A stretch of 64,000 nt of DNA from NCBI GenBank assembly GCA_039189765.1, contig JBCCYL010000027.1:9923-73922 (forward strand), read 5' to 3'. The notes under the pieces were generated by a model, which saw nothing but the letters and a program-made list of their open reading frames with translations, searched no databases and was not told the DNA's origin. The position numbers and the translations under genes were made by a program. Below are positions 1 through 64,000 of the stretch, one piece after another; within the stretch, counting starts at the first letter, position 1, and the number at the start of each line of letters is the position of its first letter. Origin of the DNA: Cyanobacteria bacterium P01_F01_bin.150. GTDB lineage: Bacteria > Cyanobacteriota > Cyanobacteriia > CAKZMO01.

Positions 1-5
1 TATGC

Positions 6-1475
6 ATGATTAACGTCCCTGTCACTCTATTAGTAGCTCATATGAATTCAGCCACCAGCGACTTCCACAACCATCTGCAACAACAAAGAACATTATCATT
101 GGTGATTGAGAGAATTCGTCAGTCTCTCGATCTTCATACTATTTTTCAAACTACGACCGCAGAGGTTCGTCAACTATTAAAAGCCGATCGGGTAGGGGTA
201 GTGCAGCTTGATCCGACAACGGGATGGGATAGTGGGGAATTTGTTGCAGAATCGGTCCTTCCTAAATTTGATCAGGCATTGGCGAAGCGAGTTACAGACC
301 ATTGTTTTGGGGATGACTATGCGGATGATTATGCGAAAGGCCGTATTCATATGATCGATGACATTGCCAGCATCTCGATAAGTGAGTGTCATCGAAAAAT
401 CCTCGAACAGTTTCAAGTGAGAGCAAATTTGTTGGTGCCCCTCCACTCAGGCATGAAATTATGGGGCCTTCTCTGTATTCATCAATGCTCGGGTCCTCGG
501 AAGTGGCAATCATTTGAAATTGATTTTGTTTCCCAAATTGCAAACCATCTCAGCGTCGCGATCCAACAATCCGAGTTACTTCTCCAAACACGCCAACAAG
601 CTAAAAAACTTGAAGAAACCGTCGCCGATTTACAGCAGGTCCAAATCCAGTTAATCCAGGCAGAGAAGATGAGTACATTGGGGCAACTGGCTGCAGGAGT
701 GTCCCATGAAATTAATAATCCTGTTAACTTCATTTTTGGCAATCTCCAACATGTACAGAGCCATATTCAGCCATTAATAACCATGCTGAAAATCTATGAG
801 AAACACTGCCCTAAAAGCATTCCTGAGGTGGAAAAGGCGATCGCCCGTTTGGATATTGATTTTTTAGCTAGCGACCTGCCCAAGGTGCTTAAATCAATGA
901 AAATAGGGGCTCAACGCATCCAAGAGGTCGTGCAAAGCCTGCAAAATTTTACCCGTTTAGATGAGGCTGGCCTAAAGCCTATGAATTTAAATCAAAGCCT
1001 CGATCATGTTTTAGCCATGCTTCAGCATCGTTTGATCGCTCAAAACAATCGGTCAGAAATTCAGCTCGTCAAGCAGTACAGTAAATTACCTGATATTGAA
1101 GGGCTACCCGCAGCGTTTAACCAAGCCCTGATGAACATTATCGTCAATGCTGTTGATGCCCTAGATGGCCAAATGGGAACTAAACATACCTCTGCATTAA
1201 GACTCCTTAAGGATGATTTTACCCCTCAAATTCATATTGATACGTTGTGCCAAGAAGACTACATCCAAATAAGGATCGCAAATAATGGACCTTCTATCGC
1301 CAAGGAGGCGATCGCCAAATTATTTGAACCCTTTTTCTCAACTAAACCTGTTGGCCAGGGTACAGGTATGGGATTAGCCATCAGCAAACAAATCATAGAT
1401 TTTCATCAAGGTACATTGCAGTACCAACACAATGGCTCGCTAGAAACTACCTTTCAGATTCAACTCCCGGTTTAG
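6..1475 (+). CDS. GAF (DXCF cyanobacteriochrome-type) sensor histidine kinase
   Basis: IRQSLDL..IF GAF start, DHCF and ECH motifs, H-box GVSHEINNP, N-box NIIVNAVDA, FEPFFSTKPVGQGTGMGL. The frame is open to the window edge, so the start may differ. Confidence 0.9.
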   Translation: MINVPVTLLVAHMNSATSDFHNHLQQQRTLSLVIERIRQSLDLHTIFQTTTAEVRQLLKADRVGVVQLDPTTGWDSGEFVAESVLPKFDQALAKRVTDHCFGDDYADDYAKGRIHMIDDIASISISECHRKILEQFQVRANLLVPLHSGMKLWGLLCIHQCSGPRKWQSFEIDFVSQIANHLSVAIQQSELLLQTRQQAKKLEETVADLQQVQIQLIQAEKMSTLGQLAAGVSHEINNPVNFIFGNLQHVQSHIQPLITMLKIYEKHCPKSIPEVEKAIARLDIDFLASDLPKVLKSMKIGAQRIQEVVQSLQNFTRLDEAGLKPMNLNQSLDHVLAMLQHRLIAQNNRSEIQLVKQYSKLPDIEGLPAAFNQALMNIIVNAVDALDGQMGTKHTSALRLLKDDFTPQIHIDTLCQEDYIQIRIANNGPSIAKEAIAKLFEPFFSTKPVGQGTGMGLAISKQIIDFHQGTLQYQHNGSLETTFQIQLPV

Positions 1476-1635
1476 GGCCTACTATTTTAAGACTCGATAT
1501 TAGGAGACTTGCAGCACATCCGTCCTATCTATCCTCATTGAATACAGCTATACGCTTTAGCAAAAACGCTAGGCATTTTCATAATACAGTTGTAGTATTG
1601 AAGAGCGTATCTTGCTAAAAAATAAGAGGAAAATT

Positions 1636-1998
1636 ATGCAAACGATTAATCGGTCAACGACAATAGCTCGCACTATGCAGCGTAAATCCACCACAGAGAT
1701 GGAAGTCACAAGTATCCGATTAGAAAAAGAGCTAAAAGAAAAATTGAAGACCTTGTCGGGTAATCAAGGCTATCAGTCACTCATTCGCGATATTTTGTGG
1801 AACTATGTCTGGCAGAAATCAGAGGACTATCAGGCCAAAATGTCTGTTGATGAGATTAAAGCCAGCGTGCCTGCGATCGCCCGTCAAGAGCAGCGTTGTG
1901 TAGTAACGGGCACAATGATTAAGTCTGGTGAACCGATGCTCCTCGGCCTCACTCCTCAAGGCGATATGGTTCCTCTCAGTTGCGATAGTGTTTCCTAA
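1636..1998 (+). CDS. Ribbon-helix-helix (CopG/Arc-like) DNA-binding protein
   Basis: VTSIRLEKELKEKLK..GYQSLIRDIL RHH pattern; GAGGA RBS before ATG 1636. Confidence 0.75.
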   Translation: MQTINRSTTIARTMQRKSTTEMEVTSIRLEKELKEKLKTLSGNQGYQSLIRDILWNYVWQKSEDYQAKMSVDEIKASVPAIARQEQRCVVTGTMIKSGEPMLLGLTPQGDMVPLSCDSVS

Positions 1999-2097
1999 CC
2001 CCTTTTGATTTCTTTAATGGCGATTGCACTAAACCGCCAGCCATAGACCAGCCAGCCTGTGCAAAGTATGGCCTGATGACAGACAGAGACCATTCCG

Positions 2098-3351
2098 CTA
2101 CGGGTCCAGCAACGTCTGGAAAAAAGGATCGCGATTGCCCAGGGATTCATAGAAAAAGAAGGAAATCCCAGAAAAGTTGCGGTCCCGTGCCGCCTGAACC
2201 TGTTGGGCAATTAAATTATTGTCAGTCGGTCGGTTCCTTAACCCCGATAGGATGCCGATACTAATAGGCAATTGTCCCTTTAAACTCTCCAATCGAGGTC
2301 GTTCTAATTCGCCAATAAAAGACTCAACGCTGCCCCGGTAAACCTGAATAATCAAATCGTCTAACAACCCCAAGCGATGCCACTGTTCCCAATCCTGAAG
2401 GAACTTATCTTTAGCAAACGGTTGGGGATTTGGAGACAGGGAAATATGGCAATCGGGGTCAATGGCCTGGACCTCGCTAACAAGGCGCTGCATCAGGCGG
2501 GTGATATTATCGGATCGCCACTGAACCCAGGCTGGATTGTTGATGTCTGTTGGGGGAGATTGTCCATTATGGCTCTGGCGGTATTGATCGACCGTGTAGG
2601 GGTCATAGCCCAGCTCAACGGGCATGCCAAAATGGTCATCCAACTGAATCCCATCCACATCGTAATTGCGAACCACTTCAGTAATAATGCCCACCAATAG
2701 CTCTTGGACCTCTGGCTTCAGCGGATTGAGCCACACGCGGGGATGGCGACCTTGCATGACAACAGAGGTGCCATCCTGGCGCTGATTGAGCCAATCAGGA
2801 TGGCGGCGGGCCAGTTCTGAGTAGGAGGGGGTCATCAAGCCAAACTCAAACCAAGGCATGATAGTCAACCCCTGGGAATGACTCTGGTCCACTAGTTCCT
2901 GTAGCGGATCGCGATTTTGCATCCCAACATGGGGATCGATTGATTCACCGATCGCGTCTTGGGCGATCGCGCTTGGATAAAGAGTATAGCCCCAGTTCCA
3001 CACCGTTGGAAATAAGGTATTGAAATTGAGCCGAGCTAGGCGTTCAACTCCATGCCGCACTTCTGAGGAGGAAAATAGCACCCCACTGTCAATATTTGTT
3101 AGCCAGACTCCTCGGAGTTCATCCGGGGCACTGACCTTTGCCATTACAGTATTGGAGGATTGGGCCGTGGCGAGTTCAGACAGTATCGGGGGAGACCAAG
3201 GGGATATGTTGAGGAATAAGGCCATGCTGATTCCAACGATGACCAACCATTGTAGCTGCGCTCTCCCAGATAATTCTAATCTAGTTCGAGCATTGGCTTG
3301 GAGGAATTGGAATAATCTCGCTAATGTCTGATGCCAGTTTTGCCATCTCAT
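2098..3351 (-). CDS. Glycoside hydrolase family 10-like (DUF187/YddW) protein
   Basis: ELRGVWLTN, WFEFG, VWLNP..PEVQ, YDVDGIQLDDHF motifs; N-terminal hydrophobic segment. Confidence 0.9.
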   Translation of the reverse strand: MRWQNWHQTLARLFQFLQANARTRLELSGRAQLQWLVIVGISMALFLNISPWSPPILSELATAQSSNTVMAKVSAPDELRGVWLTNIDSGVLFSSSEVRHGVERLARLNFNTLFPTVWNWGYTLYPSAIAQDAIGESIDPHVGMQNRDPLQELVDQSHSQGLTIMPWFEFGLMTPSYSELARRHPDWLNQRQDGTSVVMQGRHPRVWLNPLKPEVQELLVGIITEVVRNYDVDGIQLDDHFGMPVELGYDPYTVDQYRQSHNGQSPPTDINNPAWVQWRSDNITRLMQRLVSEVQAIDPDCHISLSPNPQPFAKDKFLQDWEQWHRLGLLDDLIIQVYRGSVESFIGELERPRLESLKGQLPISIGILSGLRNRPTDNNLIAQQVQAARDRNFSGISFFFYESLGNRDPFFQTLLDP

Positions 3352-3717
3352 ACCAATATCCTTCTATCTCACAGATGCATGTCTTCCATTGATTAACTAG
3401 CACTTGATTGTCTGCAATAATCCCCGCTAATCTCAGTATTTTATGACTAGTTTTTACAAAACATTGACAAAACTAGGTTTCTGCATGGCAACATGAATCA
3501 TCTCAGTACAAATAAACTAAACTTGCTCTTTTGGGCTAAAGCAACGACAGTGTCTGCAACATTAAGTGAAAGTGCTACCTATGCAAAGACTAACATCCCA
3601 CACCAACAATCCAGGCAAGGCAGTTAAACTAATGCTATTCAAATGGACCTCTCAAACCGCATTGGCCAAAATTGGGTGTATGGTCAGGTAGGGCAAACAG
3701 CAATGCCATCTCTAGGG

Positions 3718-4113
3718 CTAGCTAGCCATTAGCGACTTGATTTTGTCAACAAATTCCTGGTGATCGACTACTGGTTTGGAAATATATCCATCAGCACCAC
3801 TTTGCTTGAGGAAGGCTTCGCGATCGCCCTGCATCGCATGGGCAGTGACTAGGATAATAGGCACAGAAGCGGTTTCCGGATCAGCTTTAAGCATTTGAGT
3901 GATTTTAATCCCATCGACGGGTTTGCCATCATAAACGCTTTTAGACAGGGAAACGTCCATTAGAATAACGTCGGCCTCGTGAGCCTTGGCAATTTGTAAG
4001 ACTTCCTCCACGTCCTCCGTATGCTTGACCTCTAGCCCTCCTCGTTTGGTCAGAATTTTGGAGAACACCCGTGCATTAATTAGGTCGTCTTCTACAATCA
4101 ATACCTTTTTCAT
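3718..4113 (-). CDS. Single-domain response regulator (DivK/CheY-like)
   Basis: VLIVEDD, ILMDVSL, VTAHAM, GYISKP receiver motifs; 131 aa. Confidence 0.9.
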   Translation of the reverse strand: MKKVLIVEDDLINARVFSKILTKRGGLEVKHTEDVEEVLQIAKAHEADVILMDVSLSKSVYDGKPVDGIKITQMLKADPETASVPIILVTAHAMQGDREAFLKQSGADGYISKPVVDHQEFVDKIKSLMAS

Positions 4114-4598
4114 ACCTATGTCCTATAACACTGCGCAAGATGAAGTAATACCAAGATTATGGTTTGATACTACCTTGGGATATGGCCCTCAAATTGCCGA
4201 TCTAGATATCCACTTTATGGATACTCTTTTGATGGGATTTATTATCCCATTTCAGATTCACAACAATTTGCTTAAATAAAGGATTCACATCCCGCTAACG
4301 TAATATTTCATAATCATACTGATTTCAACCTGACTTCACCCTAGATTTATGTTTCGTCTGTTCCCTTTCTCTGGCCTCGACGCTATTGTATCGTTCGATT
4401 CAGATAAGTTCCTTAACCTATCTGCCTTTCCAGGAGGGTTCGCTTTGGGTCGAAATACAACTGACGGTAAGAGTCGTCCCCCCCAGAATTGCCCCCAAAA
4501 TTAAAACTTGAAGATGTACTAGGTGGCTGACGATAAGCTGCCTGGTTATGCAATACACTCCACCCCTAACGCGCTCAGGTCAAGAACAACCAATTATC

Positions 4599-7118
4599 AT
4601 GGCAAAACAGCTCAATATGCTTTCCTCTGGTCAGATTATTCCCACTGCGCTCCACTCAGAAGTACAGCAATCATATTTGGAATATGCCATGAGTGTGATT
4701 GTGGGACGAGCCTTGCCGGATGTGCGAGATGGGTTAAAACCTGTACACCGGCGCATTTTATACGCGATGCATGAATTGGGATTAGTCCCCGACCGGCCCT
4801 ATCGTAAATGCGCTCGTGTGGTGGGAGACGTGCTGGGTAAATATCATCCCCATGGCGATCAGTCGGTGTACGATGCTCTGGTGCGGATGGTGCAGGATTT
4901 TTCCAGTCGCTACCCAGTCCTAGCGGGCCACGGGAACTTTGGTTCGGTGGACAACGACCCGCCAGCGGCCATGCGATACACAGAGACCCGTTTGGCCCCC
5001 ATTGGCAACGATGCGCTACTGGAAGAAATTGGCGAGGCCACGGTCGATTTTATCGACAACTTTGATAATTCCCAGCAGGAACCGGTCGTACTACCAGCCC
5101 AACTGCCGTTTCTTTTGTTAAACGGTAGTTCAGGTATTGCTGTGGGGATGGCCACTAATGTACCGCCCCATAATCTAAAAGAAGTTGTGGATGGGTTAAT
5201 TGCCCTGATTGATCGCCCTACGATCTCTGATGAAAAATTATTTAGCATCATTCCAGGGCCCGACTTTCCCACCGGTGGAGAAATCATCGGGCGTAAGGGC
5301 ATTGAAGACGCATACACCACAGGGCGGGGTAGTATTCCTGTCCGGGGCGTGACCCATACGGAGGAGGTCCAGACGGGCCGCGGTAAGCGACGACGTACGG
5401 CGATTATTGTCACCGAACTGCCGTTTCAGGTTAACAAGGCAAGCTGTATCGAGAAAATTGCCACTCTGGTCAACAACGATAAGCTTAGGGGCATTGCGGA
5501 TATTCGAGATGAGAGCGATCGCGACGGCATGAGGGTCGTGATCGAGTTACGACCTGGAGTCTCCCCAGAACCTATTTTAGAAAATCTCTATCGTCTGACG
5601 CCATTGCAATCAAACTTTGGCGCGATCTTTTTGGCTTTGCGTGATGGGCAGCCCAGTCAGCTGGGGCTACGGGACCTGCTCCAGTGTTTTCTCGAATTTC
5701 GTGAAGATACTCTTAATCGTCAATATGGCTATGAGCTGGAGCAGGCTCAAGATCGAATTCACATTGTGGAAGGGCTACTGTTGGCGTTGGAAAATATCGA
5801 CGACGTGATTGATATTTTACGCAATGCGCCGGATGGGGCCACGGCTAAGGTGGAAATGCAGGAACAGTTGGGGATGAGCGATCGCCAATCCGATGCAATT
5901 CTCGCCATGCCAATGCGGCGTTTAACTGGACTAGAGCGGCAGAAACTGCAAACGGAATATGATGAACTGTCCGATCGCATTGCCACCCTTGAAAATCTGC
6001 TAACAAACCGCAAGGAATTGCTGAAGGTTCTCAAAAAAGATTTGCGATCCATCAAGAAAAAGTTTGGCGATGACCGCCGCACTCGTATCATCAGTGAAGC
6101 AGAACGGGCGGAAGAGAAAGAACGCCTGGCAGAAGTCAAGGCCGAGAATGAAGCCAATGCGGAAGATGTGGTCCTGGAGTTTACTAACCAGGGCTACGTC
6201 AAACGGTCCTCTAAAAAAGCCTTTGAGCGACGGCAGGCGAAACAGGAGGTTGAGACTATTGCTGATACGTTGGAGGAACCGGATGAAGAAGTCGTCATTT
6301 GCACTGAAACCGCTCCCACCACCCAGGAAATTTTGTTGTTTACCCAGGATGGGAAAGCCTACAGCGCTAAGGTTAGCGATATTCCCCAAACAACGCGGAA
6401 TTCCAGAGGCACTCCGATCATTACGCTGTTTCCCTCCTCTGTCAGCGCAGAATTGGGTGCGGAGGCACTGGTTGCCCATGTCCTCAAGCCCATGACCGAT
6501 TTGCTACCAGACGTGATTTTAATTACCCGCCAGGGTCGGATTAAGCGGCTTGCCCTCAGTGAATTTGAGAAGATGACGAGTCGCGGCATCACTGCGATTA
6601 AAGTTAAAGATGGGGACGAGCTGCTCCAGGTGATGTTGGCAGAGGAAGGGGACCAAGTGATTGCGGCCACCTCTGGCGGTCGCCTGATTCGATTCTCGGT
6701 GAACGATGAGCAGATGCCGCGTATGGGACGCACGGCCCAAGGCAATATGGTGATGCGCCTAAGTAAACGGGAAACGTTTTTGGGTGGGGTTATTACTACA
6801 CCGGATGATGCTGAGATTTTGCTGGTGACGGCCCAAGGCTATGCGATGCGGATGCTGACGATTTCTCTTAAGTTAGGGGCACGAGGCGGTATCGGTGTCC
6901 AGTGCATTCATTTCCAGGCTAAATCAGATTCGCTGGCTGCTATTAGTTTGGTGCGGGTTAACAGTCAAATGCTGATATTTACAAAAGGCGATCGCCTCGC
7001 CCAGCTATCTGCTGACAAGGTGCCTGTTCAGGCTCGTAATGACAATGGTAAACGATGGCTAAAGGTACCGAAGAAAGATGCAATTGTGAAGGTAACAATC
7101 GGGGGGGGCGATCGCTGA
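4599..7118 (+). CDS. gyrA: DNA gyrase/topoisomerase IV subunit A (cyanobacterial second GyrA paralog)
   Basis: [27 protein letters not shown] catalytic Tyr, C-terminal beta-pinwheel repeats; probable start MAKQLN at 4599. Confidence 0.93.
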
Positions 7119-7449
7119 TGATGAGGCTACGTCGGCAAAAGGCGGTTGATACCTGTACCCTCCTAGGGGTGAAATGACCCATTGGCAGATGACACCGGAG
7201 CAATGGCACGATAAGCCAGTGCCGTTTGAGGACTTCAGAGCGGTCCAGCGCTGGGATGATGATGCTTATCCGTTGGTGACCTTTGGCGCTGGTGCCTTAG
7301 TGGCGGTGGATCGACCCCATGCCCACCGAATCGCAAATCGCTCTGGAGAAAATTTGGTGACGCTTCATTTTAGACTGGTACATCCGCCGGTGGATGGATA
7401 CTGGCGGGCAACGCACAATACTCCTAAAAAAAACTCACTTTTATGGTAA
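7118..7449 (+). pseudogene. Possible degraded cupin / cysteine dioxygenase-like gene
   Basis: ORF 7174-7449 has a cupin motif-2-like GALVAVDRPHAHRIAN...VTLHF. A short ORF from ATG 7118 (overlapping the gyrA stop) is one base out of frame at a GGGG run near 7166-7169. Confidence 0.35.
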
Positions 7450-7513
7450 TTTTGCACTTGTTATGTTGGCTGCGCCGACACAACAAGTGAGAGGCTAAAA
7501 TCTAAAATCAACT

Positions 7514-8401
7514 ATGTGGAATATTATTGCTGACCGTATCAGCCAAGCAACTCAAAAACCATTTGCTATTGATCGGCAGCGATCAGTGGGTGGAGGGGAT
7601 GTTAATCAGGCCTACGAAATTGTGGACCAATCCCATCAGCAGATCTATGGCGGCGAAAAAACTTACTTTCTCAAGTTAAATGATGCCAGTCGTGTCAATA
7701 TGTTTGAGGCAGAGGCATTAGGACTAAGAGAAATGGCTGAAACCCAGACGATTCAGGCGCCACGACCTATATGTTGGGGAACAGCAGATGGGTCTGCTTA
7801 TATTGTGATGGAATGGTTGGAGATTGGGCGTGGATCTCGCCAATCCTGGGCAAAGATGGGGCAGCAGTTAGCTGAGATGCATCGAGTTACGAATCCCAAG
7901 GGCTTTGGCTGGAACCAAAATAATACGATTGGCTTTATTCCTCAGATCAATGATTGGACCGATTCATGGTCAACGTTTTGGCGTGATTATCGGATTGGCT
8001 ATCAGTTGAAGTTAGCACGAAAGCGTGGGGGAAATTTTCCTTGTCAGGATGAATTTTTACAAGCTATTCCCGAATTATTGATGGACCATGATCCTCAGCC
8101 ATCGCTGGTGCATGGAGATTTATGGTCGGGAAATGCGGCAGTGACTCAAGCAGGCAATCCAATTATCTTTGATCCGGCGACCTACTATGGCGATCGCGAG
8201 GTTGATTTAGCTATGAGTGAGCTATTTGGTCGCTTTCCTAATGAATTTTATGCGGCCTATGATGCGGCCTATCCAATAAATTCAGGGTATGAGCGGCGTA
8301 AAACCTTTTACAACCTGTACCATATCCTCAATCACTTCAATCAATTTGGCGGGGGCTACGGGGCGCAGGCTAATTCGATGATGGAACGACTGCTGGGTTG
8401 A
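7514..8401 (+). CDS. Fructosamine kinase family protein
   Basis: VGGGDVN, MFEAEALGL, LVHGDLWSGN, FDPATYYGDREVDLAM. Confidence 0.93.
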   Translation: MWNIIADRISQATQKPFAIDRQRSVGGGDVNQAYEIVDQSHQQIYGGEKTYFLKLNDASRVNMFEAEALGLREMAETQTIQAPRPICWGTADGSAYIVMEWLEIGRGSRQSWAKMGQQLAEMHRVTNPKGFGWNQNNTIGFIPQINDWTDSWSTFWRDYRIGYQLKLARKRGGNFPCQDEFLQAIPELLMDHDPQPSLVHGDLWSGNAAVTQAGNPIIFDPATYYGDREVDLAMSELFGRFPNEFYAAYDAAYPINSGYERRKTFYNLYHILNHFNQFGGGYGAQANSMMERLLG

Positions 8402-8456
8402 ATTTGGCTGCATTCGACAGGCTCGGCACAAGTTTTGGGTTTTAGAAAGCTTTCTT

Positions 8457-9314
8457 TTACCGACGGCGGTTGGATAAGCCAGAGAATGCCCAGTTTAAAG
8501 GCTGGGGGCGTCGATTGTACTGTTGATTTCCGGCATGACTTCTTGTGGGAGAGGCAAGGTGGATAAGATAGTCCACAAGCCAGGGCGCGATTTTGCTAGC
8601 GAACACTGCTAAGTGACTTTGCCAGCCAACGAGAATTTCAGAGGTGTCTCTTTTGAGACCTTGCATCAGCGCGATCGCCACTCGTTCAGGGGTCATAGGC
8701 GTCATCCAGCGGAACTGTTGAATGTCACGAACCATGTCGGTATCGGTGAGCGTTGGCAGTAGGGATACTACCTTTATATTTGCTGGCGCTAACTCTCTAC
8801 GCAATGCTTGGGTAAAGCCGACTAATGCAAATTTCGTCGCTGAATAGGTCGCCATAGTTGGGGCACCAATTTTACCCATCAGGCTGGAAACATTGACAAT
8901 CGCCCCTTCTTGTCGATCCGCCATATGACTGCCAATGAGCCGGGTGATAGTGTAAGTGCCTACTAGATTTGTGGCAATTTCATGGGTGATTTGATGATGG
9001 TGCGATCGCAAAAAAGGCTGTTGATGAGCCACTCCGGCACAGTTAATCAGGATTTGAATCGGACCATCATCATGCCAAGTTTGGTCAACTTCGATGCTGA
9101 CTTCAGGCGAATGAGTCAAGTCCATTGGTCGCACTATTGCTTTAACAGATGGGTTTAGAGACGCAATCTCATTCGCAACTTCCTCTAGGCGGGAACGGTT
9201 GCGAGAAACGAGGATGAGCCGCTGAATACCTTGACGGGCAAATTCAAGGGCGATCGCCCGTCCGATTCCACGAGAGGCTCCCGTTACTAGGGCTGTTTTT
9301 CCTTGAATTTTCAT
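8457..9314 (-). CDS. SDR family NAD(P)-dependent oxidoreductase
   Basis: TGASRGIG, INCAG, NVSS, YSATK catalytic motif; GGAG RBS before MKIQGK (start 9314 or 9320). Confidence 0.92.
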   Translation of the reverse strand: MKIQGKTALVTGASRGIGRAIALEFARQGIQRLILVSRNRSRLEEVANEIASLNPSVKAIVRPMDLTHSPEVSIEVDQTWHDDGPIQILINCAGVAHQQPFLRSHHHQITHEIATNLVGTYTITRLIGSHMADRQEGAIVNVSSLMGKIGAPTMATYSATKFALVGFTQALRRELAPANIKVVSLLPTLTDTDMVRDIQQFRWMTPMTPERVAIALMQGLKRDTSEILVGWQSHLAVFASKIAPWLVDYLIHLASPTRSHAGNQQYNRRPQPLNWAFSGLSNRRR

Positions 9315-10146
9315 AATCATATCTCCAACAGAAAGGGGGTTCTTGAATCCTTGCTTGATGCCTTGCAACCAATTCTTAATCGTGTTGCAACCGAACGAGC
9401 AGTGAGCAATCACTCATCAATTAGTCTTGATGGGCTATTCAGGGACAACAGATACTGGCAAACGGATACGTGTATCTGCGGGTGAATGATTAATATTTGC
9501 CCCAATCAAAAGGGGCTAGGCAATTAGCTGAAAATGATAGAAAAATAAAATTTTGTAAACTTTACTGGCAACTGGACGAGTAAATAAAACTGATTGTTCC
9601 CTTCGATTTTGGGAGTCAACCAATGTAATTGAAACGGTATTCAAAAATACACCCTTCCAATTATCTCTATTTTTTCAAAAATCTCCTTGCTTGATAAACG
9701 TTATAGGCGTTTTATTTTGATTGGTGAATGATATGTGACAAAACAAAGATTGACATTGATCACATGGCCATACGCTAACGCTAGCATTTATTAATCGCAA
9801 TCATTCTTAGCAAAAAATATTTATTGCAATAAAAAGACATGTTTTTATCATTTTTGTGGATGTGTGATCTCTATCAATGGCCCCCGAAAAAGCCCGTAAT
9901 CATGTGATCCCGTTGCTTGGTCCCAATGGGGCCAAGGTTCATGATTCTGAGAAGATGCGGGGGCAACGGTTTGTCAGTCAACCAGGGTCTGAGGGCAGTG
10001 CTTAGCCTGAACGGAACTTAGTCGAGTTTAGAAAGATTTGATCCCATTACATTTTTTGTTGCAATCGAGATTTCCCAATAAGATGCGAGACAATCAAACG
10101 TGGTCTTAATTTTGGGTGTTCGTTTTTTAATTAGGTAACAAATGCT

Positions 10147-10662
10147 ATGTCAATAAAACGATGGCAAAAAGTTCTGGCCCCTCTATTTCTTAGTGTGCTT
10201 TTGTTGGTCTCTGGTTGTGGTTCAGGGCCAGCACCTTCTCCTTACGATCAGGTTCAACAAGAAACGTCAGGGTCCCAAGCACCTGCGGTTGCTGGCGAGG
10301 CCGTTCAAGGCAGCAATTTCAACGCCCTCTTCCCTGATGCCGCAGATGGCTTTGATGTGGTTCCTTCCCAAGAAAAGCAAGGATTTGCGGAATACAAGTT
10401 AAAGAAAGACGGCACAACGATGGCGATGCTGTCGATTAACGATACCGTTAGCAACCCCGATGCAGCCGCTAAATTTGCCAACAGTGATCGCTCCGTAGCG
10501 GGGTATCCAGCCGTTGATATTGGTTCTAAACAGACAGCTATTCTGGTGGGCGACCGCTTTCAAGTAAAGGTGCAATCCCGAGATGATGCTTTTGCAAAAG
10601 GCGATCGCGAAGCCTGGCTTGGTAAGTTTAACCTGAGAGGCTTAGCTAATCTAAGTCCGTAG
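10147..10662 (+). CDS. Conserved hypothetical lipoprotein
   Basis: Signal peptide with lipobox LVSGC; 171-aa ORF with normal composition. Confidence 0.75.
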   Translation: MSIKRWQKVLAPLFLSVLLLVSGCGSGPAPSPYDQVQQETSGSQAPAVAGEAVQGSNFNALFPDAADGFDVVPSQEKQGFAEYKLKKDGTTMAMLSINDTVSNPDAAAKFANSDRSVAGYPAVDIGSKQTAILVGDRFQVKVQSRDDAFAKGDREAWLGKFNLRGLANLSP

Positions 10663-10774
10663 ATCGTGAGTAGCACCGTTCGTCCTTTCAATTCCCAAAG
10701 AGTATGGATTTCGTGCTCCATAAGTGAGCGATTTGAAAACGTCATATTATTCTTTATCACCGGGGAGACCTATT

Positions 10775-11662
10775 GTGAGTAAGCCCATCTATCAGTTAGT
10801 TGATGAATTACCCAAAGGCGGCATTACTGTTATGTCCCTTAGAGCTCTAGATTTTGCTGTTCCTGGTCAATGGGAAAATTTAGTCGGCTTTGACAATACC
10901 ATTCGTGAAGTGACAGGAGAAACGGACCCAGAGTTTATCAAAATGGTGGGGGAACGGGCTGTTACTCTCTTTAACGATAAGTCTCAAGGCTATCAAAGAG
11001 CACTGTGGCTTTATCAGACTGTTGATTCGGCATCAGGTGCGCTGGGAAAAGCTGCAGTGGCTAATCTCGTGGGTCAGGATGTTTCTTTTCTGGGGGTTTT
11101 AAAGCATCTGACGCCCAAAGTAGAAAAAGTCCAAACGATTGACCTTTCTGTCAAACTGGTCGTTGAGATTGTTGCCTTTTGCCAGATTAATGGCATTCCA
11201 GGGGACAGCGTTGGCGACTTTTTGTCAGCATTGGCTGATTATGGCGGTGAATCATTAATTCGGATGGCAGCACTGGTGTGCTACGACGGATTGATTCCTC
11301 TGGGACCAGACTTTGCCTTAAAAGCGTTATCTTCGATTCAAGAAATGAAGCCTGGCGATTTAAAAGGCAATAAAACATTTCAGGCAGTAAGTAAGCTTAT
11401 TCCAGGGGGCAATGCAGCCGGGCAATTGGGTTTTATCACCGAGAGCTTAGACTCTACTAAAGACTGGATTGATGGTTTTGTTGCATCTAAAAATCTCACG
11501 CCAGATAACGTCGTCGATAATTTATCAAAGTTTGTGGAAATTTCTAAAGACAAGTTTGACTACCTAGGAGCATTTTTAGATGTATTTAGTTCCTACTATG
11601 AGCACACTGGCATTCAGACTCTATCCCGACGCCTGATTGAACGGGCATCAGCTGAAATCTAA
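10775..11662 (+). CDS. Conserved hypothetical protein (cyanobacterial)
   Basis: Long ORF; probable GTG start at 10775 after GGGGAG RBS; no domain recognised. Confidence 0.7.
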   Translation: MSKPIYQLVDELPKGGITVMSLRALDFAVPGQWENLVGFDNTIREVTGETDPEFIKMVGERAVTLFNDKSQGYQRALWLYQTVDSASGALGKAAVANLVGQDVSFLGVLKHLTPKVEKVQTIDLSVKLVVEIVAFCQINGIPGDSVGDFLSALADYGGESLIRMAALVCYDGLIPLGPDFALKALSSIQEMKPGDLKGNKTFQAVSKLIPGGNAAGQLGFITESLDSTKDWIDGFVASKNLTPDNVVDNLSKFVEISKDKFDYLGAFLDVFSSYYEHTGIQTLSRRLIERASAEI

Positions 11663-11843
11663 TCAGCTTTGGGAGCAGATTGGAGAATGCTGTGATCATT
11701 GTGTGTATGGCCGTGATGACTAACATTCACGGCTATATGTGTGAATTTGCACTAGCTTAGCATCTCTAAAACGGTGCATTACGCTGTCGCTAATGGCACC
11801 CTAAGGGATCTAGGCGATCGCTTGCTGTCGATATCTATGGTGC

Positions 11844-12419
11844 TTAAGTAGAGACCTCTGCAATCTCAATCGTGCGATTGTCCCAGTCTTTAACTAAAAA
11901 GTTCAAGGGCTGATCGCGACGAATTTTATATTTGACACCGTAGCTTTGCACCCTCAGCAATAAAAGCTCTAAACAATCGTGGTCAAAACAGACATGGCGC
12001 TGACGATTTTTAGTGCCTAGGCTTGCTCCTGAGATGACATGAAGCTGAGTATTTTTGCGGAGTTGATACCAAAAGCCTTCGGGATTGTCGTAGCGTGGCA
12101 GGTCTGTACCCAGACCTGCCGTTGCCCCATACAAAGGGTCGATTGCGCTAGCTCCGATGGTTTGCTCATAGTTGTAATAGTAATGAAGCGGTACGTCGGC
12201 GGCTTGTAGCTCCAATACTCCCTCATAAAAGCGTTGGGCGATCGCTAAATCCGAGACCATCACGGTATAGACTTTGGGCGCGCTGGAAAGAAACATCCAC
12301 ATTGCTCCAGCATAGGCCACCAATAGCATGACCATAATGCCCTGAGTCGATAGCAAACTATCAATTGGAAATGCCCCCAGAATGGGAATCACACCAATGG
12401 GAGCCAAACAACCTATCAT
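11844..12419 (-). CDS. Glyoxalase/VOC-like domain protein with N-terminal membrane segment
   Basis: VMVSDLAIAQRFYEGVLEL, QLHVI, RHVCF, FLVKDWDNRTIEIAE. Confidence 0.8.
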   Translation of the reverse strand: MIGCLAPIGVIPILGAFPIDSLLSTQGIMVMLLVAYAGAMWMFLSSAPKVYTVMVSDLAIAQRFYEGVLELQAADVPLHYYYNYEQTIGASAIDPLYGATAGLGTDLPRYDNPEGFWYQLRKNTQLHVISGASLGTKNRQRHVCFDHDCLELLLLRVQSYGVKYKIRRDQPLNFLVKDWDNRTIEIAEVST

Positions 12420-12667
12420 AGTGTCTTAAATCCCTTCAATATTAGATTAACCAGCATACACAGAAGTGTTATTTATCTAGTGTATCAAGCCAGTTCTTAA
12501 CTGGGGAGCCATCGTTCGTTTCCAGAATGTGTGCTTGATTTTGTTTTGCCTTAAAATAAAGCCTCTGCCACAGCATATGGAGAGAAAACATAAGATTTTA
12601 CGATCAACACTCTATCCATAGCGTATGCTGTGGTCATACTCATACTTAAAGGCTTGTATTTTAAGTT

Positions 12668-12700
12668 GGGAAATTGGGGCGCTCTGCGCCCCAATTTCCC
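12668..12700. repeat. Perfect 15-bp palindrome (REP/SDR-like); degenerate relative at 53075-53109
   Basis: GGGAAATTGGGGCGC-tct-GCGCCCCAATTTCCC. Confidence 0.7.
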
Positions 12701-12770
12701 GTTAAGTCCTTCCTGGCTTACGTTTTAAGCCTGCTTAAAGTTGATATCCATTAGGAATTGGCGGAGAACT

Positions 12771-13904
12771 ATGGCACGCACGAAAATTGGTATCCGTACC
12801 GCTCAAAAGCGCACTGAGCGCCTTACTGGCCAAATTCATGTCTATGACGGCGTAGGGAAAGGAAAATCCCAGGCCGCATTGGGGGTCGTTCTTCGCTCGA
12901 TTGGCCTTGGCATTGATAACTTTCGCCAAACTCGGGTCTTACTTCTGAGATTTTTAAAGGGACCGGGTCGTACCTATGATGAAGATGCTGCGATTGAAGC
13001 GCTGCAAAGAGGGTTTCCTCATCTAATTGATCAGGTCCGGACGGGGCGGGCTGACTTTTTTGGCCCCGAAGAAATCACTCGCTTTGATCGGCAGGAAGCC
13101 CAACGGGGATGGGATGTAGCAAAAGGGGCGATCGCCTCTGGGCTTTATTCTGTTGTCGTATTAGATGAATTGAATCCCGTTTTAGATCTGGGCCTTCTGC
13201 CCGTTGATGAGGTTGTTAGAGCTATTAAACAAAAGCCAGATCATCTGGAAATCATTGCAACCGGGCGTGCTGCCCCTCGGCAGCTACTGGATATTGCAAA
13301 TCTTCATTCAGAGATGCGACAACATTGTCATCCCGAGAGTGAAACGCATGGTGTCACAGGCGTAGAAGTCTATACTGGATCCGGTAAAGGCAAATCTACC
13401 AGTGCTCTAGGGAAAGCTTTACAAGCCATCGGACGAGGCATCAGTCAGGACAAATCCCATCGCGTTTTAATCATGCAGTGGCTCAAAGGGGGAGCAGGAT
13501 ACACTGAAGATGCAGCCATTTCTGCTTTGAGGCAAAGTTATCCTAGTCTTGTCGATCATCTTCGCTGTGGTCGAGATGCTATTGTGTGGCGTGGACAGCA
13601 ACAAGAATTAGATTATGTGGAGGCTGAACGGGGATGGGAAATGGCTAGGGCAGCCTTAGCGTCTGGCCTGTATAAAACCATGATTTTAGATGAGTTAAAC
13701 CCAACTGTGGATTTAGAACTGTTGCCAGAAGGTCCGATTGTTCAGTCCCTTCTTCGCAAGCCAAAAGATACTGAAGTCATCATTACGGGGCGATGCAAGA
13801 ATCCTCCTGCATACTTCAATTTGGCTAGCATTCATTCAGAAGTGTTTTGCCACAAGCACTACGCTGAGAACGGTGTGGATTTAAAGCGAGGTGTAGATTT
13901 TTAA
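12771..13904 (+). CDS. cobO: Cob(I)yrinic acid a,c-diamide adenosyltransferase (two-domain cyanobacterial form)
   Basis: Two P-loops (YDGVGKGKS and YTGSGKGKS), each followed by LDELN and TGR motifs; ends KRGVDF; GGAG RBS. Confidence 0.92.
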   Translation: MARTKIGIRTAQKRTERLTGQIHVYDGVGKGKSQAALGVVLRSIGLGIDNFRQTRVLLLRFLKGPGRTYDEDAAIEALQRGFPHLIDQVRTGRADFFGPEEITRFDRQEAQRGWDVAKGAIASGLYSVVVLDELNPVLDLGLLPVDEVVRAIKQKPDHLEIIATGRAAPRQLLDIANLHSEMRQHCHPESETHGVTGVEVYTGSGKGKSTSALGKALQAIGRGISQDKSHRVLIMQWLKGGAGYTEDAAISALRQSYPSLVDHLRCGRDAIVWRGQQQELDYVEAERGWEMARAALASGLYKTMILDELNPTVDLELLPEGPIVQSLLRKPKDTEVIITGRCKNPPAYFNLASIHSEVFCHKHYAENGVDLKRGVDF

Positions 13905-14870
13905 TCCAACATGTCTGTCATAGACACTTTTTGAAGACGACTGCGTTCATCTGTGTTGAGTGTACGCTTGCAAAGTCTTCAGCCATTAAGCGTCAAGGCT
14001 ACAGCTATATAAACTGAGTTCGCTGAAGCGAACTAGCAGAAGCTCGATTTAAGCAGACAGATTTTGCCTGTGCAATCAGAACTGTGGGCAGTCTGTTCCG
14101 ACAGCTTCTAGACCCCTTACCATTCTCTAACACTAACAAAAATACTTTGGGTAATCTGAAAGGGCTTTGAAAAGAAATGCCCCAGATATTAAGGTGGCAG
14201 TACTCGGACGAGCCCCCAAGCCCAAGTACTGCCATAAATAATAATAGCGTGCCTTAGTCAAAGTGACCACCTCAAAAATCAAATATAGGTAATGTTTATC
14301 ATTTCTACATAAACATAAAAGTTTTAATAACTTACTTCACTTTATGGATGTAATTATTGGATAGCTGAGAATTATTTGCAACTAGATTGGTAACCCAAAT
14401 AAGCAAGTAGGAATTTTTTGCATTTTGATTCAGTCTCTATTTGATAAGGACTAGTTAAAGTGGCTTAGAACTTGGCCTGGGGAGAATTTAGCGGAGTACT
14501 GGAGAGCAAAGTGCCTCAGTATTTTGTATTAAAATATAATTATTTATGCTTAATAGATTATTTAAACCTACTTAAAAAACATGTTAAGAGTCTGTATGTT
14601 TTTGCGTTTTTAAAAAAATAAGGAACGTAACAGTTGAAAATAACGTCATCCTCCATAGAGTCCGTATATTTATTTATAAAAAACAGCTCTTTGGTATCAG
14701 AAAATCACCATTTATGCAAGAGATTTATGTAAATATCCTGTTCTTGTTAGGGAAACTCGTTACTTTCAAGGCAAGACACTGCCATCGGCCCCTTGCTTCC
14801 AGTCTTATTTTTATCGTTTGAATGGGAAGCGATTGATTATTTGCTGCGGCATTGGAATTAAATACCAAAT

Positions 14871-17800
14871 ATGAAAAGCACGTTAGAGTCTGTTTCAAAT
14901 AATGCGATCGCCCTTTTTGTAGGACCTGACCCACCGGATGCAAACAATCCAGAGCACCTACAGGGTGACGAAATTTCACATCCAGCGCTTGATGAAACGC
15001 CTGTTCTACAATTATCTCAATTAGCGTCTGGGACAGTCACTGTGCCGGAATTTATTCCTCCCACTGGGTTTGACGCGATTGATGGATTGCTTGAGGATCG
15101 AAAGTGGTCAGAGTCAACAATTAGCTTTAGCTTTCCAGATAGTTTTGTCTCTGACTATGCTGCCGACTATCCTCGGTATGATAATATTGCTGCCAGCTTT
15201 GGGCAGGCGACTCCAGGCTTGCAATCGGTCGTTCGTTGGTGGCTCTCAGAAATTGCTGGGGTTACCAATCTCACCTTTGTTGAATTTGATGGTCCTGAAG
15301 GCAGTGAGACAGAAGATGCGCAGGCGCTGATGCGCATTGCGATGTCGAATGATCCAGTGTCTGCCTATGCCTATACTCCATGGGATTCCGATGAAGCAGC
15401 GGATGTGTGGTTCAACAAAGATACCTTTGGGGCTTGGTTTGATCAAGCCCAGATGGGCGAATATGTCTGGCACACCATTGGTCATGAGATTAGCCATGCT
15501 TTGGGGTTTAAACATGGTCATGAGGGAGGTGGCGTTGCAGGGGTAGCCTTGCCGCCGAACCTGGACTCCATGGAGTTCACTATTATGACCTATCGATCCT
15601 ACGAAAATCATGTGGTGAATGGGACCTATGCCAATGCCTATGGTAACTATGCCCAAACGCTTATGCAGCTTGATATACAGGCGTATCAAAGTTTGTATGG
15701 AGCCAACTACGATACCTATTCGGGCGATACCCTGTACTCTTTCTCCGATAGCACAGGTGACTTCTTTATTGATGGTCAAAGTCAAGGCCAACCTATTTTA
15801 AACACGATTTTTCGAACAATTTGGGATGGAAATGGTAACGATACATACAGTTTTGCAAATTACAGCACCCCTCTCCTGATCGATTTAAATCCCGGTGGCT
15901 ATGTTGACCTAGATAAAAGCGGAAATCATCAACGGGCACTTTTGGGAGAATCGGAGCAAATTTATGCTCGAGGGCACATATTTAATAGCCTTTTGTTTAA
16001 TGATGATCCGCGATCGCTGATTGAAAATGCCATCGGTGGCACTGGAGATGATGACTTAAGAGGAAATATTGCTAATAACCGTCTCGAAGGTGGTAGAGGG
16101 AATGATCAGATCGCTGGAGGCGATGGTTTTGATATCTTATTGGATGGTCCGGGGGAAGACCTTTTAACGGGTGGGTCAGATGGGGATCGCTTTAGTTTAG
16201 ATGCCGATGGGCAGCGCGATCGCATCACAGATTTCACCGTTGGTTTAGATGAACTTGATTTGTCTGCTTGGGGCATTTCAGATTTGAGTCAGCTCCAGCT
16301 AACCGTTCATCCGGATAAATTAGAACTGACCTTTGAATCAGAGATTTTAGAATTAGACAATGTCGCTGCTGACACCTTTGATGTGGCGGCAATTATCGGT
16401 ATTCCATCCGCAGGCTCTGAAGGAGACATTAATGATCCTGATCCTTCAGATGGCGATGACGGCACAAATGATGGACCTGTCAGCCCCAACCCCGCAGATG
16501 AACCAGATGACCCCGTTGATAGTCCTGAAAATCCAGTTGATGTTGACCCTGATATTCCTGACACTGTAGATACAGGCACACCTGATGGCTCGGAGGGGGG
16601 AGGCGCAGATCCCGTCGTTAATGACGATCCTGTCGGTCCAAATCCCACAGATGAACCAGATGGCAGCCTTGAAAATCCAATTGATGTCAAACCTGAAGTA
16701 TCTGACGACGCAGATTCAGATACACCTGATGAGTCAGATCTTTCAGGCGAAGGTCCCGTCGTTGATGAAGTTCCTATCACTCCAAATCCCGTAGATGAAC
16801 CAGATGATAGTCTTGAAAATCCAATTGATGTCAACCCTGAGGTTTCTGATAGCGTAGATTCAGATACACCTGATGGGTCAGATCTTTCAGGCGAGGGTCC
16901 CATCGTTGATGAAGCTCCTGTCAGCCCGGATCTCACCAATGAACCGAATGGACCTGATGAAACCACTGATAGTCCTGAAAATCCAGTGGATGTTAATCCC
17001 GATGGATCTGACGGATCGGAGCTTTCAGACGCAGATCCTGTCACAAATGAAGAGCCTATAAATCAAGCTCCTATAGATGGGCCAGACGAACTGGTTGATG
17101 GTTCTACAATTCAATCTGATGCGGCTCTTGATACCTCTGACCATGTAGCCCCTGATGTAAATGTGCCAGAGGAGTCAGAGTTTTCAGCTAAGGATAACGT
17201 CACTGATGAAAATCTCAAAAATCCAAATCCTATATATGAACCAGGCGAAGCCGTTGACAGTCCTGAATATCCAGGTTCTGGAGTCGAAACAGAGTTAGGT
17301 GACAATCTATCCGATGATGTTGGTAATACTATTGATGGCTCTGAGCAATCAGCTATAGACGTAACGGATACAGATGTAATAGCTGTAGACACAGCTATTA
17401 CAGATACGACTGTTTCAGATGCTCTGACAACAGATCCGGCTCCGGATACAAATATAGCTGTTATGGATTTAACCCTGACAGATACTCTGATTACCAGTTC
17501 CGTCACAACTGTAGATACAGATACGCCTGCCGTAGATCCAATATCTGTGGACACGCCGATAGCAAGTCCCGTCACAACTGTAGATACAGACATACCTGCT
17601 ATGGACACACCTGCCATAGAGGCCCCGACTACGGTTTCAGGCATAGCTGTAGCTCCAGATTCACTTACCGCAGATTCAACGTCTGTGGACACGTCAGTAA
17701 CGAATCCAAGTATGTTTGCTATGGACTCAACGTCTGTGGACGAGTTAACTACAAGCCTAATCACGGCTGTAGATCCAGATACGTCTGCCATAGGCCCAAT

Positions 17801-18761
17801 TGATGTAGAGACATCTATAGAACTGGCCACGCCAGTAGGACCAGCTACGCTTGTCGTGGATTTAGTTACTACAGAGACACCAACTATAAATTCAAGCATA
17901 TCTACAGAGACAGATACACCTGTCATGAGTTCAAGTTATCCGGACATGCCGATTAGTCCAGTTACTTTGACAACAGATACTTTTACTGCTCTCAGCAGCG
18001 ATATTCAAGATCGGGTAAGCCTCACCAATGATAGAAATGGCAAGCCCAATGATTCCGACTATGTTGGTGCTGAGATCGGCCCAGTAGAATATGGCAACAC
18101 GTCTGGTGCAGATAGTGATGATTCAAATCAGAGTATCGCCACTATCAACATTCAAACGCCCAGGCCCACATGGACTTTTCTAGACCTCCAGGCGTTATTG
18201 GTCGAGACAAAACAGAAAACACGGACACTAAAAAGCGAGCAGCTCCCAAGCGTTATTAAGACAGAAAAACTCGTCGGTCCTAGCGACAACGATTTCATTT
18301 TTGCCCAAGGTGAAGAAGAAGGCTTTGGAGGCAGTGATGATTTATCTGGAGGAGCGGAAAATGACAGAATCCGGGGAGATAATGGCAACGATATTGTCGT
18401 CGGGGATGGGGGTAATAATCTTTTCAAGGACACAACGCATTTGGAGCAAGCAACAGGGAACTACGATATTTACAGCAGAAGCCCTGGTAATGAGAGTCTT
18501 GTGTTAAGTCGTAAAGCCGATGACGACTATGACGTCGAATATGACGCCGAAGACGATAAAAGATCTGTTCTGTTTGTGGACGCTATGCCTGGCCAGGATA
18601 TGGCTACCCCCCACTTAACCCAGGAGTTTGGGCCTGTTGGCGATGGTAGTAGAGCATTACCCTGGTTTCATATGAATGGCAATCATTCGTCTGCATGGGT
18701 AGCATCTTTTGGAGATATGTTTAACCTGAACTCAGAGAGCAATAGCTTCCGCTCTGGCTAA
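14871..18761 (+). CDS. M10B (serralysin-like) zinc metalloprotease with RTX repeats and a long acidic repeat linker
   Basis: HEISHALGFKH zinc motif, TIMTY Met-turn, TIWDGNGNDT, IENAIGGTGDD, GGxGxD nonapeptides near aa 390-440 and at the C-terminus. Confidence 0.88.
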   Translation: MKSTLESVSNNAIALFVGPDPPDANNPEHLQGDEISHPALDETPVLQLSQLASGTVTVPEFIPPTGFDAIDGLLEDRKWSESTISFSFPDSFVSDYAADYPRYDNIAASFGQATPGLQSVVRWWLSEIAGVTNLTFVEFDGPEGSETEDAQALMRIAMSNDPVSAYAYTPWDSDEAADVWFNKDTFGAWFDQAQMGEYVWHTIGHEISHALGFKHGHEGGGVAGVALPPNLDSMEFTIMTYRSYENHVVNGTYANAYGNYAQTLMQLDIQAYQSLYGANYDTYSGDTLYSFSDSTGDFFIDGQSQGQPILNTIFRTIWDGNGNDTYSFANYSTPLLIDLNPGGYVDLDKSGNHQRALLGESEQIYARGHIFNSLLFNDDPRSLIENAIGGTGDDDLRGNIANNRLEGGRGNDQIAGGDGFDILLDGPGEDLLTGGSDGDRFSLDADGQRDRITDFTVGLDELDLSAWGISDLSQLQLTVHPDKLELTFESEILELDNVAADTFDVAAIIGIPSAGSEGDINDPDPSDGDDGTNDGPVSPNPADEPDDPVDSPENPVDVDPDIPDTVDTGTPDGSEGGGADPVVNDDPVGPNPTDEPDGSLENPIDVKPEVSDDADSDTPDESDLSGEGPVVDEVPITPNPVDEPDDSLENPIDVNPEVSDSVDSDTPDGSDLSGEGPIVDEAPVSPDLTNEPNGPDETTDSPENPVDVNPDGSDGSELSDADPVTNEEPINQAPIDGPDELVDGSTIQSDAALDTSDHVAPDVNVPEESEFSAKDNVTDENLKNPNPIYEPGEAVDSPEYPGSGVETELGDNLSDDVGNTIDGSEQSAIDVTDTDVIAVDTAITDTTVSDALTTDPAPDTNIAVMDLTLTDTLITSSVTTVDTDTPAVDPISVDTPIASPVTTVDTDIPAMDTPAIEAPTTVSGIAVAPDSLTADSTSVDTSVTNPSMFAMDSTSVDELTTSLITAVDPDTSAIGPIDVETSIELATPVGPATLVVDLVTTETPTINSSISTETDTPVMSSSYPDMPISPVTLTTDTFTALSSDIQDRVSLTNDRNGKPNDSDYVGAEIGPVEYGNTSGADSDDSNQSIATINIQTPRPTWTFLDLQALLVETKQKTRTLKSEQLPSVIKTEKLVGPSDNDFIFAQGEEEGFGGSDDLSGGAENDRIRGDNGNDIVVGDGGNNLFKDTTHLEQATGNYDIYSRSPGNESLVLSRKADDDYDVEYDAEDDKRSVLFVDAMPGQDMATPHLTQEFGPVGDGSRALPWFHMNGNHSSAWVASFGDMFNLNSESNSFRSG
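16480..17060 (+). repeat. Intragenic tandem repeat of about 144 bp (48 aa, ENP(I/V)DV unit)
   Basis: GAAAATCCA anchors at 16527, 16671, 16815 and 16977 (spacing 144, 144, 162). Confidence 0.85.
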
Positions 18762-18807
18762 AATTTCAGTACTCTGAAGGTTAAGTATTCCGTTGCGATC
18801 GCCCTTT

Positions 18808-19761
18808 ATGCCAAATACCCAGTCTCTCAATACCCAGTTTTATACTTGGAAAGGTTACCGTTGTGCTTACGAGGTCCAGAATCAAAAAAATTTAGACTCG
18901 CCAACCTCAGTCTCGCAAGAATCTCGACCGCAAAACTCCACCGAGGCCGATCCCCTTGTGCTGATTCATCCGATTGGAGTCGGTCTCGCCCGTCAATTCT
19001 GGGCTCGATTCTGTCAGGGGTGGCAACAACAGGGGCAATCTCAAGTGCTGTATCTCCCAGATTTTTTAGGCTGTGGTGAGAGCGATATGCCTGCTGTTGC
19101 CTATCGCAGTGAAGATTGGGCCAAGCAACTGCTTTATTTCCTGACAGCCGTAGTGAAACGGCCCTCAGTTTTGGTCGTACAAGGCGCATTGTTTCCGGTG
19201 GCGATCGCCCTTGCCCAAATCCCCGAAGCTAAACAGTGGATCAAAGGCTTTGTGTTATCTGGTCCTCCTGCTTGGGCTGTAATGACCACGCCGACGACGT
19301 CCTGGCAAATTAGACTGCTATGGAATCTTTTGTTTGAACCCCCCGTTGGCCCTCTTTTTTATCGATATGCGCGTCGTCGAGCTTTTCTAGAGTCCTTCTC
19401 TGTCAAGCAATTATTTGGTGACAGTCAAGATGTGGACACTGATTGGCTCGATATGCTGGAGCAGGGAGCTGTAAATCCGGCGAGTCGCTATGCTGTTTTT
19501 TCATTTTTAGCTGGATTCTGGCGACAGGATTATGCTGAGCGCTTGCGAAAGCTAGAGATTCCCACCCTTGTAACGGTGGGAGAGTCGGCGTCTAGCATTA
19601 GCCGTTCGGGAAAGACTGAAACGCCGCAGGAAAGGGTGGCCCTTTATCTCCAACATTTACCCCAGGCCCAGGGCAAGATTATTGCTGGCAGAAATGTGAT
19701 GCCCTACGAAGCAACGACAGCCTTTATAGAAGCGATCGCGCCTTTTTGCCTTGAGTTATGA
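18808..19761 (+). CDS. Alpha/beta fold hydrolase
   Basis: LVLIHPIGVG, PDFLGCGESD; atypical nucleophile elbow VQGAL. Confidence 0.85.
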   Translation: MPNTQSLNTQFYTWKGYRCAYEVQNQKNLDSPTSVSQESRPQNSTEADPLVLIHPIGVGLARQFWARFCQGWQQQGQSQVLYLPDFLGCGESDMPAVAYRSEDWAKQLLYFLTAVVKRPSVLVVQGALFPVAIALAQIPEAKQWIKGFVLSGPPAWAVMTTPTTSWQIRLLWNLLFEPPVGPLFYRYARRRAFLESFSVKQLFGDSQDVDTDWLDMLEQGAVNPASRYAVFSFLAGFWRQDYAERLRKLEIPTLVTVGESASSISRSGKTETPQERVALYLQHLPQAQGKIIAGRNVMPYEATTAFIEAIAPFCLEL

Positions 19762-19791
19762 TCTGGCCCTTGAGTTACGATTTGCCTTGAG

Positions 19792-21135
19792 TTACGAGAG
19801 AAGCGATCGCACTAGAAGCTGACCGTCATAACCCACCGATCGCATAAGGCCCCCACGAATAGAGTTAGGTGCTTTGCCAAAGAGATTAATCATTGCGACC
19901 ACCAATTCAGGGGACGATAACGTATCTGCGAGAAAGCCCGCCCACTGGGTCTGGGGCAGATTAAAAAATGTGTTGAAAAAGCGGCAGAGTTGGGGATTAT
20001 TAAACCGCATTAGGGTTTCTAGCCCGAACATGTAAATGTAATACTTTCGGAGGCGATCGGTTGGCCACAGCACATTCCAGGCTTGCTTTGCCAGATCGTC
20101 TGGAGATGCATCAGGCTGTTGGAGTGCTTTGACAATCCCCTCTGCCAATAGGGGTGCCCTACGTAGCAGAGCGCCTACCATATATCCTGTCGCGGGATGA
20201 ACCATGCTGGCAGCTCCGCCGAATCCGACGACCGGCTGGTCAAAGGAGGGCATGGGAGCGTTCATCGGGAATAGGCAATATTCTTCTTCATGAATCGCTT
20301 CTAGCTTAATTCCTTGATGGCCAAGGCGCTTATGTAGTCGTTGCTTTAGGGTTTCAAACGATACCGATGGACATTCTGCCAGTGATGTTTCTTCAAGAAA
20401 AAAGACATCGTTGCCAAAATCCATTGCATAAAGAAACGTGGGTGAACCGAGACGTTCTGCTTCTGTCAGATGGTCGGTACGATAGTCCATTAGCACAAAG
20501 CGATCGGCTTTAATCGGAGGTTGGGAAAATGTTCCGACCACTCCATAGGCAGCTTGGTAGGCCATACCGTCGTTTTTCTGCCCAGTTAAATTCGTTTCTG
20601 CCAATGCAGTTCCTGTAGCAGGAATGGACGAACGCTTTACTAAGGCTGGATTATGACCACTGGCATCAATAACAATGCGTGCCTCCAAATGGGTCCTGTC
20701 TTGGGTGGTAACCGTAGAGTGGGTAGAGCAATGGTTAATATGCGATGCTTTGCCTTGATGCCATTGGACAGGATGGGCGATGGTATTGGTCGAAGGATTA
20801 GACGTGCGATTTGCTGCATCAAGACCTGCTTTTTGCCCATAACCACACTGCTCTAGAAAGTGAGTCTGAAGTTTATGTTTATCAAATAGACCATAGGCCC
20901 GGTTCAACGGTTTTTCTCCGGTACCAAAGTAGCCCACACAATCATCCCAGCGATGGGCAAGAAGATGGCTTAAGCCAAGGGCCTCTAGCTCGTCCTCCCA
21001 AATGCCATAGGTATTTCTCCACGCTATATCAGGAGAGGTCGGCGCAAGCCCTCCCACTACTAACCCTCGCTGACACAGGGCGGCGGCGATCGCTAACCCG
21101 GCAGGCCCGGTCCCAATAACTAATGCGTCAAACAC
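19792..21135 (-). CDS. crtL: Lycopene cyclase, CrtL type
   Basis: GTGPAG dinucleotide motif, NTYGIWEDE, QAAYG, LMDYR, PTFLYAM, FLEETSL, GGAASMVHPATGY. Confidence 0.88.
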   Translation of the reverse strand: MFDALVIGTGPAGLAIAAALCQRGLVVGGLAPTSPDIAWRNTYGIWEDELEALGLSHLLAHRWDDCVGYFGTGEKPLNRAYGLFDKHKLQTHFLEQCGYGQKAGLDAANRTSNPSTNTIAHPVQWHQGKASHINHCSTHSTVTTQDRTHLEARIVIDASGHNPALVKRSSIPATGTALAETNLTGQKNDGMAYQAAYGVVGTFSQPPIKADRFVLMDYRTDHLTEAERLGSPTFLYAMDFGNDVFFLEETSLAECPSVSFETLKQRLHKRLGHQGIKLEAIHEEEYCLFPMNAPMPSFDQPVVGFGGAASMVHPATGYMVGALLRRAPLLAEGIVKALQQPDASPDDLAKQAWNVLWPTDRLRKYYIYMFGLETLMRFNNPQLCRFFNTFFNLPQTQWAGFLADTLSSPELVVAMINLFGKAPNSIRGGLMRSVGYDGQLLVRSLLS

Positions 21136-21540
21136 GTATGTTACCTCTCCAATCTTTGATCACTTTACCGCAGAAGGGATGTCATTTTCAGGCGGAATCA
21201 AGAGCATGAAGTGTTTATTTGCCGCGATATTTAACTATATCAGGTGTGCGAAATCTCTCGTTAGCTGTGATCGGGCTAACCTTTATGATGTGATGTAGTT
21301 CATCCAACCGGAGGATGGCATTTTAGCTCTCGATGAAACACCCTGAAAAGGAGCATATGACTAAAGTCATGGGTGCAGAGCAAAGTATGTGGTGCTCACC
21401 TCCATCTCTTCACTTTATAAACCCTGATTGGGATGAAGGGGGGGGGGTTCGCGACTCTAACGTGGTGGCCGTAGCAGATTTTTAAGAGTCCAAGAATTTC
21501 ATTGACACAAACTACTGGCAAGAATTTGTAGGAAACAGCC

Positions 21541-23466
21541 ATGGTACAGCAGAGCATTTTTACCAATAGAACTCTCCAGTTACTGGATGGTTTAGGGTTA
21601 GAGGAGCAATTGGTTATTCCTTGGTTTGACTCAGCCATCGATGGCAGTGCTTTTGAGCCTAGCTTTGAATCTAAGTCGGTTGTTGGCAGTAACCTACTGT
21701 GCTATCAACCTGTTGCTGGCGATCGCCCATTTCAGAGGTCCTATTTCCCTGTGCATGAATCAGTAAGTGATGCTGTTTTCCGCCAAGTTTTTAATCGTAG
21801 TCCAGATGCCATGACCCTGTCTACTATTGAGGAAGGGAGATTTATTGCTGCGAACCATCGCTTTTTAGAACTCTCTGGATACACTCAAGAAGAAGTTATT
21901 GGGTCTACATCCATTGATCTGAAGTTATGGCCTGAACCACTGGAGCGCTCGTATTTACAAGAGAAGCTAAAGCGGCAAAAAGCGCTTTATAACGAAGAGG
22001 GTGGATTGATAACAAAATCGGGTCAGTATAAAACCGTGAGGGTGTCGGCTGAAATTATTCCTGTTGACAACGTGCCCTATGTGCTTTGCTCCATTCGAGA
22101 CATCACCCAGGAAAAGAAGGCTGAAGATGATCTGAAGTTGGTGAATGAACGCGATCGCCTTTTAGGAAAAATTGCTCTCAATATTCGCCAATCACTCGAT
22201 CTACAACAGATTCTACAAACCACCGTTACTGAAGTTCGGAAGTTTTTAGGAGTAGAACGAGTCTTTGTCATCCGTTTTGATGATCAAAAAATGGGCCAGA
22301 TTGAAGCAGAATCGGTATTACAACCATTTCCCTCGCTGACTGGAGAAATAATTGGCCCCGCGATATATGATGAAATCTCTGAAATTTATCAGGATCGGCC
22401 GATTCTTGTCATCAATAATATGGATGACATCCAAAAGCCATCTAACTTTTATCTCTTGGCTCAAAGATATCAGGTCAAGGCTGGGCTGGGCGTTCCTATT
22501 CAGGTCAATGGAGAACTATTTGGATTTTTAGTAGCACATCAGTGTGAAAATCCCCGCCCTTGGACCGAATTTGAACAGCAGCTACTGTTTCGATTGTCCA
22601 CACAGGTGACCATTGCCATTCAACAAAGTGAACTGTTCAGCGAGGTACAGTATTTAAACGCCCACCTAGAGCAACAGGTGGACCAACGAACTCAAGAGCT
22701 GGCACAGCGTACAAAAGAATTAGAACAGCGCACACTAGAACTGGAAGATCTGGGCCAATTTCGGGACTTTTTGCTCCATGCAGTGACCCATGATTTGCGC
22801 ACCTCCGCTGTGGGAATGACGATGCTGTTACAAAGCTTGGACTGCCAAGCATCAGAATCCTCCGTGCGCTTACCACGGGGTCTACTCGACAATATGATTC
22901 GTGCGTGCAATAAGCAACGCGATAAGCTGGACGCGATTCAAGAGGTTCACCGGCTCAAACTGCAAGGTCTACCCCTTCAGTCAACAGCAATCGCCATTCA
23001 TACTCTAGTTGACCATGTTATTGAGCCTCTAGAAGCACGGATCAATCAAAGTCAGGCGACGATTGAAAACACCCTATCTGCTGAAATGCCTAAAATACAG
23101 GGGGATATCATTCAGCTAGAGCAGGTATTTCAGCATTTGATCACCAATGCGATCGATCATAATCTTCCTGGCGTCAATATTTGCATTAGTGGACAGGTCG
23201 AACCATGTGGGCAGAGCAGTCGGGCCTCTTTTGTTCGCTTCCAGGTTAGTGATGATGGCAAGGGTATTGGACCTGAAAAACGCAATCGCCTTTTCCATCT
23301 GTGTGCCGATTGTCCAGAAGCGCGACAGTATGGTGGTATTCGACTAGGGCTGTATCTGTGTCGTCAAATTGTTCATGCCCACGGTGGCCAAATTGGCGTC
23401 AACAGTGTGGTCGGGGAAGGGACCACCGTATGGTTTAAGCTCCCCATCCATAACCTTAAGGATTAA
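21541..23466 (+). CDS. PAS-GAF sensor histidine kinase
   Basis: PAS (ANHRFLELSGYTQEEVIG), GAF (IRQSLDL), H-box VTHDLRT, LITNAIDH, VSDDGKGI. Confidence 0.9.
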   Translation: MVQQSIFTNRTLQLLDGLGLEEQLVIPWFDSAIDGSAFEPSFESKSVVGSNLLCYQPVAGDRPFQRSYFPVHESVSDAVFRQVFNRSPDAMTLSTIEEGRFIAANHRFLELSGYTQEEVIGSTSIDLKLWPEPLERSYLQEKLKRQKALYNEEGGLITKSGQYKTVRVSAEIIPVDNVPYVLCSIRDITQEKKAEDDLKLVNERDRLLGKIALNIRQSLDLQQILQTTVTEVRKFLGVERVFVIRFDDQKMGQIEAESVLQPFPSLTGEIIGPAIYDEISEIYQDRPILVINNMDDIQKPSNFYLLAQRYQVKAGLGVPIQVNGELFGFLVAHQCENPRPWTEFEQQLLFRLSTQVTIAIQQSELFSEVQYLNAHLEQQVDQRTQELAQRTKELEQRTLELEDLGQFRDFLLHAVTHDLRTSAVGMTMLLQSLDCQASESSVRLPRGLLDNMIRACNKQRDKLDAIQEVHRLKLQGLPLQSTAIAIHTLVDHVIEPLEARINQSQATIENTLSAEMPKIQGDIIQLEQVFQHLITNAIDHNLPGVNICISGQVEPCGQSSRASFVRFQVSDDGKGIGPEKRNRLFHLCADCPEARQYGGIRLGLYLCRQIVHAHGGQIGVNSVVGEGTTVWFKLPIHNLKD

Positions 23467-23525
23467 TTGAGAGTGAGCTACGCTACTTTTTTCCGCTCAT
23501 ACAATTAGACGCACACTAGCGATTT

Positions 23526-24662
23526 ATGATCATGACATTTAAGATTCTGAGTCTGGATGGTGGTGGCATTCGTGGGGTTTTGTCTGCAAGAATTTTGCAA
23601 AGCGTAGAGATGGAACTGGAGCAAAAACGCAACCAGAAGGTTCATGAGTACTTCAATATGGTGTCGGGCACATCCACAGGCTCTTTGATTGCGGGTGGTG
23701 TTGCGGTAAAAATGAGTGCTAGGGAGCTGCTGGATGTCTACAAGTATCGAGGCAATGAAATTTTTCCGGCATTTACTCGATGGCAACGAAAATTTCGCTT
23801 GATTAGTCAGTTTGTCGGAGCCAATGTCCTCTATCCCCATGGTGATCCGAGCACTGGCAAGCCCGGTTTATCGACGGTTATTAATGAAGAATACGGAAAA
23901 AAGTGTGGTGGGAGCTGTCCGACGATTAGTGCCATTGAATCTCCGATTGTGGTGATTCCGGCTTACGACACCCTATCCCGCAACACGACTCTTTTTGTCA
24001 GCAATAATTCCAAAGAAGACCCTAGCTGGTACGACTTGCTACCCCTATGGCAAGTCTGCACGGCTTCAGCGTCTGCGCCTACTTTTTTTCCCCCCTATGA
24101 ACTGCCCTATTACCAAGATGTCGTTCCTGGCCAAGTGTTGCCTCATATTGATGGCGGGGTATCGGCCAATAACCCGGCGATCGCGGCGATCGCCCATGCG
24201 CTATTAACGGAGGAACCCGATATTACAAAAATATCGGTGCTATCCATTGGCACTGGCCAGGCAACTCGTCCCTATAGCTATAAACAAATTAAAAATTGGG
24301 GTCTTCTCAAGTGGATTGAAAATTTGCCCAATATCTTTATGGCTCCTCCGGCTGAGCTGACCAATGCCCTGTCGTTGCAAATCTTAGATTCGGTGGGAGG
24401 GGGAGATTATTTGCGTCTTGACTGTGCCTTAAACCAGTATTTTGAAGGGAAACGGATTCCCAAAACACTGCGGCAACAGTCTGCCAATCCTAAAAATCAA
24501 TACCTTGGCCGTGAGGTACCAGAAGAGATTGATGATCCCAATGCTTATCAAGCCTTAGTGGATGCAGCAGATGCCTATGTTGAGAAAGGAACTGTATTTT
24601 ACAAGAATAAGCAGCTCTCTGTGATGCAGGCGATTGCGCAATTTATTCATGAGCATGAATAA
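23526..24662 (+). CDS. Patatin-like phospholipase
   Basis: LSLDGGGIRG, GTSTG, ASASAPTFF, DGG. Confidence 0.92.
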   Translation: MIMTFKILSLDGGGIRGVLSARILQSVEMELEQKRNQKVHEYFNMVSGTSTGSLIAGGVAVKMSARELLDVYKYRGNEIFPAFTRWQRKFRLISQFVGANVLYPHGDPSTGKPGLSTVINEEYGKKCGGSCPTISAIESPIVVIPAYDTLSRNTTLFVSNNSKEDPSWYDLLPLWQVCTASASAPTFFPPYELPYYQDVVPGQVLPHIDGGVSANNPAIAAIAHALLTEEPDITKISVLSIGTGQATRPYSYKQIKNWGLLKWIENLPNIFMAPPAELTNALSLQILDSVGGGDYLRLDCALNQYFEGKRIPKTLRQQSANPKNQYLGREVPEEIDDPNAYQALVDAADAYVEKGTVFYKNKQLSVMQAIAQFIHEHE

Positions 24663-24686
24663 ACACGGTTTAGAGCCATAACTCTC

Positions 24687-27600
24687 CTATTTCCATGACG
24701 CTAGCTCAGTTTGCCAATGGTTAAACGCTGACTGCACCTGATTACGACGAGCCTCAAAGGTTGCTGCAATCCAGATTAACGCTAGCCCTAAGAAAATACC
24801 CACTGCCCAGATCTGCAACGGATGTTGGCCAATAAATTGACGAGTATATCGAAGAACTTCAAATAGGAGCGTCCCCGTGCCGACAAACAGATAGGCGCGG
24901 GTTTTTAATTGAATACCGACCGCAATCAGAACGAGACTGAACCCTAACGTAAACACCGCCGTCCAAGGACTACTCTCAGACTGGTAGACACTAGCAAAAC
25001 AAATCAGTCCTGTGGCTAGGGTCCGAAGAATATGGCGTGTTTGTCTAGAATCTGCATGATTGCTCAACGCTGGATCGACTTCAGCAATGTATAGAATCGC
25101 TCCACCCACGTCTAAGCTAACCCAGAGCAGTCGAGTCCAGTCCTGCAATGAGATAAACCACAGCAGTGCCCAACTGATAAAGCCAATCGAGAGATAGCTG
25201 ATGCGAATTCGTCCGGTGGATTTTGCCAACCACGCATAGAACGCGGCCACAATCAGAATGCTAGGAATATTCGTATCCTGTGCCGTGAGCACCATAACAA
25301 TGCTGGGCAATACTAGCGTGCTTTGCGCCCAGGGTTTGGGTGGCCAACCCCATCTCTGCCAGGGCAATTTATATAGAATAAATGCTACACAAGAGGCGAT
25401 CGCCCCACCCCACGTCACAACCGCATCACTTGGGACAAAGGAATATAACGTAAAGGCGATCGCACCGATAAGCTGCCAGATACCCACAAACGTCCACTCT
25501 GGCGATCGCTGACGCCCCCAAGCCAAGGCATAGGCCGCCAAAGCTAAGAACGTAATCGACCCTAGCCCATCCCCCAGCAGACTGCGAGGGGATATAACGG
25601 CTAAAACTCCCAGCCCCGTGGATAAAAACCAATGGCAATGACCGATGGCAGACACATCGTTAATGCTCAACTGTAGATAGGTCTGAAACCAAGGCTTGAA
25701 GCGTCCCCATGCCCCCACACCATAAAAAATCGTTAGCCCCAATCCTAAGCCCGCCAGAATCATCAGACCATCACCACTTTTTCCCTCAGACGCCTGCTGC
25801 ATTTGATAAATCAGCAGTTGATACGCTGCCATGGTGATAATTCCCGCAGCCAAAATAGTAAGGGCTTTCCAACGAGGGTTCCGTCGGCCTATGCCAATGG
25901 CAATAAAAGCAAATGCGAGGGTATACAGCCCTGTACTAGCAGTAAACGGAATTTGGGATAGGCTCCAGCCGAGGATGCCGTAGAAAAGAGGGATTAGGAG
26001 AGTTGGAGAATTTTGGATTTTAGATTGTGGATTGTGGATTTTGGAGGGTTGAGGAGTGAGGGAGTGAGGGAGTGAGGGAGTTGGAGAGTTGGAGAGTTGG
26101 AGAGTTGGAGAGTTGGGGCGGTTCCCCTCTTGGGAGGGGCTAGGGGTGGGTTCTTTTGCCTTCTGCCTTCTGCCTTCTGCCTTTTTTCCTGTCTTCTGCC
26201 TTTCTGCCTGCTTTTGATTGGGGAGTAGAAGTTGGGAGATTAGACCGAGGGAAAGAAGAGCGCTCCCCAGGGTGGTTGCGGTACCGTGAAGGCTGGAGTT
26301 GAGCTGGGCTGTGAGTAGTCCGGTAATCCAGGCTATTCCTAGATAGGTCCATTCACGCCCCCAGATGCTGAGGCTGGAGCGGTTAAGGGATCGATACAGG
26401 AGAGAGCAAAGAAGAAGCACACTGGCGATCGCGGCTTGCCATGCGTCTTTGGGGGAGACGAAGGATGCATAAAGGAGAAACGTATATATATTTCCACCCA
26501 ACAGCAATATTGTAGTGATGGCGATCGCCCATCCGTTACTGGCGCGACGATACAGCGTTGCCATTAGGGATGATTGGCAGTGTAGGAGCGATCGCAGAAC
26601 CCACAGCAAGCCGGGGGTAAATGACCACAGATAGAGCTGCTGGTTATCAAAACCAAGTTGATAGGTTGTCACCCATAAACCCAGCACTGCACTACCCAGG
26701 CTAAGAGAAGCTGTCCATAGTGAGCGGGTTAAAGGAACGCCGAGGAATAAGGTTAGTGCATTGAAGCCAAAGATCCAGCCATTGGCACCATCAATATTAA
26801 AGAGAAGTGGTTGACCGGCTATCAGAGCTAGGGTACTTAACCATCCTGCTAGCTGAGGAGAAAATTGGATATCGGTGGACTGAAATATTAAGTGGGGTGA
26901 GGTTATAAATTTAGTGATGGACTGAGTTTTGGATGCCTGTTTTTGGGAAGCCTGGGCTGGGCGGGATGAGGAATCCGTTTGATTTGTTTGACGGAGAATA
27001 GGGCGTGCTTTTAAGGAACGATGGCCTACATAGATCAGCATGGGCGGAACGAGTAACCATGCTGTACACAAGGGATTGTAAGGGTCAGTAAGAAAGAGAC
27101 CGTAGGCGATTGCCCCCAATCCCAATCCTATTATCCAGGTGGTTTGTTGACTTGCAGAGACCGCTAGATGGCTATATATTCCCCATTCAAACCCCGTCAG
27201 TATGACTAAAATTACGCCCCACTGGATGGGTGTAAGGGTCGGCATCAACAGCTCAATCCAGGACAGCAGGGTTGCTAGGCTTAAGCTATGGATACTGTAA
27301 GCCCAGATTAGAGCTTTCTCGGTAGATTTTTTTGTAGATGGCTGTGTGGATTCCTCTGTAGATTCCTCGAAAGGAACAATGGACTGATGGTGGTGTGCTT
27401 GGCGACGAACAATCCCCACTGTGATGGTGGAGGCAAGTAAACTGAGCGATCGCGTCATGGGGTTCGACAAGCTGATAATTGTAAGACAGCTGCCCAATCC
27501 CAGGGCCATCCAATCGGCCTGTCGGCTTAGACGCTGTTTCTGGCGCTGGCGTAGATATTGTCCTCCTGCCAGCATGACCCACACGTAGGGAAAAAGCGTC

Positions 27601-28967
27601 AGTCCGACTAATGCAGTGGGCATTCCTTGATTGCCGGACAGACGAATGCACAGATCTAGTAGATAATCGCGCCATATTCCTGGCACTAATCGCTCCATTA
27701 ACCAGAGGAGCTGAAGACCCACCATAAATAGGGCAATCAAATCAATCGATCGCCAGTGGCGTAGGAGGCGATCGCCCAATAACCACAGCCCCAAACCGCT
27801 GACAATCAAAGCCTGCCACGGTGGATTAGCGTTTACGGAGACCAGCCATCCCAACAGCAGCAGCTTGGCCCCGCCTTTTAGCCATAAATCTCCACCTGTA
27901 TGGGTCGGAGTACGGGAAATCCAGCTTAAGACCCATCCGCATAGACCAATGGCTAATCCTAGCTGGCTCCAAGGCACTTGCCCGACGGTAACGGCCCGAA
28001 TCACCAGCAGGAAGGTGGCAAAGGCGATCGCAATCAAACCCAGTGGCACACCATCCCGCTCCAGACTCGCCTCAGGCTGATCGGCATCCTCAACTCCATC
28101 ATCGACCTTAGGCTTTTCTTTCCTGCCCTTAAAATAGGTGACCTGATATCGGCTGACTAATAATGCCGTACCAACAGTTCCCACATAGGTCGCGATTAGG
28201 GGCATGGGCGGTATATCCCAGCCCCAGTGCAAACCGCTGAGGGCAATGGTGTTGACGGCGGCGAGGAAAGAGGTTGAAGACTTGGTCTGGACGAGGGCTA
28301 GAATCATTGCGCTAAGGGCGATCGCCGCAATGATGCCAATACCCCAGCCCAAGACACTGCTCCATAGCCCCAATCCATCAATCATCCAAAAGTTAATGGG
28401 GATAATCAACAGCGTTGCGATTCTCAGCATCCGCGAGGTAAGCCTTAGATTAGCCTGACGCTGGGTCCAAGTGCCCACGCCCCAGAAGGCTAGGGTGTAA
28501 AGAAATAAAATACTGTACTGTCCCGGTGGAGACACCGTCTGCCATTTACTGGCTGCCAGTACAACGGATGACAGCACCACCAAAAAGACACCTAGAAACA
28601 GCAGCCAGGTAATACTAAAGTTATCCATAACCGCTTGGGTCAGGCGAGGAATTAAAGGTGGTTTGGGTGGTGATGCCTTTGTAGAGGCAGTCGCCGCCAC
28701 AAAAGTAGGCTTGGCTTTTGCAGTAATAACGGCCGGGGATGCAGAAGCGGTAGCAGCAGACACCTGAGATTCCACGGGTAGACAATCAGACAGGGTCACT
28801 GCGCAGCTCAAGTACTGCTGGCAGTTTTCTCGGACCCACTGATCCGAAATCAGCCCCAATTTTACCCATGCATCCAATCCTTCTAAGAGGTTGGGGTCAT
28901 TCACTTTTGGGCGAATGGTAAGAGTTTGGGCTGGCAAAAAACTCTTAGGCTGTTTGGGGGATTTCAT
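24687..28967 (-). CDS. Large polytopic membrane protein (DUF2157-like) with in-frame repeat insertion
   Basis: LLEGLDAWVKLGLIS, WLLFLGVFLVVLSS..LAA, many TM segments, C-terminal WIAATFEARR; probable start MKSPK. Confidence 0.8.
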   Translation of the reverse strand: MKSPKQPKSFLPAQTLTIRPKVNDPNLLEGLDAWVKLGLISDQWVRENCQQYLSCAVTLSDCLPVESQVSAATASASPAVITAKAKPTFVAATASTKASPPKPPLIPRLTQAVMDNFSITWLLFLGVFLVVLSSVVLAASKWQTVSPPGQYSILFLYTLAFWGVGTWTQRQANLRLTSRMLRIATLLIIPINFWMIDGLGLWSSVLGWGIGIIAAIALSAMILALVQTKSSTSFLAAVNTIALSGLHWGWDIPPMPLIATYVGTVGTALLVSRYQVTYFKGRKEKPKVDDGVEDADQPEASLERDGVPLGLIAIAFATFLLVIRAVTVGQVPWSQLGLAIGLCGWVLSWISRTPTHTGGDLWLKGGAKLLLLGWLVSVNANPPWQALIVSGLGLWLLGDRLLRHWRSIDLIALFMVGLQLLWLMERLVPGIWRDYLLDLCIRLSGNQGMPTALVGLTLFPYVWVMLAGGQYLRQRQKQRLSRQADWMALGLGSCLTIISLSNPMTRSLSLLASTITVGIVRRQAHHHQSIVPFEESTEESTQPSTKKSTEKALIWAYSIHSLSLATLLSWIELLMPTLTPIQWGVILVILTGFEWGIYSHLAVSASQQTTWIIGLGLGAIAYGLFLTDPYNPLCTAWLLVPPMLIYVGHRSLKARPILRQTNQTDSSSRPAQASQKQASKTQSITKFITSPHLIFQSTDIQFSPQLAGWLSTLALIAGQPLLFNIDGANGWIFGFNALTLFLGVPLTRSLWTASLSLGSAVLGLWVTTYQLGFDNQQLYLWSFTPGLLWVLRSLLHCQSSLMATLYRRASNGWAIAITTILLLGGNIYTFLLYASFVSPKDAWQAAIASVLLLCSLLYRSLNRSSLSIWGREWTYLGIAWITGLLTAQLNSSLHGTATTLGSALLSLGLISQLLLPNQKQAERQKTGKKAEGRRQKAKEPTPSPSQEGNRPNSPTLQLSNSPTPSLPHSLTPQPSKIHNPQSKIQNSPTLLIPLFYGILGWSLSQIPFTASTGLYTLAFAFIAIGIGRRNPRWKALTILAAGIITMAAYQLLIYQMQQASEGKSGDGLMILAGLGLGLTIFYGVGAWGRFKPWFQTYLQLSINDVSAIGHCHWFLSTGLGVLAVISPRSLLGDGLGSITFLALAAYALAWGRQRSPEWTFVGIWQLIGAIAFTLYSFVPSDAVVTWGGAIASCVAFILYKLPWQRWGWPPKPWAQSTLVLPSIVMVLTAQDTNIPSILIVAAFYAWLAKSTGRIRISYLSIGFISWALLWFISLQDWTRLLWVSLDVGGAILYIAEVDPALSNHADSRQTRHILRTLATGLICFASVYQSESSPWTAVFTLGFSLVLIAVGIQLKTRAYLFVGTGTLLFEVLRYTRQFIGQHPLQIWAVGIFLGLALIWIAATFEARRNQVQSAFNHWQTELASWK
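25997..26210 (-). repeat. Composite short-repeat element (GGCAGAA)n + CCCACCCCTAGCCCCTCCCAAGAGGGG + octamer and heptamer repeats, in frame
   Basis: Read directly; same module order as 42137-42300. Confidence 0.85.
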
Positions 28968-29256
28968 AAGCGGTTTACGGCTTGAGGATAGACTTCGATA
29001 AGACGACTGATACTCTAGGTAACCCAAACGGCATCCCAAATCATTATCACAATCGCCACCGAACTGCTGCCATTATACTGATGACGTATTTTATAAATTT
29101 AACCCCAGGCCACTTTGATGTGCCGGTTTTTGGTAAGGTTGCAACAACTCAATCAGTGGCTTAATGCCAAATAATGAGGCATAACGCTCTACTCCTTTGT
29201 ATTAAAGCCGTTACGCCAATGCCCACTAAGCGCAGCTGAATTACCCGTTACTCTCT

Positions 29257-29592
29257 TTACGCCACTGCAAATCCAGTTATCTCTCGACGCTCTGGGCGAT
29301 AAAACCCCAAAACAATATCTTCTTGGGGGATTCCTGCATCGACGAGTTCCTGAGCAATACCAGGATCGGTTCCATCCCATTCAATCCAAATTTTGCCATT
29401 TTTAATGCGGACATGAAAGGCCATGGAATGAACCCGCCCAGTTTTTCCCCAGCCAATATCAAGCAACAGGTAACTATCTGCGTCCAAGTTACACAGAGGC
29501 AACGGTTCAATATCACCATGGCTGGGGCGATGCTGAGCGTGGGCATAAACAATTTGCTGAATAATAGTGCGATAGTTTTCTAGTTTATCCAC
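29257..29592 (-). CDS. xisI: XisI family protein
   Basis: MDKLENYRTII, KIWIEWDGT, ELVDAGIPQEDIVLGF. Confidence 0.92.
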   Translation of the reverse strand: MDKLENYRTIIQQIVYAHAQHRPSHGDIEPLPLCNLDADSYLLLDIGWGKTGRVHSMAFHVRIKNGKIWIEWDGTDPGIAQELVDAGIPQEDIVLGFYRPERREITGFAVA

Positions 29593-29996
29593 GACAAAAC
29601 TTCCTCTATATCAGGATCAAATGTGAGAATCTCCAGACGATGGTCAGAGACAATATCTTTGATGGCAGGGCGTCGGAAAAAGTCTTGATAGACATCTTGC
29701 GTAACTGCTAAATACAACGTTCGTTCAGGGGCAATTCGCCTGATAATGCTGCGATACATGCCATATTGACCAAGGGTTTTCTGAAGTTCAGTAATAAGCG
29801 AGACCCCACCAAAAACTTTCACTTCTACGACAATTCTACGAGTTTGCTTAATGGCTGCAAACAGCTTTTCAGCGCCCAAGTCGGCATAAAGTCGTAAATC
29901 GTCATATTCAAGAGTGAATGGATCATCGGTAATCGTCCAGCCGTCTTTGACCAAAGCACGTTTCACCGCATCATGATAGAGATCGTATTGAGGCAT
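29580..29996 (-). CDS. xisH: XisH family protein
   Basis: YHDAVKRALVKDGWTITDDP, DLGAEK, VEVKVF, LGQY, RTLYLAV; overlaps the xisI start. Confidence 0.92.
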   Translation of the reverse strand: MPQYDLYHDAVKRALVKDGWTITDDPFTLEYDDLRLYADLGAEKLFAAIKQTRRIVVEVKVFGGVSLITELQKTLGQYGMYRSIIRRIAPERTLYLAVTQDVYQDFFRRPAIKDIVSDHRLEILTFDPDIEEVLSWIN

Positions 29997-30085
29997 TTTA
30001 GAAGTAGATTTTGGCGGCAAAGATGCCCTATCAGTATATACGTCTTACTTTGAATTGAGAACAGCGGCAAAACATTACACTAAGA

Positions 30086-30677
30086 CTAATTAACGTCCTG
30101 CCAGCCTTCAATAAGCGCAAGGGCCACATTCACGTAAGCATTTGTCCAAGACTTCTTCTAGGACCGTTTTGCCGCCGGATTTAAGGGCGCTGACCGCTCG
30201 TTGTTTCAGGGTAGCGGGAAGGGCAGCGGAAACAAAGGCTTTTTGGTCGGCCTCGGTGGCGGCGGGATTGGTTGACTCTAGCTGCTTTAGCAGGCGCTGA
30301 ATTTCGGCAGCGGCTTCAGCTAGGTCTTGTTTTTCTGGGGCGTCGTAGTTGTATTGGGTGCCGCCCACCTGATCGCCTTGGACGGTTTCGGCCACTCCTC
30401 CCGCAATCTTTGCGCCGCGCAGGTCGAATTTAGGAGTGCCAGTGTTGGATTCGGACATGGTGGTGTCTCCTTGATTTTCAAAGGTGTCAATATGAGTTTT
30501 AGGCTGAACAATGGCAGTGTCCAGTAAGCGAGCAAGCTGCTGGGCCTTTTCTTCCTTTCCCACTAGCAGAGCAATTAGGGCTTCGGACGGTAGGGTTAGC
30601 AGATGCTCGTAGCGTTCAAAATAGCGGTGATGGAGCTGGGAGCGATCGGCAAATGAAGAATCATGTAAAAGCTTCAC
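30086..30677 (-). pseudogene. 5'-truncated, frameshifted C-terminal fragment of a pentapeptide/LRR-type cyanobacterial protein
   Basis: KQDLAEAAAEIQRLLKQL...LKQRAVSALKSGG helical tail. Removing one A at 30141-30143 restores DNAYVNVALALIEGWQDVN* ending at 30086. Confidence 0.65.
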
Positions 30678-30794
30678 TTAATTCCCAGTAAATTCGATGC
30701 TTAAACTGAGAATAAGTTGTCCTAACCTCAAAGCTACATGTAAACGTTGAGACACACTACAGATTCTCTCAATCATCTTATTGCAGGGGGCGTT

Positions 30795-32123
30795 ATGGCA
30801 GGGCAGGTATTGCAGTCGGTTAAGAGTGGAGTTCAATCATGGTTTGCGAAAGCACCCAAGCTTGAAATCAATGAGGGTCTTGAAGCGCTACCCTCCGAAA
30901 CCATGGCCCAGCTTAGCCAGAATGTCCAAGCCTTATCGGTGCCAATGCCCTATCAATCAACCATTGAGGGGGCACTGAGCCGAGCTTTCCAAGAATGGCA
31001 GGAACAACCGGAAATCAATAATAGCTTGGTGATTCTGGGGTCTCCGGTGGATGCGATCGCCCCCACCTTAGAAACAATCCTCAAATCCCCTACCTCCCCA
31101 TCCCAACCTCCAGAAGCCTGGCGACAGGCAAAAATCCGATTTCCCCTCGAACCCAGTCGTTCCGCCGATCCATTAACCATTTTGGACGAGTTACGTAAAG
31201 CATTGGACCGGGTCAACTTGGAGGATTTGGAAACCCTGGAACAGGAAGATGCCCAAGTCGATCCGGAAGACGGAGCTATAGCAGAGGCACCCACAGAGCC
31301 TATTAAATCTCCCACTATCGTTGTTATTCCTAATTTAGAACGATATTTCCTACGCTGTATTCAAGGTTGGGAAAGCGTCGAATATGTGCAAAATTTGGTC
31401 GCCCATGAGCCGTCCTATTTTTGGGTCTTGGGCTGTAGCCACTGGACATGGGCGTTTCTAGACCGGGTGTGTCATATCAGCGCCTACTTGGAGCAGGTCG
31501 AATCTCTTCCTCAGCTTACTGGCGAGGAGCTAGAACAGTGGCTCACTCCCTTGATGGCATCTGCTGCGGCTACTATCAATCCATCCCAGGCACCCGATGA
31601 TTCTCCCCCTGCTTCTGAGACTGGTTCCGAGACTGATTCTGGCTCCACCTTAGATTTTGGTAGTGATGGCTATTGGAACAGCCTCGCCAATCTATCATCG
31701 GGGATTAGCACCACTGCGGCACAGCTGTGTCTCCAGTCATTGCGTATGCAAGCTGAAGACTTGGCTAATAATCAGGTTGATGATACTCAGGAGCAGACTC
31801 GCCGAAATGCCCATCAGACCGAAGCAGTTTCTGACCCGTCCTATCGCCTACGTCTTAAAAAACCGACATTGCCCTCTCTGATCGATTTGGACAGTATGGA
31901 TCGCTATCTACTCCATGCCCTATTGATCCACGGCAAAATGATGCGATCGCACCTCGCCCTCAGCCTAGGGGAAGCCGAACAAACCATTCGCCCACGGGTT
32001 CAAGTGCTGCGTCGCGAAGGCGTGATTATTCAACAGGGCGTTTGGCTATGGGTCCATCCCGTTCACTATCCCAAACTCCGCAATGAACTGGGTAACAATA
32101 ATTTCTTGATTGGGGAGGCTTAG
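30795..32123 (+). CDS. Hypothetical protein with degenerate P-loop NTPase-like domain and C-terminal winged helix
   Basis: LVILGSP (Walker A-like position), IVVIPNLERYFLRCIQG (Walker B-like), LHALLIHG...LALSLG...VQVLRREGVI. Confidence 0.6.
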   Translation: MAGQVLQSVKSGVQSWFAKAPKLEINEGLEALPSETMAQLSQNVQALSVPMPYQSTIEGALSRAFQEWQEQPEINNSLVILGSPVDAIAPTLETILKSPTSPSQPPEAWRQAKIRFPLEPSRSADPLTILDELRKALDRVNLEDLETLEQEDAQVDPEDGAIAEAPTEPIKSPTIVVIPNLERYFLRCIQGWESVEYVQNLVAHEPSYFWVLGCSHWTWAFLDRVCHISAYLEQVESLPQLTGEELEQWLTPLMASAAATINPSQAPDDSPPASETGSETDSGSTLDFGSDGYWNSLANLSSGISTTAAQLCLQSLRMQAEDLANNQVDDTQEQTRRNAHQTEAVSDPSYRLRLKKPTLPSLIDLDSMDRYLLHALLIHGKMMRSHLALSLGEAEQTIRPRVQVLRREGVIIQQGVWLWVHPVHYPKLRNELGNNNFLIGEA

Positions 32124-32125
32124 AG

Positions 32126-33058
32126 ATGATCACTATCAATCAAATGACGGCATCGATCAGGAGTTACTCTTCACTTTGGAGCCTTCAGCCCCCTACTCCA
32201 TCAACTGCCCCTTCCATAACGGATCCGGCAACGGTTCCAGGTCTGCCGGAAACCTCTGAAGACCTGCCCCAGGGGTTGTTTGTCGACAATATTGGGTTTG
32301 CCAGTATTTTGAAGGCAGCGATCGCCATCTTAGTGGCCTATCTTCTGCTCTGGGCCATTCGCTCATCCACCTCATGGCTATCGGAAAATGTGCCGCGACG
32401 CTTTCGATTGGTCATCAAACAAACGGTTCCATTCTTGCGAGGCACCGTGCTGATTGGAACGATTGTCTTTGTGCTGCCGCTCTTTTTCGACCTGACTGGC
32501 CCCAAGCTATTGGCCCTAACGGGGACAATTGCCGTTGCCTTGGGCTTTGCTTTTAAAGATTATGCCAGTTCGATTATTGCTGGGGTGGTCACGCTATTTG
32601 AAGGGCCGTTTCGTATGGGCGATCGCATTCAAATTGGTGATCACTATGGCGAAGTGGTGGACTATGGCCTACGGGGGTTACGACTGCAAACGCCGGACGA
32701 CAATATTGTGACGATTCCCCACAATACCGCCTGGACGGAAGCTTTATCCAACGCCAACAGCGGTCAGCTAGAGGCCCAAGTGCTGACGACCTTTTATTTT
32801 GCCCACGATGTTGATACGGAAAAAGTGGTGCAAATTCTCTACTCCGCAGCCTACAGTAGCCGCTACACCCAATTGAAATTACCCGTAGTGGTAATCGTGG
32901 AAGAGTTACCATGGGCGACCCAATTTAATCTCAGGGCGTATCCGATGGATGCCCGTGACGAGTTCGTCTATAAAACTGACCTGATCCTCAGAACCAAGCA
33001 GGCTTGTGCGCGTCTCCAATTGCCTTACCCTCGTGTTCTGCAATCCACAACGACTTAG
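32126..33058 (+). CDS. Small-conductance mechanosensitive ion channel (MscS family)
   Basis: ALGFAFKD..SIIAG, PFRMGDRIQIG...GEVVDYGLR, PDDNIVTIPH. Confidence 0.9.
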   Translation: MITINQMTASIRSYSSLWSLQPPTPSTAPSITDPATVPGLPETSEDLPQGLFVDNIGFASILKAAIAILVAYLLLWAIRSSTSWLSENVPRRFRLVIKQTVPFLRGTVLIGTIVFVLPLFFDLTGPKLLALTGTIAVALGFAFKDYASSIIAGVVTLFEGPFRMGDRIQIGDHYGEVVDYGLRGLRLQTPDDNIVTIPHNTAWTEALSNANSGQLEAQVLTTFYFAHDVDTEKVVQILYSAAYSSRYTQLKLPVVVIVEELPWATQFNLRAYPMDARDEFVYKTDLILRTKQACARLQLPYPRVLQSTTT

Positions 33059-33088
33059 GCTAAAGCAACTGAGGGATTTAGGAGGTGT

Positions 33089-33784
33089 CTAGGTGTCGAG
33101 GGAGCCAAAGCGATCGCGATATTGAGCCAGCAGTTCCTCTGCCGCCAATGCCCTCTCTTCCGCCGTTACAGCCCTTTTCTTTTCCTGTTCAGCTTGTAAT
33201 TCTGCTATCTTAGCTCGTTGTTCTAATTCCAGCATCGTAAGAAATTTACGACCATCCGGCTGGTAAATCTCTAAATCTGTTTCATTGAGTACAAAACGAA
33301 TATTTAAGCGGGGACTAATCCAGTTATTCATTTCGTCAATTGAGGTAAGCGCATTGTTCTGGCGACAATATCCCTCTAGCTTAATATTGTCAGGATCGTA
33401 AATATAATATTCCTGAACCCCATATTTATCATAGAATTCAAGCTTTTTCTGCATTTCACCTTTACGGTTACTGAGTGACAAAATTTCAAATACAACCTGG
33501 GGAGCAATGTTCCCTTCTGCCCATTGTCGATACGATCCTCGGTCTCCTTTTGGACGGCCAAATGCAACCATGGCGTCTGGAGCTACTCTTAACGTATTGT
33601 TGCCTTCTACGGGATACCACAGCAAATCTCCAGCAACGAAGACATCGGGCTGGTCAGCAAACAAGATCTCCAAGTTTTCTTTGATCGTTACAATCCAACG
33701 AAACTGTTTAGTATTATCGGCCAGTGGTTGTCCGTCGCTGTCTGGGTAGATGATGTCACTGCTAGTGGAGAGAATAGCTGTCAT
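33089..33784 (-). CDS. Uma2 family endonuclease
   Basis: YPDSDGQPLADNT, VAPDAMVAFG, PQVVFEILS, GVQEYYIYDP, coiled-coil tail. Confidence 0.92.
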   Translation of the reverse strand: MTAILSTSSDIIYPDSDGQPLADNTKQFRWIVTIKENLEILFADQPDVFVAGDLLWYPVEGNNTLRVAPDAMVAFGRPKGDRGSYRQWAEGNIAPQVVFEILSLSNRKGEMQKKLEFYDKYGVQEYYIYDPDNIKLEGYCRQNNALTSIDEMNNWISPRLNIRFVLNETDLEIYQPDGRKFLTMLELEQRAKIAELQAEQEKKRAVTAEERALAAEELLAQYRDRFGSLDT

Positions 33785-33904
33785 GGGTCGCTCCTTTTAG
33801 GCGATCGCACTGCAAAAAATAAGGCTAACAAAAATAGCACAGAAGAACTATTATCCATATTTTATTGGCTACCCCAGATATCTCCAATGGGGAGTATTAA
33901 AGCC

Positions 33905-35359
33905 TTATGAATCAATTTGTTCAAATAGCGAAGACAGAACAACATTCGAAAATAGAAACCCCTCTGGATCGGTCAAGCGAATGTGACCGGAAGGTAGGAC
34001 GGGGCTGGAGCTAAATTCTAGATCTACGACTGGCTGAGATTGAGGTGTAGAGCAGGTGTCAACGTCTACCCATCCCTGTTTTTGAAACGGCTTAAGCATT
34101 TTTAGGATTGACAAAACCGTCGCTTCGTCAAACTGTTGGATTAATTGCTCTAACGATAGCCCTTCTGCTAGGCGTAGTCCCAACATTAGCGTATCCAATA
34201 GCTGCTCTTCGCGATCGGTCGGTTCACAATCATAGGTCAATGATGTGGCCCCATCGGTGACCCAATGGTTTACCCACTCGGCATAGGCTTGACGAGTGCG
34301 GGGACGGACAAATCGCTGCTGTTTGATATAGCTAGCGGCTCCCAGGCCAAAGCCATAGTAGGGCTGATTGCTCCAGTAGACCCTATTGTGACGACACTCA
34401 TACCCTGGTTTGGCATAATTGGAAATTTCGTAGTGACGATACCCTGCCTCCATTAATAGCTGCTGAGCCATACGATACATATCGGCAGTGGCATCATCCG
34501 TGGGTAAAGGAGAGGCTCCTGGTTTATACCATTTACCAAAGGCCGTGTTGGGCTCGATGGTGAGGTCATAGCCAGAAATATGGGTGGGTTGGAGCTGGAT
34601 TGCTTGGTGGAGCGATCGCTCCCATTTCTCCATCGTTAGATAAGGCAGCCCTGAAATCAAATCTAGGCTCCAGTTTTTGATGCCGACTTGATGAATATGC
34701 TCAATCGCCCGATAAATATCCGCGACTCGGTGTACTCGACCACAGGCTTCTAGACTCTCATTATCGAAGGATTGGGTCCCCAAACTTGCTCGATTAATGC
34801 CCAACGCTGCATAGCCTTGGAGCTGCTCAAGGGTAAAGGTGCCTGGGTCCATTTCCATAGCGCATTCTGCATCTGGTTGGATGCCAAACTGCTGTTCTAG
34901 AGTTTGGAGGATGACCCCTAACTGCTCGACCTCCAGAAGAGAAGGAGTCCCGCCACCAAAGAAAACGGTGCTCAGCCCCGAGGGTGTTAAGTCGTGGGGC
35001 GTGGCTTTAATTTCCTTGCATAAAATATTTATGTAATCTGCGATTTTCTGATCGCTACGTTTTGCCTCTGAAGTGGAAATTTCCGGACTGGGCGTTAGTG
35101 ATGGGCGATCGCCCACCACTGAAATCGGAAAGTCACAGTAGAAACAGCGCCGACGGCAAAAGGGAATATGAATATACGCACTGGAGATTGTCTCCTCTGT
35201 TCGACTGATACTGACCTGGCTGGAAGCAGCCTCACTTAACGTTATTTCACCTAAATTTGTCTTATTTAAATTTGCTTTATTTAATTTGGCATTATTTAGC
35301 GTTACGTGACTGAGATTTGTTTCATCTAAAAGTGAAGAATCAATGCGTGAATCAACCAT
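33905..35359 (-). CDS. hemW: Radical SAM heme chaperone HemW (HemN-like)
   Basis: AYIHIPFCRRRCFYCDF, FFGGGTPS, HYEISNYA, HNRVYW; N-terminal extension and uncertain start. Confidence 0.9.
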   Translation of the reverse strand: MVDSRIDSSLLDETNLSHVTLNNAKLNKANLNKTNLGEITLSEAASSQVSISRTEETISSAYIHIPFCRRRCFYCDFPISVVGDRPSLTPSPEISTSEAKRSDQKIADYINILCKEIKATPHDLTPSGLSTVFFGGGTPSLLEVEQLGVILQTLEQQFGIQPDAECAMEMDPGTFTLEQLQGYAALGINRASLGTQSFDNESLEACGRVHRVADIYRAIEHIHQVGIKNWSLDLISGLPYLTMEKWERSLHQAIQLQPTHISGYDLTIEPNTAFGKWYKPGASPLPTDDATADMYRMAQQLLMEAGYRHYEISNYAKPGYECRHNRVYWSNQPYYGFGLGAASYIKQQRFVRPRTRQAYAEWVNHWVTDGATSLTYDCEPTDREEQLLDTLMLGLRLAEGLSLEQLIQQFDEATVLSILKMLKPFQKQGWVDVDTCSTPQSQPVVDLEFSSSPVLPSGHIRLTDPEGFLFSNVVLSSLFEQIDS

Positions 35360-35639
35360 AGGTTGTATCGGCCATAAACCATTGTTTTTCCTTGCGTACA
35401 CTGGACGGTTATCACCACTCTAAACCTGTCATACGCCCCTTTCTTTATATACGTCACACTTTATAATTAGGGCAACAAAGCGATATTAGAATCTTGGTCT
35501 TTGCCAGCTTGCCCTCTAATGCCGCCTGTGGGAACCCTGAACAATAGAGTGAGCTGGGAGTGGACTTTCTTCACTACCCAATTCAAAAATAAGTATTGTC
35601 TACTGTTCACCTTCTGCCATTCAACTCCGCAGCTAAATC

Positions 35640-36716
35640 ATGATTGATGTCATTATTATTTTCGCGTTTATCATCGCAGGGGCGGGAATCGGCTTTTACT
35701 CCGTTGATTTGCTCCCTGCCGATGTACTGGTCAATGTTTCAAGCATTGAAGGCTTGAGCACAGTTTGGGCAGGATTTGGTGCATTGATCGGTATTGGGGT
35801 GGGGTTAACTGCTCAAACGGCTTATCGGCGTTTAGAGCAATCGGTAAAGAACATGCCGATAGACGTGCTGTTCAGTCGAGCGGTGGGATTGGTTTTAGGC
35901 TTAATTATTGCCAATCTAATGCTGGCTCCTCTTTTCTTATTGCCGATTCCCAGCGACTTTAGCTTTATTAAGCCCTTGGCGGCGGTTGTTGGCAGTATTA
36001 TGTTTGCCTTCTCGGGGGTGAGCTTGGCTGATACCCATGGGCGATCGCTCCTTCGCTTATTGAATCCAAGCAGTGTAGAGACGTTATTAGTGGCAGAAGG
36101 CACGCTGAAGGCATCGGCATCCAAGGTTTTAGATACGAGCTGTATTATTGATGGCCGGATTCAGGAGCTTTTAAAGACTGGATTTCTGGAAGGGCAAGTA
36201 TTGGTTCCCCAGTTTGTTCTGGAAGAATTACAAATGGTAGCAGATGCCCAGAATAGCCAAAAACGTGGCCGAGGTCGCCGAGGTCTCGATATTCTCAAGC
36301 AGATGCAAGAAACTTATCCAGACCGAATTGTAATTCACCCTGCGGATTATGACGATATTCCCAAAGTGGATGCCAAGCTAGTGAGATTGGCCCAAGAAAT
36401 CAATGGAGCGCTTCTTACTAACGATTACAACCTCAATAAGGTGGCAACGCTCCAGCAAGTTCCGGTGCTTAATGTTAACGATCTGGCTAAGGCGCTTCGT
36501 CCCAATTATTTACCAGGGGATAGCTTAGATCTGAAGATTGTTAAACAAGGAAAAGAGCAAACCCAAGGTGTGGGTTACCTGAGCGATGGCACGATGGTGG
36601 TTGTGGAGGAAGGCAGCAACTATGTGGGTAGTGAACTGCCCGTTGTGGTAACAGGGGCACTGCAAACGTCGGCAGGTCGGATGATTTTTGCCAAACCGGA
36701 ATCCGTAATGGCTTAA
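35640..36716 (+). CDS. Membrane-anchored PIN/TRAM domain protein (YacL-like)
   Basis: Four TM segments, LDTSCIIDGRI, RGRRGLD, TNDYNLNK, GVGYLSDGTMVVVE, LQTSAGRMIF. Confidence 0.92.
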   Translation: MIDVIIIFAFIIAGAGIGFYSVDLLPADVLVNVSSIEGLSTVWAGFGALIGIGVGLTAQTAYRRLEQSVKNMPIDVLFSRAVGLVLGLIIANLMLAPLFLLPIPSDFSFIKPLAAVVGSIMFAFSGVSLADTHGRSLLRLLNPSSVETLLVAEGTLKASASKVLDTSCIIDGRIQELLKTGFLEGQVLVPQFVLEELQMVADAQNSQKRGRGRRGLDILKQMQETYPDRIVIHPADYDDIPKVDAKLVRLAQEINGALLTNDYNLNKVATLQQVPVLNVNDLAKALRPNYLPGDSLDLKIVKQGKEQTQGVGYLSDGTMVVVEEGSNYVGSELPVVVTGALQTSAGRMIFAKPESVMA

Positions 36717-36858
36717 TGCTTAAATGCTTATTGTTTTTAGTTCTCCAATCCCCCCCTTTGCTTGGAGCAAGATCTTGAGGGGGGACTGGCGATCGCCTAA
36801 TCAAAAAACTGAAGTAGTGGATATCAATATTGCTTGGGGATTGAACACAATCCTCCAA

Positions 36859-37539
36859 TCATGCTTGGCTCAACATTTCAATCAGGGCAGGCTTTTTCAG
36901 TTTGGAGTATCCTGAGAGCTTTCGTTTTTTTGCCATCGCCTTCAGCTCGGTAGCTGTGAATAGTTCCAGAAAAGCTGGATCAGTTATTACCTCTGGCATT
37001 GGTTCAGGCTCCAAAAAGAAGATTGTCCCCAATACATCTAACTTCTTACCTCCAGTGATTCCACATTTTAGCTTTGGAATAGGCTTCAGGTTTTCCCAGT
37101 ATTGCCGTCCTGGAGCTTCGTCAATGCCTGCAATCGCAGAAGCGAGATTGACTCCTTTTAGAGGTTTATCGGGGAGTGATTTCAGGTAATCTAGTGCTGC
37201 TGAAATTTCATCTCGGCTAGCTGTCGAAAGATTGGTCTTGGGCGTTAACTCACCTGCTAGTGCCTTAGTCATCGCAATCGACTCTGGGGATGGATCAATG
37301 ATGATGCACCAGACTTCTTTCGCTTCAGCCTCAGCAGCAACTGCATAGACAAATGAATTGCCGACTACTTGGTATTGTTCAACATCCACCTCTTCCACAA
37401 TAAGAGGGACCCAGTTGCGATCGCTCCCTAGTAAATTGGCCGTTGATTGGATTAGGTATTCATGGGCGTCAGTTGGATCACCCGGTTCAATATCATCAAA
37501 CGGCAAGCACATTAAATTGCCAACAATTGAAAGGCTCAT
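36859..37539 (-). CDS. Degenerate ParB-like N-domain + helix-hairpin-helix + Rho-N domain protein
   Basis: NWVPLIVEEV...YQVVGN...AAEAEAKEVWCII; NLSTASRDEI; TATELKAMAKKRKLSGYSKLKKPALIEML. Confidence 0.7.
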   Translation of the reverse strand: MSLSIVGNLMCLPFDDIEPGDPTDAHEYLIQSTANLLGSDRNWVPLIVEEVDVEQYQVVGNSFVYAVAAEAEAKEVWCIIIDPSPESIAMTKALAGELTPKTNLSTASRDEISAALDYLKSLPDKPLKGVNLASAIAGIDEAPGRQYWENLKPIPKLKCGITGGKKLDVLGTIFFLEPEPMPEVITDPAFLELFTATELKAMAKKRKLSGYSKLKKPALIEMLSQA

Positions 37540-38885
37540 TAGACAAAGTACTCCTTGATTAAAAGTTTGTACTGATCACGAACATTTTTGTAGTTAAAAG
37601 CAGCCGGTACATGAAGAAAGTCAGCCTTTGAAACATAAGCCATATGAGGGATAGCAATCATTTGAAGATTCTGCTTCCCAGGCGTCTTTTTGGGATAAAA
37701 GAACGGCGTTAGGTTGTACCCATTCGCTTTGCCCTTTTTTATAATCGCAGCGATCGCCTCATGCATCAGCCTAATTTGGGCAGGAGCTTCTCTGTTGGCA
37801 TTGTTCATAAAAATGGGTAATGCCATAGGCCCAGCCTCTCCATATCTACCCCGTTCAGCTTGAATCTCAGGGATATATTGGGTAATAACGGTACCTGCAT
37901 TCTGAAGGGAATGTAAGTTGTCATGTCTTGCCGGAATTAAGACCACATCAGCCGCAAAAAGAGCGAGCTGGGAGAATATCCGCCAATTTGGTGGGGCATC
38001 AATCAGGATATAATCGTAATCATTTTTGACAGCCTTAATTGCTTTCTGTAAGGCATTCCAGCGAAGTTGTTGCCTCAGCTCAACTTCATTAGTTGTGGTT
38101 ACCATCTCTTCATCAGCCAGAACAACATCAAAGCCGATGGGCTGCTTCAACTTGGGATGTTGAAACACGTATGGCTTGATGACCTCTCGAATATCCGCCC
38201 CTTTTAACACGCCCAGCATTTGCCCATAAATAGGAGGCATGTTTAGTGAATCCCCTAAGTCGCTTTGGTTGGGATCAAAGTCAATAATCAGAACCTTTTT
38301 GCCTAGAACTCTTAATGTAGCTGCCAGGTTAATCGTGGTGGTAGTTTTCCCAACCCCCCCCTTATTGTTATAGATAGCAGCCACTAACGCTCGTTTAGGA
38401 CTATGAATCGTTTCCTTGAGAGTGCCGATGAACTTCTCAACATCATCGAATGGCATCAACGGAGTCATCGGGTGAACAACTTTCCCGTGCCTTCGAAATA
38501 GTTGGATGTCAATGGAGTTGGTTAATATCCCCCATTTTGCCGTCCTCGATTCTGACCCGAGCAAATATCCTTTTAGTTGAGCAGCTGCCTTGGTATAAAT
38601 TTTATGGCCTTTGGCGAATGTCTCAGTCCTCCCCTTGACTTCCATACAGAGGAATGGGTTAACTCGAGTGTGGGCAAAAATGTCACCATCGTCCACATTT
38701 TTGCGGGCAGCATGGTCAGCAATCCTTGAAGGCCTATTGTTTGCCTTAAATCCGGGGGCGATTTCCATATCGCCAAACCCCAATGCATTTAGAAGCGGCT
38801 TCGAAAAGATAGCTTCGACAGCGGCTTCAGGAGCGTCAGGGGCTAGAGCTTGTAGAGCACGCTTCACCTCATTTATATATTCCAT
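37539..38885 (-). CDS. ParA/Soj-family ATPase with N-terminal HsdR_N-like restriction-nuclease domain
   Basis: NNKGGVGKTT, IIDFDPNQ, YDYILIDAPP; N-terminal IADH..., MEVKG, QLKGY, WGILTNS..IQLFR. Confidence 0.85.
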   Translation of the reverse strand: MEYINEVKRALQALAPDAPEAAVEAIFSKPLLNALGFGDMEIAPGFKANNRPSRIADHAARKNVDDGDIFAHTRVNPFLCMEVKGRTETFAKGHKIYTKAAAQLKGYLLGSESRTAKWGILTNSIDIQLFRRHGKVVHPMTPLMPFDDVEKFIGTLKETIHSPKRALVAAIYNNKGGVGKTTTTINLAATLRVLGKKVLIIDFDPNQSDLGDSLNMPPIYGQMLGVLKGADIREVIKPYVFQHPKLKQPIGFDVVLADEEMVTTTNEVELRQQLRWNALQKAIKAVKNDYDYILIDAPPNWRIFSQLALFAADVVLIPARHDNLHSLQNAGTVITQYIPEIQAERGRYGEAGPMALPIFMNNANREAPAQIRLMHEAIAAIIKKGKANGYNLTPFFYPKKTPGKQNLQMIAIPHMAYVSKADFLHVPAAFNYKNVRDQYKLLIKEYFV

Positions 38886-39316
38886 CGGGACTCAACCAGT
38901 AACGACAAGCGTATGGCCAAATATTAGCCTTGCTTATCTGTTACCATACCCATACCCTTGCCTATTCATGCATTCTTTACAAATATGTAGTTAGTGCATA
39001 AGTTTCAAGGCATTTACGGTATTTGTTCAGATCGTGGCAATGGTGAAAGTCGTATTGGTCCTTTTGAGCATCATGATTTGATTGGACCATTTCACTCTTG
39101 GCTATCGTGAATTAAATCCCAGGATTGTAGCTTGATCTCAGGGTGATTTTTCTACACACGACAGTCTTGACGCAACGATTGCCCTAAAACTGCCTGAATG
39201 TTTAGAGCGGTCAGGCCAAAATAGGGAAGAGAGATCGGATGCCTATACTGTGTAGAGTAAAAATAGAATTCCTGAAAATAATACAGCTTTTTTATCGCTG
39301 AAGGTTGGTGTTCGGT

Positions 39317-40516
39317 TTACCTCTCTAGCTGACAAGATTCACCACAACTATTCCAGATATACTCTGGTTCGGTTTGGTCTAGGGAGGATGATTTAAACCA
39401 CTGCTCAACCCCAAATCCGAGAGAACGGGCAGAGCTGGGAACGGTAGGAATTAGGTGATTGATAATAAATTGACGGGCGATCGCCGTTTCCAATACCGAT
39501 GACCAAACAACGTCCAGCTTATGTTGCCGACAAAATTGCCTAAGACGACTGGGAGAACCAGCGATCGCCGCCTTCACGACAAACACGCTCCGCCAGCCTT
39601 TTTTATAGCAATCTTCTAGCTGGGTAAACGTTGCCACCGATTCATCCAGAGCAAGGGGCGTTTGATAGTGCCGCGATAGATACAAGAGGTCCTCAAAACG
39701 GTCAGGTGGTAAAGGCTGCTCTAAAAATTCGATTGTGGGGACCTTAGAGAATCTGAAATCGGTCAAAGGCGTTGATGCATATTGAGGATGACCCTGACTA
39801 TGGCTCTGATTATTTAATTGGTCACACAGATCCAGCCATTGACGGGCAGTTTCCATCGACAACCCACCATTAGCATCTAAACGAATAGTCGCGGCTGGCG
39901 GCAGAGATGCGAACAACTGTCTGAACAAGGTCAGTTCTGATTGAACGCTATCAACACCAATTTTCCATTTAAAGCTCTGCGAGCCTTTGTTCCAGGATAT
40001 CTGCCAAGCCGTTAATGCTGCTTTGCCAGTGGGCAGAAGCTGGCAGCAAGGAGGCACTGACGGTAAAGTTTTTATTGAGTCGTGTGTTGAATTATCTGGC
40101 TTGGTATTTTGGCTTTGATTTAGTAACTGTGAGGAGGCTTGTATGGCGATACTCTCTTGCTGGGCGATCGCGGTTTGTAAGGATTCAATCGCGGATTCAA
40201 ATCCAAATTGGCTCGCAGGATAGTTCTCTGGAAGTGATAATAAATCAGTACGCTTGGCAAATGGTCCCAGTTTTTTACAAAGGTCCAAAGCCTCCTCAAG
40301 CGATTCGCTTCCAAACCAAGGTAAAGGAGCAATTTCGCCAAAGCTGATATGGCCCTGTTTCGTAGAAAGTCTGATCAGGATGCCTTGGCGTTCTGTCCAT
40401 GCTCCATGATGAGTATGAAGCGGAATACGAAAAGGACGTGAATATACTCGGTAATCCAGACGGTAGAGCAAATTGGGAATGTTAGGGTTGAATGAAGCTT
40501 TGAGCATTGCCAACAC
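39317..40516 (-). CDS. menC: o-succinylbenzoate synthase
   Basis: GEIAPLPWFGSE, FKWKIG, RLDANGG, EFLEQPL, LALDES, VVWSSVLET. Confidence 0.9.
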   Translation of the reverse strand: MLAMLKASFNPNIPNLLYRLDYRVYSRPFRIPLHTHHGAWTERQGILIRLSTKQGHISFGEIAPLPWFGSESLEEALDLCKKLGPFAKRTDLLSLPENYPASQFGFESAIESLQTAIAQQESIAIQASSQLLNQSQNTKPDNSTHDSIKTLPSVPPCCQLLPTGKAALTAWQISWNKGSQSFKWKIGVDSVQSELTLFRQLFASLPPAATIRLDANGGLSMETARQWLDLCDQLNNQSHSQGHPQYASTPLTDFRFSKVPTIEFLEQPLPPDRFEDLLYLSRHYQTPLALDESVATFTQLEDCYKKGWRSVFVVKAAIAGSPSRLRQFCRQHKLDVVWSSVLETAIARQFIINHLIPTVPSSARSLGFGVEQWFKSSSLDQTEPEYIWNSCGESCQLER

Positions 40517-40584
40517 CCATCGTTTTTTATAGGGAAGACCGTTATCAATACCCGTAGTTTCCTACAGAATAGGCCTAAAGGATC

Positions 40585-41133
40585 ATGACTCTAGAACCCA
40601 CTACTGTAATCCTTCAAGCACTGGATTTTGCGGCCCGAAAACATAAGCATCAACGGCGTAAAGGCTTTGATGCGGTTCCTTATATTAATCATCCCATTGA
40701 ATTAGTAACAGTGCTTTGGCACAAAGGTGGAATCCGAGACGAAGTCGTGATTGCCGCAGCCCTACTCCACGATACCGTTGAAGACACGGATACCAGTTTT
40801 GATGAGTTGGAGCGGGAATTTGGTGTGGAAATTCGCAACGTTGTGGCAGAAGTGACGGATGATAAAACTCTTCCCAAAGCCGAACGTAAGCAACAGCAGA
40901 TCGATCATGCGCCCTATCTCACTCCTCAGGCACGGCTGGTCAAACTCGCCGATAAGATTGTCAATCTTACAGATATGCTGGTCGCCCCACCGAATAATTG
41001 GTCCAAGCAGCGCAAGTATGAATACGTGCAGTGGGGAAAACGAGTGATTGACCCCATTCGAGGCACTCATTCTGAGCTAGAGAGACTGTTTGATGAGGTC
41101 TATCGGCAGGGGGTTGAGGAGTTTGGGAGTTGA
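40585..41133 (+). CDS. HD-domain small alarmone hydrolase (Mesh1/HDDC3-like)
   Basis: FAARKHKHQRRK, PYINHP, AALLHDTVEDT, EVTDDK, VKLADKI. Confidence 0.88.
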   Translation: MTLEPTTVILQALDFAARKHKHQRRKGFDAVPYINHPIELVTVLWHKGGIRDEVVIAAALLHDTVEDTDTSFDELEREFGVEIRNVVAEVTDDKTLPKAERKQQQIDHAPYLTPQARLVKLADKIVNLTDMLVAPPNNWSKQRKYEYVQWGKRVIDPIRGTHSELERLFDEVYRQGVEEFGS

Positions 41134-41232
41134 GGGGTTGGGGAGTTGGGGAGTTGGAGATGCGTAGGATGTGTTAGGCGACAACCGTAACGCATCATCG
41201 GGATTTTGGTTAGGGAGTTGGGGAGTTGAGGC
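41110..41232 (+). repeat. GGG(G/A)GTT(G) short tandem repeats spanning the HD gene end
   Basis: ggggttgaggagtttgggagttgaggggttgggagttggggagttggag ... gggagttggggagttgag. Confidence 0.7.
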
Positions 41233-41294
41233 GGTTGAGAATGCTATGGAATCAGGGTTAAGTTTTTTGGGGATTCTGTCTTTCATGGTGAACA

Positions 41295-43550
41295 ATGGAA
41301 GAGTTGTTAAGCCGCTGCAAAAGATTGAACTTTACGCCTCTTTCCCCGTCTGATTCTGCCTCATCATCAAGTTTTGACTCTGCTATTAGTGCGCCATTTG
41401 TACTGAACTCTATGAATAGAGACCGCTTTAAATCATTGGCAGCGATCGCCACGACGCCACAGGGTGCGCGATTACTAATCCCATTATGTCAAGCGGTTAA
41501 TCAGGCACACAATAGCAATCAGGATAGAGCGTCTGAACATCAAGCTAGGGAAAAAATGGTGGTGTGGGTGCCTTTATCCGTTGCATCAACACTGTCTGAA
41601 TCCGAGGTGATGAAATGTTACGACAGCTCCTTAAAGGATCACTTAGCAAAGCTATGGCCTGAAAAGCAAGGTTTTATTTTTTGTTTGGCCATGGGAGCTG
41701 TCGTGCGACTAATTGCGCCACTGCTTCAAGATAAACAGTACGATCCAGCAGTGGTAGTAGTAGATGAAAACGGTCAATATGCCATTAGTGCTTGCAGTGG
41801 CCATCAGGGACAAGCCGATAATCTGGCTCGATGGGTGGCCACTCAGCTCGATGCAGAACCTGTACTAACGGGGGCGGCAAATGGCGATCGCCGTGTTGGG
41901 ATTGATGTTTTGGGACAGCCGTTTGGCTGGCGGAAAGGACCAGGAGACTGGACTGGGCTGAGTGCTGCGATCGCCCGCCAGGAAAGGGTGCACGTTATCC
42001 AAGACGCTGGTTCTCAACTGTGGCAGCAGCACCTTCCTAAAGAACATTCTTACGAAATTCATAACCGTTCAGTGTCTAACCCCCAGCCTGCATCTGACTT
42101 GTCTGCCTCTCCCATTGTGTGGATTAGTCCGGTTAAGGTAGAAGGCGATACAAGGCAGAAGGCAGAAGACGATACAAGGCAGAAGGCAGAAGGCAGAAGG
42201 CAGAAGGCAGAAGAACCCACCCCTAGCCCCTCCCAAGAGGGGGACCGAACCATCCCAACTCCCCAACCCTCTAAAATCCAAAATCTAAAATCCAAAATCC
42301 TCCAAGTCCAGTGGTATCCGCGTGTGCTTTGGCTGGGGGTTGGTTGTGAGCGACACACGCCACGATCGGTCATTGAGACGGCGATTCAGAAAACGCTGGC
42401 TCAATATCATTTAGCGGAAGAGGCGATCGCTGGGGTGGCCACCATTGATTTAAAGGCTGATGAACCGGGGCTGGTGGAGTTGTGTGGCGATCGCCAATGG
42501 CCACTGCATTGTTTTACAGCCGCCCAGCTCAAAGATGTTGACGTGCCCAATCCGTCACTGGTTGTCAACCAAGTTGTTGGCACGCCCAGCGTTGCAGAAG
42601 CAGCCGCTATTTTGGCAGGGTCTGGAGTATCCACTGCTCACTTCAAGGATTTAGGCTCGAATCTAACTGATGCATCTGATCGTTCTGCATCTCCAACTCT
42701 GATTGCAACGAAGCAAGTTCATCGCTTGTCGGACCAACCAGGCGCTGTCACTCTGGCGATCGCCCAATCCCCAGTCGAATATCTTGGGCGTACTGGTTCA
42801 TTAGCTTTAGTGGGTATGGGGCCTGGACAGCTCGACCAAATGACGCCTGCGGCGAAGGGGGCGGTTATCAATGCAGATGCTGTCATTGGCTATGGGTTGT
42901 ATCTAGATTTGGTTCGGCCTATTTTAAGGCCGGGCCAAATTGTTGAATCGTTACCGATCACCCAAGAGCGACAGCGGGCTGAAAGGGCAGTCGCATTGGC
43001 ATCTTGGGGCCTTTCGGTGGCAGTGGTTTCTTCTGGCGATTGCGGGATTTATGGGATGGCTGGATTGGTAATGGAACAATTGCAGCGGAATGGTTGGAAC
43101 GGTCATACCCCTGGGGTACGGGTCTTTCCAGGAGTGACTGCGCTTCAGGCAGCGGCAGCTCGGGTTGGGGCTCCATTGATGCACGATTTTTGTGCCATTA
43201 GCTTGAGTGATTTACTGACACCCTGGGAGGTCATTGAGCGACGGTTAGAAGCTGCTGCTAGAGACGATTTTGTCACGGCCCTTTACAACCCCAAGTCAAA
43301 AACTCGCGTGAAGCAAATGGCGCTCGCCCACAAAATTTTTCTCAAATACCGCTCTCCTGAGACGCCTGTAGCGCTAGTCCGCTCAGCTTATCGCATGGAT
43401 GAACAGATTGCTCTCACCACCGTGGGCAAACTTCTGGATAATCCCATCGATATGATGACGCTGGTCTTGATTGGAAATAAGAGTACGCAAAGATTAGAGG
43501 AATGGCTGATTACACCGAGAGGCTATTTTCCCCAGCACGCTGAGCATTAG
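41295..43550 (+). CDS. cobJ: CbiG-CobJ(CbiH) fusion, precorrin-3B C17-methyltransferase
   Basis: CbiG motifs (GAVVRLIAP..DK..DPAVVV, GVGCER, SVAEAAA) followed by VGMGPG, VSSGDCGIYGMAG, HDFCAISLSDLLTPW, TPRGY; alternative start 41412. Confidence 0.92.
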   Translation: MEELLSRCKRLNFTPLSPSDSASSSSFDSAISAPFVLNSMNRDRFKSLAAIATTPQGARLLIPLCQAVNQAHNSNQDRASEHQAREKMVVWVPLSVASTLSESEVMKCYDSSLKDHLAKLWPEKQGFIFCLAMGAVVRLIAPLLQDKQYDPAVVVVDENGQYAISACSGHQGQADNLARWVATQLDAEPVLTGAANGDRRVGIDVLGQPFGWRKGPGDWTGLSAAIARQERVHVIQDAGSQLWQQHLPKEHSYEIHNRSVSNPQPASDLSASPIVWISPVKVEGDTRQKAEDDTRQKAEGRRQKAEEPTPSPSQEGDRTIPTPQPSKIQNLKSKILQVQWYPRVLWLGVGCERHTPRSVIETAIQKTLAQYHLAEEAIAGVATIDLKADEPGLVELCGDRQWPLHCFTAAQLKDVDVPNPSLVVNQVVGTPSVAEAAAILAGSGVSTAHFKDLGSNLTDASDRSASPTLIATKQVHRLSDQPGAVTLAIAQSPVEYLGRTGSLALVGMGPGQLDQMTPAAKGAVINADAVIGYGLYLDLVRPILRPGQIVESLPITQERQRAERAVALASWGLSVAVVSSGDCGIYGMAGLVMEQLQRNGWNGHTPGVRVFPGVTALQAAAARVGAPLMHDFCAISLSDLLTPWEVIERRLEAAARDDFVTALYNPKSKTRVKQMALAHKIFLKYRSPETPVALVRSAYRMDEQIALTTVGKLLDNPIDMMTLVLIGNKSTQRLEEWLITPRGYFPQHAEH
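42137..42300 (+). repeat. Second copy of the composite repeat element, in frame in cobJ
   Basis: (GGCAGAA)n, AACCCACCCCTAGCCCCTCCCAAGAGGGG, (TC(C/T)AAAA)n. Confidence 0.85.
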
Positions 43551-43632
43551 AGAGGGGGACATTGGACATTTGCAGAAAAAACCGTCGAAGATTCACCGCA
43601 AATGGCTGTCAAATACTCTCGCAAGTGACACG

Positions 43633-43659
43633 TTTCCCTCTTGGGAGGGGCTAGGGGTG
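43633..43659 (-). repeat. Solo intergenic copy of the repeat core
   Basis: TTCCCTCTTGGGAGGGGCTAGGGGTG matches 26122-26148. Confidence 0.8.
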
Positions 43660-44564
43660 AGTCTATCAGACACGCTAAACACATACGATGCGCCCCCATT
43701 GCCCACAAAAAACAGTGTTTACGGCCATAGTGTTACGGCCATAAACGAAAAACTCGGAACCTATCACATCCCGAGTCTTAATGATTGCAAACACAAAGCG
43801 CTCAAATGCTTAAAATCGACCCAGCTTGAATATTGATTTGCTGTAAATATGCCATATCATCCAGTAACGAGCTAACCAGCGGGGGAAGCGATCATCCCAA
43901 ATGGTTTCATAGTCCATCATTAAAACAATTGCATCTTGTCCAGTCATATTCATCTCGTCCGATATGCGACTAACGTTTTAACTACCTCAGAGTTCCCATT
44001 AAACAGTGCGTATAATCATGCCAAAGATTTTAGGTTCAGGTTCATTTATTCATATTAAGAGACGTTCATATTAAGAGACGTTCATACTGTCTTCGTTGTT
44101 TCTTAATTATTGGAGGAATTAAAAAAGATGGTCGTGCTGTAAACCCTCATCGGGGTGAAAGGCATATCCAATAAAGCTAAAAGCTTTATTCCAGATTAGA
44201 TGATCAATCTTATTTCTCGATTCAATTTAGTAATCATCCTGGAATTTTATTGCCTTGTCTAGGCTGTGCTCTAACATCTAGAAAAAGCTTCCATTACCAT
44301 TGGCTGTTCGTAAACGTATCTGAATAGTCATCTTGTTGGTGATTGTCTCGGTTAGGTTCTTAAATATTTTTTAGAATGGGTGTACTGAGCGGTAGCATTA
44401 GTATGTTCCTGGGGTCGTGTGCTTGTACTCTAAGGCAAAAAGTTGAAGTGCTCGGAACTTTGACATTTGGTTGAGTTCTCAACGGATTAATTTATAGGCC
44501 AAAACTTCTATCTATTGGACAGAAATACGACTAGAATAGTACTAAGGAACTTAAAAGAGCTGTC

Positions 44565-45179
44565 ATGAGTTTTCGCCAACGTTTACAGGAACTATTGGGA
44601 TTGCATCAGGCTCCTGATTCTTATGATAATGGAGCATATCGGGAGTTACCGTCTTATGAAGAGGCTGATGAACCTTTAGAATATGAAGATGAAATTCCTT
44701 ATCGTCCAGAACGCGAGAGTAATGTAATCGCTATGCCCGGTTTGTCATCGTTTCATTCAGAACTGGTTGTTATGGAGCCTGCATCATTTCAGGAAGTTCC
44801 TGCGGCATTGATTGCATTGCGCGATCGCAAGGTTGTGGTACTTAATTTAAGTCATATGGACGGAGGGGAAGCCCAGCGATCTGTTGATTATGTTGCTGGT
44901 GGAACATTTGCCCTGAATGGGCATCAAGAGCGAATTGGAAAAAATGTTTTTCTTTTCACCCCTCATTCTGTCCAAATTACATCCCAAGCTCGGGAAATGG
45001 CGATGGGCGGCTCTTCTCCGGGATATCCTCCCGCTGCTCCCGCTGGATCTCAAATGTCAGCGTATGGGGGCATGAATCCTATGACCCAGGAACAGGAAAT
45101 GCTCCGGAAGCTAGAACTTCGCGCCGGTCAGACGCCACCGCCACCGCCACCGCCACCCAGGCATCGTCCTAGGTTTTGA
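44565..45179 (+). CDS. sepF: Cell division protein SepF
   Basis: NVIAMPG, VVMEPASF, VVLNL, AQRSVDYVAGGTFALNGHQERIG..VFLFTP; proline-rich tail. Confidence 0.88.
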   Translation: MSFRQRLQELLGLHQAPDSYDNGAYRELPSYEEADEPLEYEDEIPYRPERESNVIAMPGLSSFHSELVVMEPASFQEVPAALIALRDRKVVVLNLSHMDGGEAQRSVDYVAGGTFALNGHQERIGKNVFLFTPHSVQITSQAREMAMGGSSPGYPPAAPAGSQMSAYGGMNPMTQEQEMLRKLELRAGQTPPPPPPPPRHRPRF

Positions 45180-45229
45180 TGAGCAGTTTTCCTGGTATGC
45201 TCGGCACGGCTAAGTGCTGGACACTTTTT

Positions 45230-45268
45230 GTTTGGGAAATCCCCTACGCAGCGAGGGATTTCCCAAAC
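45230..45268. repeat. 14-bp inverted repeat between convergent genes (REP-like, possible terminator)
   Basis: GTTTGGGAAATCCC-11nt-GGGATTTCCCAAAC. Confidence 0.65.
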
Positions 45269-45360
45269 GTTCTTAGCCATTGGCAATAGTAGGTTGTCAA
45301 ATTTAAAACCTGAGGTAACCGTCTGAAGACTTTACCCCAAAATTAAGTCTTGCCATAGCA

Positions 45361-45711
45361 CTAATCTTCGATGACCAATTGGAGGCTGGGCATCAGACGC
45401 TTTAAATTTTTCAGTGATTTACTTTGCCAAGGAATATTAGAGGACCCCTTGACTAACATCTTGCTAACGTTTTGTCTGCGCACATTAATCACAAATTTGG
45501 AGATCATGCTGATCCCTGAGCTATTGAGGAATTCCAGCTCTTTTAAATCCAAGGTGATTAGCTCGGGATGCTCAGCCTGGACTCCATTCAATAATTCCAT
45601 CAGGGGCTGATAAGACTGGACTCCCCCTAGGCGGAGAGACCCCTGAAAACTAAGGGTCTGTGTTTGGGACTCATAGCTGATGTTAAAGTCATCACCTTTG
45701 ATTTCAGTCAT
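45361..45711 (-). CDS. STAS-like protein (slr1659 family, SiaC-like)
   Basis: FQGSLRL, LDLKELEFLNSSGISM, IPWQSKSLKNLKRLMP. Confidence 0.85.
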   Translation of the reverse strand: MTEIKGDDFNISYESQTQTLSFQGSLRLGGVQSYQPLMELLNGVQAEHPELITLDLKELEFLNSSGISMISKFVINVRRQNVSKMLVKGSSNIPWQSKSLKNLKRLMPSLQLVIED

Positions 45712-45841
45712 TGATGTTTGGGAACGTATGGCTGGGGACGTATGGTTGAGAACGTATATTTAGAAATTGCTAATTGACTTACAGTCTCGTTTATTAGCTT
45801 ACCCGATTCAGGTGAATCGATATCTGAATTTATACTTGGCG

Positions 45842-46465
45842 TTATACCTTGAGTTGCACCATCGTGGTGACTGTAATCGCTGCTTGCTCTGGGTTTGATT
45901 GGTCTGATTGGTCCAATGGCGTTGTTTCAAACTTCCACCCGAGTTCAGCAGCATAATCGTTTTTGATGGTCAGAAATCCTAGTCCGGAGTTAGATCCCTC
46001 GTCGCTGGCACTTCTTTCTAGCTGACGTATGTATAATTCATCTGTATCGATTGTCAGAAATTCATTAATAAAGGATTGTAGAGCCTCAACAGATTGCTGA
46101 GTAATACTATTAGTGGTGCTTAAGATGATCGTCACTTCATCCGCACTGCCGTTTTCAGTCACGATGTAAATATTAAATTGGATCGGACTAGAATTAGCGT
46201 GAACGCTAAACTTCATGGCATTTTCCAATAGTTCATTGGCAATGTAGCTGACGGCATCTTTAATTTCTGCGTTGCGAGTTTTAGTGGGGGTATGGTGATC
46301 GGACAGGGGAAAAAATGTCGTGAGATAATCAGCGATAAAATTAGCCGATAAGCCATTATTTCGCCATCGTTTTTGCAGGGGTGCCGAACTTGGGGAAAAT
46401 CCTAGTAGTAAGAATTCACGGGTGTTGGGTAGCGTTTCCCTAAAGTTGCCAAAGATTTGAGCCAT
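45842..46465 (-). CDS. slr1658-family HATPase-like regulator (SiaB/anti-sigma kinase-like)
   Basis: RWRNNGLSANFIADY, ANELLENAMKF, SGLGFLTIKNDY. Confidence 0.85.
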   Translation of the reverse strand: MAQIFGNFRETLPNTREFLLLGFSPSSAPLQKRWRNNGLSANFIADYLTTFFPLSDHHTPTKTRNAEIKDAVSYIANELLENAMKFSVHANSSPIQFNIYIVTENGSADEVTIILSTTNSITQQSVEALQSFINEFLTIDTDELYIRQLERSASDEGSNSGLGFLTIKNDYAAELGWKFETTPLDQSDQSNPEQAAITVTTMVQLKV

Positions 46466-46540
46466 AGCTGGATACGGGGAGGTAATGGTAATAATGATGG
46501 AGTGCTTAAATTAACAATAGTCAGGGGCTTTCTTTCCCCC

Positions 46541-49500
46541 CTACTTCTCTAAAACAGATGTCTTTTGCCGCTTCAAAATAACCAATGTAATATCGTCAAA
46601 AATCGTATGGTTGCCAATATGCTGATGAACGTCTGAAATAACTTCCTGGCGAATCATATTAGACGACTGGTGAGCGTGCTGGCGCACAACGTCACAGAGT
46701 CGCTTGATTCCATAAAACTTATGCTCTTTATTCTCAGCTTCAGTAATTCCGTCCGTATAGAGAACGGCTACATCACCACGTTCTAGGAATACGGTTTGAT
46801 GAGAAATAAAATCACTAATATCCATGTCCAGACCAATGGGAAAGCCTAAATCAATCGTGTCAAAGCGTTCTATTGTGCCGTCACATCGCACAATAATGAG
46901 TTCCTCATGTTGACCACTCAAGCGTAGCTGGCCATTGTCATAATCCAACAGCGATAAGGTGAGATTTTTATCCGTACCCATGCGCTCAATATTTTTATAA
47001 AGGGTGCGGTTGACAATATCCAAAAATTGAATAGGGTCTTTTTCTCCACTTTCCTGGAGTGTTCGCACAGCGGTTTGGACCATAAGCATCAATACGCCAC
47101 TTTCTAACCCGTGTCCAGTGACATCGCCAATGCCAATTTTAATGCCTGCCGATTGAGGAGAATTGTCCTGTAATACATCATAGTAATCCCCCCCTACTTC
47201 ATCTGCCGGAGCCATAAACCCAGCAATATCTAGATCTCCAACTCCCTCCAGCTCCTGCGGGTTCGGTAAGATCATTTGCTGTAGCTGTTGGGTAATTTCT
47301 AGTTCGGCCGTCAGTCGGTTATTTTCTTGCTCTAATCGTTGATTAAGGGCTGTAATTTCTTGATTGGCGTTGGCCAACTGAGCGGTTCGTTCCTCAACTT
47401 TGTCTTCGAGAGTTCGATATAAAAGGGCATTTTCAAGCGAAATAGCGGCTTGAGATGCCAATATCGTCACTATATCAAGGCGATCGCGCGTAAATGTCCC
47501 TGCGATCAGGTTATTTTCCAAATAGACAAGGCCCAGTAATTTGCCCCGATCCAGAATAGGTGCACACAAAATTGATTTAGGTCTGCGTTCAAGAACATAA
47601 GGATCCTGGGTAAACTGACCTGACTGGGCCGCATCTGCCAACACAATGGCCTGTTTCGTTCGCTGTACATACTGCACAACAGAGCCAGGAATACTATCAG
47701 ATATTGATTCACAACCACGGGCTGAGGTATCGGCAGAGCTGTGAGTAGAGCTGTGGGCCGAAGAGTTATGGATAGCACTATTTAGGGATTGAGAGAGCTG
47801 AGTATTGATTCCTTCTACAGTGCCTTTTGCTTCAATACTCAGTCCGTCAGCCGTAACTAAAACTAATAGCCCCTGCTCTGCTCCTGCATTTTCAATTGCA
47901 AACTGCATTAGTTTTGCCAGCAATTTATCTAGCACAATTTCGCTGGAAATGGTCTGGGATGACTTTAAAACCGTCATTAAATCGAGGGTTGAACTGACTT
48001 GGGTTTGAGTCCCACCCCTTGCGGTAATGGTTGAACTATAAAGCTGGCTTGGATTGCTAATTTGGGGTGCACCTGGAGAAAGATGGCTAATATGGCCCTC
48101 CAAACTACTCGCAGGGGGACTTAGCTCTAAAAGATCTGCATAGTTCGTTTCCAGATGGTGAACTTTGGCGATCGCTCCCCACCTTAAATAACACTGGTAA
48201 GCATCCTTGAGAAAGACCCGAGCAATTTTGGGTTTCCCCCAAACGACATAGAATTTTGCAGCTAGCTCACAGGCTAATGCTTCTTCATGGATAAACCCAT
48301 TGGCATTGGCGGATGCGATCGCCCGGTCGTAATAGTCCATTGCCTCGCTGTACCGAGCCTGCACCCGACACCACTCGGCTTCCACCAGCTCATACTTTTG
48401 CTGGTGGTTTTCAGGGGCATGGGTCGCCCACTGACGCATTTTTTGCTGGTTAGCAGCAATCCGTTGGGCGATTACCTCTTGCTCTGTAAGCGAAACTTGG
48501 GGATAAACCGCTAAATGAGCCAGGGAGTCGTAGAGATGAAACGGAACAAAGGCAAATAAGGCAGCCGCCGCAGTCTTATAAGGTTCGGCAGCAGTCGCGT
48601 AGGCGATCGCATCGTCATACTGTTCAAATAAGTAAGCGAGGTGGAGCTGACACAGATGGGCATGGAAAACTCCGGTTTGCTCCTGCTGATGTTGCTTAAA
48701 GTCTGCGAGAATCTGGTCGTTAAACCGACTGCCAGATAGCTGGTAAGGATGGCCTGATGTGCTTTGCACATCATCGCCTTTGCCATCCTGTTGGGATTGA
48801 AGATTATCTTTGCCCAGAAGATTGAGGGTTGCTTGATAAAAAATATTGTTGTGAAACAGCGCCGAGTCTTGTTTAAATTGGCGAATAGTATCTTCAGATA
48901 CTTGCATTTCCTGCTCAAGTAAATTGAGGGGGCGGCCCATACAGAATAGATGTTCACACCGCACTAAAATTGCCCAAGATGCGTATTCCACATCGCCGCT
49001 GTCTCGACCCTCTTGATAAGCCATCATTAGTGGAGCGAGGGTATCTTTAACTGGCTTTTGCCAATGAACAATCATGCAGTTCACCATAAAGGCCGTCTTG
49101 GGCTGTATGTTGGCCCTACTTTTTTCATTATTGGCATTACCCGCATTATCCGCATTCTGATGGTTGGCCTGCTTCTTGCCATGCTCACTGGCGACGTTAT
49201 GGGTGCTACCGTCGTGTTTCAGCAGCTCTAGGGCTAGTTGGCCAAAAGCATACCCTGTGTCCACTTGGGCAAAGGGGCCACAAAGAAGAGTACCGTACCA
49301 TGCATAGACAAAAGGGGCGAGGGGGGTATGTCCCTCTTTAATCAGTAGCTGTACCTGTTTGGACACGATGGACGGCAGGTACCGAGGAACACCTACATAG
49401 GCGGCAGAGTTGGCGCTAGAGAGAATTTGCAAGGCGGCTCGGGATTGGGGAGATTCCATGGCTGGCAGATGGATCAGCTCCGCAGGGGTGCGATCGCCCA

Positions 49501-52306
49501 GTAGGGTCTCAATAGTTTGAATCTGACCCAGGGGATCGTTCAAATCAGCGTCACACACCGTCACACCCAGAAGATTAGCCACCTCAATGGCAGTGGTAAC
49601 GGCATTTTGAAATTGGCCTTGTGCCAAGTGTGCCTGGCTCGTGATGGCGTAAACAGGCACTTTTTCGAGGAGCGATTGGGCGTTGCTTAAAACTTCTACG
49701 CCTGTCTCTTGCATTGCATCGAATGCCCCCATCGAGTAATAAGTAGAGGCCATCGCTTGATACGCAGACAACGTGAGTTCGTAGGTATGGTGCCAGCGTT
49801 GAGAGCCTAGTAGGGTGAGAGCGGTCTGAAAATAGGCGATCGCTCCCTCATAAGCATTGGACTGTTGGGCTTTATTCCCGGCCTCCACATTTAACTGAGC
49901 CAGAAGATAGTTCTGCTCTGGGTCAGTGAGCAAGCTAAGCCCCATATTCAGCTGATTAACAATCGTAAAAAGATTATCTTCAGGGGGCTTATCCGACGTT
50001 TGCGTCTTTGCATTTTCTACTTTTGTACGCTCCCCATTGTTCAAAGGAGCATCGTTCAGAGGAGAATCATCTGGATGATAGCGTGATGCCTTAAGCAGCA
50101 TTTTGCCAATGGTGAAATGAATCGATTGGCGTTGCTGATCATCCAGCAAGGTGTAAGCGGCCTGTTGAATGCGATCGTGACTAAAGACGTAGTCTTGAAT
50201 CAGTAACCGCTCGTCTAGCCCAGATACTGGATTAATTAAGCCCGCGTTGAGAGCGGGTTTAAGATCACAAAATATATCGGCGTCTTCCTGTTCCAATACC
50301 CCTGCAATCCTGGCTAAAGAGAAGCTAGCACCAATGCAAGCAGCAACTTTTAGTGCCGACTGGGTTGAGGGAGATAGTTTCTGAATTTTCCGAACCATCA
50401 GGTCCACCACATTATCGGTAATCCCTTGTTTTTCGATCCGCTCCATGTCCCATTGCCAGGTCAGACTCGTGCGGTTGAAGTTCAGCAGATGGTCACTGTA
50501 AAGTGTCCGGAGAAATTCATTGACGAAAAAGGGATTACCTTGAGTTTTACGCATCACCAGATGACTTAATGCCTTGACCTGTTCTTCGTCTTGTTGGAGA
50601 GTGTTGGCGACGAGTTGGGTCACGTGATTTTGGGTCAGGGGAGGCAAGGTCATCGTGTGAATAGACGTTTGCTGTGCCCAAGCTGTAAGGGCCACAGTGA
50701 GGGGATGACCAGATTGAACTTCATTATCTCGATAAGCGCCAATCACCAATAAATGTTGCGTGGGCGCATCCACTAGGATTAATTCCATTAGCTTTAATGT
50801 GGCCGCATCCACCCACTGGAGATCATCGAGGAAAAGAACCAGAGGATGATCAATCGTACTAAACACCTCAATGATGCCTTGAAAGACCAGGTTAAAACGG
50901 TTTTGCTGTTCAGCTGCCCCCAGTTCTGGCAATACAGGCTGAGCACCGATAATCAGTTCAAATTCTGGAATAACGTCGATCAGCACATGGCCATTGTTGC
51001 CTACAGCTTCAAGGAGGCGATCGCGCCATCCTGCCAATTCCTCTTCTGACTCCGTGAGCAGTTGCCTGACTAATTCTTGAAAGGCTTCCACAATGGCCGA
51101 ATAGGGGATATTGCGCTGAAATTGGTCAAATTTTCCGGCGATAAAATACCCTCGTGATTGGGTAATTGGCTTGTACAGTTCTTGGACCAGCGATGACTTG
51201 CCAATCCCGGAGTAGCCAGCGACTAGTATAAGTTCGGAGGTATGGGAGTTGGGAGTTGGGGAGTTGGGAGTTGGGGAGTTGGAGAGTTGGGGAGTTGGAG
51301 GGTTGGGGAGTTGGGGAGTTAGAGGGTTGGAAATTAGATGAAAGGTATCGAGGAGCTGCTGGACTTCGGCGTCGCGACCGTAGAGCTTTTGGGGGATTTG
51401 GAGAGTATTGGCGATATCATGACGGCCTAAGGGAAAAGGGGCGATCGATCCTGTCTCTTGGCGTTGTTGTTGGCAGTTCTCTAAATCGGATTGAATCCCC
51501 CAAGCGCTTTGATATCTATCCTCAGCGGTTTTTGCCATTAATTTACTGACAATTTGGGAAATAACTGGAGGAATAGAAGGCTTGAGTTCATGGATAGGAC
51601 GAGGCTGGTGAGCAATGTGACAGTGTACGAGTTCAAGAGGATCAGAGACATCGAAGGGGAGCGTGCCCGTTAACAGTTCATAAAAACTAACGCCCAGGGA
51701 ATAAAAATCTGTACGATAGTCCAAGGATCGATTCATTCGCCCAGTTTGTTCTGGCGAGATATAAGCAAGAGTCCCTTCCAAGACATTGGGGTTCGTAATA
51801 GTTGGGTTTTCTCGAGACAGCACTGTCGAAATGCCAAAGTCAATTAGCTTTACTTGTTTTGTTTCAGGGTGAATCAGAATATTTGCCGGATTAATATCCT
51901 TATGAATAACATTTGCTTGATGGACGCTCCCGAGAATATCGGTCATCTGTAACGCAACGGTCAGGAAGTCGTCTAAAGAAAACGGTGCAACTTGGCCCAG
52001 GCCTGACTGCATCGCCTGATTGAGGGAAATGCCGTCAAAGTCCTCCAAAACTAAAACTAAGTGACCATGGGATTCATCCATATCGTAGATTTTAATCACC
52101 CCATCAATGCTGTATTCCAGGTTTAACATTCGAGTAATGTCATATTCCTGGCGATATCGAGTCTGGTCTTGGGGGGTGGGGCTATCTTGTTGTAAGACTT
52201 TTAGAATAACGGGCTGCCTATCCTGGTACCGTACAGCTCGATAAACGGTGGAGTTTGCACTGGAATAGATGGGGGAATATACGTGATAACCATCAAGATC
52301 AAACAT
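46541..52306 (-). CDS. Ser/Thr kinase - AAA ATPase - helical region - GAF - SpoIIE/PP2C phosphatase multidomain protein
   Basis: HKDINPAN, DFG, GTLAYISPEQTGR; GYSGIGKS, LFLDDLQW; GAF (KSILCAPI, YLENN); EVGGDYYD, GDVTGHG, YTDGITEA, DDITL. Confidence 0.93.
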   Translation of the reverse strand: MFDLDGYHVYSPIYSSANSTVYRAVRYQDRQPVILKVLQQDSPTPQDQTRYRQEYDITRMLNLEYSIDGVIKIYDMDESHGHLVLVLEDFDGISLNQAMQSGLGQVAPFSLDDFLTVALQMTDILGSVHQANVIHKDINPANILIHPETKQVKLIDFGISTVLSRENPTITNPNVLEGTLAYISPEQTGRMNRSLDYRTDFYSLGVSFYELLTGTLPFDVSDPLELVHCHIAHQPRPIHELKPSIPPVISQIVSKLMAKTAEDRYQSAWGIQSDLENCQQQRQETGSIAPFPLGRHDIANTLQIPQKLYGRDAEVQQLLDTFHLISNPLTPQLPNPPTPQLSNSPTPNSPTPNSHTSELILVAGYSGIGKSSLVQELYKPITQSRGYFIAGKFDQFQRNIPYSAIVEAFQELVRQLLTESEEELAGWRDRLLEAVGNNGHVLIDVIPEFELIIGAQPVLPELGAAEQQNRFNLVFQGIIEVFSTIDHPLVLFLDDLQWVDAATLKLMELILVDAPTQHLLVIGAYRDNEVQSGHPLTVALTAWAQQTSIHTMTLPPLTQNHVTQLVANTLQQDEEQVKALSHLVMRKTQGNPFFVNEFLRTLYSDHLLNFNRTSLTWQWDMERIEKQGITDNVVDLMVRKIQKLSPSTQSALKVAACIGASFSLARIAGVLEQEDADIFCDLKPALNAGLINPVSGLDERLLIQDYVFSHDRIQQAAYTLLDDQQRQSIHFTIGKMLLKASRYHPDDSPLNDAPLNNGERTKVENAKTQTSDKPPEDNLFTIVNQLNMGLSLLTDPEQNYLLAQLNVEAGNKAQQSNAYEGAIAYFQTALTLLGSQRWHHTYELTLSAYQAMASTYYSMGAFDAMQETGVEVLSNAQSLLEKVPVYAITSQAHLAQGQFQNAVTTAIEVANLLGVTVCDADLNDPLGQIQTIETLLGDRTPAELIHLPAMESPQSRAALQILSSANSAAYVGVPRYLPSIVSKQVQLLIKEGHTPLAPFVYAWYGTLLCGPFAQVDTGYAFGQLALELLKHDGSTHNVASEHGKKQANHQNADNAGNANNEKSRANIQPKTAFMVNCMIVHWQKPVKDTLAPLMMAYQEGRDSGDVEYASWAILVRCEHLFCMGRPLNLLEQEMQVSEDTIRQFKQDSALFHNNIFYQATLNLLGKDNLQSQQDGKGDDVQSTSGHPYQLSGSRFNDQILADFKQHQQEQTGVFHAHLCQLHLAYLFEQYDDAIAYATAAEPYKTAAAALFAFVPFHLYDSLAHLAVYPQVSLTEQEVIAQRIAANQQKMRQWATHAPENHQQKYELVEAEWCRVQARYSEAMDYYDRAIASANANGFIHEEALACELAAKFYVVWGKPKIARVFLKDAYQCYLRWGAIAKVHHLETNYADLLELSPPASSLEGHISHLSPGAPQISNPSQLYSSTITARGGTQTQVSSTLDLMTVLKSSQTISSEIVLDKLLAKLMQFAIENAGAEQGLLVLVTADGLSIEAKGTVEGINTQLSQSLNSAIHNSSAHSSTHSSADTSARGCESISDSIPGSVVQYVQRTKQAIVLADAAQSGQFTQDPYVLERRPKSILCAPILDRGKLLGLVYLENNLIAGTFTRDRLDIVTILASQAAISLENALLYRTLEDKVEERTAQLANANQEITALNQRLEQENNRLTAELEITQQLQQMILPNPQELEGVGDLDIAGFMAPADEVGGDYYDVLQDNSPQSAGIKIGIGDVTGHGLESGVLMLMVQTAVRTLQESGEKDPIQFLDIVNRTLYKNIERMGTDKNLTLSLLDYDNGQLRLSGQHEELIIVRCDGTIERFDTIDLGFPIGLDMDISDFISHQTVFLERGDVAVLYTDGITEAENKEHKFYGIKRLCDVVRQHAHQSSNMIRQEVISDVHQHIGNHTIFDDITLVILKRQKTSVLEK
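51242..51330 (-). repeat. In-frame (AACTCCC/AACTCCCC)n short tandem repeats
   Basis: Encodes PLTPQLPNPPTPQLSNSPTPNSPTPNSH just before the Walker A motif. Confidence 0.85.
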
Positions 52307-52365
52307 GGATATGCAGACAAAACAAGGAGCATCAGCATTCTTTTACGCTCTCAAGGATAACAAAC

Positions 52366-52505
52366 AGGAAAAAACCCGACATGTTGCCGGGTTTTCATGA
52401 GATCACGCCCCCATGATCTCAAGCTTGTTAAATTCCATGTGAAGATAACCATGGAATCATTTTTTATTTAATGTTTGATTTAAGACATCCATGTCTAATT
52501 GACCC
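52366..52505 (-). ncRNA. Candidate structured small RNA 1
   Basis: Three hairpins followed by a CCCGG/CGGG stem and U-tract; TAATAT -10-like box at 52509-52514; no ORF. Confidence 0.4.
52368..52395 (-). terminator. Intrinsic terminator
   Basis: Minus strand AAAACCCGGCAACATGTCGGGTTTTTT. Confidence 0.7.
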
Positions 52506-52600
52506 CTGATATTAGATTCATCTCTATACCTGAGGTTTCCAAGATAAAAGACGTGTTCTAAGTTTGATTTTGACGTGATTAAAGTCACTTGATTGCATAA

Positions 52601-52624
52601 GAAAAAACCCGGTCATAGACCGGG
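52601..52624 (-). terminator. Intrinsic terminator
   Basis: 7-bp GC stem, 3-nt loop, U6 tail. Confidence 0.75.
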
Positions 52625-52714
52625 CCGTTGAAATCTAATAATCCCTGTGATTTCAACGTTAAATAATGGATTTGCGGAGCCGAGAAATAGGAGATTTATC
52701 CCATGTCTTCGATG
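52601..52714 (-). ncRNA. Candidate structured small RNA 2
   Basis: 10-bp hairpin CGTTGAAATC/GATTTCAACG next to terminator CCCGGTC-TAT-GACCGGG-TTTTTT; TATGTT -10-like box at 52720-52725. Confidence 0.45.
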
Positions 52715-52920
52715 AATCTAACATAGCCGTTATCTCTTATTGGAAGCATCCCCTAAAATGTGGGACCAGACGGATGATTACAATCCCCCATTTGGGTTAG
52801 TGCTAAGGCGCAGAGGTCCTGTAGATTAGGCTTTCTCCCTATGGGAGACGCATACAAACAGCTCCGCCCAGCTCTCAAATTCTTAGCATCAGGAGCTTTT
52901 GCTAGTTGGGGGATGCCGCT

Positions 52921-52965
52921 GGCTTCGGCGTGAGTTCAGTCGAACGGTTGAGCGAAGTCGAAACC
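52921..52965. repeat. TTCGAC..CGCTCA-type dispersed palindromic repeat remnant
   Basis: GGCTTCGGCGTGAGTTCAGTCGAAC-GGTTGAGCGAAGTCGAAACC; related TTCGACAGGCTCG near 8413. Confidence 0.5.
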
Positions 52966-53723
52966 AATATCGACAATAAGCTCATGAAAAAACACCCCCT
53001 CAGGGGTGCTCTTAGACGAAGAGTTTTATCTGGAAGATAAACAAAAATGTTCCGCTCAGACCTTTTGGATTAGGACGGAAAATTGGAGTTTACGCCCCAA
53101 CTTTCCCGTAAATTCTGAGGACCTACGCAGAAACAATAACTCTAATCAACCCACTGACCGCGATACTTCATGCGGGAGCCAGAGGTTTTACGCTGAGCCT
53201 GCTTGGGTTGCCGTAGCTTCCAAGTTGCACCTCTGTAGTGACCAACCACATCGCTTTCAGTGGTTTCTAAAGACTTGGGAGTCTGATTGTAGTTAATGCC
53301 ACGATAGTTCATAATTAACCGCCTCTAAAACTAAAACGTTCTACAAATATGCAAGTAGTCAAAGCTAACCTGTAGACAAAAACCAACGCTGTTGGACTCT
53401 GCCATAGGCAATGAGGCGCGTTCCTTCAGAAAACTGCTTGCTTCAAGAGTCGTGTGATAGAGATCGTTAGACTAACCTGATGCGAATAGATTTCTTACTT
53501 CCGTCTCTCAACTTTAACCAGTAGTGTGATTAAAAACTAGAGGATGAACGATTTATTTCTGTAATCTATGATACTAAATTTAAAGTGGTTTGGCAAGGAG
53601 AAGTGAGAATTTTACTTAATCTTTATATGCATGCCTCCTGACCTTAGGGATATTGCCTGTAAATGATTATGAACACAGGTCTATTTTCCTTGTGTGTCCA
53701 CTCTCTGAAGGCTGGATAGTTCT

Positions 53724-55208
53724 ATGGCTCATCGATCGTCATCCCTCAATGCTGCCCCGTTAAAGCTATCGTCTCGAACGGTGGCGATCGCGACTGCTAC
53801 TGCAACCTTGACTGCAGCAGGGGCATTGCAAGCCTTTGGATCGGATCCAATGTATGAAGGCAGTACTCAATTAGTGGGCATTCTTCCAGACAGTTTTCCA
53901 TCTTTAAAATCCTCTTCAGGACAGAATGTCGCCTCATCTCATCCATCTTTAGCCAGTGCTAATATCGCCCCTCCAGACTTGATTCATTCTGTTCAAGCAG
54001 ACGTTCTCCAGGATTCAGCAATGGCGACGTTTGTTGCTGGAAAGCTCCAGAAACAGGGACTAAAGATAACGCCCTCTGCTCTATTAAGTCGTATCAAAGC
54101 CCGTACTAGTTCCGAAGGTTGGCTAGAAGTTTACTTTCAAGACACAGATCCAAGCCGGGTGCAACTTGTTTTGGAACAAGTCGCTCAATGGTATGCGACC
54201 CAGGATTCTAGCTGTGATATTCAAGCCTGTCAGGATGTGCCGTTTATCGAAGCTCAGATTCCAATCCTAAAGCAACGACAGCGACAGCTCAACCAAAAGA
54301 TAGGGGAAGTCAACCAACAGTTACAGCAGTCAGTATCTCATCAGATGGATTCGACAATTGAGACTGCTACCATAGAAGACTACTCTGATTATTTACTGGT
54401 TCAACAGCATCTACAGATTCGCCACCTGGCCCATGTAGAGACTGCCGTTGCTGAAACATTAGCCAGACTGAAAGACTATCAGGCTCGGATGAATTTAAGC
54501 ACGGCGAAGGTGCAAACAAGATTTAAGCTGCTCAATCAAATCATCCCCCAATATCAGGAATGGTCAACGGAATGGCAGCAGGGCGATCGCCAACTGCTTG
54601 CATTGACTTTAAGTAAGGATAGTCAGGCCCAAGTTTATCGCCGGGCCAACGGAGGCTCTGCGCAAACCACTGTAGAGTCGGACGCGATCGCACAGGATTC
54701 AGCAGAACTAGAGACGCCTGCCACGGCAGAGGGTGCCTTGACCCAAAAACAGCAGGCGCTCACTGCCAAGATGAATCAGACAGTGTCTGGCATTGTGCAG
54801 CATTCCGTTGTAGACATGCCTGGACCCATCAGTGAACTGATTTTGAGTGATATTAGGCGCTTCGATCAAATGGAGGGCTGGTTGATGACCCTACATCGGC
54901 TCCAGCTCCTTGAGCGGCGGCGTCAAACTCTCAAGCAAATGCAGCAGGATACGATAGCCCAAACGCAGGAATGGCAGCAGGCTACCAATGTCCATGATCA
55001 GCTACGGCAAGAGTTAACGATAACTACGGAGACGTTGACGAAGTATCAACAACATTACGAGATAGCCCAACAGCAAGTGGCTAAAGAATCATTGGCCTGG
55101 CAAGTTATTGCTCCTCCAGAGGTAGTCCAAGAAAAAGGTGGTTTATCCTGGATGCTATCGAGCCTGGCCAAAACCCAACGTCCTTTAATGACATTGGGCT
55201 TGCCCTAG
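53724..55208 (+). CDS. Wzz/GumC-like (polysaccharide chain-length determinant) coiled-coil protein, divergent
   Basis: PMYEGSTQL, LEVYFQDTDPSRVQLVLEQVAQWY, FIEAQIP, WQVIAPP; no kinase domain. Confidence 0.65.
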   Translation: MAHRSSSLNAAPLKLSSRTVAIATATATLTAAGALQAFGSDPMYEGSTQLVGILPDSFPSLKSSSGQNVASSHPSLASANIAPPDLIHSVQADVLQDSAMATFVAGKLQKQGLKITPSALLSRIKARTSSEGWLEVYFQDTDPSRVQLVLEQVAQWYATQDSSCDIQACQDVPFIEAQIPILKQRQRQLNQKIGEVNQQLQQSVSHQMDSTIETATIEDYSDYLLVQQHLQIRHLAHVETAVAETLARLKDYQARMNLSTAKVQTRFKLLNQIIPQYQEWSTEWQQGDRQLLALTLSKDSQAQVYRRANGGSAQTTVESDAIAQDSAELETPATAEGALTQKQQALTAKMNQTVSGIVQHSVVDMPGPISELILSDIRRFDQMEGWLMTLHRLQLLERRRQTLKQMQQDTIAQTQEWQQATNVHDQLRQELTITTETLTKYQQHYEIAQQQVAKESLAWQVIAPPEVVQEKGGLSWMLSSLAKTQRPLMTLGLP

Positions 55209-57335
55209 CTAGCTACCCCAGACCTTCCAGTCTTCCCAATCTAAATTAAAGATGGAGGTATCCGGAAACTCCACTGGATTACCGTTATCTTGCAATCGCC
55301 GTTTAAGCAAAATCAAATCAGGTTCAATGCGTGGTAAATCATCCACCAGCTCAAAGGGAGCAAGGTTATTTTCCAACGCAAAATCGGCTGTGGTTCCAGC
55401 GGCAGCTCCCACTGACCATTCAAAGGAGTGAACTCGATAGGCCGCAGCGGCAATATGGCTAGTGGCAATAGTTTTTCCTGCGACCAGCATATTGTCAATT
55501 TGCTGAGGAATCATAGACCGCAGGGGAATTTGTCCTGGGTAGGACTGTCCTTGCCCTTGGCGAGTGCCAGGGCGCTCAATATTTCCTGGCTTTTCTGGTG
55601 GCGACTGTTCCATGCAGGGATGAAAATCAATGGCATATTGGGCAATCCCCACCGAATCAGGAAAAATCGTAGAGCGGGTGCGGCGGGTAATGTCCTCTGG
55701 GGCTTGCCCTGTCCGAATGGCGCTGATCGCCTCTAAGCCAGCGATCGCCTGCCATAAATTACGAAAGTCATCGGCAGAGAGGCGATCGCGATAGTAATCA
55801 TCGGTATAATCTTGACGGGAAATATCGATTTCATTGACCGTAAATCCGGTGGGATGGGCATAGGATGGTCGGCCAATAATTCTGCGGCCCTCACGGATGT
55901 AAGGATATTTCGACAGTCCGTGGGCCGTGCCCATGGGCGAGTCAAACCCCGTCAGCAGTCGATGATTAAGGCGAGGTTCTTTATCTGTCACCTCATGACC
56001 TTCCGCCTGCCGTCGCTCTTGCCAGGAATCAGTGGTTCCTGCCACCAGCCAATAGTAAAAGCCTAGGGCCTGTTCCTCTCCTCTCCGCAGGGTTTCCGTA
56101 CGAAGGCCTCCCAGCCAGTGTCCCGGCTCTAGTTGGCCGGTAGCGTCCAGTTGCTCTTGAGAGTACACCAGATTATCTAGACCGGTTCCTGGGCGATAGT
56201 CATTGCCCCACACCCAGTTCTGCATGGAAATATCCCCTGGCTGGGGCATGCTGACCCCAAAACGTGGGACGTTCACCGTGCGCTTATCTGCTTTTGGTGC
56301 CCAAATGCGACGGTAGGTAAATACAGCGTCAAAACTGGCTAAATTGGGGTTTGGATCCCATCCGTAGTAAGGCTGATACTGCTCGTAAAAATCCGGTTTA
56401 ATTTGCTCCTGGTCGTCTTCAGTTTGCTCAAAGGCAAAGGTATAGGTAAATCCCTGGGTGCAGAACGGATCACCAGATTCGCTGGCTGATGAAGGATTGA
56501 GATAGCTTCGAGGATCGATGCCGACACGGTAGGGAACGTCGGCTAAGGCAACTAGCTCACCCGTTTCCGTCGCTTCAACCACATACCATTGCGGTGCGGT
56601 ACTACCTGCAACCGACGCATCTTCACGTTCTTGTGGCCCAAATTCAAGAACCGTCTTCGTTAGCTGCTCGGAATCTTGATATTGATAGGCGTCTTCAATG
56701 GTCTGTGAGAGGGGAAGGCTATTAAGTTGGTGCGCATTTGGCGCTGGGGTATGCTGAACAGCGATCGCCCCTTCAATCATTCGACCGTCTGCACTGATAT
56801 CCAGCTCTTTGATGACGGTGGAGGGAAACCACTTGAGTTCTCCATCTCCTTCATCTTCGGCATCTTCCAACTGCTCTAATAAAAGTTCATGGGCGTCATA
56901 GGGTAGATAGCAGGCGGCACTCACCCAGCAGTCTCCGGGATTGAGGATATCGTAGTGGTCTTCAATCCGCTGACGCAGCTCGTTATACCCTTTGGAATAG
57001 AAGAGACGCGATCGCTGTCCTCCAGCTTCATCTAGGGCTGAGGTCCCCTGGGAGGAAATTTGTCCCCCGACCCAGTCTGTAATTTCGGTCATACATACCG
57101 TACGACCGGCTAACAGCGCTTCATAGGCCGCTGCGGTTCCTGACAGTCCACCTCCCACAATCAATAGTTCGCAGTCGATGGTTTGGTCTGGTGCGGGTCG
57201 ATTAAATCCAGCCATAGACCCGCTATCTGAGGAGGTTTGGGCAATGGTTTGACTGATAGCAGATTGGCTAGATAAGACAACACCAACAGGAATAACGCCA
57301 CATCCCAGCAGTAAAGCGACAAATTTGTTCAGCAT
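55209..57335 (-). CDS. FAD-dependent oxidoreductase with signal peptide
   Basis: LIVGGGLSGTAAA, TDWVGGQISSQG, EATETGEL, YIREGRRIIG, QIPLRSMIP, VAGK, AAYRVH. Confidence 0.88.
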   Translation of the reverse strand: MLNKFVALLLGCGVIPVGVVLSSQSAISQTIAQTSSDSGSMAGFNRPAPDQTIDCELLIVGGGLSGTAAAYEALLAGRTVCMTEITDWVGGQISSQGTSALDEAGGQRSRLFYSKGYNELRQRIEDHYDILNPGDCWVSAACYLPYDAHELLLEQLEDAEDEGDGELKWFPSTVIKELDISADGRMIEGAIAVQHTPAPNAHQLNSLPLSQTIEDAYQYQDSEQLTKTVLEFGPQEREDASVAGSTAPQWYVVEATETGELVALADVPYRVGIDPRSYLNPSSASESGDPFCTQGFTYTFAFEQTEDDQEQIKPDFYEQYQPYYGWDPNPNLASFDAVFTYRRIWAPKADKRTVNVPRFGVSMPQPGDISMQNWVWGNDYRPGTGLDNLVYSQEQLDATGQLEPGHWLGGLRTETLRRGEEQALGFYYWLVAGTTDSWQERRQAEGHEVTDKEPRLNHRLLTGFDSPMGTAHGLSKYPYIREGRRIIGRPSYAHPTGFTVNEIDISRQDYTDDYYRDRLSADDFRNLWQAIAGLEAISAIRTGQAPEDITRRTRSTIFPDSVGIAQYAIDFHPCMEQSPPEKPGNIERPGTRQGQGQSYPGQIPLRSMIPQQIDNMLVAGKTIATSHIAAAAYRVHSFEWSVGAAAGTTADFALENNLAPFELVDDLPRIEPDLILLKRRLQDNGNPVEFPDTSIFNLDWEDWKVWGS

Positions 57336-57470
57336 AATAAATTAGAGGGCAACGCACAGTATTATGGTCCCCCGTATTGTAGCGGAGGCGTTACCCTAGG
57401 TATTTGCAAAGCAATAAATCCCAAACGTAGCATCGTCAAAGTTTCATTCAATTCGTCGTCTAATGCCAAC

Positions 57471-58307
57471 GTGGCTGGCCCGAGTGGGCCGTTGACGATT
57501 CCTGAACCCATCCGGATAGAAGCGGAGGCGATGGAGAAATCAGGTGCTTATCGGGCTAAATCGAAAAAATTTGCATCGGGTCAAACGTTTGTTGAGCTTC
57601 ACCAAGGTCAGGACGGTCAGCTTAAAACAATCTTGGCCGGGATGAGGGGTACCTATGCAGTGATTGTGGGATATGCCGATGAGTCGGATGGTGCCGAGTC
57701 AATGGAGTTATCCATTGGTGATGAGCAGATTCGCTGGCAGTTGGATCAGCATCCAGCTAACAACCAGACACGATTTAGTGAAGAGTCCTTGGTGCGTCGA
57801 GTGGTGAGCGATGGCGTGGAGCTAAAGGACGGGGATCATCTGGAGTTTTGGGGCAGAGGCGATCGCGGTGAGCGGGCTGCGGTGGATTACATTGAGCTGA
57901 TTCCCATCGTTCCGAATATTCCCCTTCCCTTCCGGGTAGAAGCAGAGGATATGGATTTGAGTCTGTATCAGGCAGAGGGAGAAGCGGAGGCATCGGGCGA
58001 TCGCCTGATTAGACTAACCCAAAAGGAGCAGGGGCTGGCTCAGTTTGCCTTTCCCAAGCAGTCTGGTCTCTATGATGTGGTGGTGGGCTACTAGGACCAT
58101 ATCAAGGGTGACGCTCGGTTTTCGCTGCGTTTGGATAGCGGCACCTATGAGTGGACGGGGGATGGCAGGTTTGACAGTGGCATGTTTGGCAATGATGGTT
58201 CTGCTGGGGCTGATGATGTTCTGGTGCGGCGTAGGGTGGCGGAGAATGTGTCGATTCAACAAGGGGAGGCGATCGCCCTGGGTGGCTACTGCGACCGGAG
58301 GAACTAT
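57471..58307 (+). pseudogene. Tandem carbohydrate-binding-module (CBM6/35-like) gene fragment
   Basis: Two EAE-initiated beta-sandwich repeats (RIEAEAM, RVEAEDM); in-frame TAG at 58092-58094 with the frame continuing (DHIKGDARFSLRLDSG...); cut by an IS end at about 58308. Confidence 0.7.
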
Positions 58308-59594
58308 CGCTCTTTCGTCACTCTAGGCAGATGAAAATTGGGAGTCTTGGGTATTTTCCCGATTGGGAATGGCTCCCGCAAACCGATTCATGATCGCAAT
58401 AAGCTCAGCAAACCCCTCTGATAATGAAGAGATTGGAAACACCTTCAACCATGGCTTGAGTAAATTGAAAAAGACAAAGGCTTGCATCACTAAACGCAAG
58501 TTATTTAATATATTTTTCCACCCATCCGCCCTGTCCCACCACTCATGAGTCGCAAATGTATTGGCTCGTTCATTCTTGGTTTCTGAGGCTGTTGCGTCTG
58601 TCTTCTTTTGAGGTGGATTCAGGGGATATGAATGGAGACTCACCAGCAAATACGCACTCATCACCACTTCCCACCACTTCTCTATCTGGGCATAATCGGT
58701 CACGCGAAAATCTGCCCATCCAAATTCATTCTTACTTTGTTTAAGGCCATCTTCAACCCAGTTTCTCTGACCATATACATTGCCAACTTCATCAACCTCT
58801 ACTCCCTGCTTTTTGGTCATCACATACCAAGTTGAAGGTTTGGGCAATTGGTCAACATCGTTCGTCATTTGCAAATAGAGAACATCACGTCCTTGGGATT
58901 CTCCATACACAATTTCTCGAATAAAGCGTTCTTCGCGTTTGCCGGTGGAAAATTCTCGCTCAAAGGACTCCTACTCTGTCGCGCAAATCTCCTCGCCCTC
59001 CGGCATCCAGACACCGTGATTACTCCGAATGGCGACTACATACTCCAACTTTAATTCGTCCAGGATGTCGATAAAGTTTGCGCCCCCTTCGCCATATAAA
59101 CTATCGGCTAACACTAACTCGGATGGTGAAGCCTAATTTCTGTAGGCTTCGAACCATTGCTGCCGCAATTTGTGGCTTACTTTGATACGTATCATCTGCT
59201 TTTAATCGCTCCTCTGGTTTATAAATTCTAACCATCAGGGGAAAGGTCATCCCATCAATTAACCCATAGGCCGTTACCGCCACGATCCCATTTTCGATTT
59301 TGCCTAAGTTGCCAATATATTAACGTTTGCCATAATCGGTCGTGTGTCCTTTTTTCGGGTCGCCCGTTTCATCAATTAACAAACGACTTGCGCTTAATAT
59401 CTGACAACATCCCCACATGTAAATGCTTGAATGCCTCAAAAGCTCTAACATCGGAAAACAGAGATTGATAGAGGTCGCAATACTCATCAATAAAATGAAT
59501 CGTCGGTTGAGCGTTCCTGGGCGCAATCATTGGATGTACATGAGGTAGACTATCGGTCCATTATATTTTATCTGGCTAGAGCAAGGAAAGAGCG
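58308..59594 (-). mobile_element. Degenerate IS701-family insertion sequence
   Basis: Transposase fragments IDETGDPKKGHTTDY, YIGNLGKIENG, SKPQIA, YGQRNWVEDGLKQSKNEFGWADFR, IEKWWEVVMSAY; imperfect terminal inverted repeats CGCTCTTTC-N4-CTCTAG at 58308-58326 and 59576-59594. Confidence 0.88.
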
Positions 59595-59902
59595 CCCAAG
59601 ACTTTATTGCACTGTTCAGGCAACGATTGCCAGACCAGTTAGACACCTGGATTCAGGCAGCTCAACAGTCTGCATATTCTGCCTTTCGGTCCTTTGCTAA
59701 TGGGATTCAGGACGATTATGACGCGGTCAAAGCCGCCTTAATTCTCGATATCAGCAATGGTCATGACAAGCTCATATGACTCAATCGTCACTGTTTACTC
59801 AACTGACCGACTAGTTTAGACAATATCCCTACTCAATAGCTCATCTGCTAACCCCCAAAAAACGGATGTTACCCCCTGCTTCACCAAAAGTGCGTAAGAG
59901 CC
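59594..59902 (+). mobile_element. ISL3-family remnant (transposase 3' fragment and right end)
   Basis: AQDFIALFRQRLPDQLDTWIQAA...FRSFANGIQDDYDAVKAAL...SNG; end sequence TCACCAAAAGTGCGTAAGAGCC (GGCTCTT... on the minus strand). Confidence 0.8.
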
Positions 59903-59913
59903 CAAATAGCGTG

Positions 59914-60306
59914 TTAAGCGACAGATTCTAAGGCTGGCAAGATAACGGACGGTTGTGCCGAAGGTAGTGCTTGGGATTGCTGCTGGATGGGGGAGGTAGT
60001 GCGTTGAGCTTGAATGGTTTCGTCATCGTCGGTTTGTTGCTGCACGGGGGATGGAGTGCGCATGATGGTGGCGGAAACGCGATCGGCTTCCTGCTCATAG
60101 GCATCCCCTGATGGTCCGACCTGGAGTTTGGCTTGGATGAGACGATTAACCGTTCGATTGCCTAATGTTTGCTGGAGATGCAGCATGGGATGAACAGAAC
60201 GCTCCACAGACGAGGCCATTGAGGGCGATCGCCGCCGAGCCACCCCAATTCTCCCACCCTGTCGGTAGCCTTTAGCTTTAGCCTTGGATGCTCGTCGATG
60301 GCTCAT
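59914..60306 (-). pseudogene. N-terminal fragment of a DUF4157 (eCIS core)-type protein
   Basis: MLHLQQTLGNRTV.RLIQAKLQVGPSGDAYEQEADRVS leader and IQAQ/IQQQ linker; stops 12 bp from the ISL3 end with no HExxH core. Confidence 0.7.
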
Positions 60307-60341
60307 GAGGTTCACCCTATGAGAAGCACTTTAAAATAATA

Positions 60342-61694
60342 TCAATTCCCAATAGCAATCCACTCGATATGCCATCTGTTGCTATTGGCAAATTCTGGTG
60401 TTAAGTTGCCACCCGCCGAATATCTAACATAGATGGTGAATCCTGTCGCTGTTCGATTGTACGCAGAACTGCCACCTGTTGTTGTCCAATTGTTACTATC
60501 GCCATGCATATTGACAACATAAATGGGGGTAGATTGAAACCCACACGCTGAAGTATCCACAGTTACTGTAATTCCTTCAGTGCCATAAGGTCGCCAATTG
60601 GTTGAGCCTTCGGGGGTTTTACCACAGCAGATTCTGAGCGATTTACCTGAGGTATCTTTAGCGGCACCTAATAGATCCCCAACGACATGTAACGCTGCAT
60701 TTGGAGTTATCGTTCCAATGCCAACCTTGCCATTGAGAAAGACAAAGTTAGCTTCATTTTCTGCAAAGAACCCAAGTAGTTGATTATTGCCAAAATCACC
60801 CCCTTGGATATAGCCGTATCGTATTGGGGAACCACCTTGTCGATTGTGATACCAGTCAATATGGGGAGGTACAGGATCAGTGCTAGTGAAACTTGCCACG
60901 CCACTAGAAAGTGACAGGGATTTCGCTTTTATTCCCCCATTCACATCTAATTCCGCAGTAGGGTCATCTGTTCCGATCCCAACAGTGCCATGATCGTAGT
61001 AAATGCCGCCACTACCATGATCAGACCATAGTCCAGCCTTAATTCCTGTTAATGCAGAGCCATCGCCTTCAAAGCGATTCGATTGAATTGTGCCAGTGGC
61101 GTTTATGTTACTAACGGCGATCGCCCCACTAACACTCAATGCCCCTTGAATCATAATGGAGCCAGTTGCCTGGACACCAGCTTCAACTTGTAGGGCACCA
61201 GACGAGTGGCTTGAACGAATAGCGCCCGCGATCGCCACCACATCAGTCTCTTCGTTACCCAGAGACACATTGCCTTCAATATGTTCAGTGTCACGGGCAA
61301 TCACATTTCCTTGAACTTCCAAATCACCAGATACTCGTAGCGTTCCCCCTACAGATAAGTCTTTAGCGGCAAAATCTTGATTAACCGAGCCATTGATAGC
61401 CGCCTTCTGTCCCACTTGTGCATCCACGTAGGTTTTAACAGCCTGCTCAGTAGGAAGGGCTAAACTGCTGTCACCAGCTAAGTTGCCGTCATTGGAGAAT
61501 TTATTGACAGATAGTGATCCAAGCTGGAAGTTGTTACTAACAATGAGATTTTCATCTACAGAGAGGGAAGCACTCAACGCCAAGGTGGTTGCAGAAATAT
61601 CACCAACGACCTCTAATTCTTTTGAGGGAGAGTCTGTGCCTATACCAACTCTGCCTCTTACAGTAAGCTCTTCAGTCGGCCAGTTAAAAGTCAT
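60342..61694 (-). CDS. Putative tail fibre / receptor-binding protein with C-terminal H-type-lectin-like tip
   Basis: Repeated G.VGIGT..P...L.V.G, PTEQAVKTYVD, FEGDGSALTG, C-terminal VDTSACGFQSTP.Y...TATGFTIYV...IEWIAIG; GGAGG RBS. Confidence 0.7.
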   Translation of the reverse strand: MTFNWPTEELTVRGRVGIGTDSPSKELEVVGDISATTLALSASLSVDENLIVSNNFQLGSLSVNKFSNDGNLAGDSSLALPTEQAVKTYVDAQVGQKAAINGSVNQDFAAKDLSVGGTLRVSGDLEVQGNVIARDTEHIEGNVSLGNEETDVVAIAGAIRSSHSSGALQVEAGVQATGSIMIQGALSVSGAIAVSNINATGTIQSNRFEGDGSALTGIKAGLWSDHGSGGIYYDHGTVGIGTDDPTAELDVNGGIKAKSLSLSSGVASFTSTDPVPPHIDWYHNRQGGSPIRYGYIQGGDFGNNQLLGFFAENEANFVFLNGKVGIGTITPNAALHVVGDLLGAAKDTSGKSLRICCGKTPEGSTNWRPYGTEGITVTVDTSACGFQSTPIYVVNMHGDSNNWTTTGGSSAYNRTATGFTIYVRYSAGGNLTPEFANSNRWHIEWIAIGN

Positions 61695-61836
61695 TATTCC
61701 TCCTCCTATCTTGCTTAATAGTAAAAAGAACTAGTACTGCATGGCAGAAGTTTTGCCCCATTGCCTCTGGTTAGCAGTCTCTGGTTGGGAACTGTCCCTG
61801 ACGATTCTGGTGCCTGGGACTATCTCTAAGCCAGAG

Positions 61837-61886
61837 TCTCATGTCTTCTCGTTCCCGCGGGAGGCTGGGAACGAGAAGACATGAGA
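61837..61886. repeat. Perfect 20-bp inverted repeat between the fibre genes
   Basis: TCTCATGTCTTCTCGTTCCC-10nt-GGGAACGAGAAGACATGAGA. Confidence 0.85.
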
Positions 61887-61920
61887 ATTTAAAATGGAAC
61901 GGAACTTCTGTCGCCTACTC

Positions 61921-63585
61921 CTACATAGTAGTTTCTAACAAAGTATTAGCGATACTCTGTTGGAGATTTACGTAATCTACCCTTACTGTTTTGGGATAGC
62001 CATAGGCTTCAGGATACAGAAGCTTGCCCTGCTCAAAGTTTCCATTGCCCTTTTCTTCCTCTACAGGCTTCCTGAATTGATGAATAGCAGGATCATCTCG
62101 ATCAGCTAAAACAAGATAGCTAACTTCAGCATCCGGTATACCAAACACATCAAAACTAGTGAAATTTTCGTGCCACTCATAGCTGACCAAGAACCCTTTT
62201 TGACCAACTGGAGTGAGGGTAACGGTCGCATCTTCCTCCTTAGTTAGAGCCGCAAAATACTCTGGCATTTTGACCATAGCATACCCCTCAGCGTTCAGCT
62301 TGACCTTACCTCGATAAAGGCATAGATCCTCTGGTGATTCCACAAAATTGTGTCGCAGTGTTTTGTCTAAAGGCGCAAGAGGATGATCAATTAAGAACGA
62401 GCCACCACCTTTACTGATTGTGCCTGTTATATGAACATCTCCTTGGAAGTAGCCAGCCCAGTTCGTTTGACCATCAGTTGCGGTTGCCCAAATCCCGTAG
62501 TTAGTTTTGCTCCCTTGTGCTATTGAATGAACGCCAAAAGCAACCGTATTGCCCATATTATTTTGACTATCGGCTTTGAATTGTCCGCCATACTGTATTT
62601 CTCCTCCATAACCTCTGCCGACAATTCCAGTTCTATTACCAGTCGTTCCACCACCAGCAATTCCAGAGACACCTGTCTTACCGCCATTGTCAGGGGCTTC
62701 AGCCGATCCGATAACCCCATACTTTATTGTCCCTCCCGCAGCACTGCCATAAACTCCAATTCTATCGCCTACGGTTCCACCGCTTGCATTACCTGCAAGA
62801 CCTTGCATGGTACCAGCCTCGCCCTCTGCGGCTCCTTTAACTCCGCACTTTATGCCTACTCCATCTCCCCCAGAAGCCTGTCCCTCAATTGCAAATAAGT
62901 TTCCTTCGCCAGAAAGCAGACAATGTAATGCTCGGGGGTTGTTTTTAGAATCGATTAATAACGAACCTGTGATATTTCCTGCTGTAGTAGAAATGCCGCC
63001 CGCGACGTTTAGAAAGCCACCAACCGTCAACGCACCATCAACACTCAATGCGCCCGTGGTGTGTACCCCAGAGTTTACCTGTAAAGCACCGGAAGAATGG
63101 GTTGAACGAATAACGCCGGCGATCGCCACCACATCGTTATCCTGATCCCCTAGGGATACATCCCCCTCAATATGTTCGGTATCACGGGCAATCACATTTC
63201 CTTGAACTTCTAAATCACCAGATACTCGTAGCGTTCCCCCTACAGATAAATTATCAGCCTCAAAATCTTGGTTAATGGCTCCATTGACAGGAGCCCTCTG
63301 ACTCATTTGTGCATCCACATAAGTCTTAACAGCTTGTTCGGTAGGGATGGCCAAACTACTATTGCTGGCTAAACTGCCATCATTAGAAAATTTATTGACG
63401 GATAGCGAACCAAGCTGGAAGTTGTTGCCAACAGTAAGCGTTTTACTAATCACGAGGGAAGCACTCAACGTTAAGTTGGTGGCAGAAATATCACCAACTA
63501 CCTCTAATGCTTCTGAGGGATCGTCTGTACCAATACCAATTTTGCCGCTTACAGTAAGCTCTTCAGTTGGCCAATTAAACGTCAT
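61921..63585 (-). CDS. Putative tail fibre protein, paralog with glycine-rich beta-repeat shaft and different C-terminus
   Basis: First ~190 aa collinear with 60342-61694; GVYG/GVIG/GIVG repeats; WAGYFQGDVHITG, GGGSFLIDHPL..KTLRHNFVESPE; AGGAG RBS. Confidence 0.7.
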   Translation of the reverse strand: MTFNWPTEELTVSGKIGIGTDDPSEALEVVGDISATNLTLSASLVISKTLTVGNNFQLGSLSVNKFSNDGSLASNSSLAIPTEQAVKTYVDAQMSQRAPVNGAINQDFEADNLSVGGTLRVSGDLEVQGNVIARDTEHIEGDVSLGDQDNDVVAIAGVIRSTHSSGALQVNSGVHTTGALSVDGALTVGGFLNVAGGISTTAGNITGSLLIDSKNNPRALHCLLSGEGNLFAIEGQASGGDGVGIKCGVKGAAEGEAGTMQGLAGNASGGTVGDRIGVYGSAAGGTIKYGVIGSAEAPDNGGKTGVSGIAGGGTTGNRTGIVGRGYGGEIQYGGQFKADSQNNMGNTVAFGVHSIAQGSKTNYGIWATATDGQTNWAGYFQGDVHITGTISKGGGSFLIDHPLAPLDKTLRHNFVESPEDLCLYRGKVKLNAEGYAMVKMPEYFAALTKEEDATVTLTPVGQKGFLVSYEWHENFTSFDVFGIPDAEVSYLVLADRDDPAIHQFRKPVEEEKGNGNFEQGKLLYPEAYGYPKTVRVDYVNLQQSIANTLLETTM

Positions 63586-63875
63586 ATTCTCCTACCTCAA
63601 TAACAAAAAATACCGATCTTGAAAAATATTTGTAACCATCTCAGCTCAACTAAAAGAGACTAGTTCACTTGGGGTGTTTGTTAATTGACCATAAGGTTCA
63701 CTTGTTCCCTTAAAAGTTGGGTGAAAAATTGGCTCCGAATAGAGGCTTTACAACTTACCTCCAAACCAACTTAGATTTACCAATACCCATATTGTGCCAC
63801 TATCTTCATCATTGATCCTCTCATTAAAGGATTGAAGGGCTTTACCAATGACATATCCTCAGTAGATCACAAAGA

Positions 63876-63998
63876 TTATTCAATCGCAGGGATAAAAATA
63901 GCTTGAATGAGCGGAAAGTGTCGCTCAACAGCATGTCGCAAGAACTCCAGCATCGTCCTGAGTCGAAAGCGTTCTTGATAAACTCGTCGCCCCCCTCG
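63876..63998 (-). CDS. Possible 3' end of an upstream gene running off the window
   Basis: Open frame RGGRRVYQERFRLRTMLEFLRHAVERHFPLIQAIFIPAIE*; too short to identify. Confidence 0.3.
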   Translation of the reverse strand, partial: RGGRRVYQERFRLRTMLEFLRHAVERHFPLIQAIFIPAIE

Positions 63999-64000
63999 TC

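Follow-up and report, generated by a model that had tools for sequence, protein, structure and literature searches.

A cyanobacterial two-gene locus pairing a nuclease-type domain fused to a ParA ATPase with a degenerate ParB-like protein

The locus and its two proteins

Two adjacent genes lie on the minus strand of the window, by which we mean the whole 64-kb stretch of DNA that was analysed. Their open reading frames, the sequence of their junction and a scan of the flanks bore out the earlier note's description of a two-gene operon with a TAATG stop/start overlap at 37539, set amid housekeeping genes. The features of the locus are the following.

37539..38885, minus strand: gene 1, an open reading frame for a nuclease-ParA fusion of 448 aa
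38400..38885, minus strand: predicted PD-(D/E)xK endonuclease-type head of gene 1, residues 1-162, with D57, E82-x-K84 and Q103-xxx-Y107
37542..38393, minus strand: ParA/MinD-type ATPase domain of gene 1, residues 165-448, with the deviant Walker A K175-GGVG-K180-T, D202/D204 and D296
36859..37539, minus strand: gene 2, an open reading frame for a degenerate ParB-like partner of 226 aa
37243..37533, minus strand: ParB/sulfiredoxin-fold domain of gene 2, residues 3-99, with G60-N61-S62-F63 where ParB has GERR, and R41-N42-W43 invariant
37009..37242, minus strand: ComEA-like helix-hairpin-helix (HhH) region of gene 2, residues 100-177, duplicated in some relatives
36862..36984, minus strand: Rho_N/SAP/LEM-like helix-extended-helix tail of gene 2, residues 186-226
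38886..39316, minus strand: upstream intergenic region, which must hold the promoter

On the minus strand the junction reads ...GTC TAA TG AGC..., and base 37539 is common to the stop codon of gene 1 (TAA, 37541-37539) and the start codon of gene 2 (ATG, 37539-37537). Gene 2 is translationally coupled to gene 1 through this overlap, and AAGGAG is found 12-17 nt upstream of its ATG. The flanking genes encode MscS, Uma2, HemN-like, PIN, MenC, HD_4, CbiG-CobJ and SepF proteins. Among the 12 flanking proteins scanned we found no DNA methyltransferase, specificity gene or replication gene, and no repeat arrays adjoin the operon within the window, in agreement with the earlier note, which had seen no methyltransferase, replicon or obvious parS nearby. 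There is no plausible small ORF upstream of gene 1 in the window, and a third conserved gene was not found, the upstream neighbours varying among the loci examined. The composition of the pair is native-like, as is its density of HIP1 sites (2 in 2.0 kb vs 82 in 64 kb).

Structure modelling, which the earlier note had suggested, confirmed the domains of both proteins (pLDDT 91.3 each; pTM 0.91 for gene 1). The first 162 residues of the gene 1 model match the core fold of the PD-(D/E)xK superfamily (alpha-beta-beta-beta-alpha-beta) in its HsdR_N/BpuSI_N form, aligning to the nuclease head of DrdV (7lo5_A; Z 12.3, rmsd 2.8 over 133 residues) and to BpuSI (Z 12.0). The motifs are RIADHAARK (D57), MEVKG (E82, K84), AAQLKGY (Q103, Y107) and WGILTN (N123); in the model, strand 54-60 contains D57, E82 and K84 map to strand 79-83, and Q103 maps to helix 95-108. 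QxxxY is described in the available text of PMC2475608 as a RecB/HsdR nuclease motif. The HSDR_N_2 profile matched 16 of 27 gene 1 family members (best E 6.3e-8), the window's own protein not among them, and weaker look-up leads for the head, all below 0.9, pointed to HSDR_N_2, HSDR_N and BpuSI_N. From its sequence and modelled fold we assign the head to the PD-(D/E)xK nuclease-type domains, with DNA cleavage as its predicted activity.

The remainder of gene 1 is a ParA/MinD deviant Walker A ATPase by profile, motifs and fold. AAA_31 scored 110 bits on residues 168-330 (cut-off 27) and matched all 27 family members; the ATPase motif is NNKGGVGKTTT (K175...K180); and residues 164-448 aligned to ParA 8ray_A with Z 27.9 and rmsd 2.5 over 246 residues, and to McdA 6noo_A with Z 25.4, while Foldseek retrieved Soj 6iub at E 4.2e-16. 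Thus the earlier note was right to place an HsdR_N-like domain and an intact deviant Walker A ParA in one protein. It had also staked its reading on the conservation of the catalytic D/ExK residues, and these are kept in 185-188 of 189 distinct sequences, distant members included (D57 in 185, E82 in 188, K84 in 187; Q103 in 186), as are the ATPase residues K175 (188/189) and K180, T181, D202 and D296 (each 189/189). The fusion of head and ATPase is obligatory: head-carrying open frames, with a match in 54 of 401 genomes, are ~445-496 aa long apart from fragments, and a search for stand-alone heads returned only two fragments. No helicase domain, and hence no SF2 helicase motor, was found in gene 1 or gene 2. 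Full-length homologues of gene 1 share 44-82% identity, and because hundreds of full-length homologues exist the observation is far beyond chance.

The gene 2 protein, with 511 homologues, opens with a domain (residues 3-99) that aligns to PadC (Z 10.6), KorB (Z 10.3) and sulfiredoxin (Z 9.0). Foldseek matched the model to ParB 7bnk at E 5.6e-6, its alignments to ParB covering ~235 columns with rmsd >13, and ParB_N matched 24 of 29 family members weakly (best E 2.3e-4); a search of PDB sequences with the gene 2 profile gave a chance match only (E 1.6). The sequence YQVVGNSFVY spans the position of the CTP box, where GNSF is found and N61 is invariant (29/29). Judged by this pattern together with the fold match, gene 2 appears to be without the CTP-binding arginine box of ParB (GxxR/GERR), much as the earlier note had concluded for its ParB/Srx-like N-terminus. 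In ParB an N-terminal motif of the LG(R/K)GL type activates ParA, according to the accessible portion of 10.1101/2025.10.10.680097. Gene 2 begins MSLSDVGNLM, with G7-N8-L9 near-invariant, and such a peptide is missing, the first conserved Lys/Arg being R41.

The remaining two regions of gene 2 are likewise those that the earlier note had named. Residues 100-177 matched ComEA-type HhH structures only, with middling scores (8dss_B, Z 6.6; 2duy_A, Z 6.1), and are duplicated in some homologues (P0124; loci L029 and L032); a profile scan of the family listed no HTH family. In the tail, Rho_N scored 23.6 bits on residues 191-225, below its cut-off of 24.9, and matched 29/29 family members (SAP, 14/29), and residues 186-226 superposed on the N-terminal helices of Rho (1a62, Rho residues 1-41) with Z 6.7 and rmsd 1.3. 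Gene 2 carries the name "Rho termination factor" in public records, a label that one recent paper carries over for the partner. The name is wrong: only the 40-residue N-terminal helical module matches, and the protein, just 226 residues long, is without the CSD-like RNA-binding domain and the RecA-type ATPase of Rho.

Pairing, distribution and expression

The two genes are a fixed, co-evolving unit. Gene 1 immediately precedes gene 2 at 20/20 loci and at 76/76 loci with upstream DNA. When the tables for 401 genomes were compared by hand, both genes were present in 49, gene 2 only in 6 and the head only in 5, these singles being mostly fragments or weak matches. Pairwise identities of head, ATPase and partner are correlated (r 0.84-0.87; 2278 pairs), and the mean pairwise identity of both proteins is 0.51-0.62. 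We saw no domain shuffling, and no fused gene 1-gene 2 forms among the 30 long representatives scanned.

All named records with the pair are cyanobacterial. Its pattern is that of an accessory unit, present in 55 of 401 sampled genomes and 35 of 156 genera, across many orders that include the deep-branching Gloeomargarita and Synechococcus JA-2-3B'a. Within the window's own family it occurs in 4 of 16 other genomes, within its genus in 1 of 3, and within genus g3 in 12 of 19. Some genomes hold two or three copies, with paralogues among them, and the Nostocales copies do not form one clade (AU p 2.75e-8, for a group named after the tree was seen). Because presence is patchy, and because there are paralogues and plasmid copies, inheritance is not strictly vertical; strictly vertical core inheritance, which the earlier note had set against its own reading, was thus not seen. 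The genomic position of the pair is not conserved. Of 9 relatives, 6 retain the menC-HD synteny, conservation is lacking on the other side, and in the 3 family genomes with both located the pair is on a different contig from menC; an empty insertion site is therefore not demonstrable. In family relatives the pair and the neighbouring housekeeping gene show similar divergence.

To place the pair among defence systems we compared it with PADLOC-DB 2.0, in which gene 1 matched PDC-M28B over the P-loop only (27 bits, residues 164-204) and gene 2 matched 0 families. The neighbourhoods of 20 loci were then scanned with Pfam (118 neighbours) and PADLOC (116, two very long proteins being omitted). A single complete known defence gene, Mrr, adjoins the pair; matches to HNH, Uma2 and NYN were weak, and PADLOC matches among the neighbours were mostly generic cross-matches. 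Since this neighbourhood test ran without a background control, the lack of a defence-island signal is a weak negative. Viral contigs essentially lack the pair: IMG/VR gave 1 distant match, and BFVD returned only generic ParB-like phage proteins. Taken together, the native HIP1 content, housekeeping-like divergence, absence of shuffling, absence of a companion defence system and near-absence from viral contigs look like a long-resident cellular function and not a conflict system. Of the proposal in the earlier note, a ParAB scaffold joined to a nuclease is upheld by the domain anatomy; a role in defence or as a toxin-antitoxin pair has gained no positive support, the defence role being neither supported nor refuted.

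In Synechocystis PCC 6803 the orthologues are slr0105 (gene 1) and slr0106 (gene 2), and the PCC 7002 copy is SYNPCC7002_A0332 with its neighbour. Our literature searches found no functional study of slr0105, slr0106 or any family member, in keeping with the earlier note's statement that no functional description exists, and omics data show that both genes are expressed. In a Synechocystis lexA mutant the slr0105 transcript is up 6-8 fold and that of slr0106 4-6 fold (PMC4759255, Table 1), alongside hspA, htpG and htrA. Both genes are also up in dacA, hhoA and htrA mutants. Published proteomic tables list both Slr0105 and Slr0106; Slr0106 alone can also increase >8 fold, an observation that is neutral towards a toxin-antitoxin reading. 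In a pooled CRISPRi library, knock-down guides for both genes persist (guide lists, sort counts). We found no conserved operator, LexA box or centromere-like repeat in the upstream intergenic region (38886..39316). Among 69 upstream regions of the family none held an Anabaena-type LexA box and one held TTTTGWTNAC, and CTA-N9-CTA occurred in 8/69 upstream vs 10/69 downstream regions.

A tentative model and its alternatives

The reading we favour, tentatively and with rather less than even confidence, is that the pair forms a self-contained, cyanobacteria-specific two-gene machine derived from ParA and ParB, in which the ParA ATPase cycle would control a restriction-type endonuclease, with non-chromosomal or damaged DNA as its guessed target and a task other than classical segregation. 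In such a machine gene 1, driven by ATP, would assemble on DNA as the sandwich dimer typical of ParA. Dimerisation would place two nuclease heads side by side and so allow cleavage of both strands, much as type I and type IIG/IIL restriction enzymes need two heads to meet. Gene 2, presumably unable to act as a CTP clamp and apparently without a site-reading HTH, would attach to DNA non-specifically by its HhH and SAP modules, and contact between its ParB fold and gene 1 would switch the ATPase, hence the nuclease, on or off. The guessed target, non-chromosomal or damaged DNA, would make the pair a system that surveys or processes plasmids or incoming DNA. A caution applies, as conservation of PD-(D/E)xK residues is also compatible with DNA binding that depends on metal and involves no cleavage. 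Furthermore, one point stands against a nuclease reading: the module has neither a methyltransferase nor a specificity domain, and nothing explains the sparing of self DNA. A more far-reaching form of the idea, a hitherto unknown class of DNA-cutting machine, is possible but doubtful; here the licence for a restriction-type nuclease to act on nucleoid-bound DNA would come from a switch by ParA dimerisation instead of a helicase or SMC/ABC motor, the CTP-blind ParB relative would serve as DNA-bound regulator, and cyanobacteria would use the machine to limit or eliminate plasmids or DNA entering the cell, or to reduce their chromosome copies.

Alternatively, the pair may be a type Ia-like partition or positioning system, in which the head replaces the HTH of P1 ParA and F SopA as a non-cutting DNA-binding or autoregulatory domain, the partner marks a cargo (a plasmid, the chromosome copies of polyploid cells or another body) and a ParA gradient distributes it. 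We regard this as unlikely, while giving it serious weight. The gene order, a large ParA followed by a translationally coupled ParB-fold protein, is that of a partition locus, the ATPase residues are intact, and true segregation proteins (Soj/ParA, McdA, ParB, KorB and PadC) give the closest structural matches. The partner, however, appears to be without all the CTP-box residues, shows no sign of an HTH or RHH that could recognise a centromere, and offers no conserved Lys/Arg before residue 41 for an activating finger. Moreover, a search of 300 nt upstream and 250 nt downstream of 68 loci revealed no iterated or palindromic repeats common to the loci apart from HIP1; the same search returned a heptamer run in three Nostoc loci. 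Three plasmid records carry the pair, and in two of them a small recombinase gene adjoins it, as is often the case for par and res modules; yet all three plasmids already hold another partition locus (ParM or a small ParA), and the window's genome has further ParA/ParB_N pairs. Finally, the NCBIfam model ParA_partition (NF041546) scores 76 bits on gene 1, below its cut-off of 180, and the strict conservation of the triad and of QxxxY would not be required by mere DNA binding.

Two further explanations were weighed. One is stress-linked processing of cellular DNA (repair, recombination, resolution or chromosome-copy turnover in polyploid cyanobacteria) by an ancient, often lost system that is not aimed at foreign DNA. 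The wide spread over orders, including Gloeomargarita and Synechococcus JA-2-3B'a, agrees with it, as do the native-like composition, the HIP1 sites, the housekeeping neighbours and the stable co-evolution. The rise in the lexA mutant with hspA, htpG and htrA, and in dacA, hhoA and htrA mutants, points the same way; however, 315-360 genes rise in that lexA mutant (PMC4759255), so the effect on slr0105 and slr0106 may be indirect, and no Anabaena-type LexA box lies upstream in the 69 loci. Patchiness within genera, the unconserved position, the two or three copies in some genomes, the plasmid copies and the Nostocales tree (whose tested group was picked post hoc) also speak against this reading, and we judge it distinctly unlikely. 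The other is a toxin-antitoxin-like addiction pair, with gene 1 as a DNA-cutting toxin and gene 2 as a labile or DNA-tethered antidote that stabilises the host replicon. A mobile, accessory, translationally coupled unit of two genes with plasmid copies would suit it, and small TA/nuclease genes neighbour the pair in 12/20 loci, a frequency for which the background is uncontrolled. The placing of a large enzyme before its partner, the descent from ParA and ParB and the lack of any match to a known TA family are, in contrast, unlike known TA pairs; both proteins are large, multi-domain and well conserved, and the persistence of knock-down guides for both genes may also argue against an addiction role, which we hold to be very improbable. 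An ATPase-controlled nuclease, perhaps acting on non-chromosomal or damaged DNA, stays our preferred, if tentative, reading.

ParA and ParB are textbook movers of DNA; a conserved version with an apparently live nuclease and a ParB without its CTP switch would show their scaffold cutting DNA and not carrying it. The pair is present in the two most used cyanobacterial chassis strains, PCC 6803 and PCC 7002, so existing genetic tools are enough to test its function directly. What they show could also matter for plasmid stability and transformation efficiency in both strains.

Comparison with known systems

In type Ia ParABS systems (P1 ParA/ParB, F SopA/SopB) a large ParA has an extra N-terminal HTH and ParB is next in the operon. 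The pair resembles them in its deviant Walker A fold, in the extra N-terminal DNA-related domain of its large ParA and in the ParB-fold protein encoded in the same operon. It differs in that the extra domain is a predicted PD-(D/E)xK head instead of an HTH, that the partner appears to have HhH and SAP modules in place of a CTP box, HTH and dimerisation domain, and that no centromere repeats were found at its loci. McdA/McdB is likewise a cyanobacterial ParA-type ATPase with a non-canonical partner; unlike the pair, McdA has no nuclease head and McdB is not of the ParB fold, and no carboxysome genes lie near the pair at the loci examined.

The first 99 residues of the partner find their best structural matches in PadC of Myxococcus and KorB of RK2, both of which work with a ParA-type ATPase, as reported in the part of 10.1101/2025.10.10.680097 that was available. 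PadC and KorB bind CTP, whereas the partner appears to have GNSF instead of the arginine box and to be without an HTH. Menshen (NsnABC), as outlined in the accessible sections of PMC12065111, similarly joins a DNA-binding sensor of the ParB superfamily to an ATPase that transduces the signal and a nuclease that acts as effector; by the same account its sensor is ParB-DUF262, its transducer an ABC ATPase and its effectors separate RNases, and domain shuffling is heavy. In our pair a canonical-type ParB fold, a ParA and a fused, predicted DNA-nuclease head co-evolve without shuffling, and PADLOC matches nothing beyond the P-loop.

The heads of HsdR and of type IIG/IIL enzymes (EcoR124I, BpuSI, DrdV) share with gene 1 their fold, the D...ExK...QxxxY signature and the fusion to an NTP-driven, DNA-bound engine. 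The pair differs from them in having no methyltransferase, specificity subunit or target-recognition domain, and in that a switch by ParA dimerisation would take the place of an SF2 translocase as its engine.

The operon and its genomic setting

The pair consists of a nuclease-ParA fusion gene (gene 1) and the gene of a degenerate ParB-like partner (gene 2):

37539..38885, minus strand: gene 1, ORF of 448 aa
36859..37539, minus strand: gene 2, ORF of 226 aa

In the window the two genes share one base in a TAATG overlap, AAGGAG lies just 5' of the gene 2 start, and every residue quoted in the earlier note was found in the two translations. The pair is flanked by ordinary chromosomal genes, namely those for MscS, Uma2, HemN-like radical SAM, PIN-domain, MenC, HD_4, CbiG-CobJ fusion and SepF proteins. 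Both its GC content (0.45) and its density of the cyanobacterial octamer HIP1 (2 sites in the 2.0-kb pair vs 82 in 64 kb) are like those of the surroundings. For HIP1 itself (GCGATCGC), shuffles gave an expectation of 0.72 copies against the 82 in the 64-kb window.

Elsewhere in the window, the CbiG-CobJ fusion ORF (41295-43550, plus strand) carries a low-complexity insert at about 42059-42373, which separates the middle domain of CbiG from its C-terminal one and has DTRQKAE... repeats followed by a PTPSPSQ-type stretch; GC skew is 0.218 in the bin 41001-42000. Two large ORFs matched no Pfam family at E 1e-5, one of 458 aa (30747-32123, plus strand) and one of 1450 aa (24687-29039, minus strand) that covers the window's strongest GC-skew bin (0.296 at 26001-27000). 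A 1921-aa signalling giant (46541-52306, minus strand) combines Ser/Thr kinase, AAA_16, GAF and SpoIIE phosphatase domains. The genome that includes the window (10.6 Mb in 350 contigs, contamination 4.72%) holds other ParA/ParB_N pairs on contigs C72 (G000:C72:28476-29015 and C72:27940-28131), C130 and C22; the best AAA_31 match lies on C72 and is interrupted by an in-frame TAG.

Domain structure and active-site conservation

In gene 1 itself Pfam recognized the ParA-type ATPase alone (AAA_31, 110 bits, residues 168-330), and HSDR_N_2 was matched by 16 of 27 scanned family members (best E 6.3e-8). The AlphaFold model of gene 1 is confident (pLDDT 91.3, pTM 0.91). Structural comparison of the models with 48,161 PDB representatives placed residues 164-448 with ParA (8ray_A, Z 27.9) and McdA (Z 25.4), and residues 1-162 with residues 3-142 of DrdV (7lo5_A, Z 12.3, rmsd 2.8), the N-terminal nuclease head of a type IIL enzyme; BpuSI scored Z 12.0 over a less clean range. 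In the modelled head, D57 is on core strand 2, E82-x-K84 on core strand 3 and Q103-xxx-Y107 on the helix that follows, a motif set (D, ExK, QxxxY) that has been described, in the available part of that report, for HsdR and RecB-family nucleases (PMC2475608). Among 189 distinct family sequences, D57 was kept in 185, E82 in 188, K84 in 187 and Q103 in 186; of the ATPase residues, K180, D202 and D296 were invariant, and 188 sequences had K175. The few exceptions were truncated records or single substitutions. This near-complete conservation indicates that both active sites are strongly constrained.

The gene 2 model is equally confident (pLDDT 91.3) and has three parts: a ParB/sulfiredoxin fold (residues 3-99; PadC Z 10.6, KorB Z 10.3, sulfiredoxin Z 9.0), a region with middling similarity to ComEA-type HhH domains (100-177; Z 6.6 and 6.1), and a Rho_N/SAP/LEM helix pair (186-226; Rho 1a62, Z 6.7, rmsd 1.3). 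ParB, Noc and KorB took the top Foldseek ranks, and Rho_N was matched by all 29 scanned family members, ParB_N, weakly, by 24 and SAP by 14. Every domain call of the earlier note was borne out. There is no justification for the name "Rho termination factor" used in public records.

Some partners (276-314 aa; P0124, P0145, P0170, L029:9633-10553 and L032:9676-10620) have a doubled HhH module or SAP tail, and a subgroup of about 185 aa is tailless and paired with a more distant ParA (L034). Distant relatives of the ParB-fold domain occur in very long proteins (P0382, P0374) with an additional Mu-type portal or ADP-ribosyltransferase domain.

Pairing, distribution and neighbourhoods

The partner family is small, with 441 of 1.84 billion representatives matching at E 1e-3 and 38 at E 1e-30. 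A gene 1 homologue lay directly upstream of gene 2 in all 20 loci fetched. Among the best 80 of 268 species-representative loci the arrangement held for all 76 that had upstream sequence (68 with full gene 1, 8 with a partial match, four of these at a contig end); in the other four the sequence ends just before gene 2. In a sample of 401 genomes, the partner was found in 55, the nuclease head in 54 and both in 49 (two tables compared by hand); where one component stood alone, it was a fragment, a weak hit or a member of a divergent subgroup. Head-bearing frames span about 445-496 aa, and a search for stand-alone heads returned two fragments only. Across 68 loci, head, ATPase and partner correlate in their pairwise identities (r 0.84-0.87); therefore, the parts are not shuffled.

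The 268 relatives came from 185,579 species genomes, and among the best 80 every named source was cyanobacterial, including Nodosilineales, Leptolyngbyales, Nostocales, Pleurocapsales, Oscillatoriales and others. Exact-sequence look-up identified orthologues in Synechocystis PCC 6803 (slr0105/slr0106), PCC 7002 (SYNPCC7002_A0332 and the next gene), Microcystis, Rippkaea PCC 8801, Gloeomargarita lithophora and Synechococcus JA-2-3B'a. Despite this broad spread the pair is accessory: it was present in 55 of 401 genomes and 35 of 156 genera, and in 12 of 19 genomes within one genus; in the family to which the window belongs, 4 of 16 further genomes had it, and in its genus 1 of 3. Its genomic position varies, some copies that are nearly identical bear different order names, and one strain has two copies, one in each deep clade of the family tree. 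A single Nostocales clade, a group named after the tree was seen, was rejected (p-AU 2.75e-8). The pair was found in 3 of 72,556 plasmid records, all three with another partition locus, and viral contigs gave one distant match. Two Nostoc plasmid copies (L013 and L014) fall at different places in the family tree; these plasmids have a common backbone (PriCT-2 protein, ParM/StbA, a run of small genes), each with its own diverged pair adjoining a small site-specific recombinase gene.

Neighbours within three genes change among the 20 loci and comprise housekeeping and small nuclease/TA genes. At least one of the latter lay near the pair in 12 of 20 loci, such genes being common in these genomes and their background frequency uncontrolled; cobalamin genes were near it in three, and in the window. 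We found no common repeat, operator or LexA box upstream or downstream of the pair across loci. Three tandem CCTTTGC heptamers and one inverted copy lie within 250 nt downstream of gene 2 in three Nostoc loci (L086, L102, L113); because four sister loci lack them, they are probably a local short repeat rather than a common site.

Possible functions of the pair

Our literature searches found no paper describing the nuclease-ParA plus ParB/HhH/Rho_N architecture. A 2025 survey of ParB-CTPase folds (10.1101/2025.10.10.680097) used Pfam gathering cut-offs, below which gene 2 falls, and its accessible text does not mention Rho_N, SAP or HsdR fusions. The papers found carry slr0105 and slr0106 as table entries or passing mentions. 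In the available portions of these reports, slr0105 was up 8.2 and 6.1 fold and slr0106 5.6 and 4.1 fold in Synechocystis with lexA disrupted, among 315-360 rising genes (PMC4759255); Slr0105 protein rose in hhoA and htrA mutants, where LexA falls (PMC4877387); Slr0106 protein increased over 8 fold in a strain that produces lactate (PMC4526308) and was also higher in a dacA mutant, labelled there as Rho factor (PMC12454622); and slr0105 appears in a BLAST hit list (PMC8385029). For the gene 2 orthologue in Synechocystis, an antisense RNA, slr0106-as, is also listed (supplement file 8, PMC7125299).

The Synechocystis expression changes, together with the native composition of the pair and the stable co-evolution of its parts, are consistent with a cellular, stress-linked DNA-processing role, although patchy presence, paralogy and mobility do not fit and we consider this role unlikely. 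A classical partition system is rather unlikely: a centromere reader appears to be missing, no repeats common to the loci searched lie beside the pair, partition would be redundant on the plasmids that bear the pair, and the catalytic residues of the head are strictly conserved. A toxin-antitoxin pair is a weak reading and highly improbable. As for the defence role proposed in the earlier note, the PADLOC hits among neighbours of the 20 loci comprised a single genuine defence gene, Mrr, the remainder being generic cross-hits, and PADLOC assigned gene 1 and gene 2 to no family beyond the P-loop; the pair may have such a role, but the idea gained no positive support.

In the molecular picture, which is well founded, the ParA switch is intact, the restriction-type head seems competent and the partner is CTP-blind; we therefore tentatively favour an ATP-gated nuclease under the control of the ParB-like partner, which probably binds DNA without sequence preference. 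In such a nuclease dimerisation would lead to cutting, by steps that we infer, as we do the nature of the target. The gene 2 family has no conserved Lys/Arg before R41 and thus lacks the usual activating peptide. Furthermore, where ParB carries the GERR arginine box, the gene 2 family has G-N-S-F, with N61 invariant.
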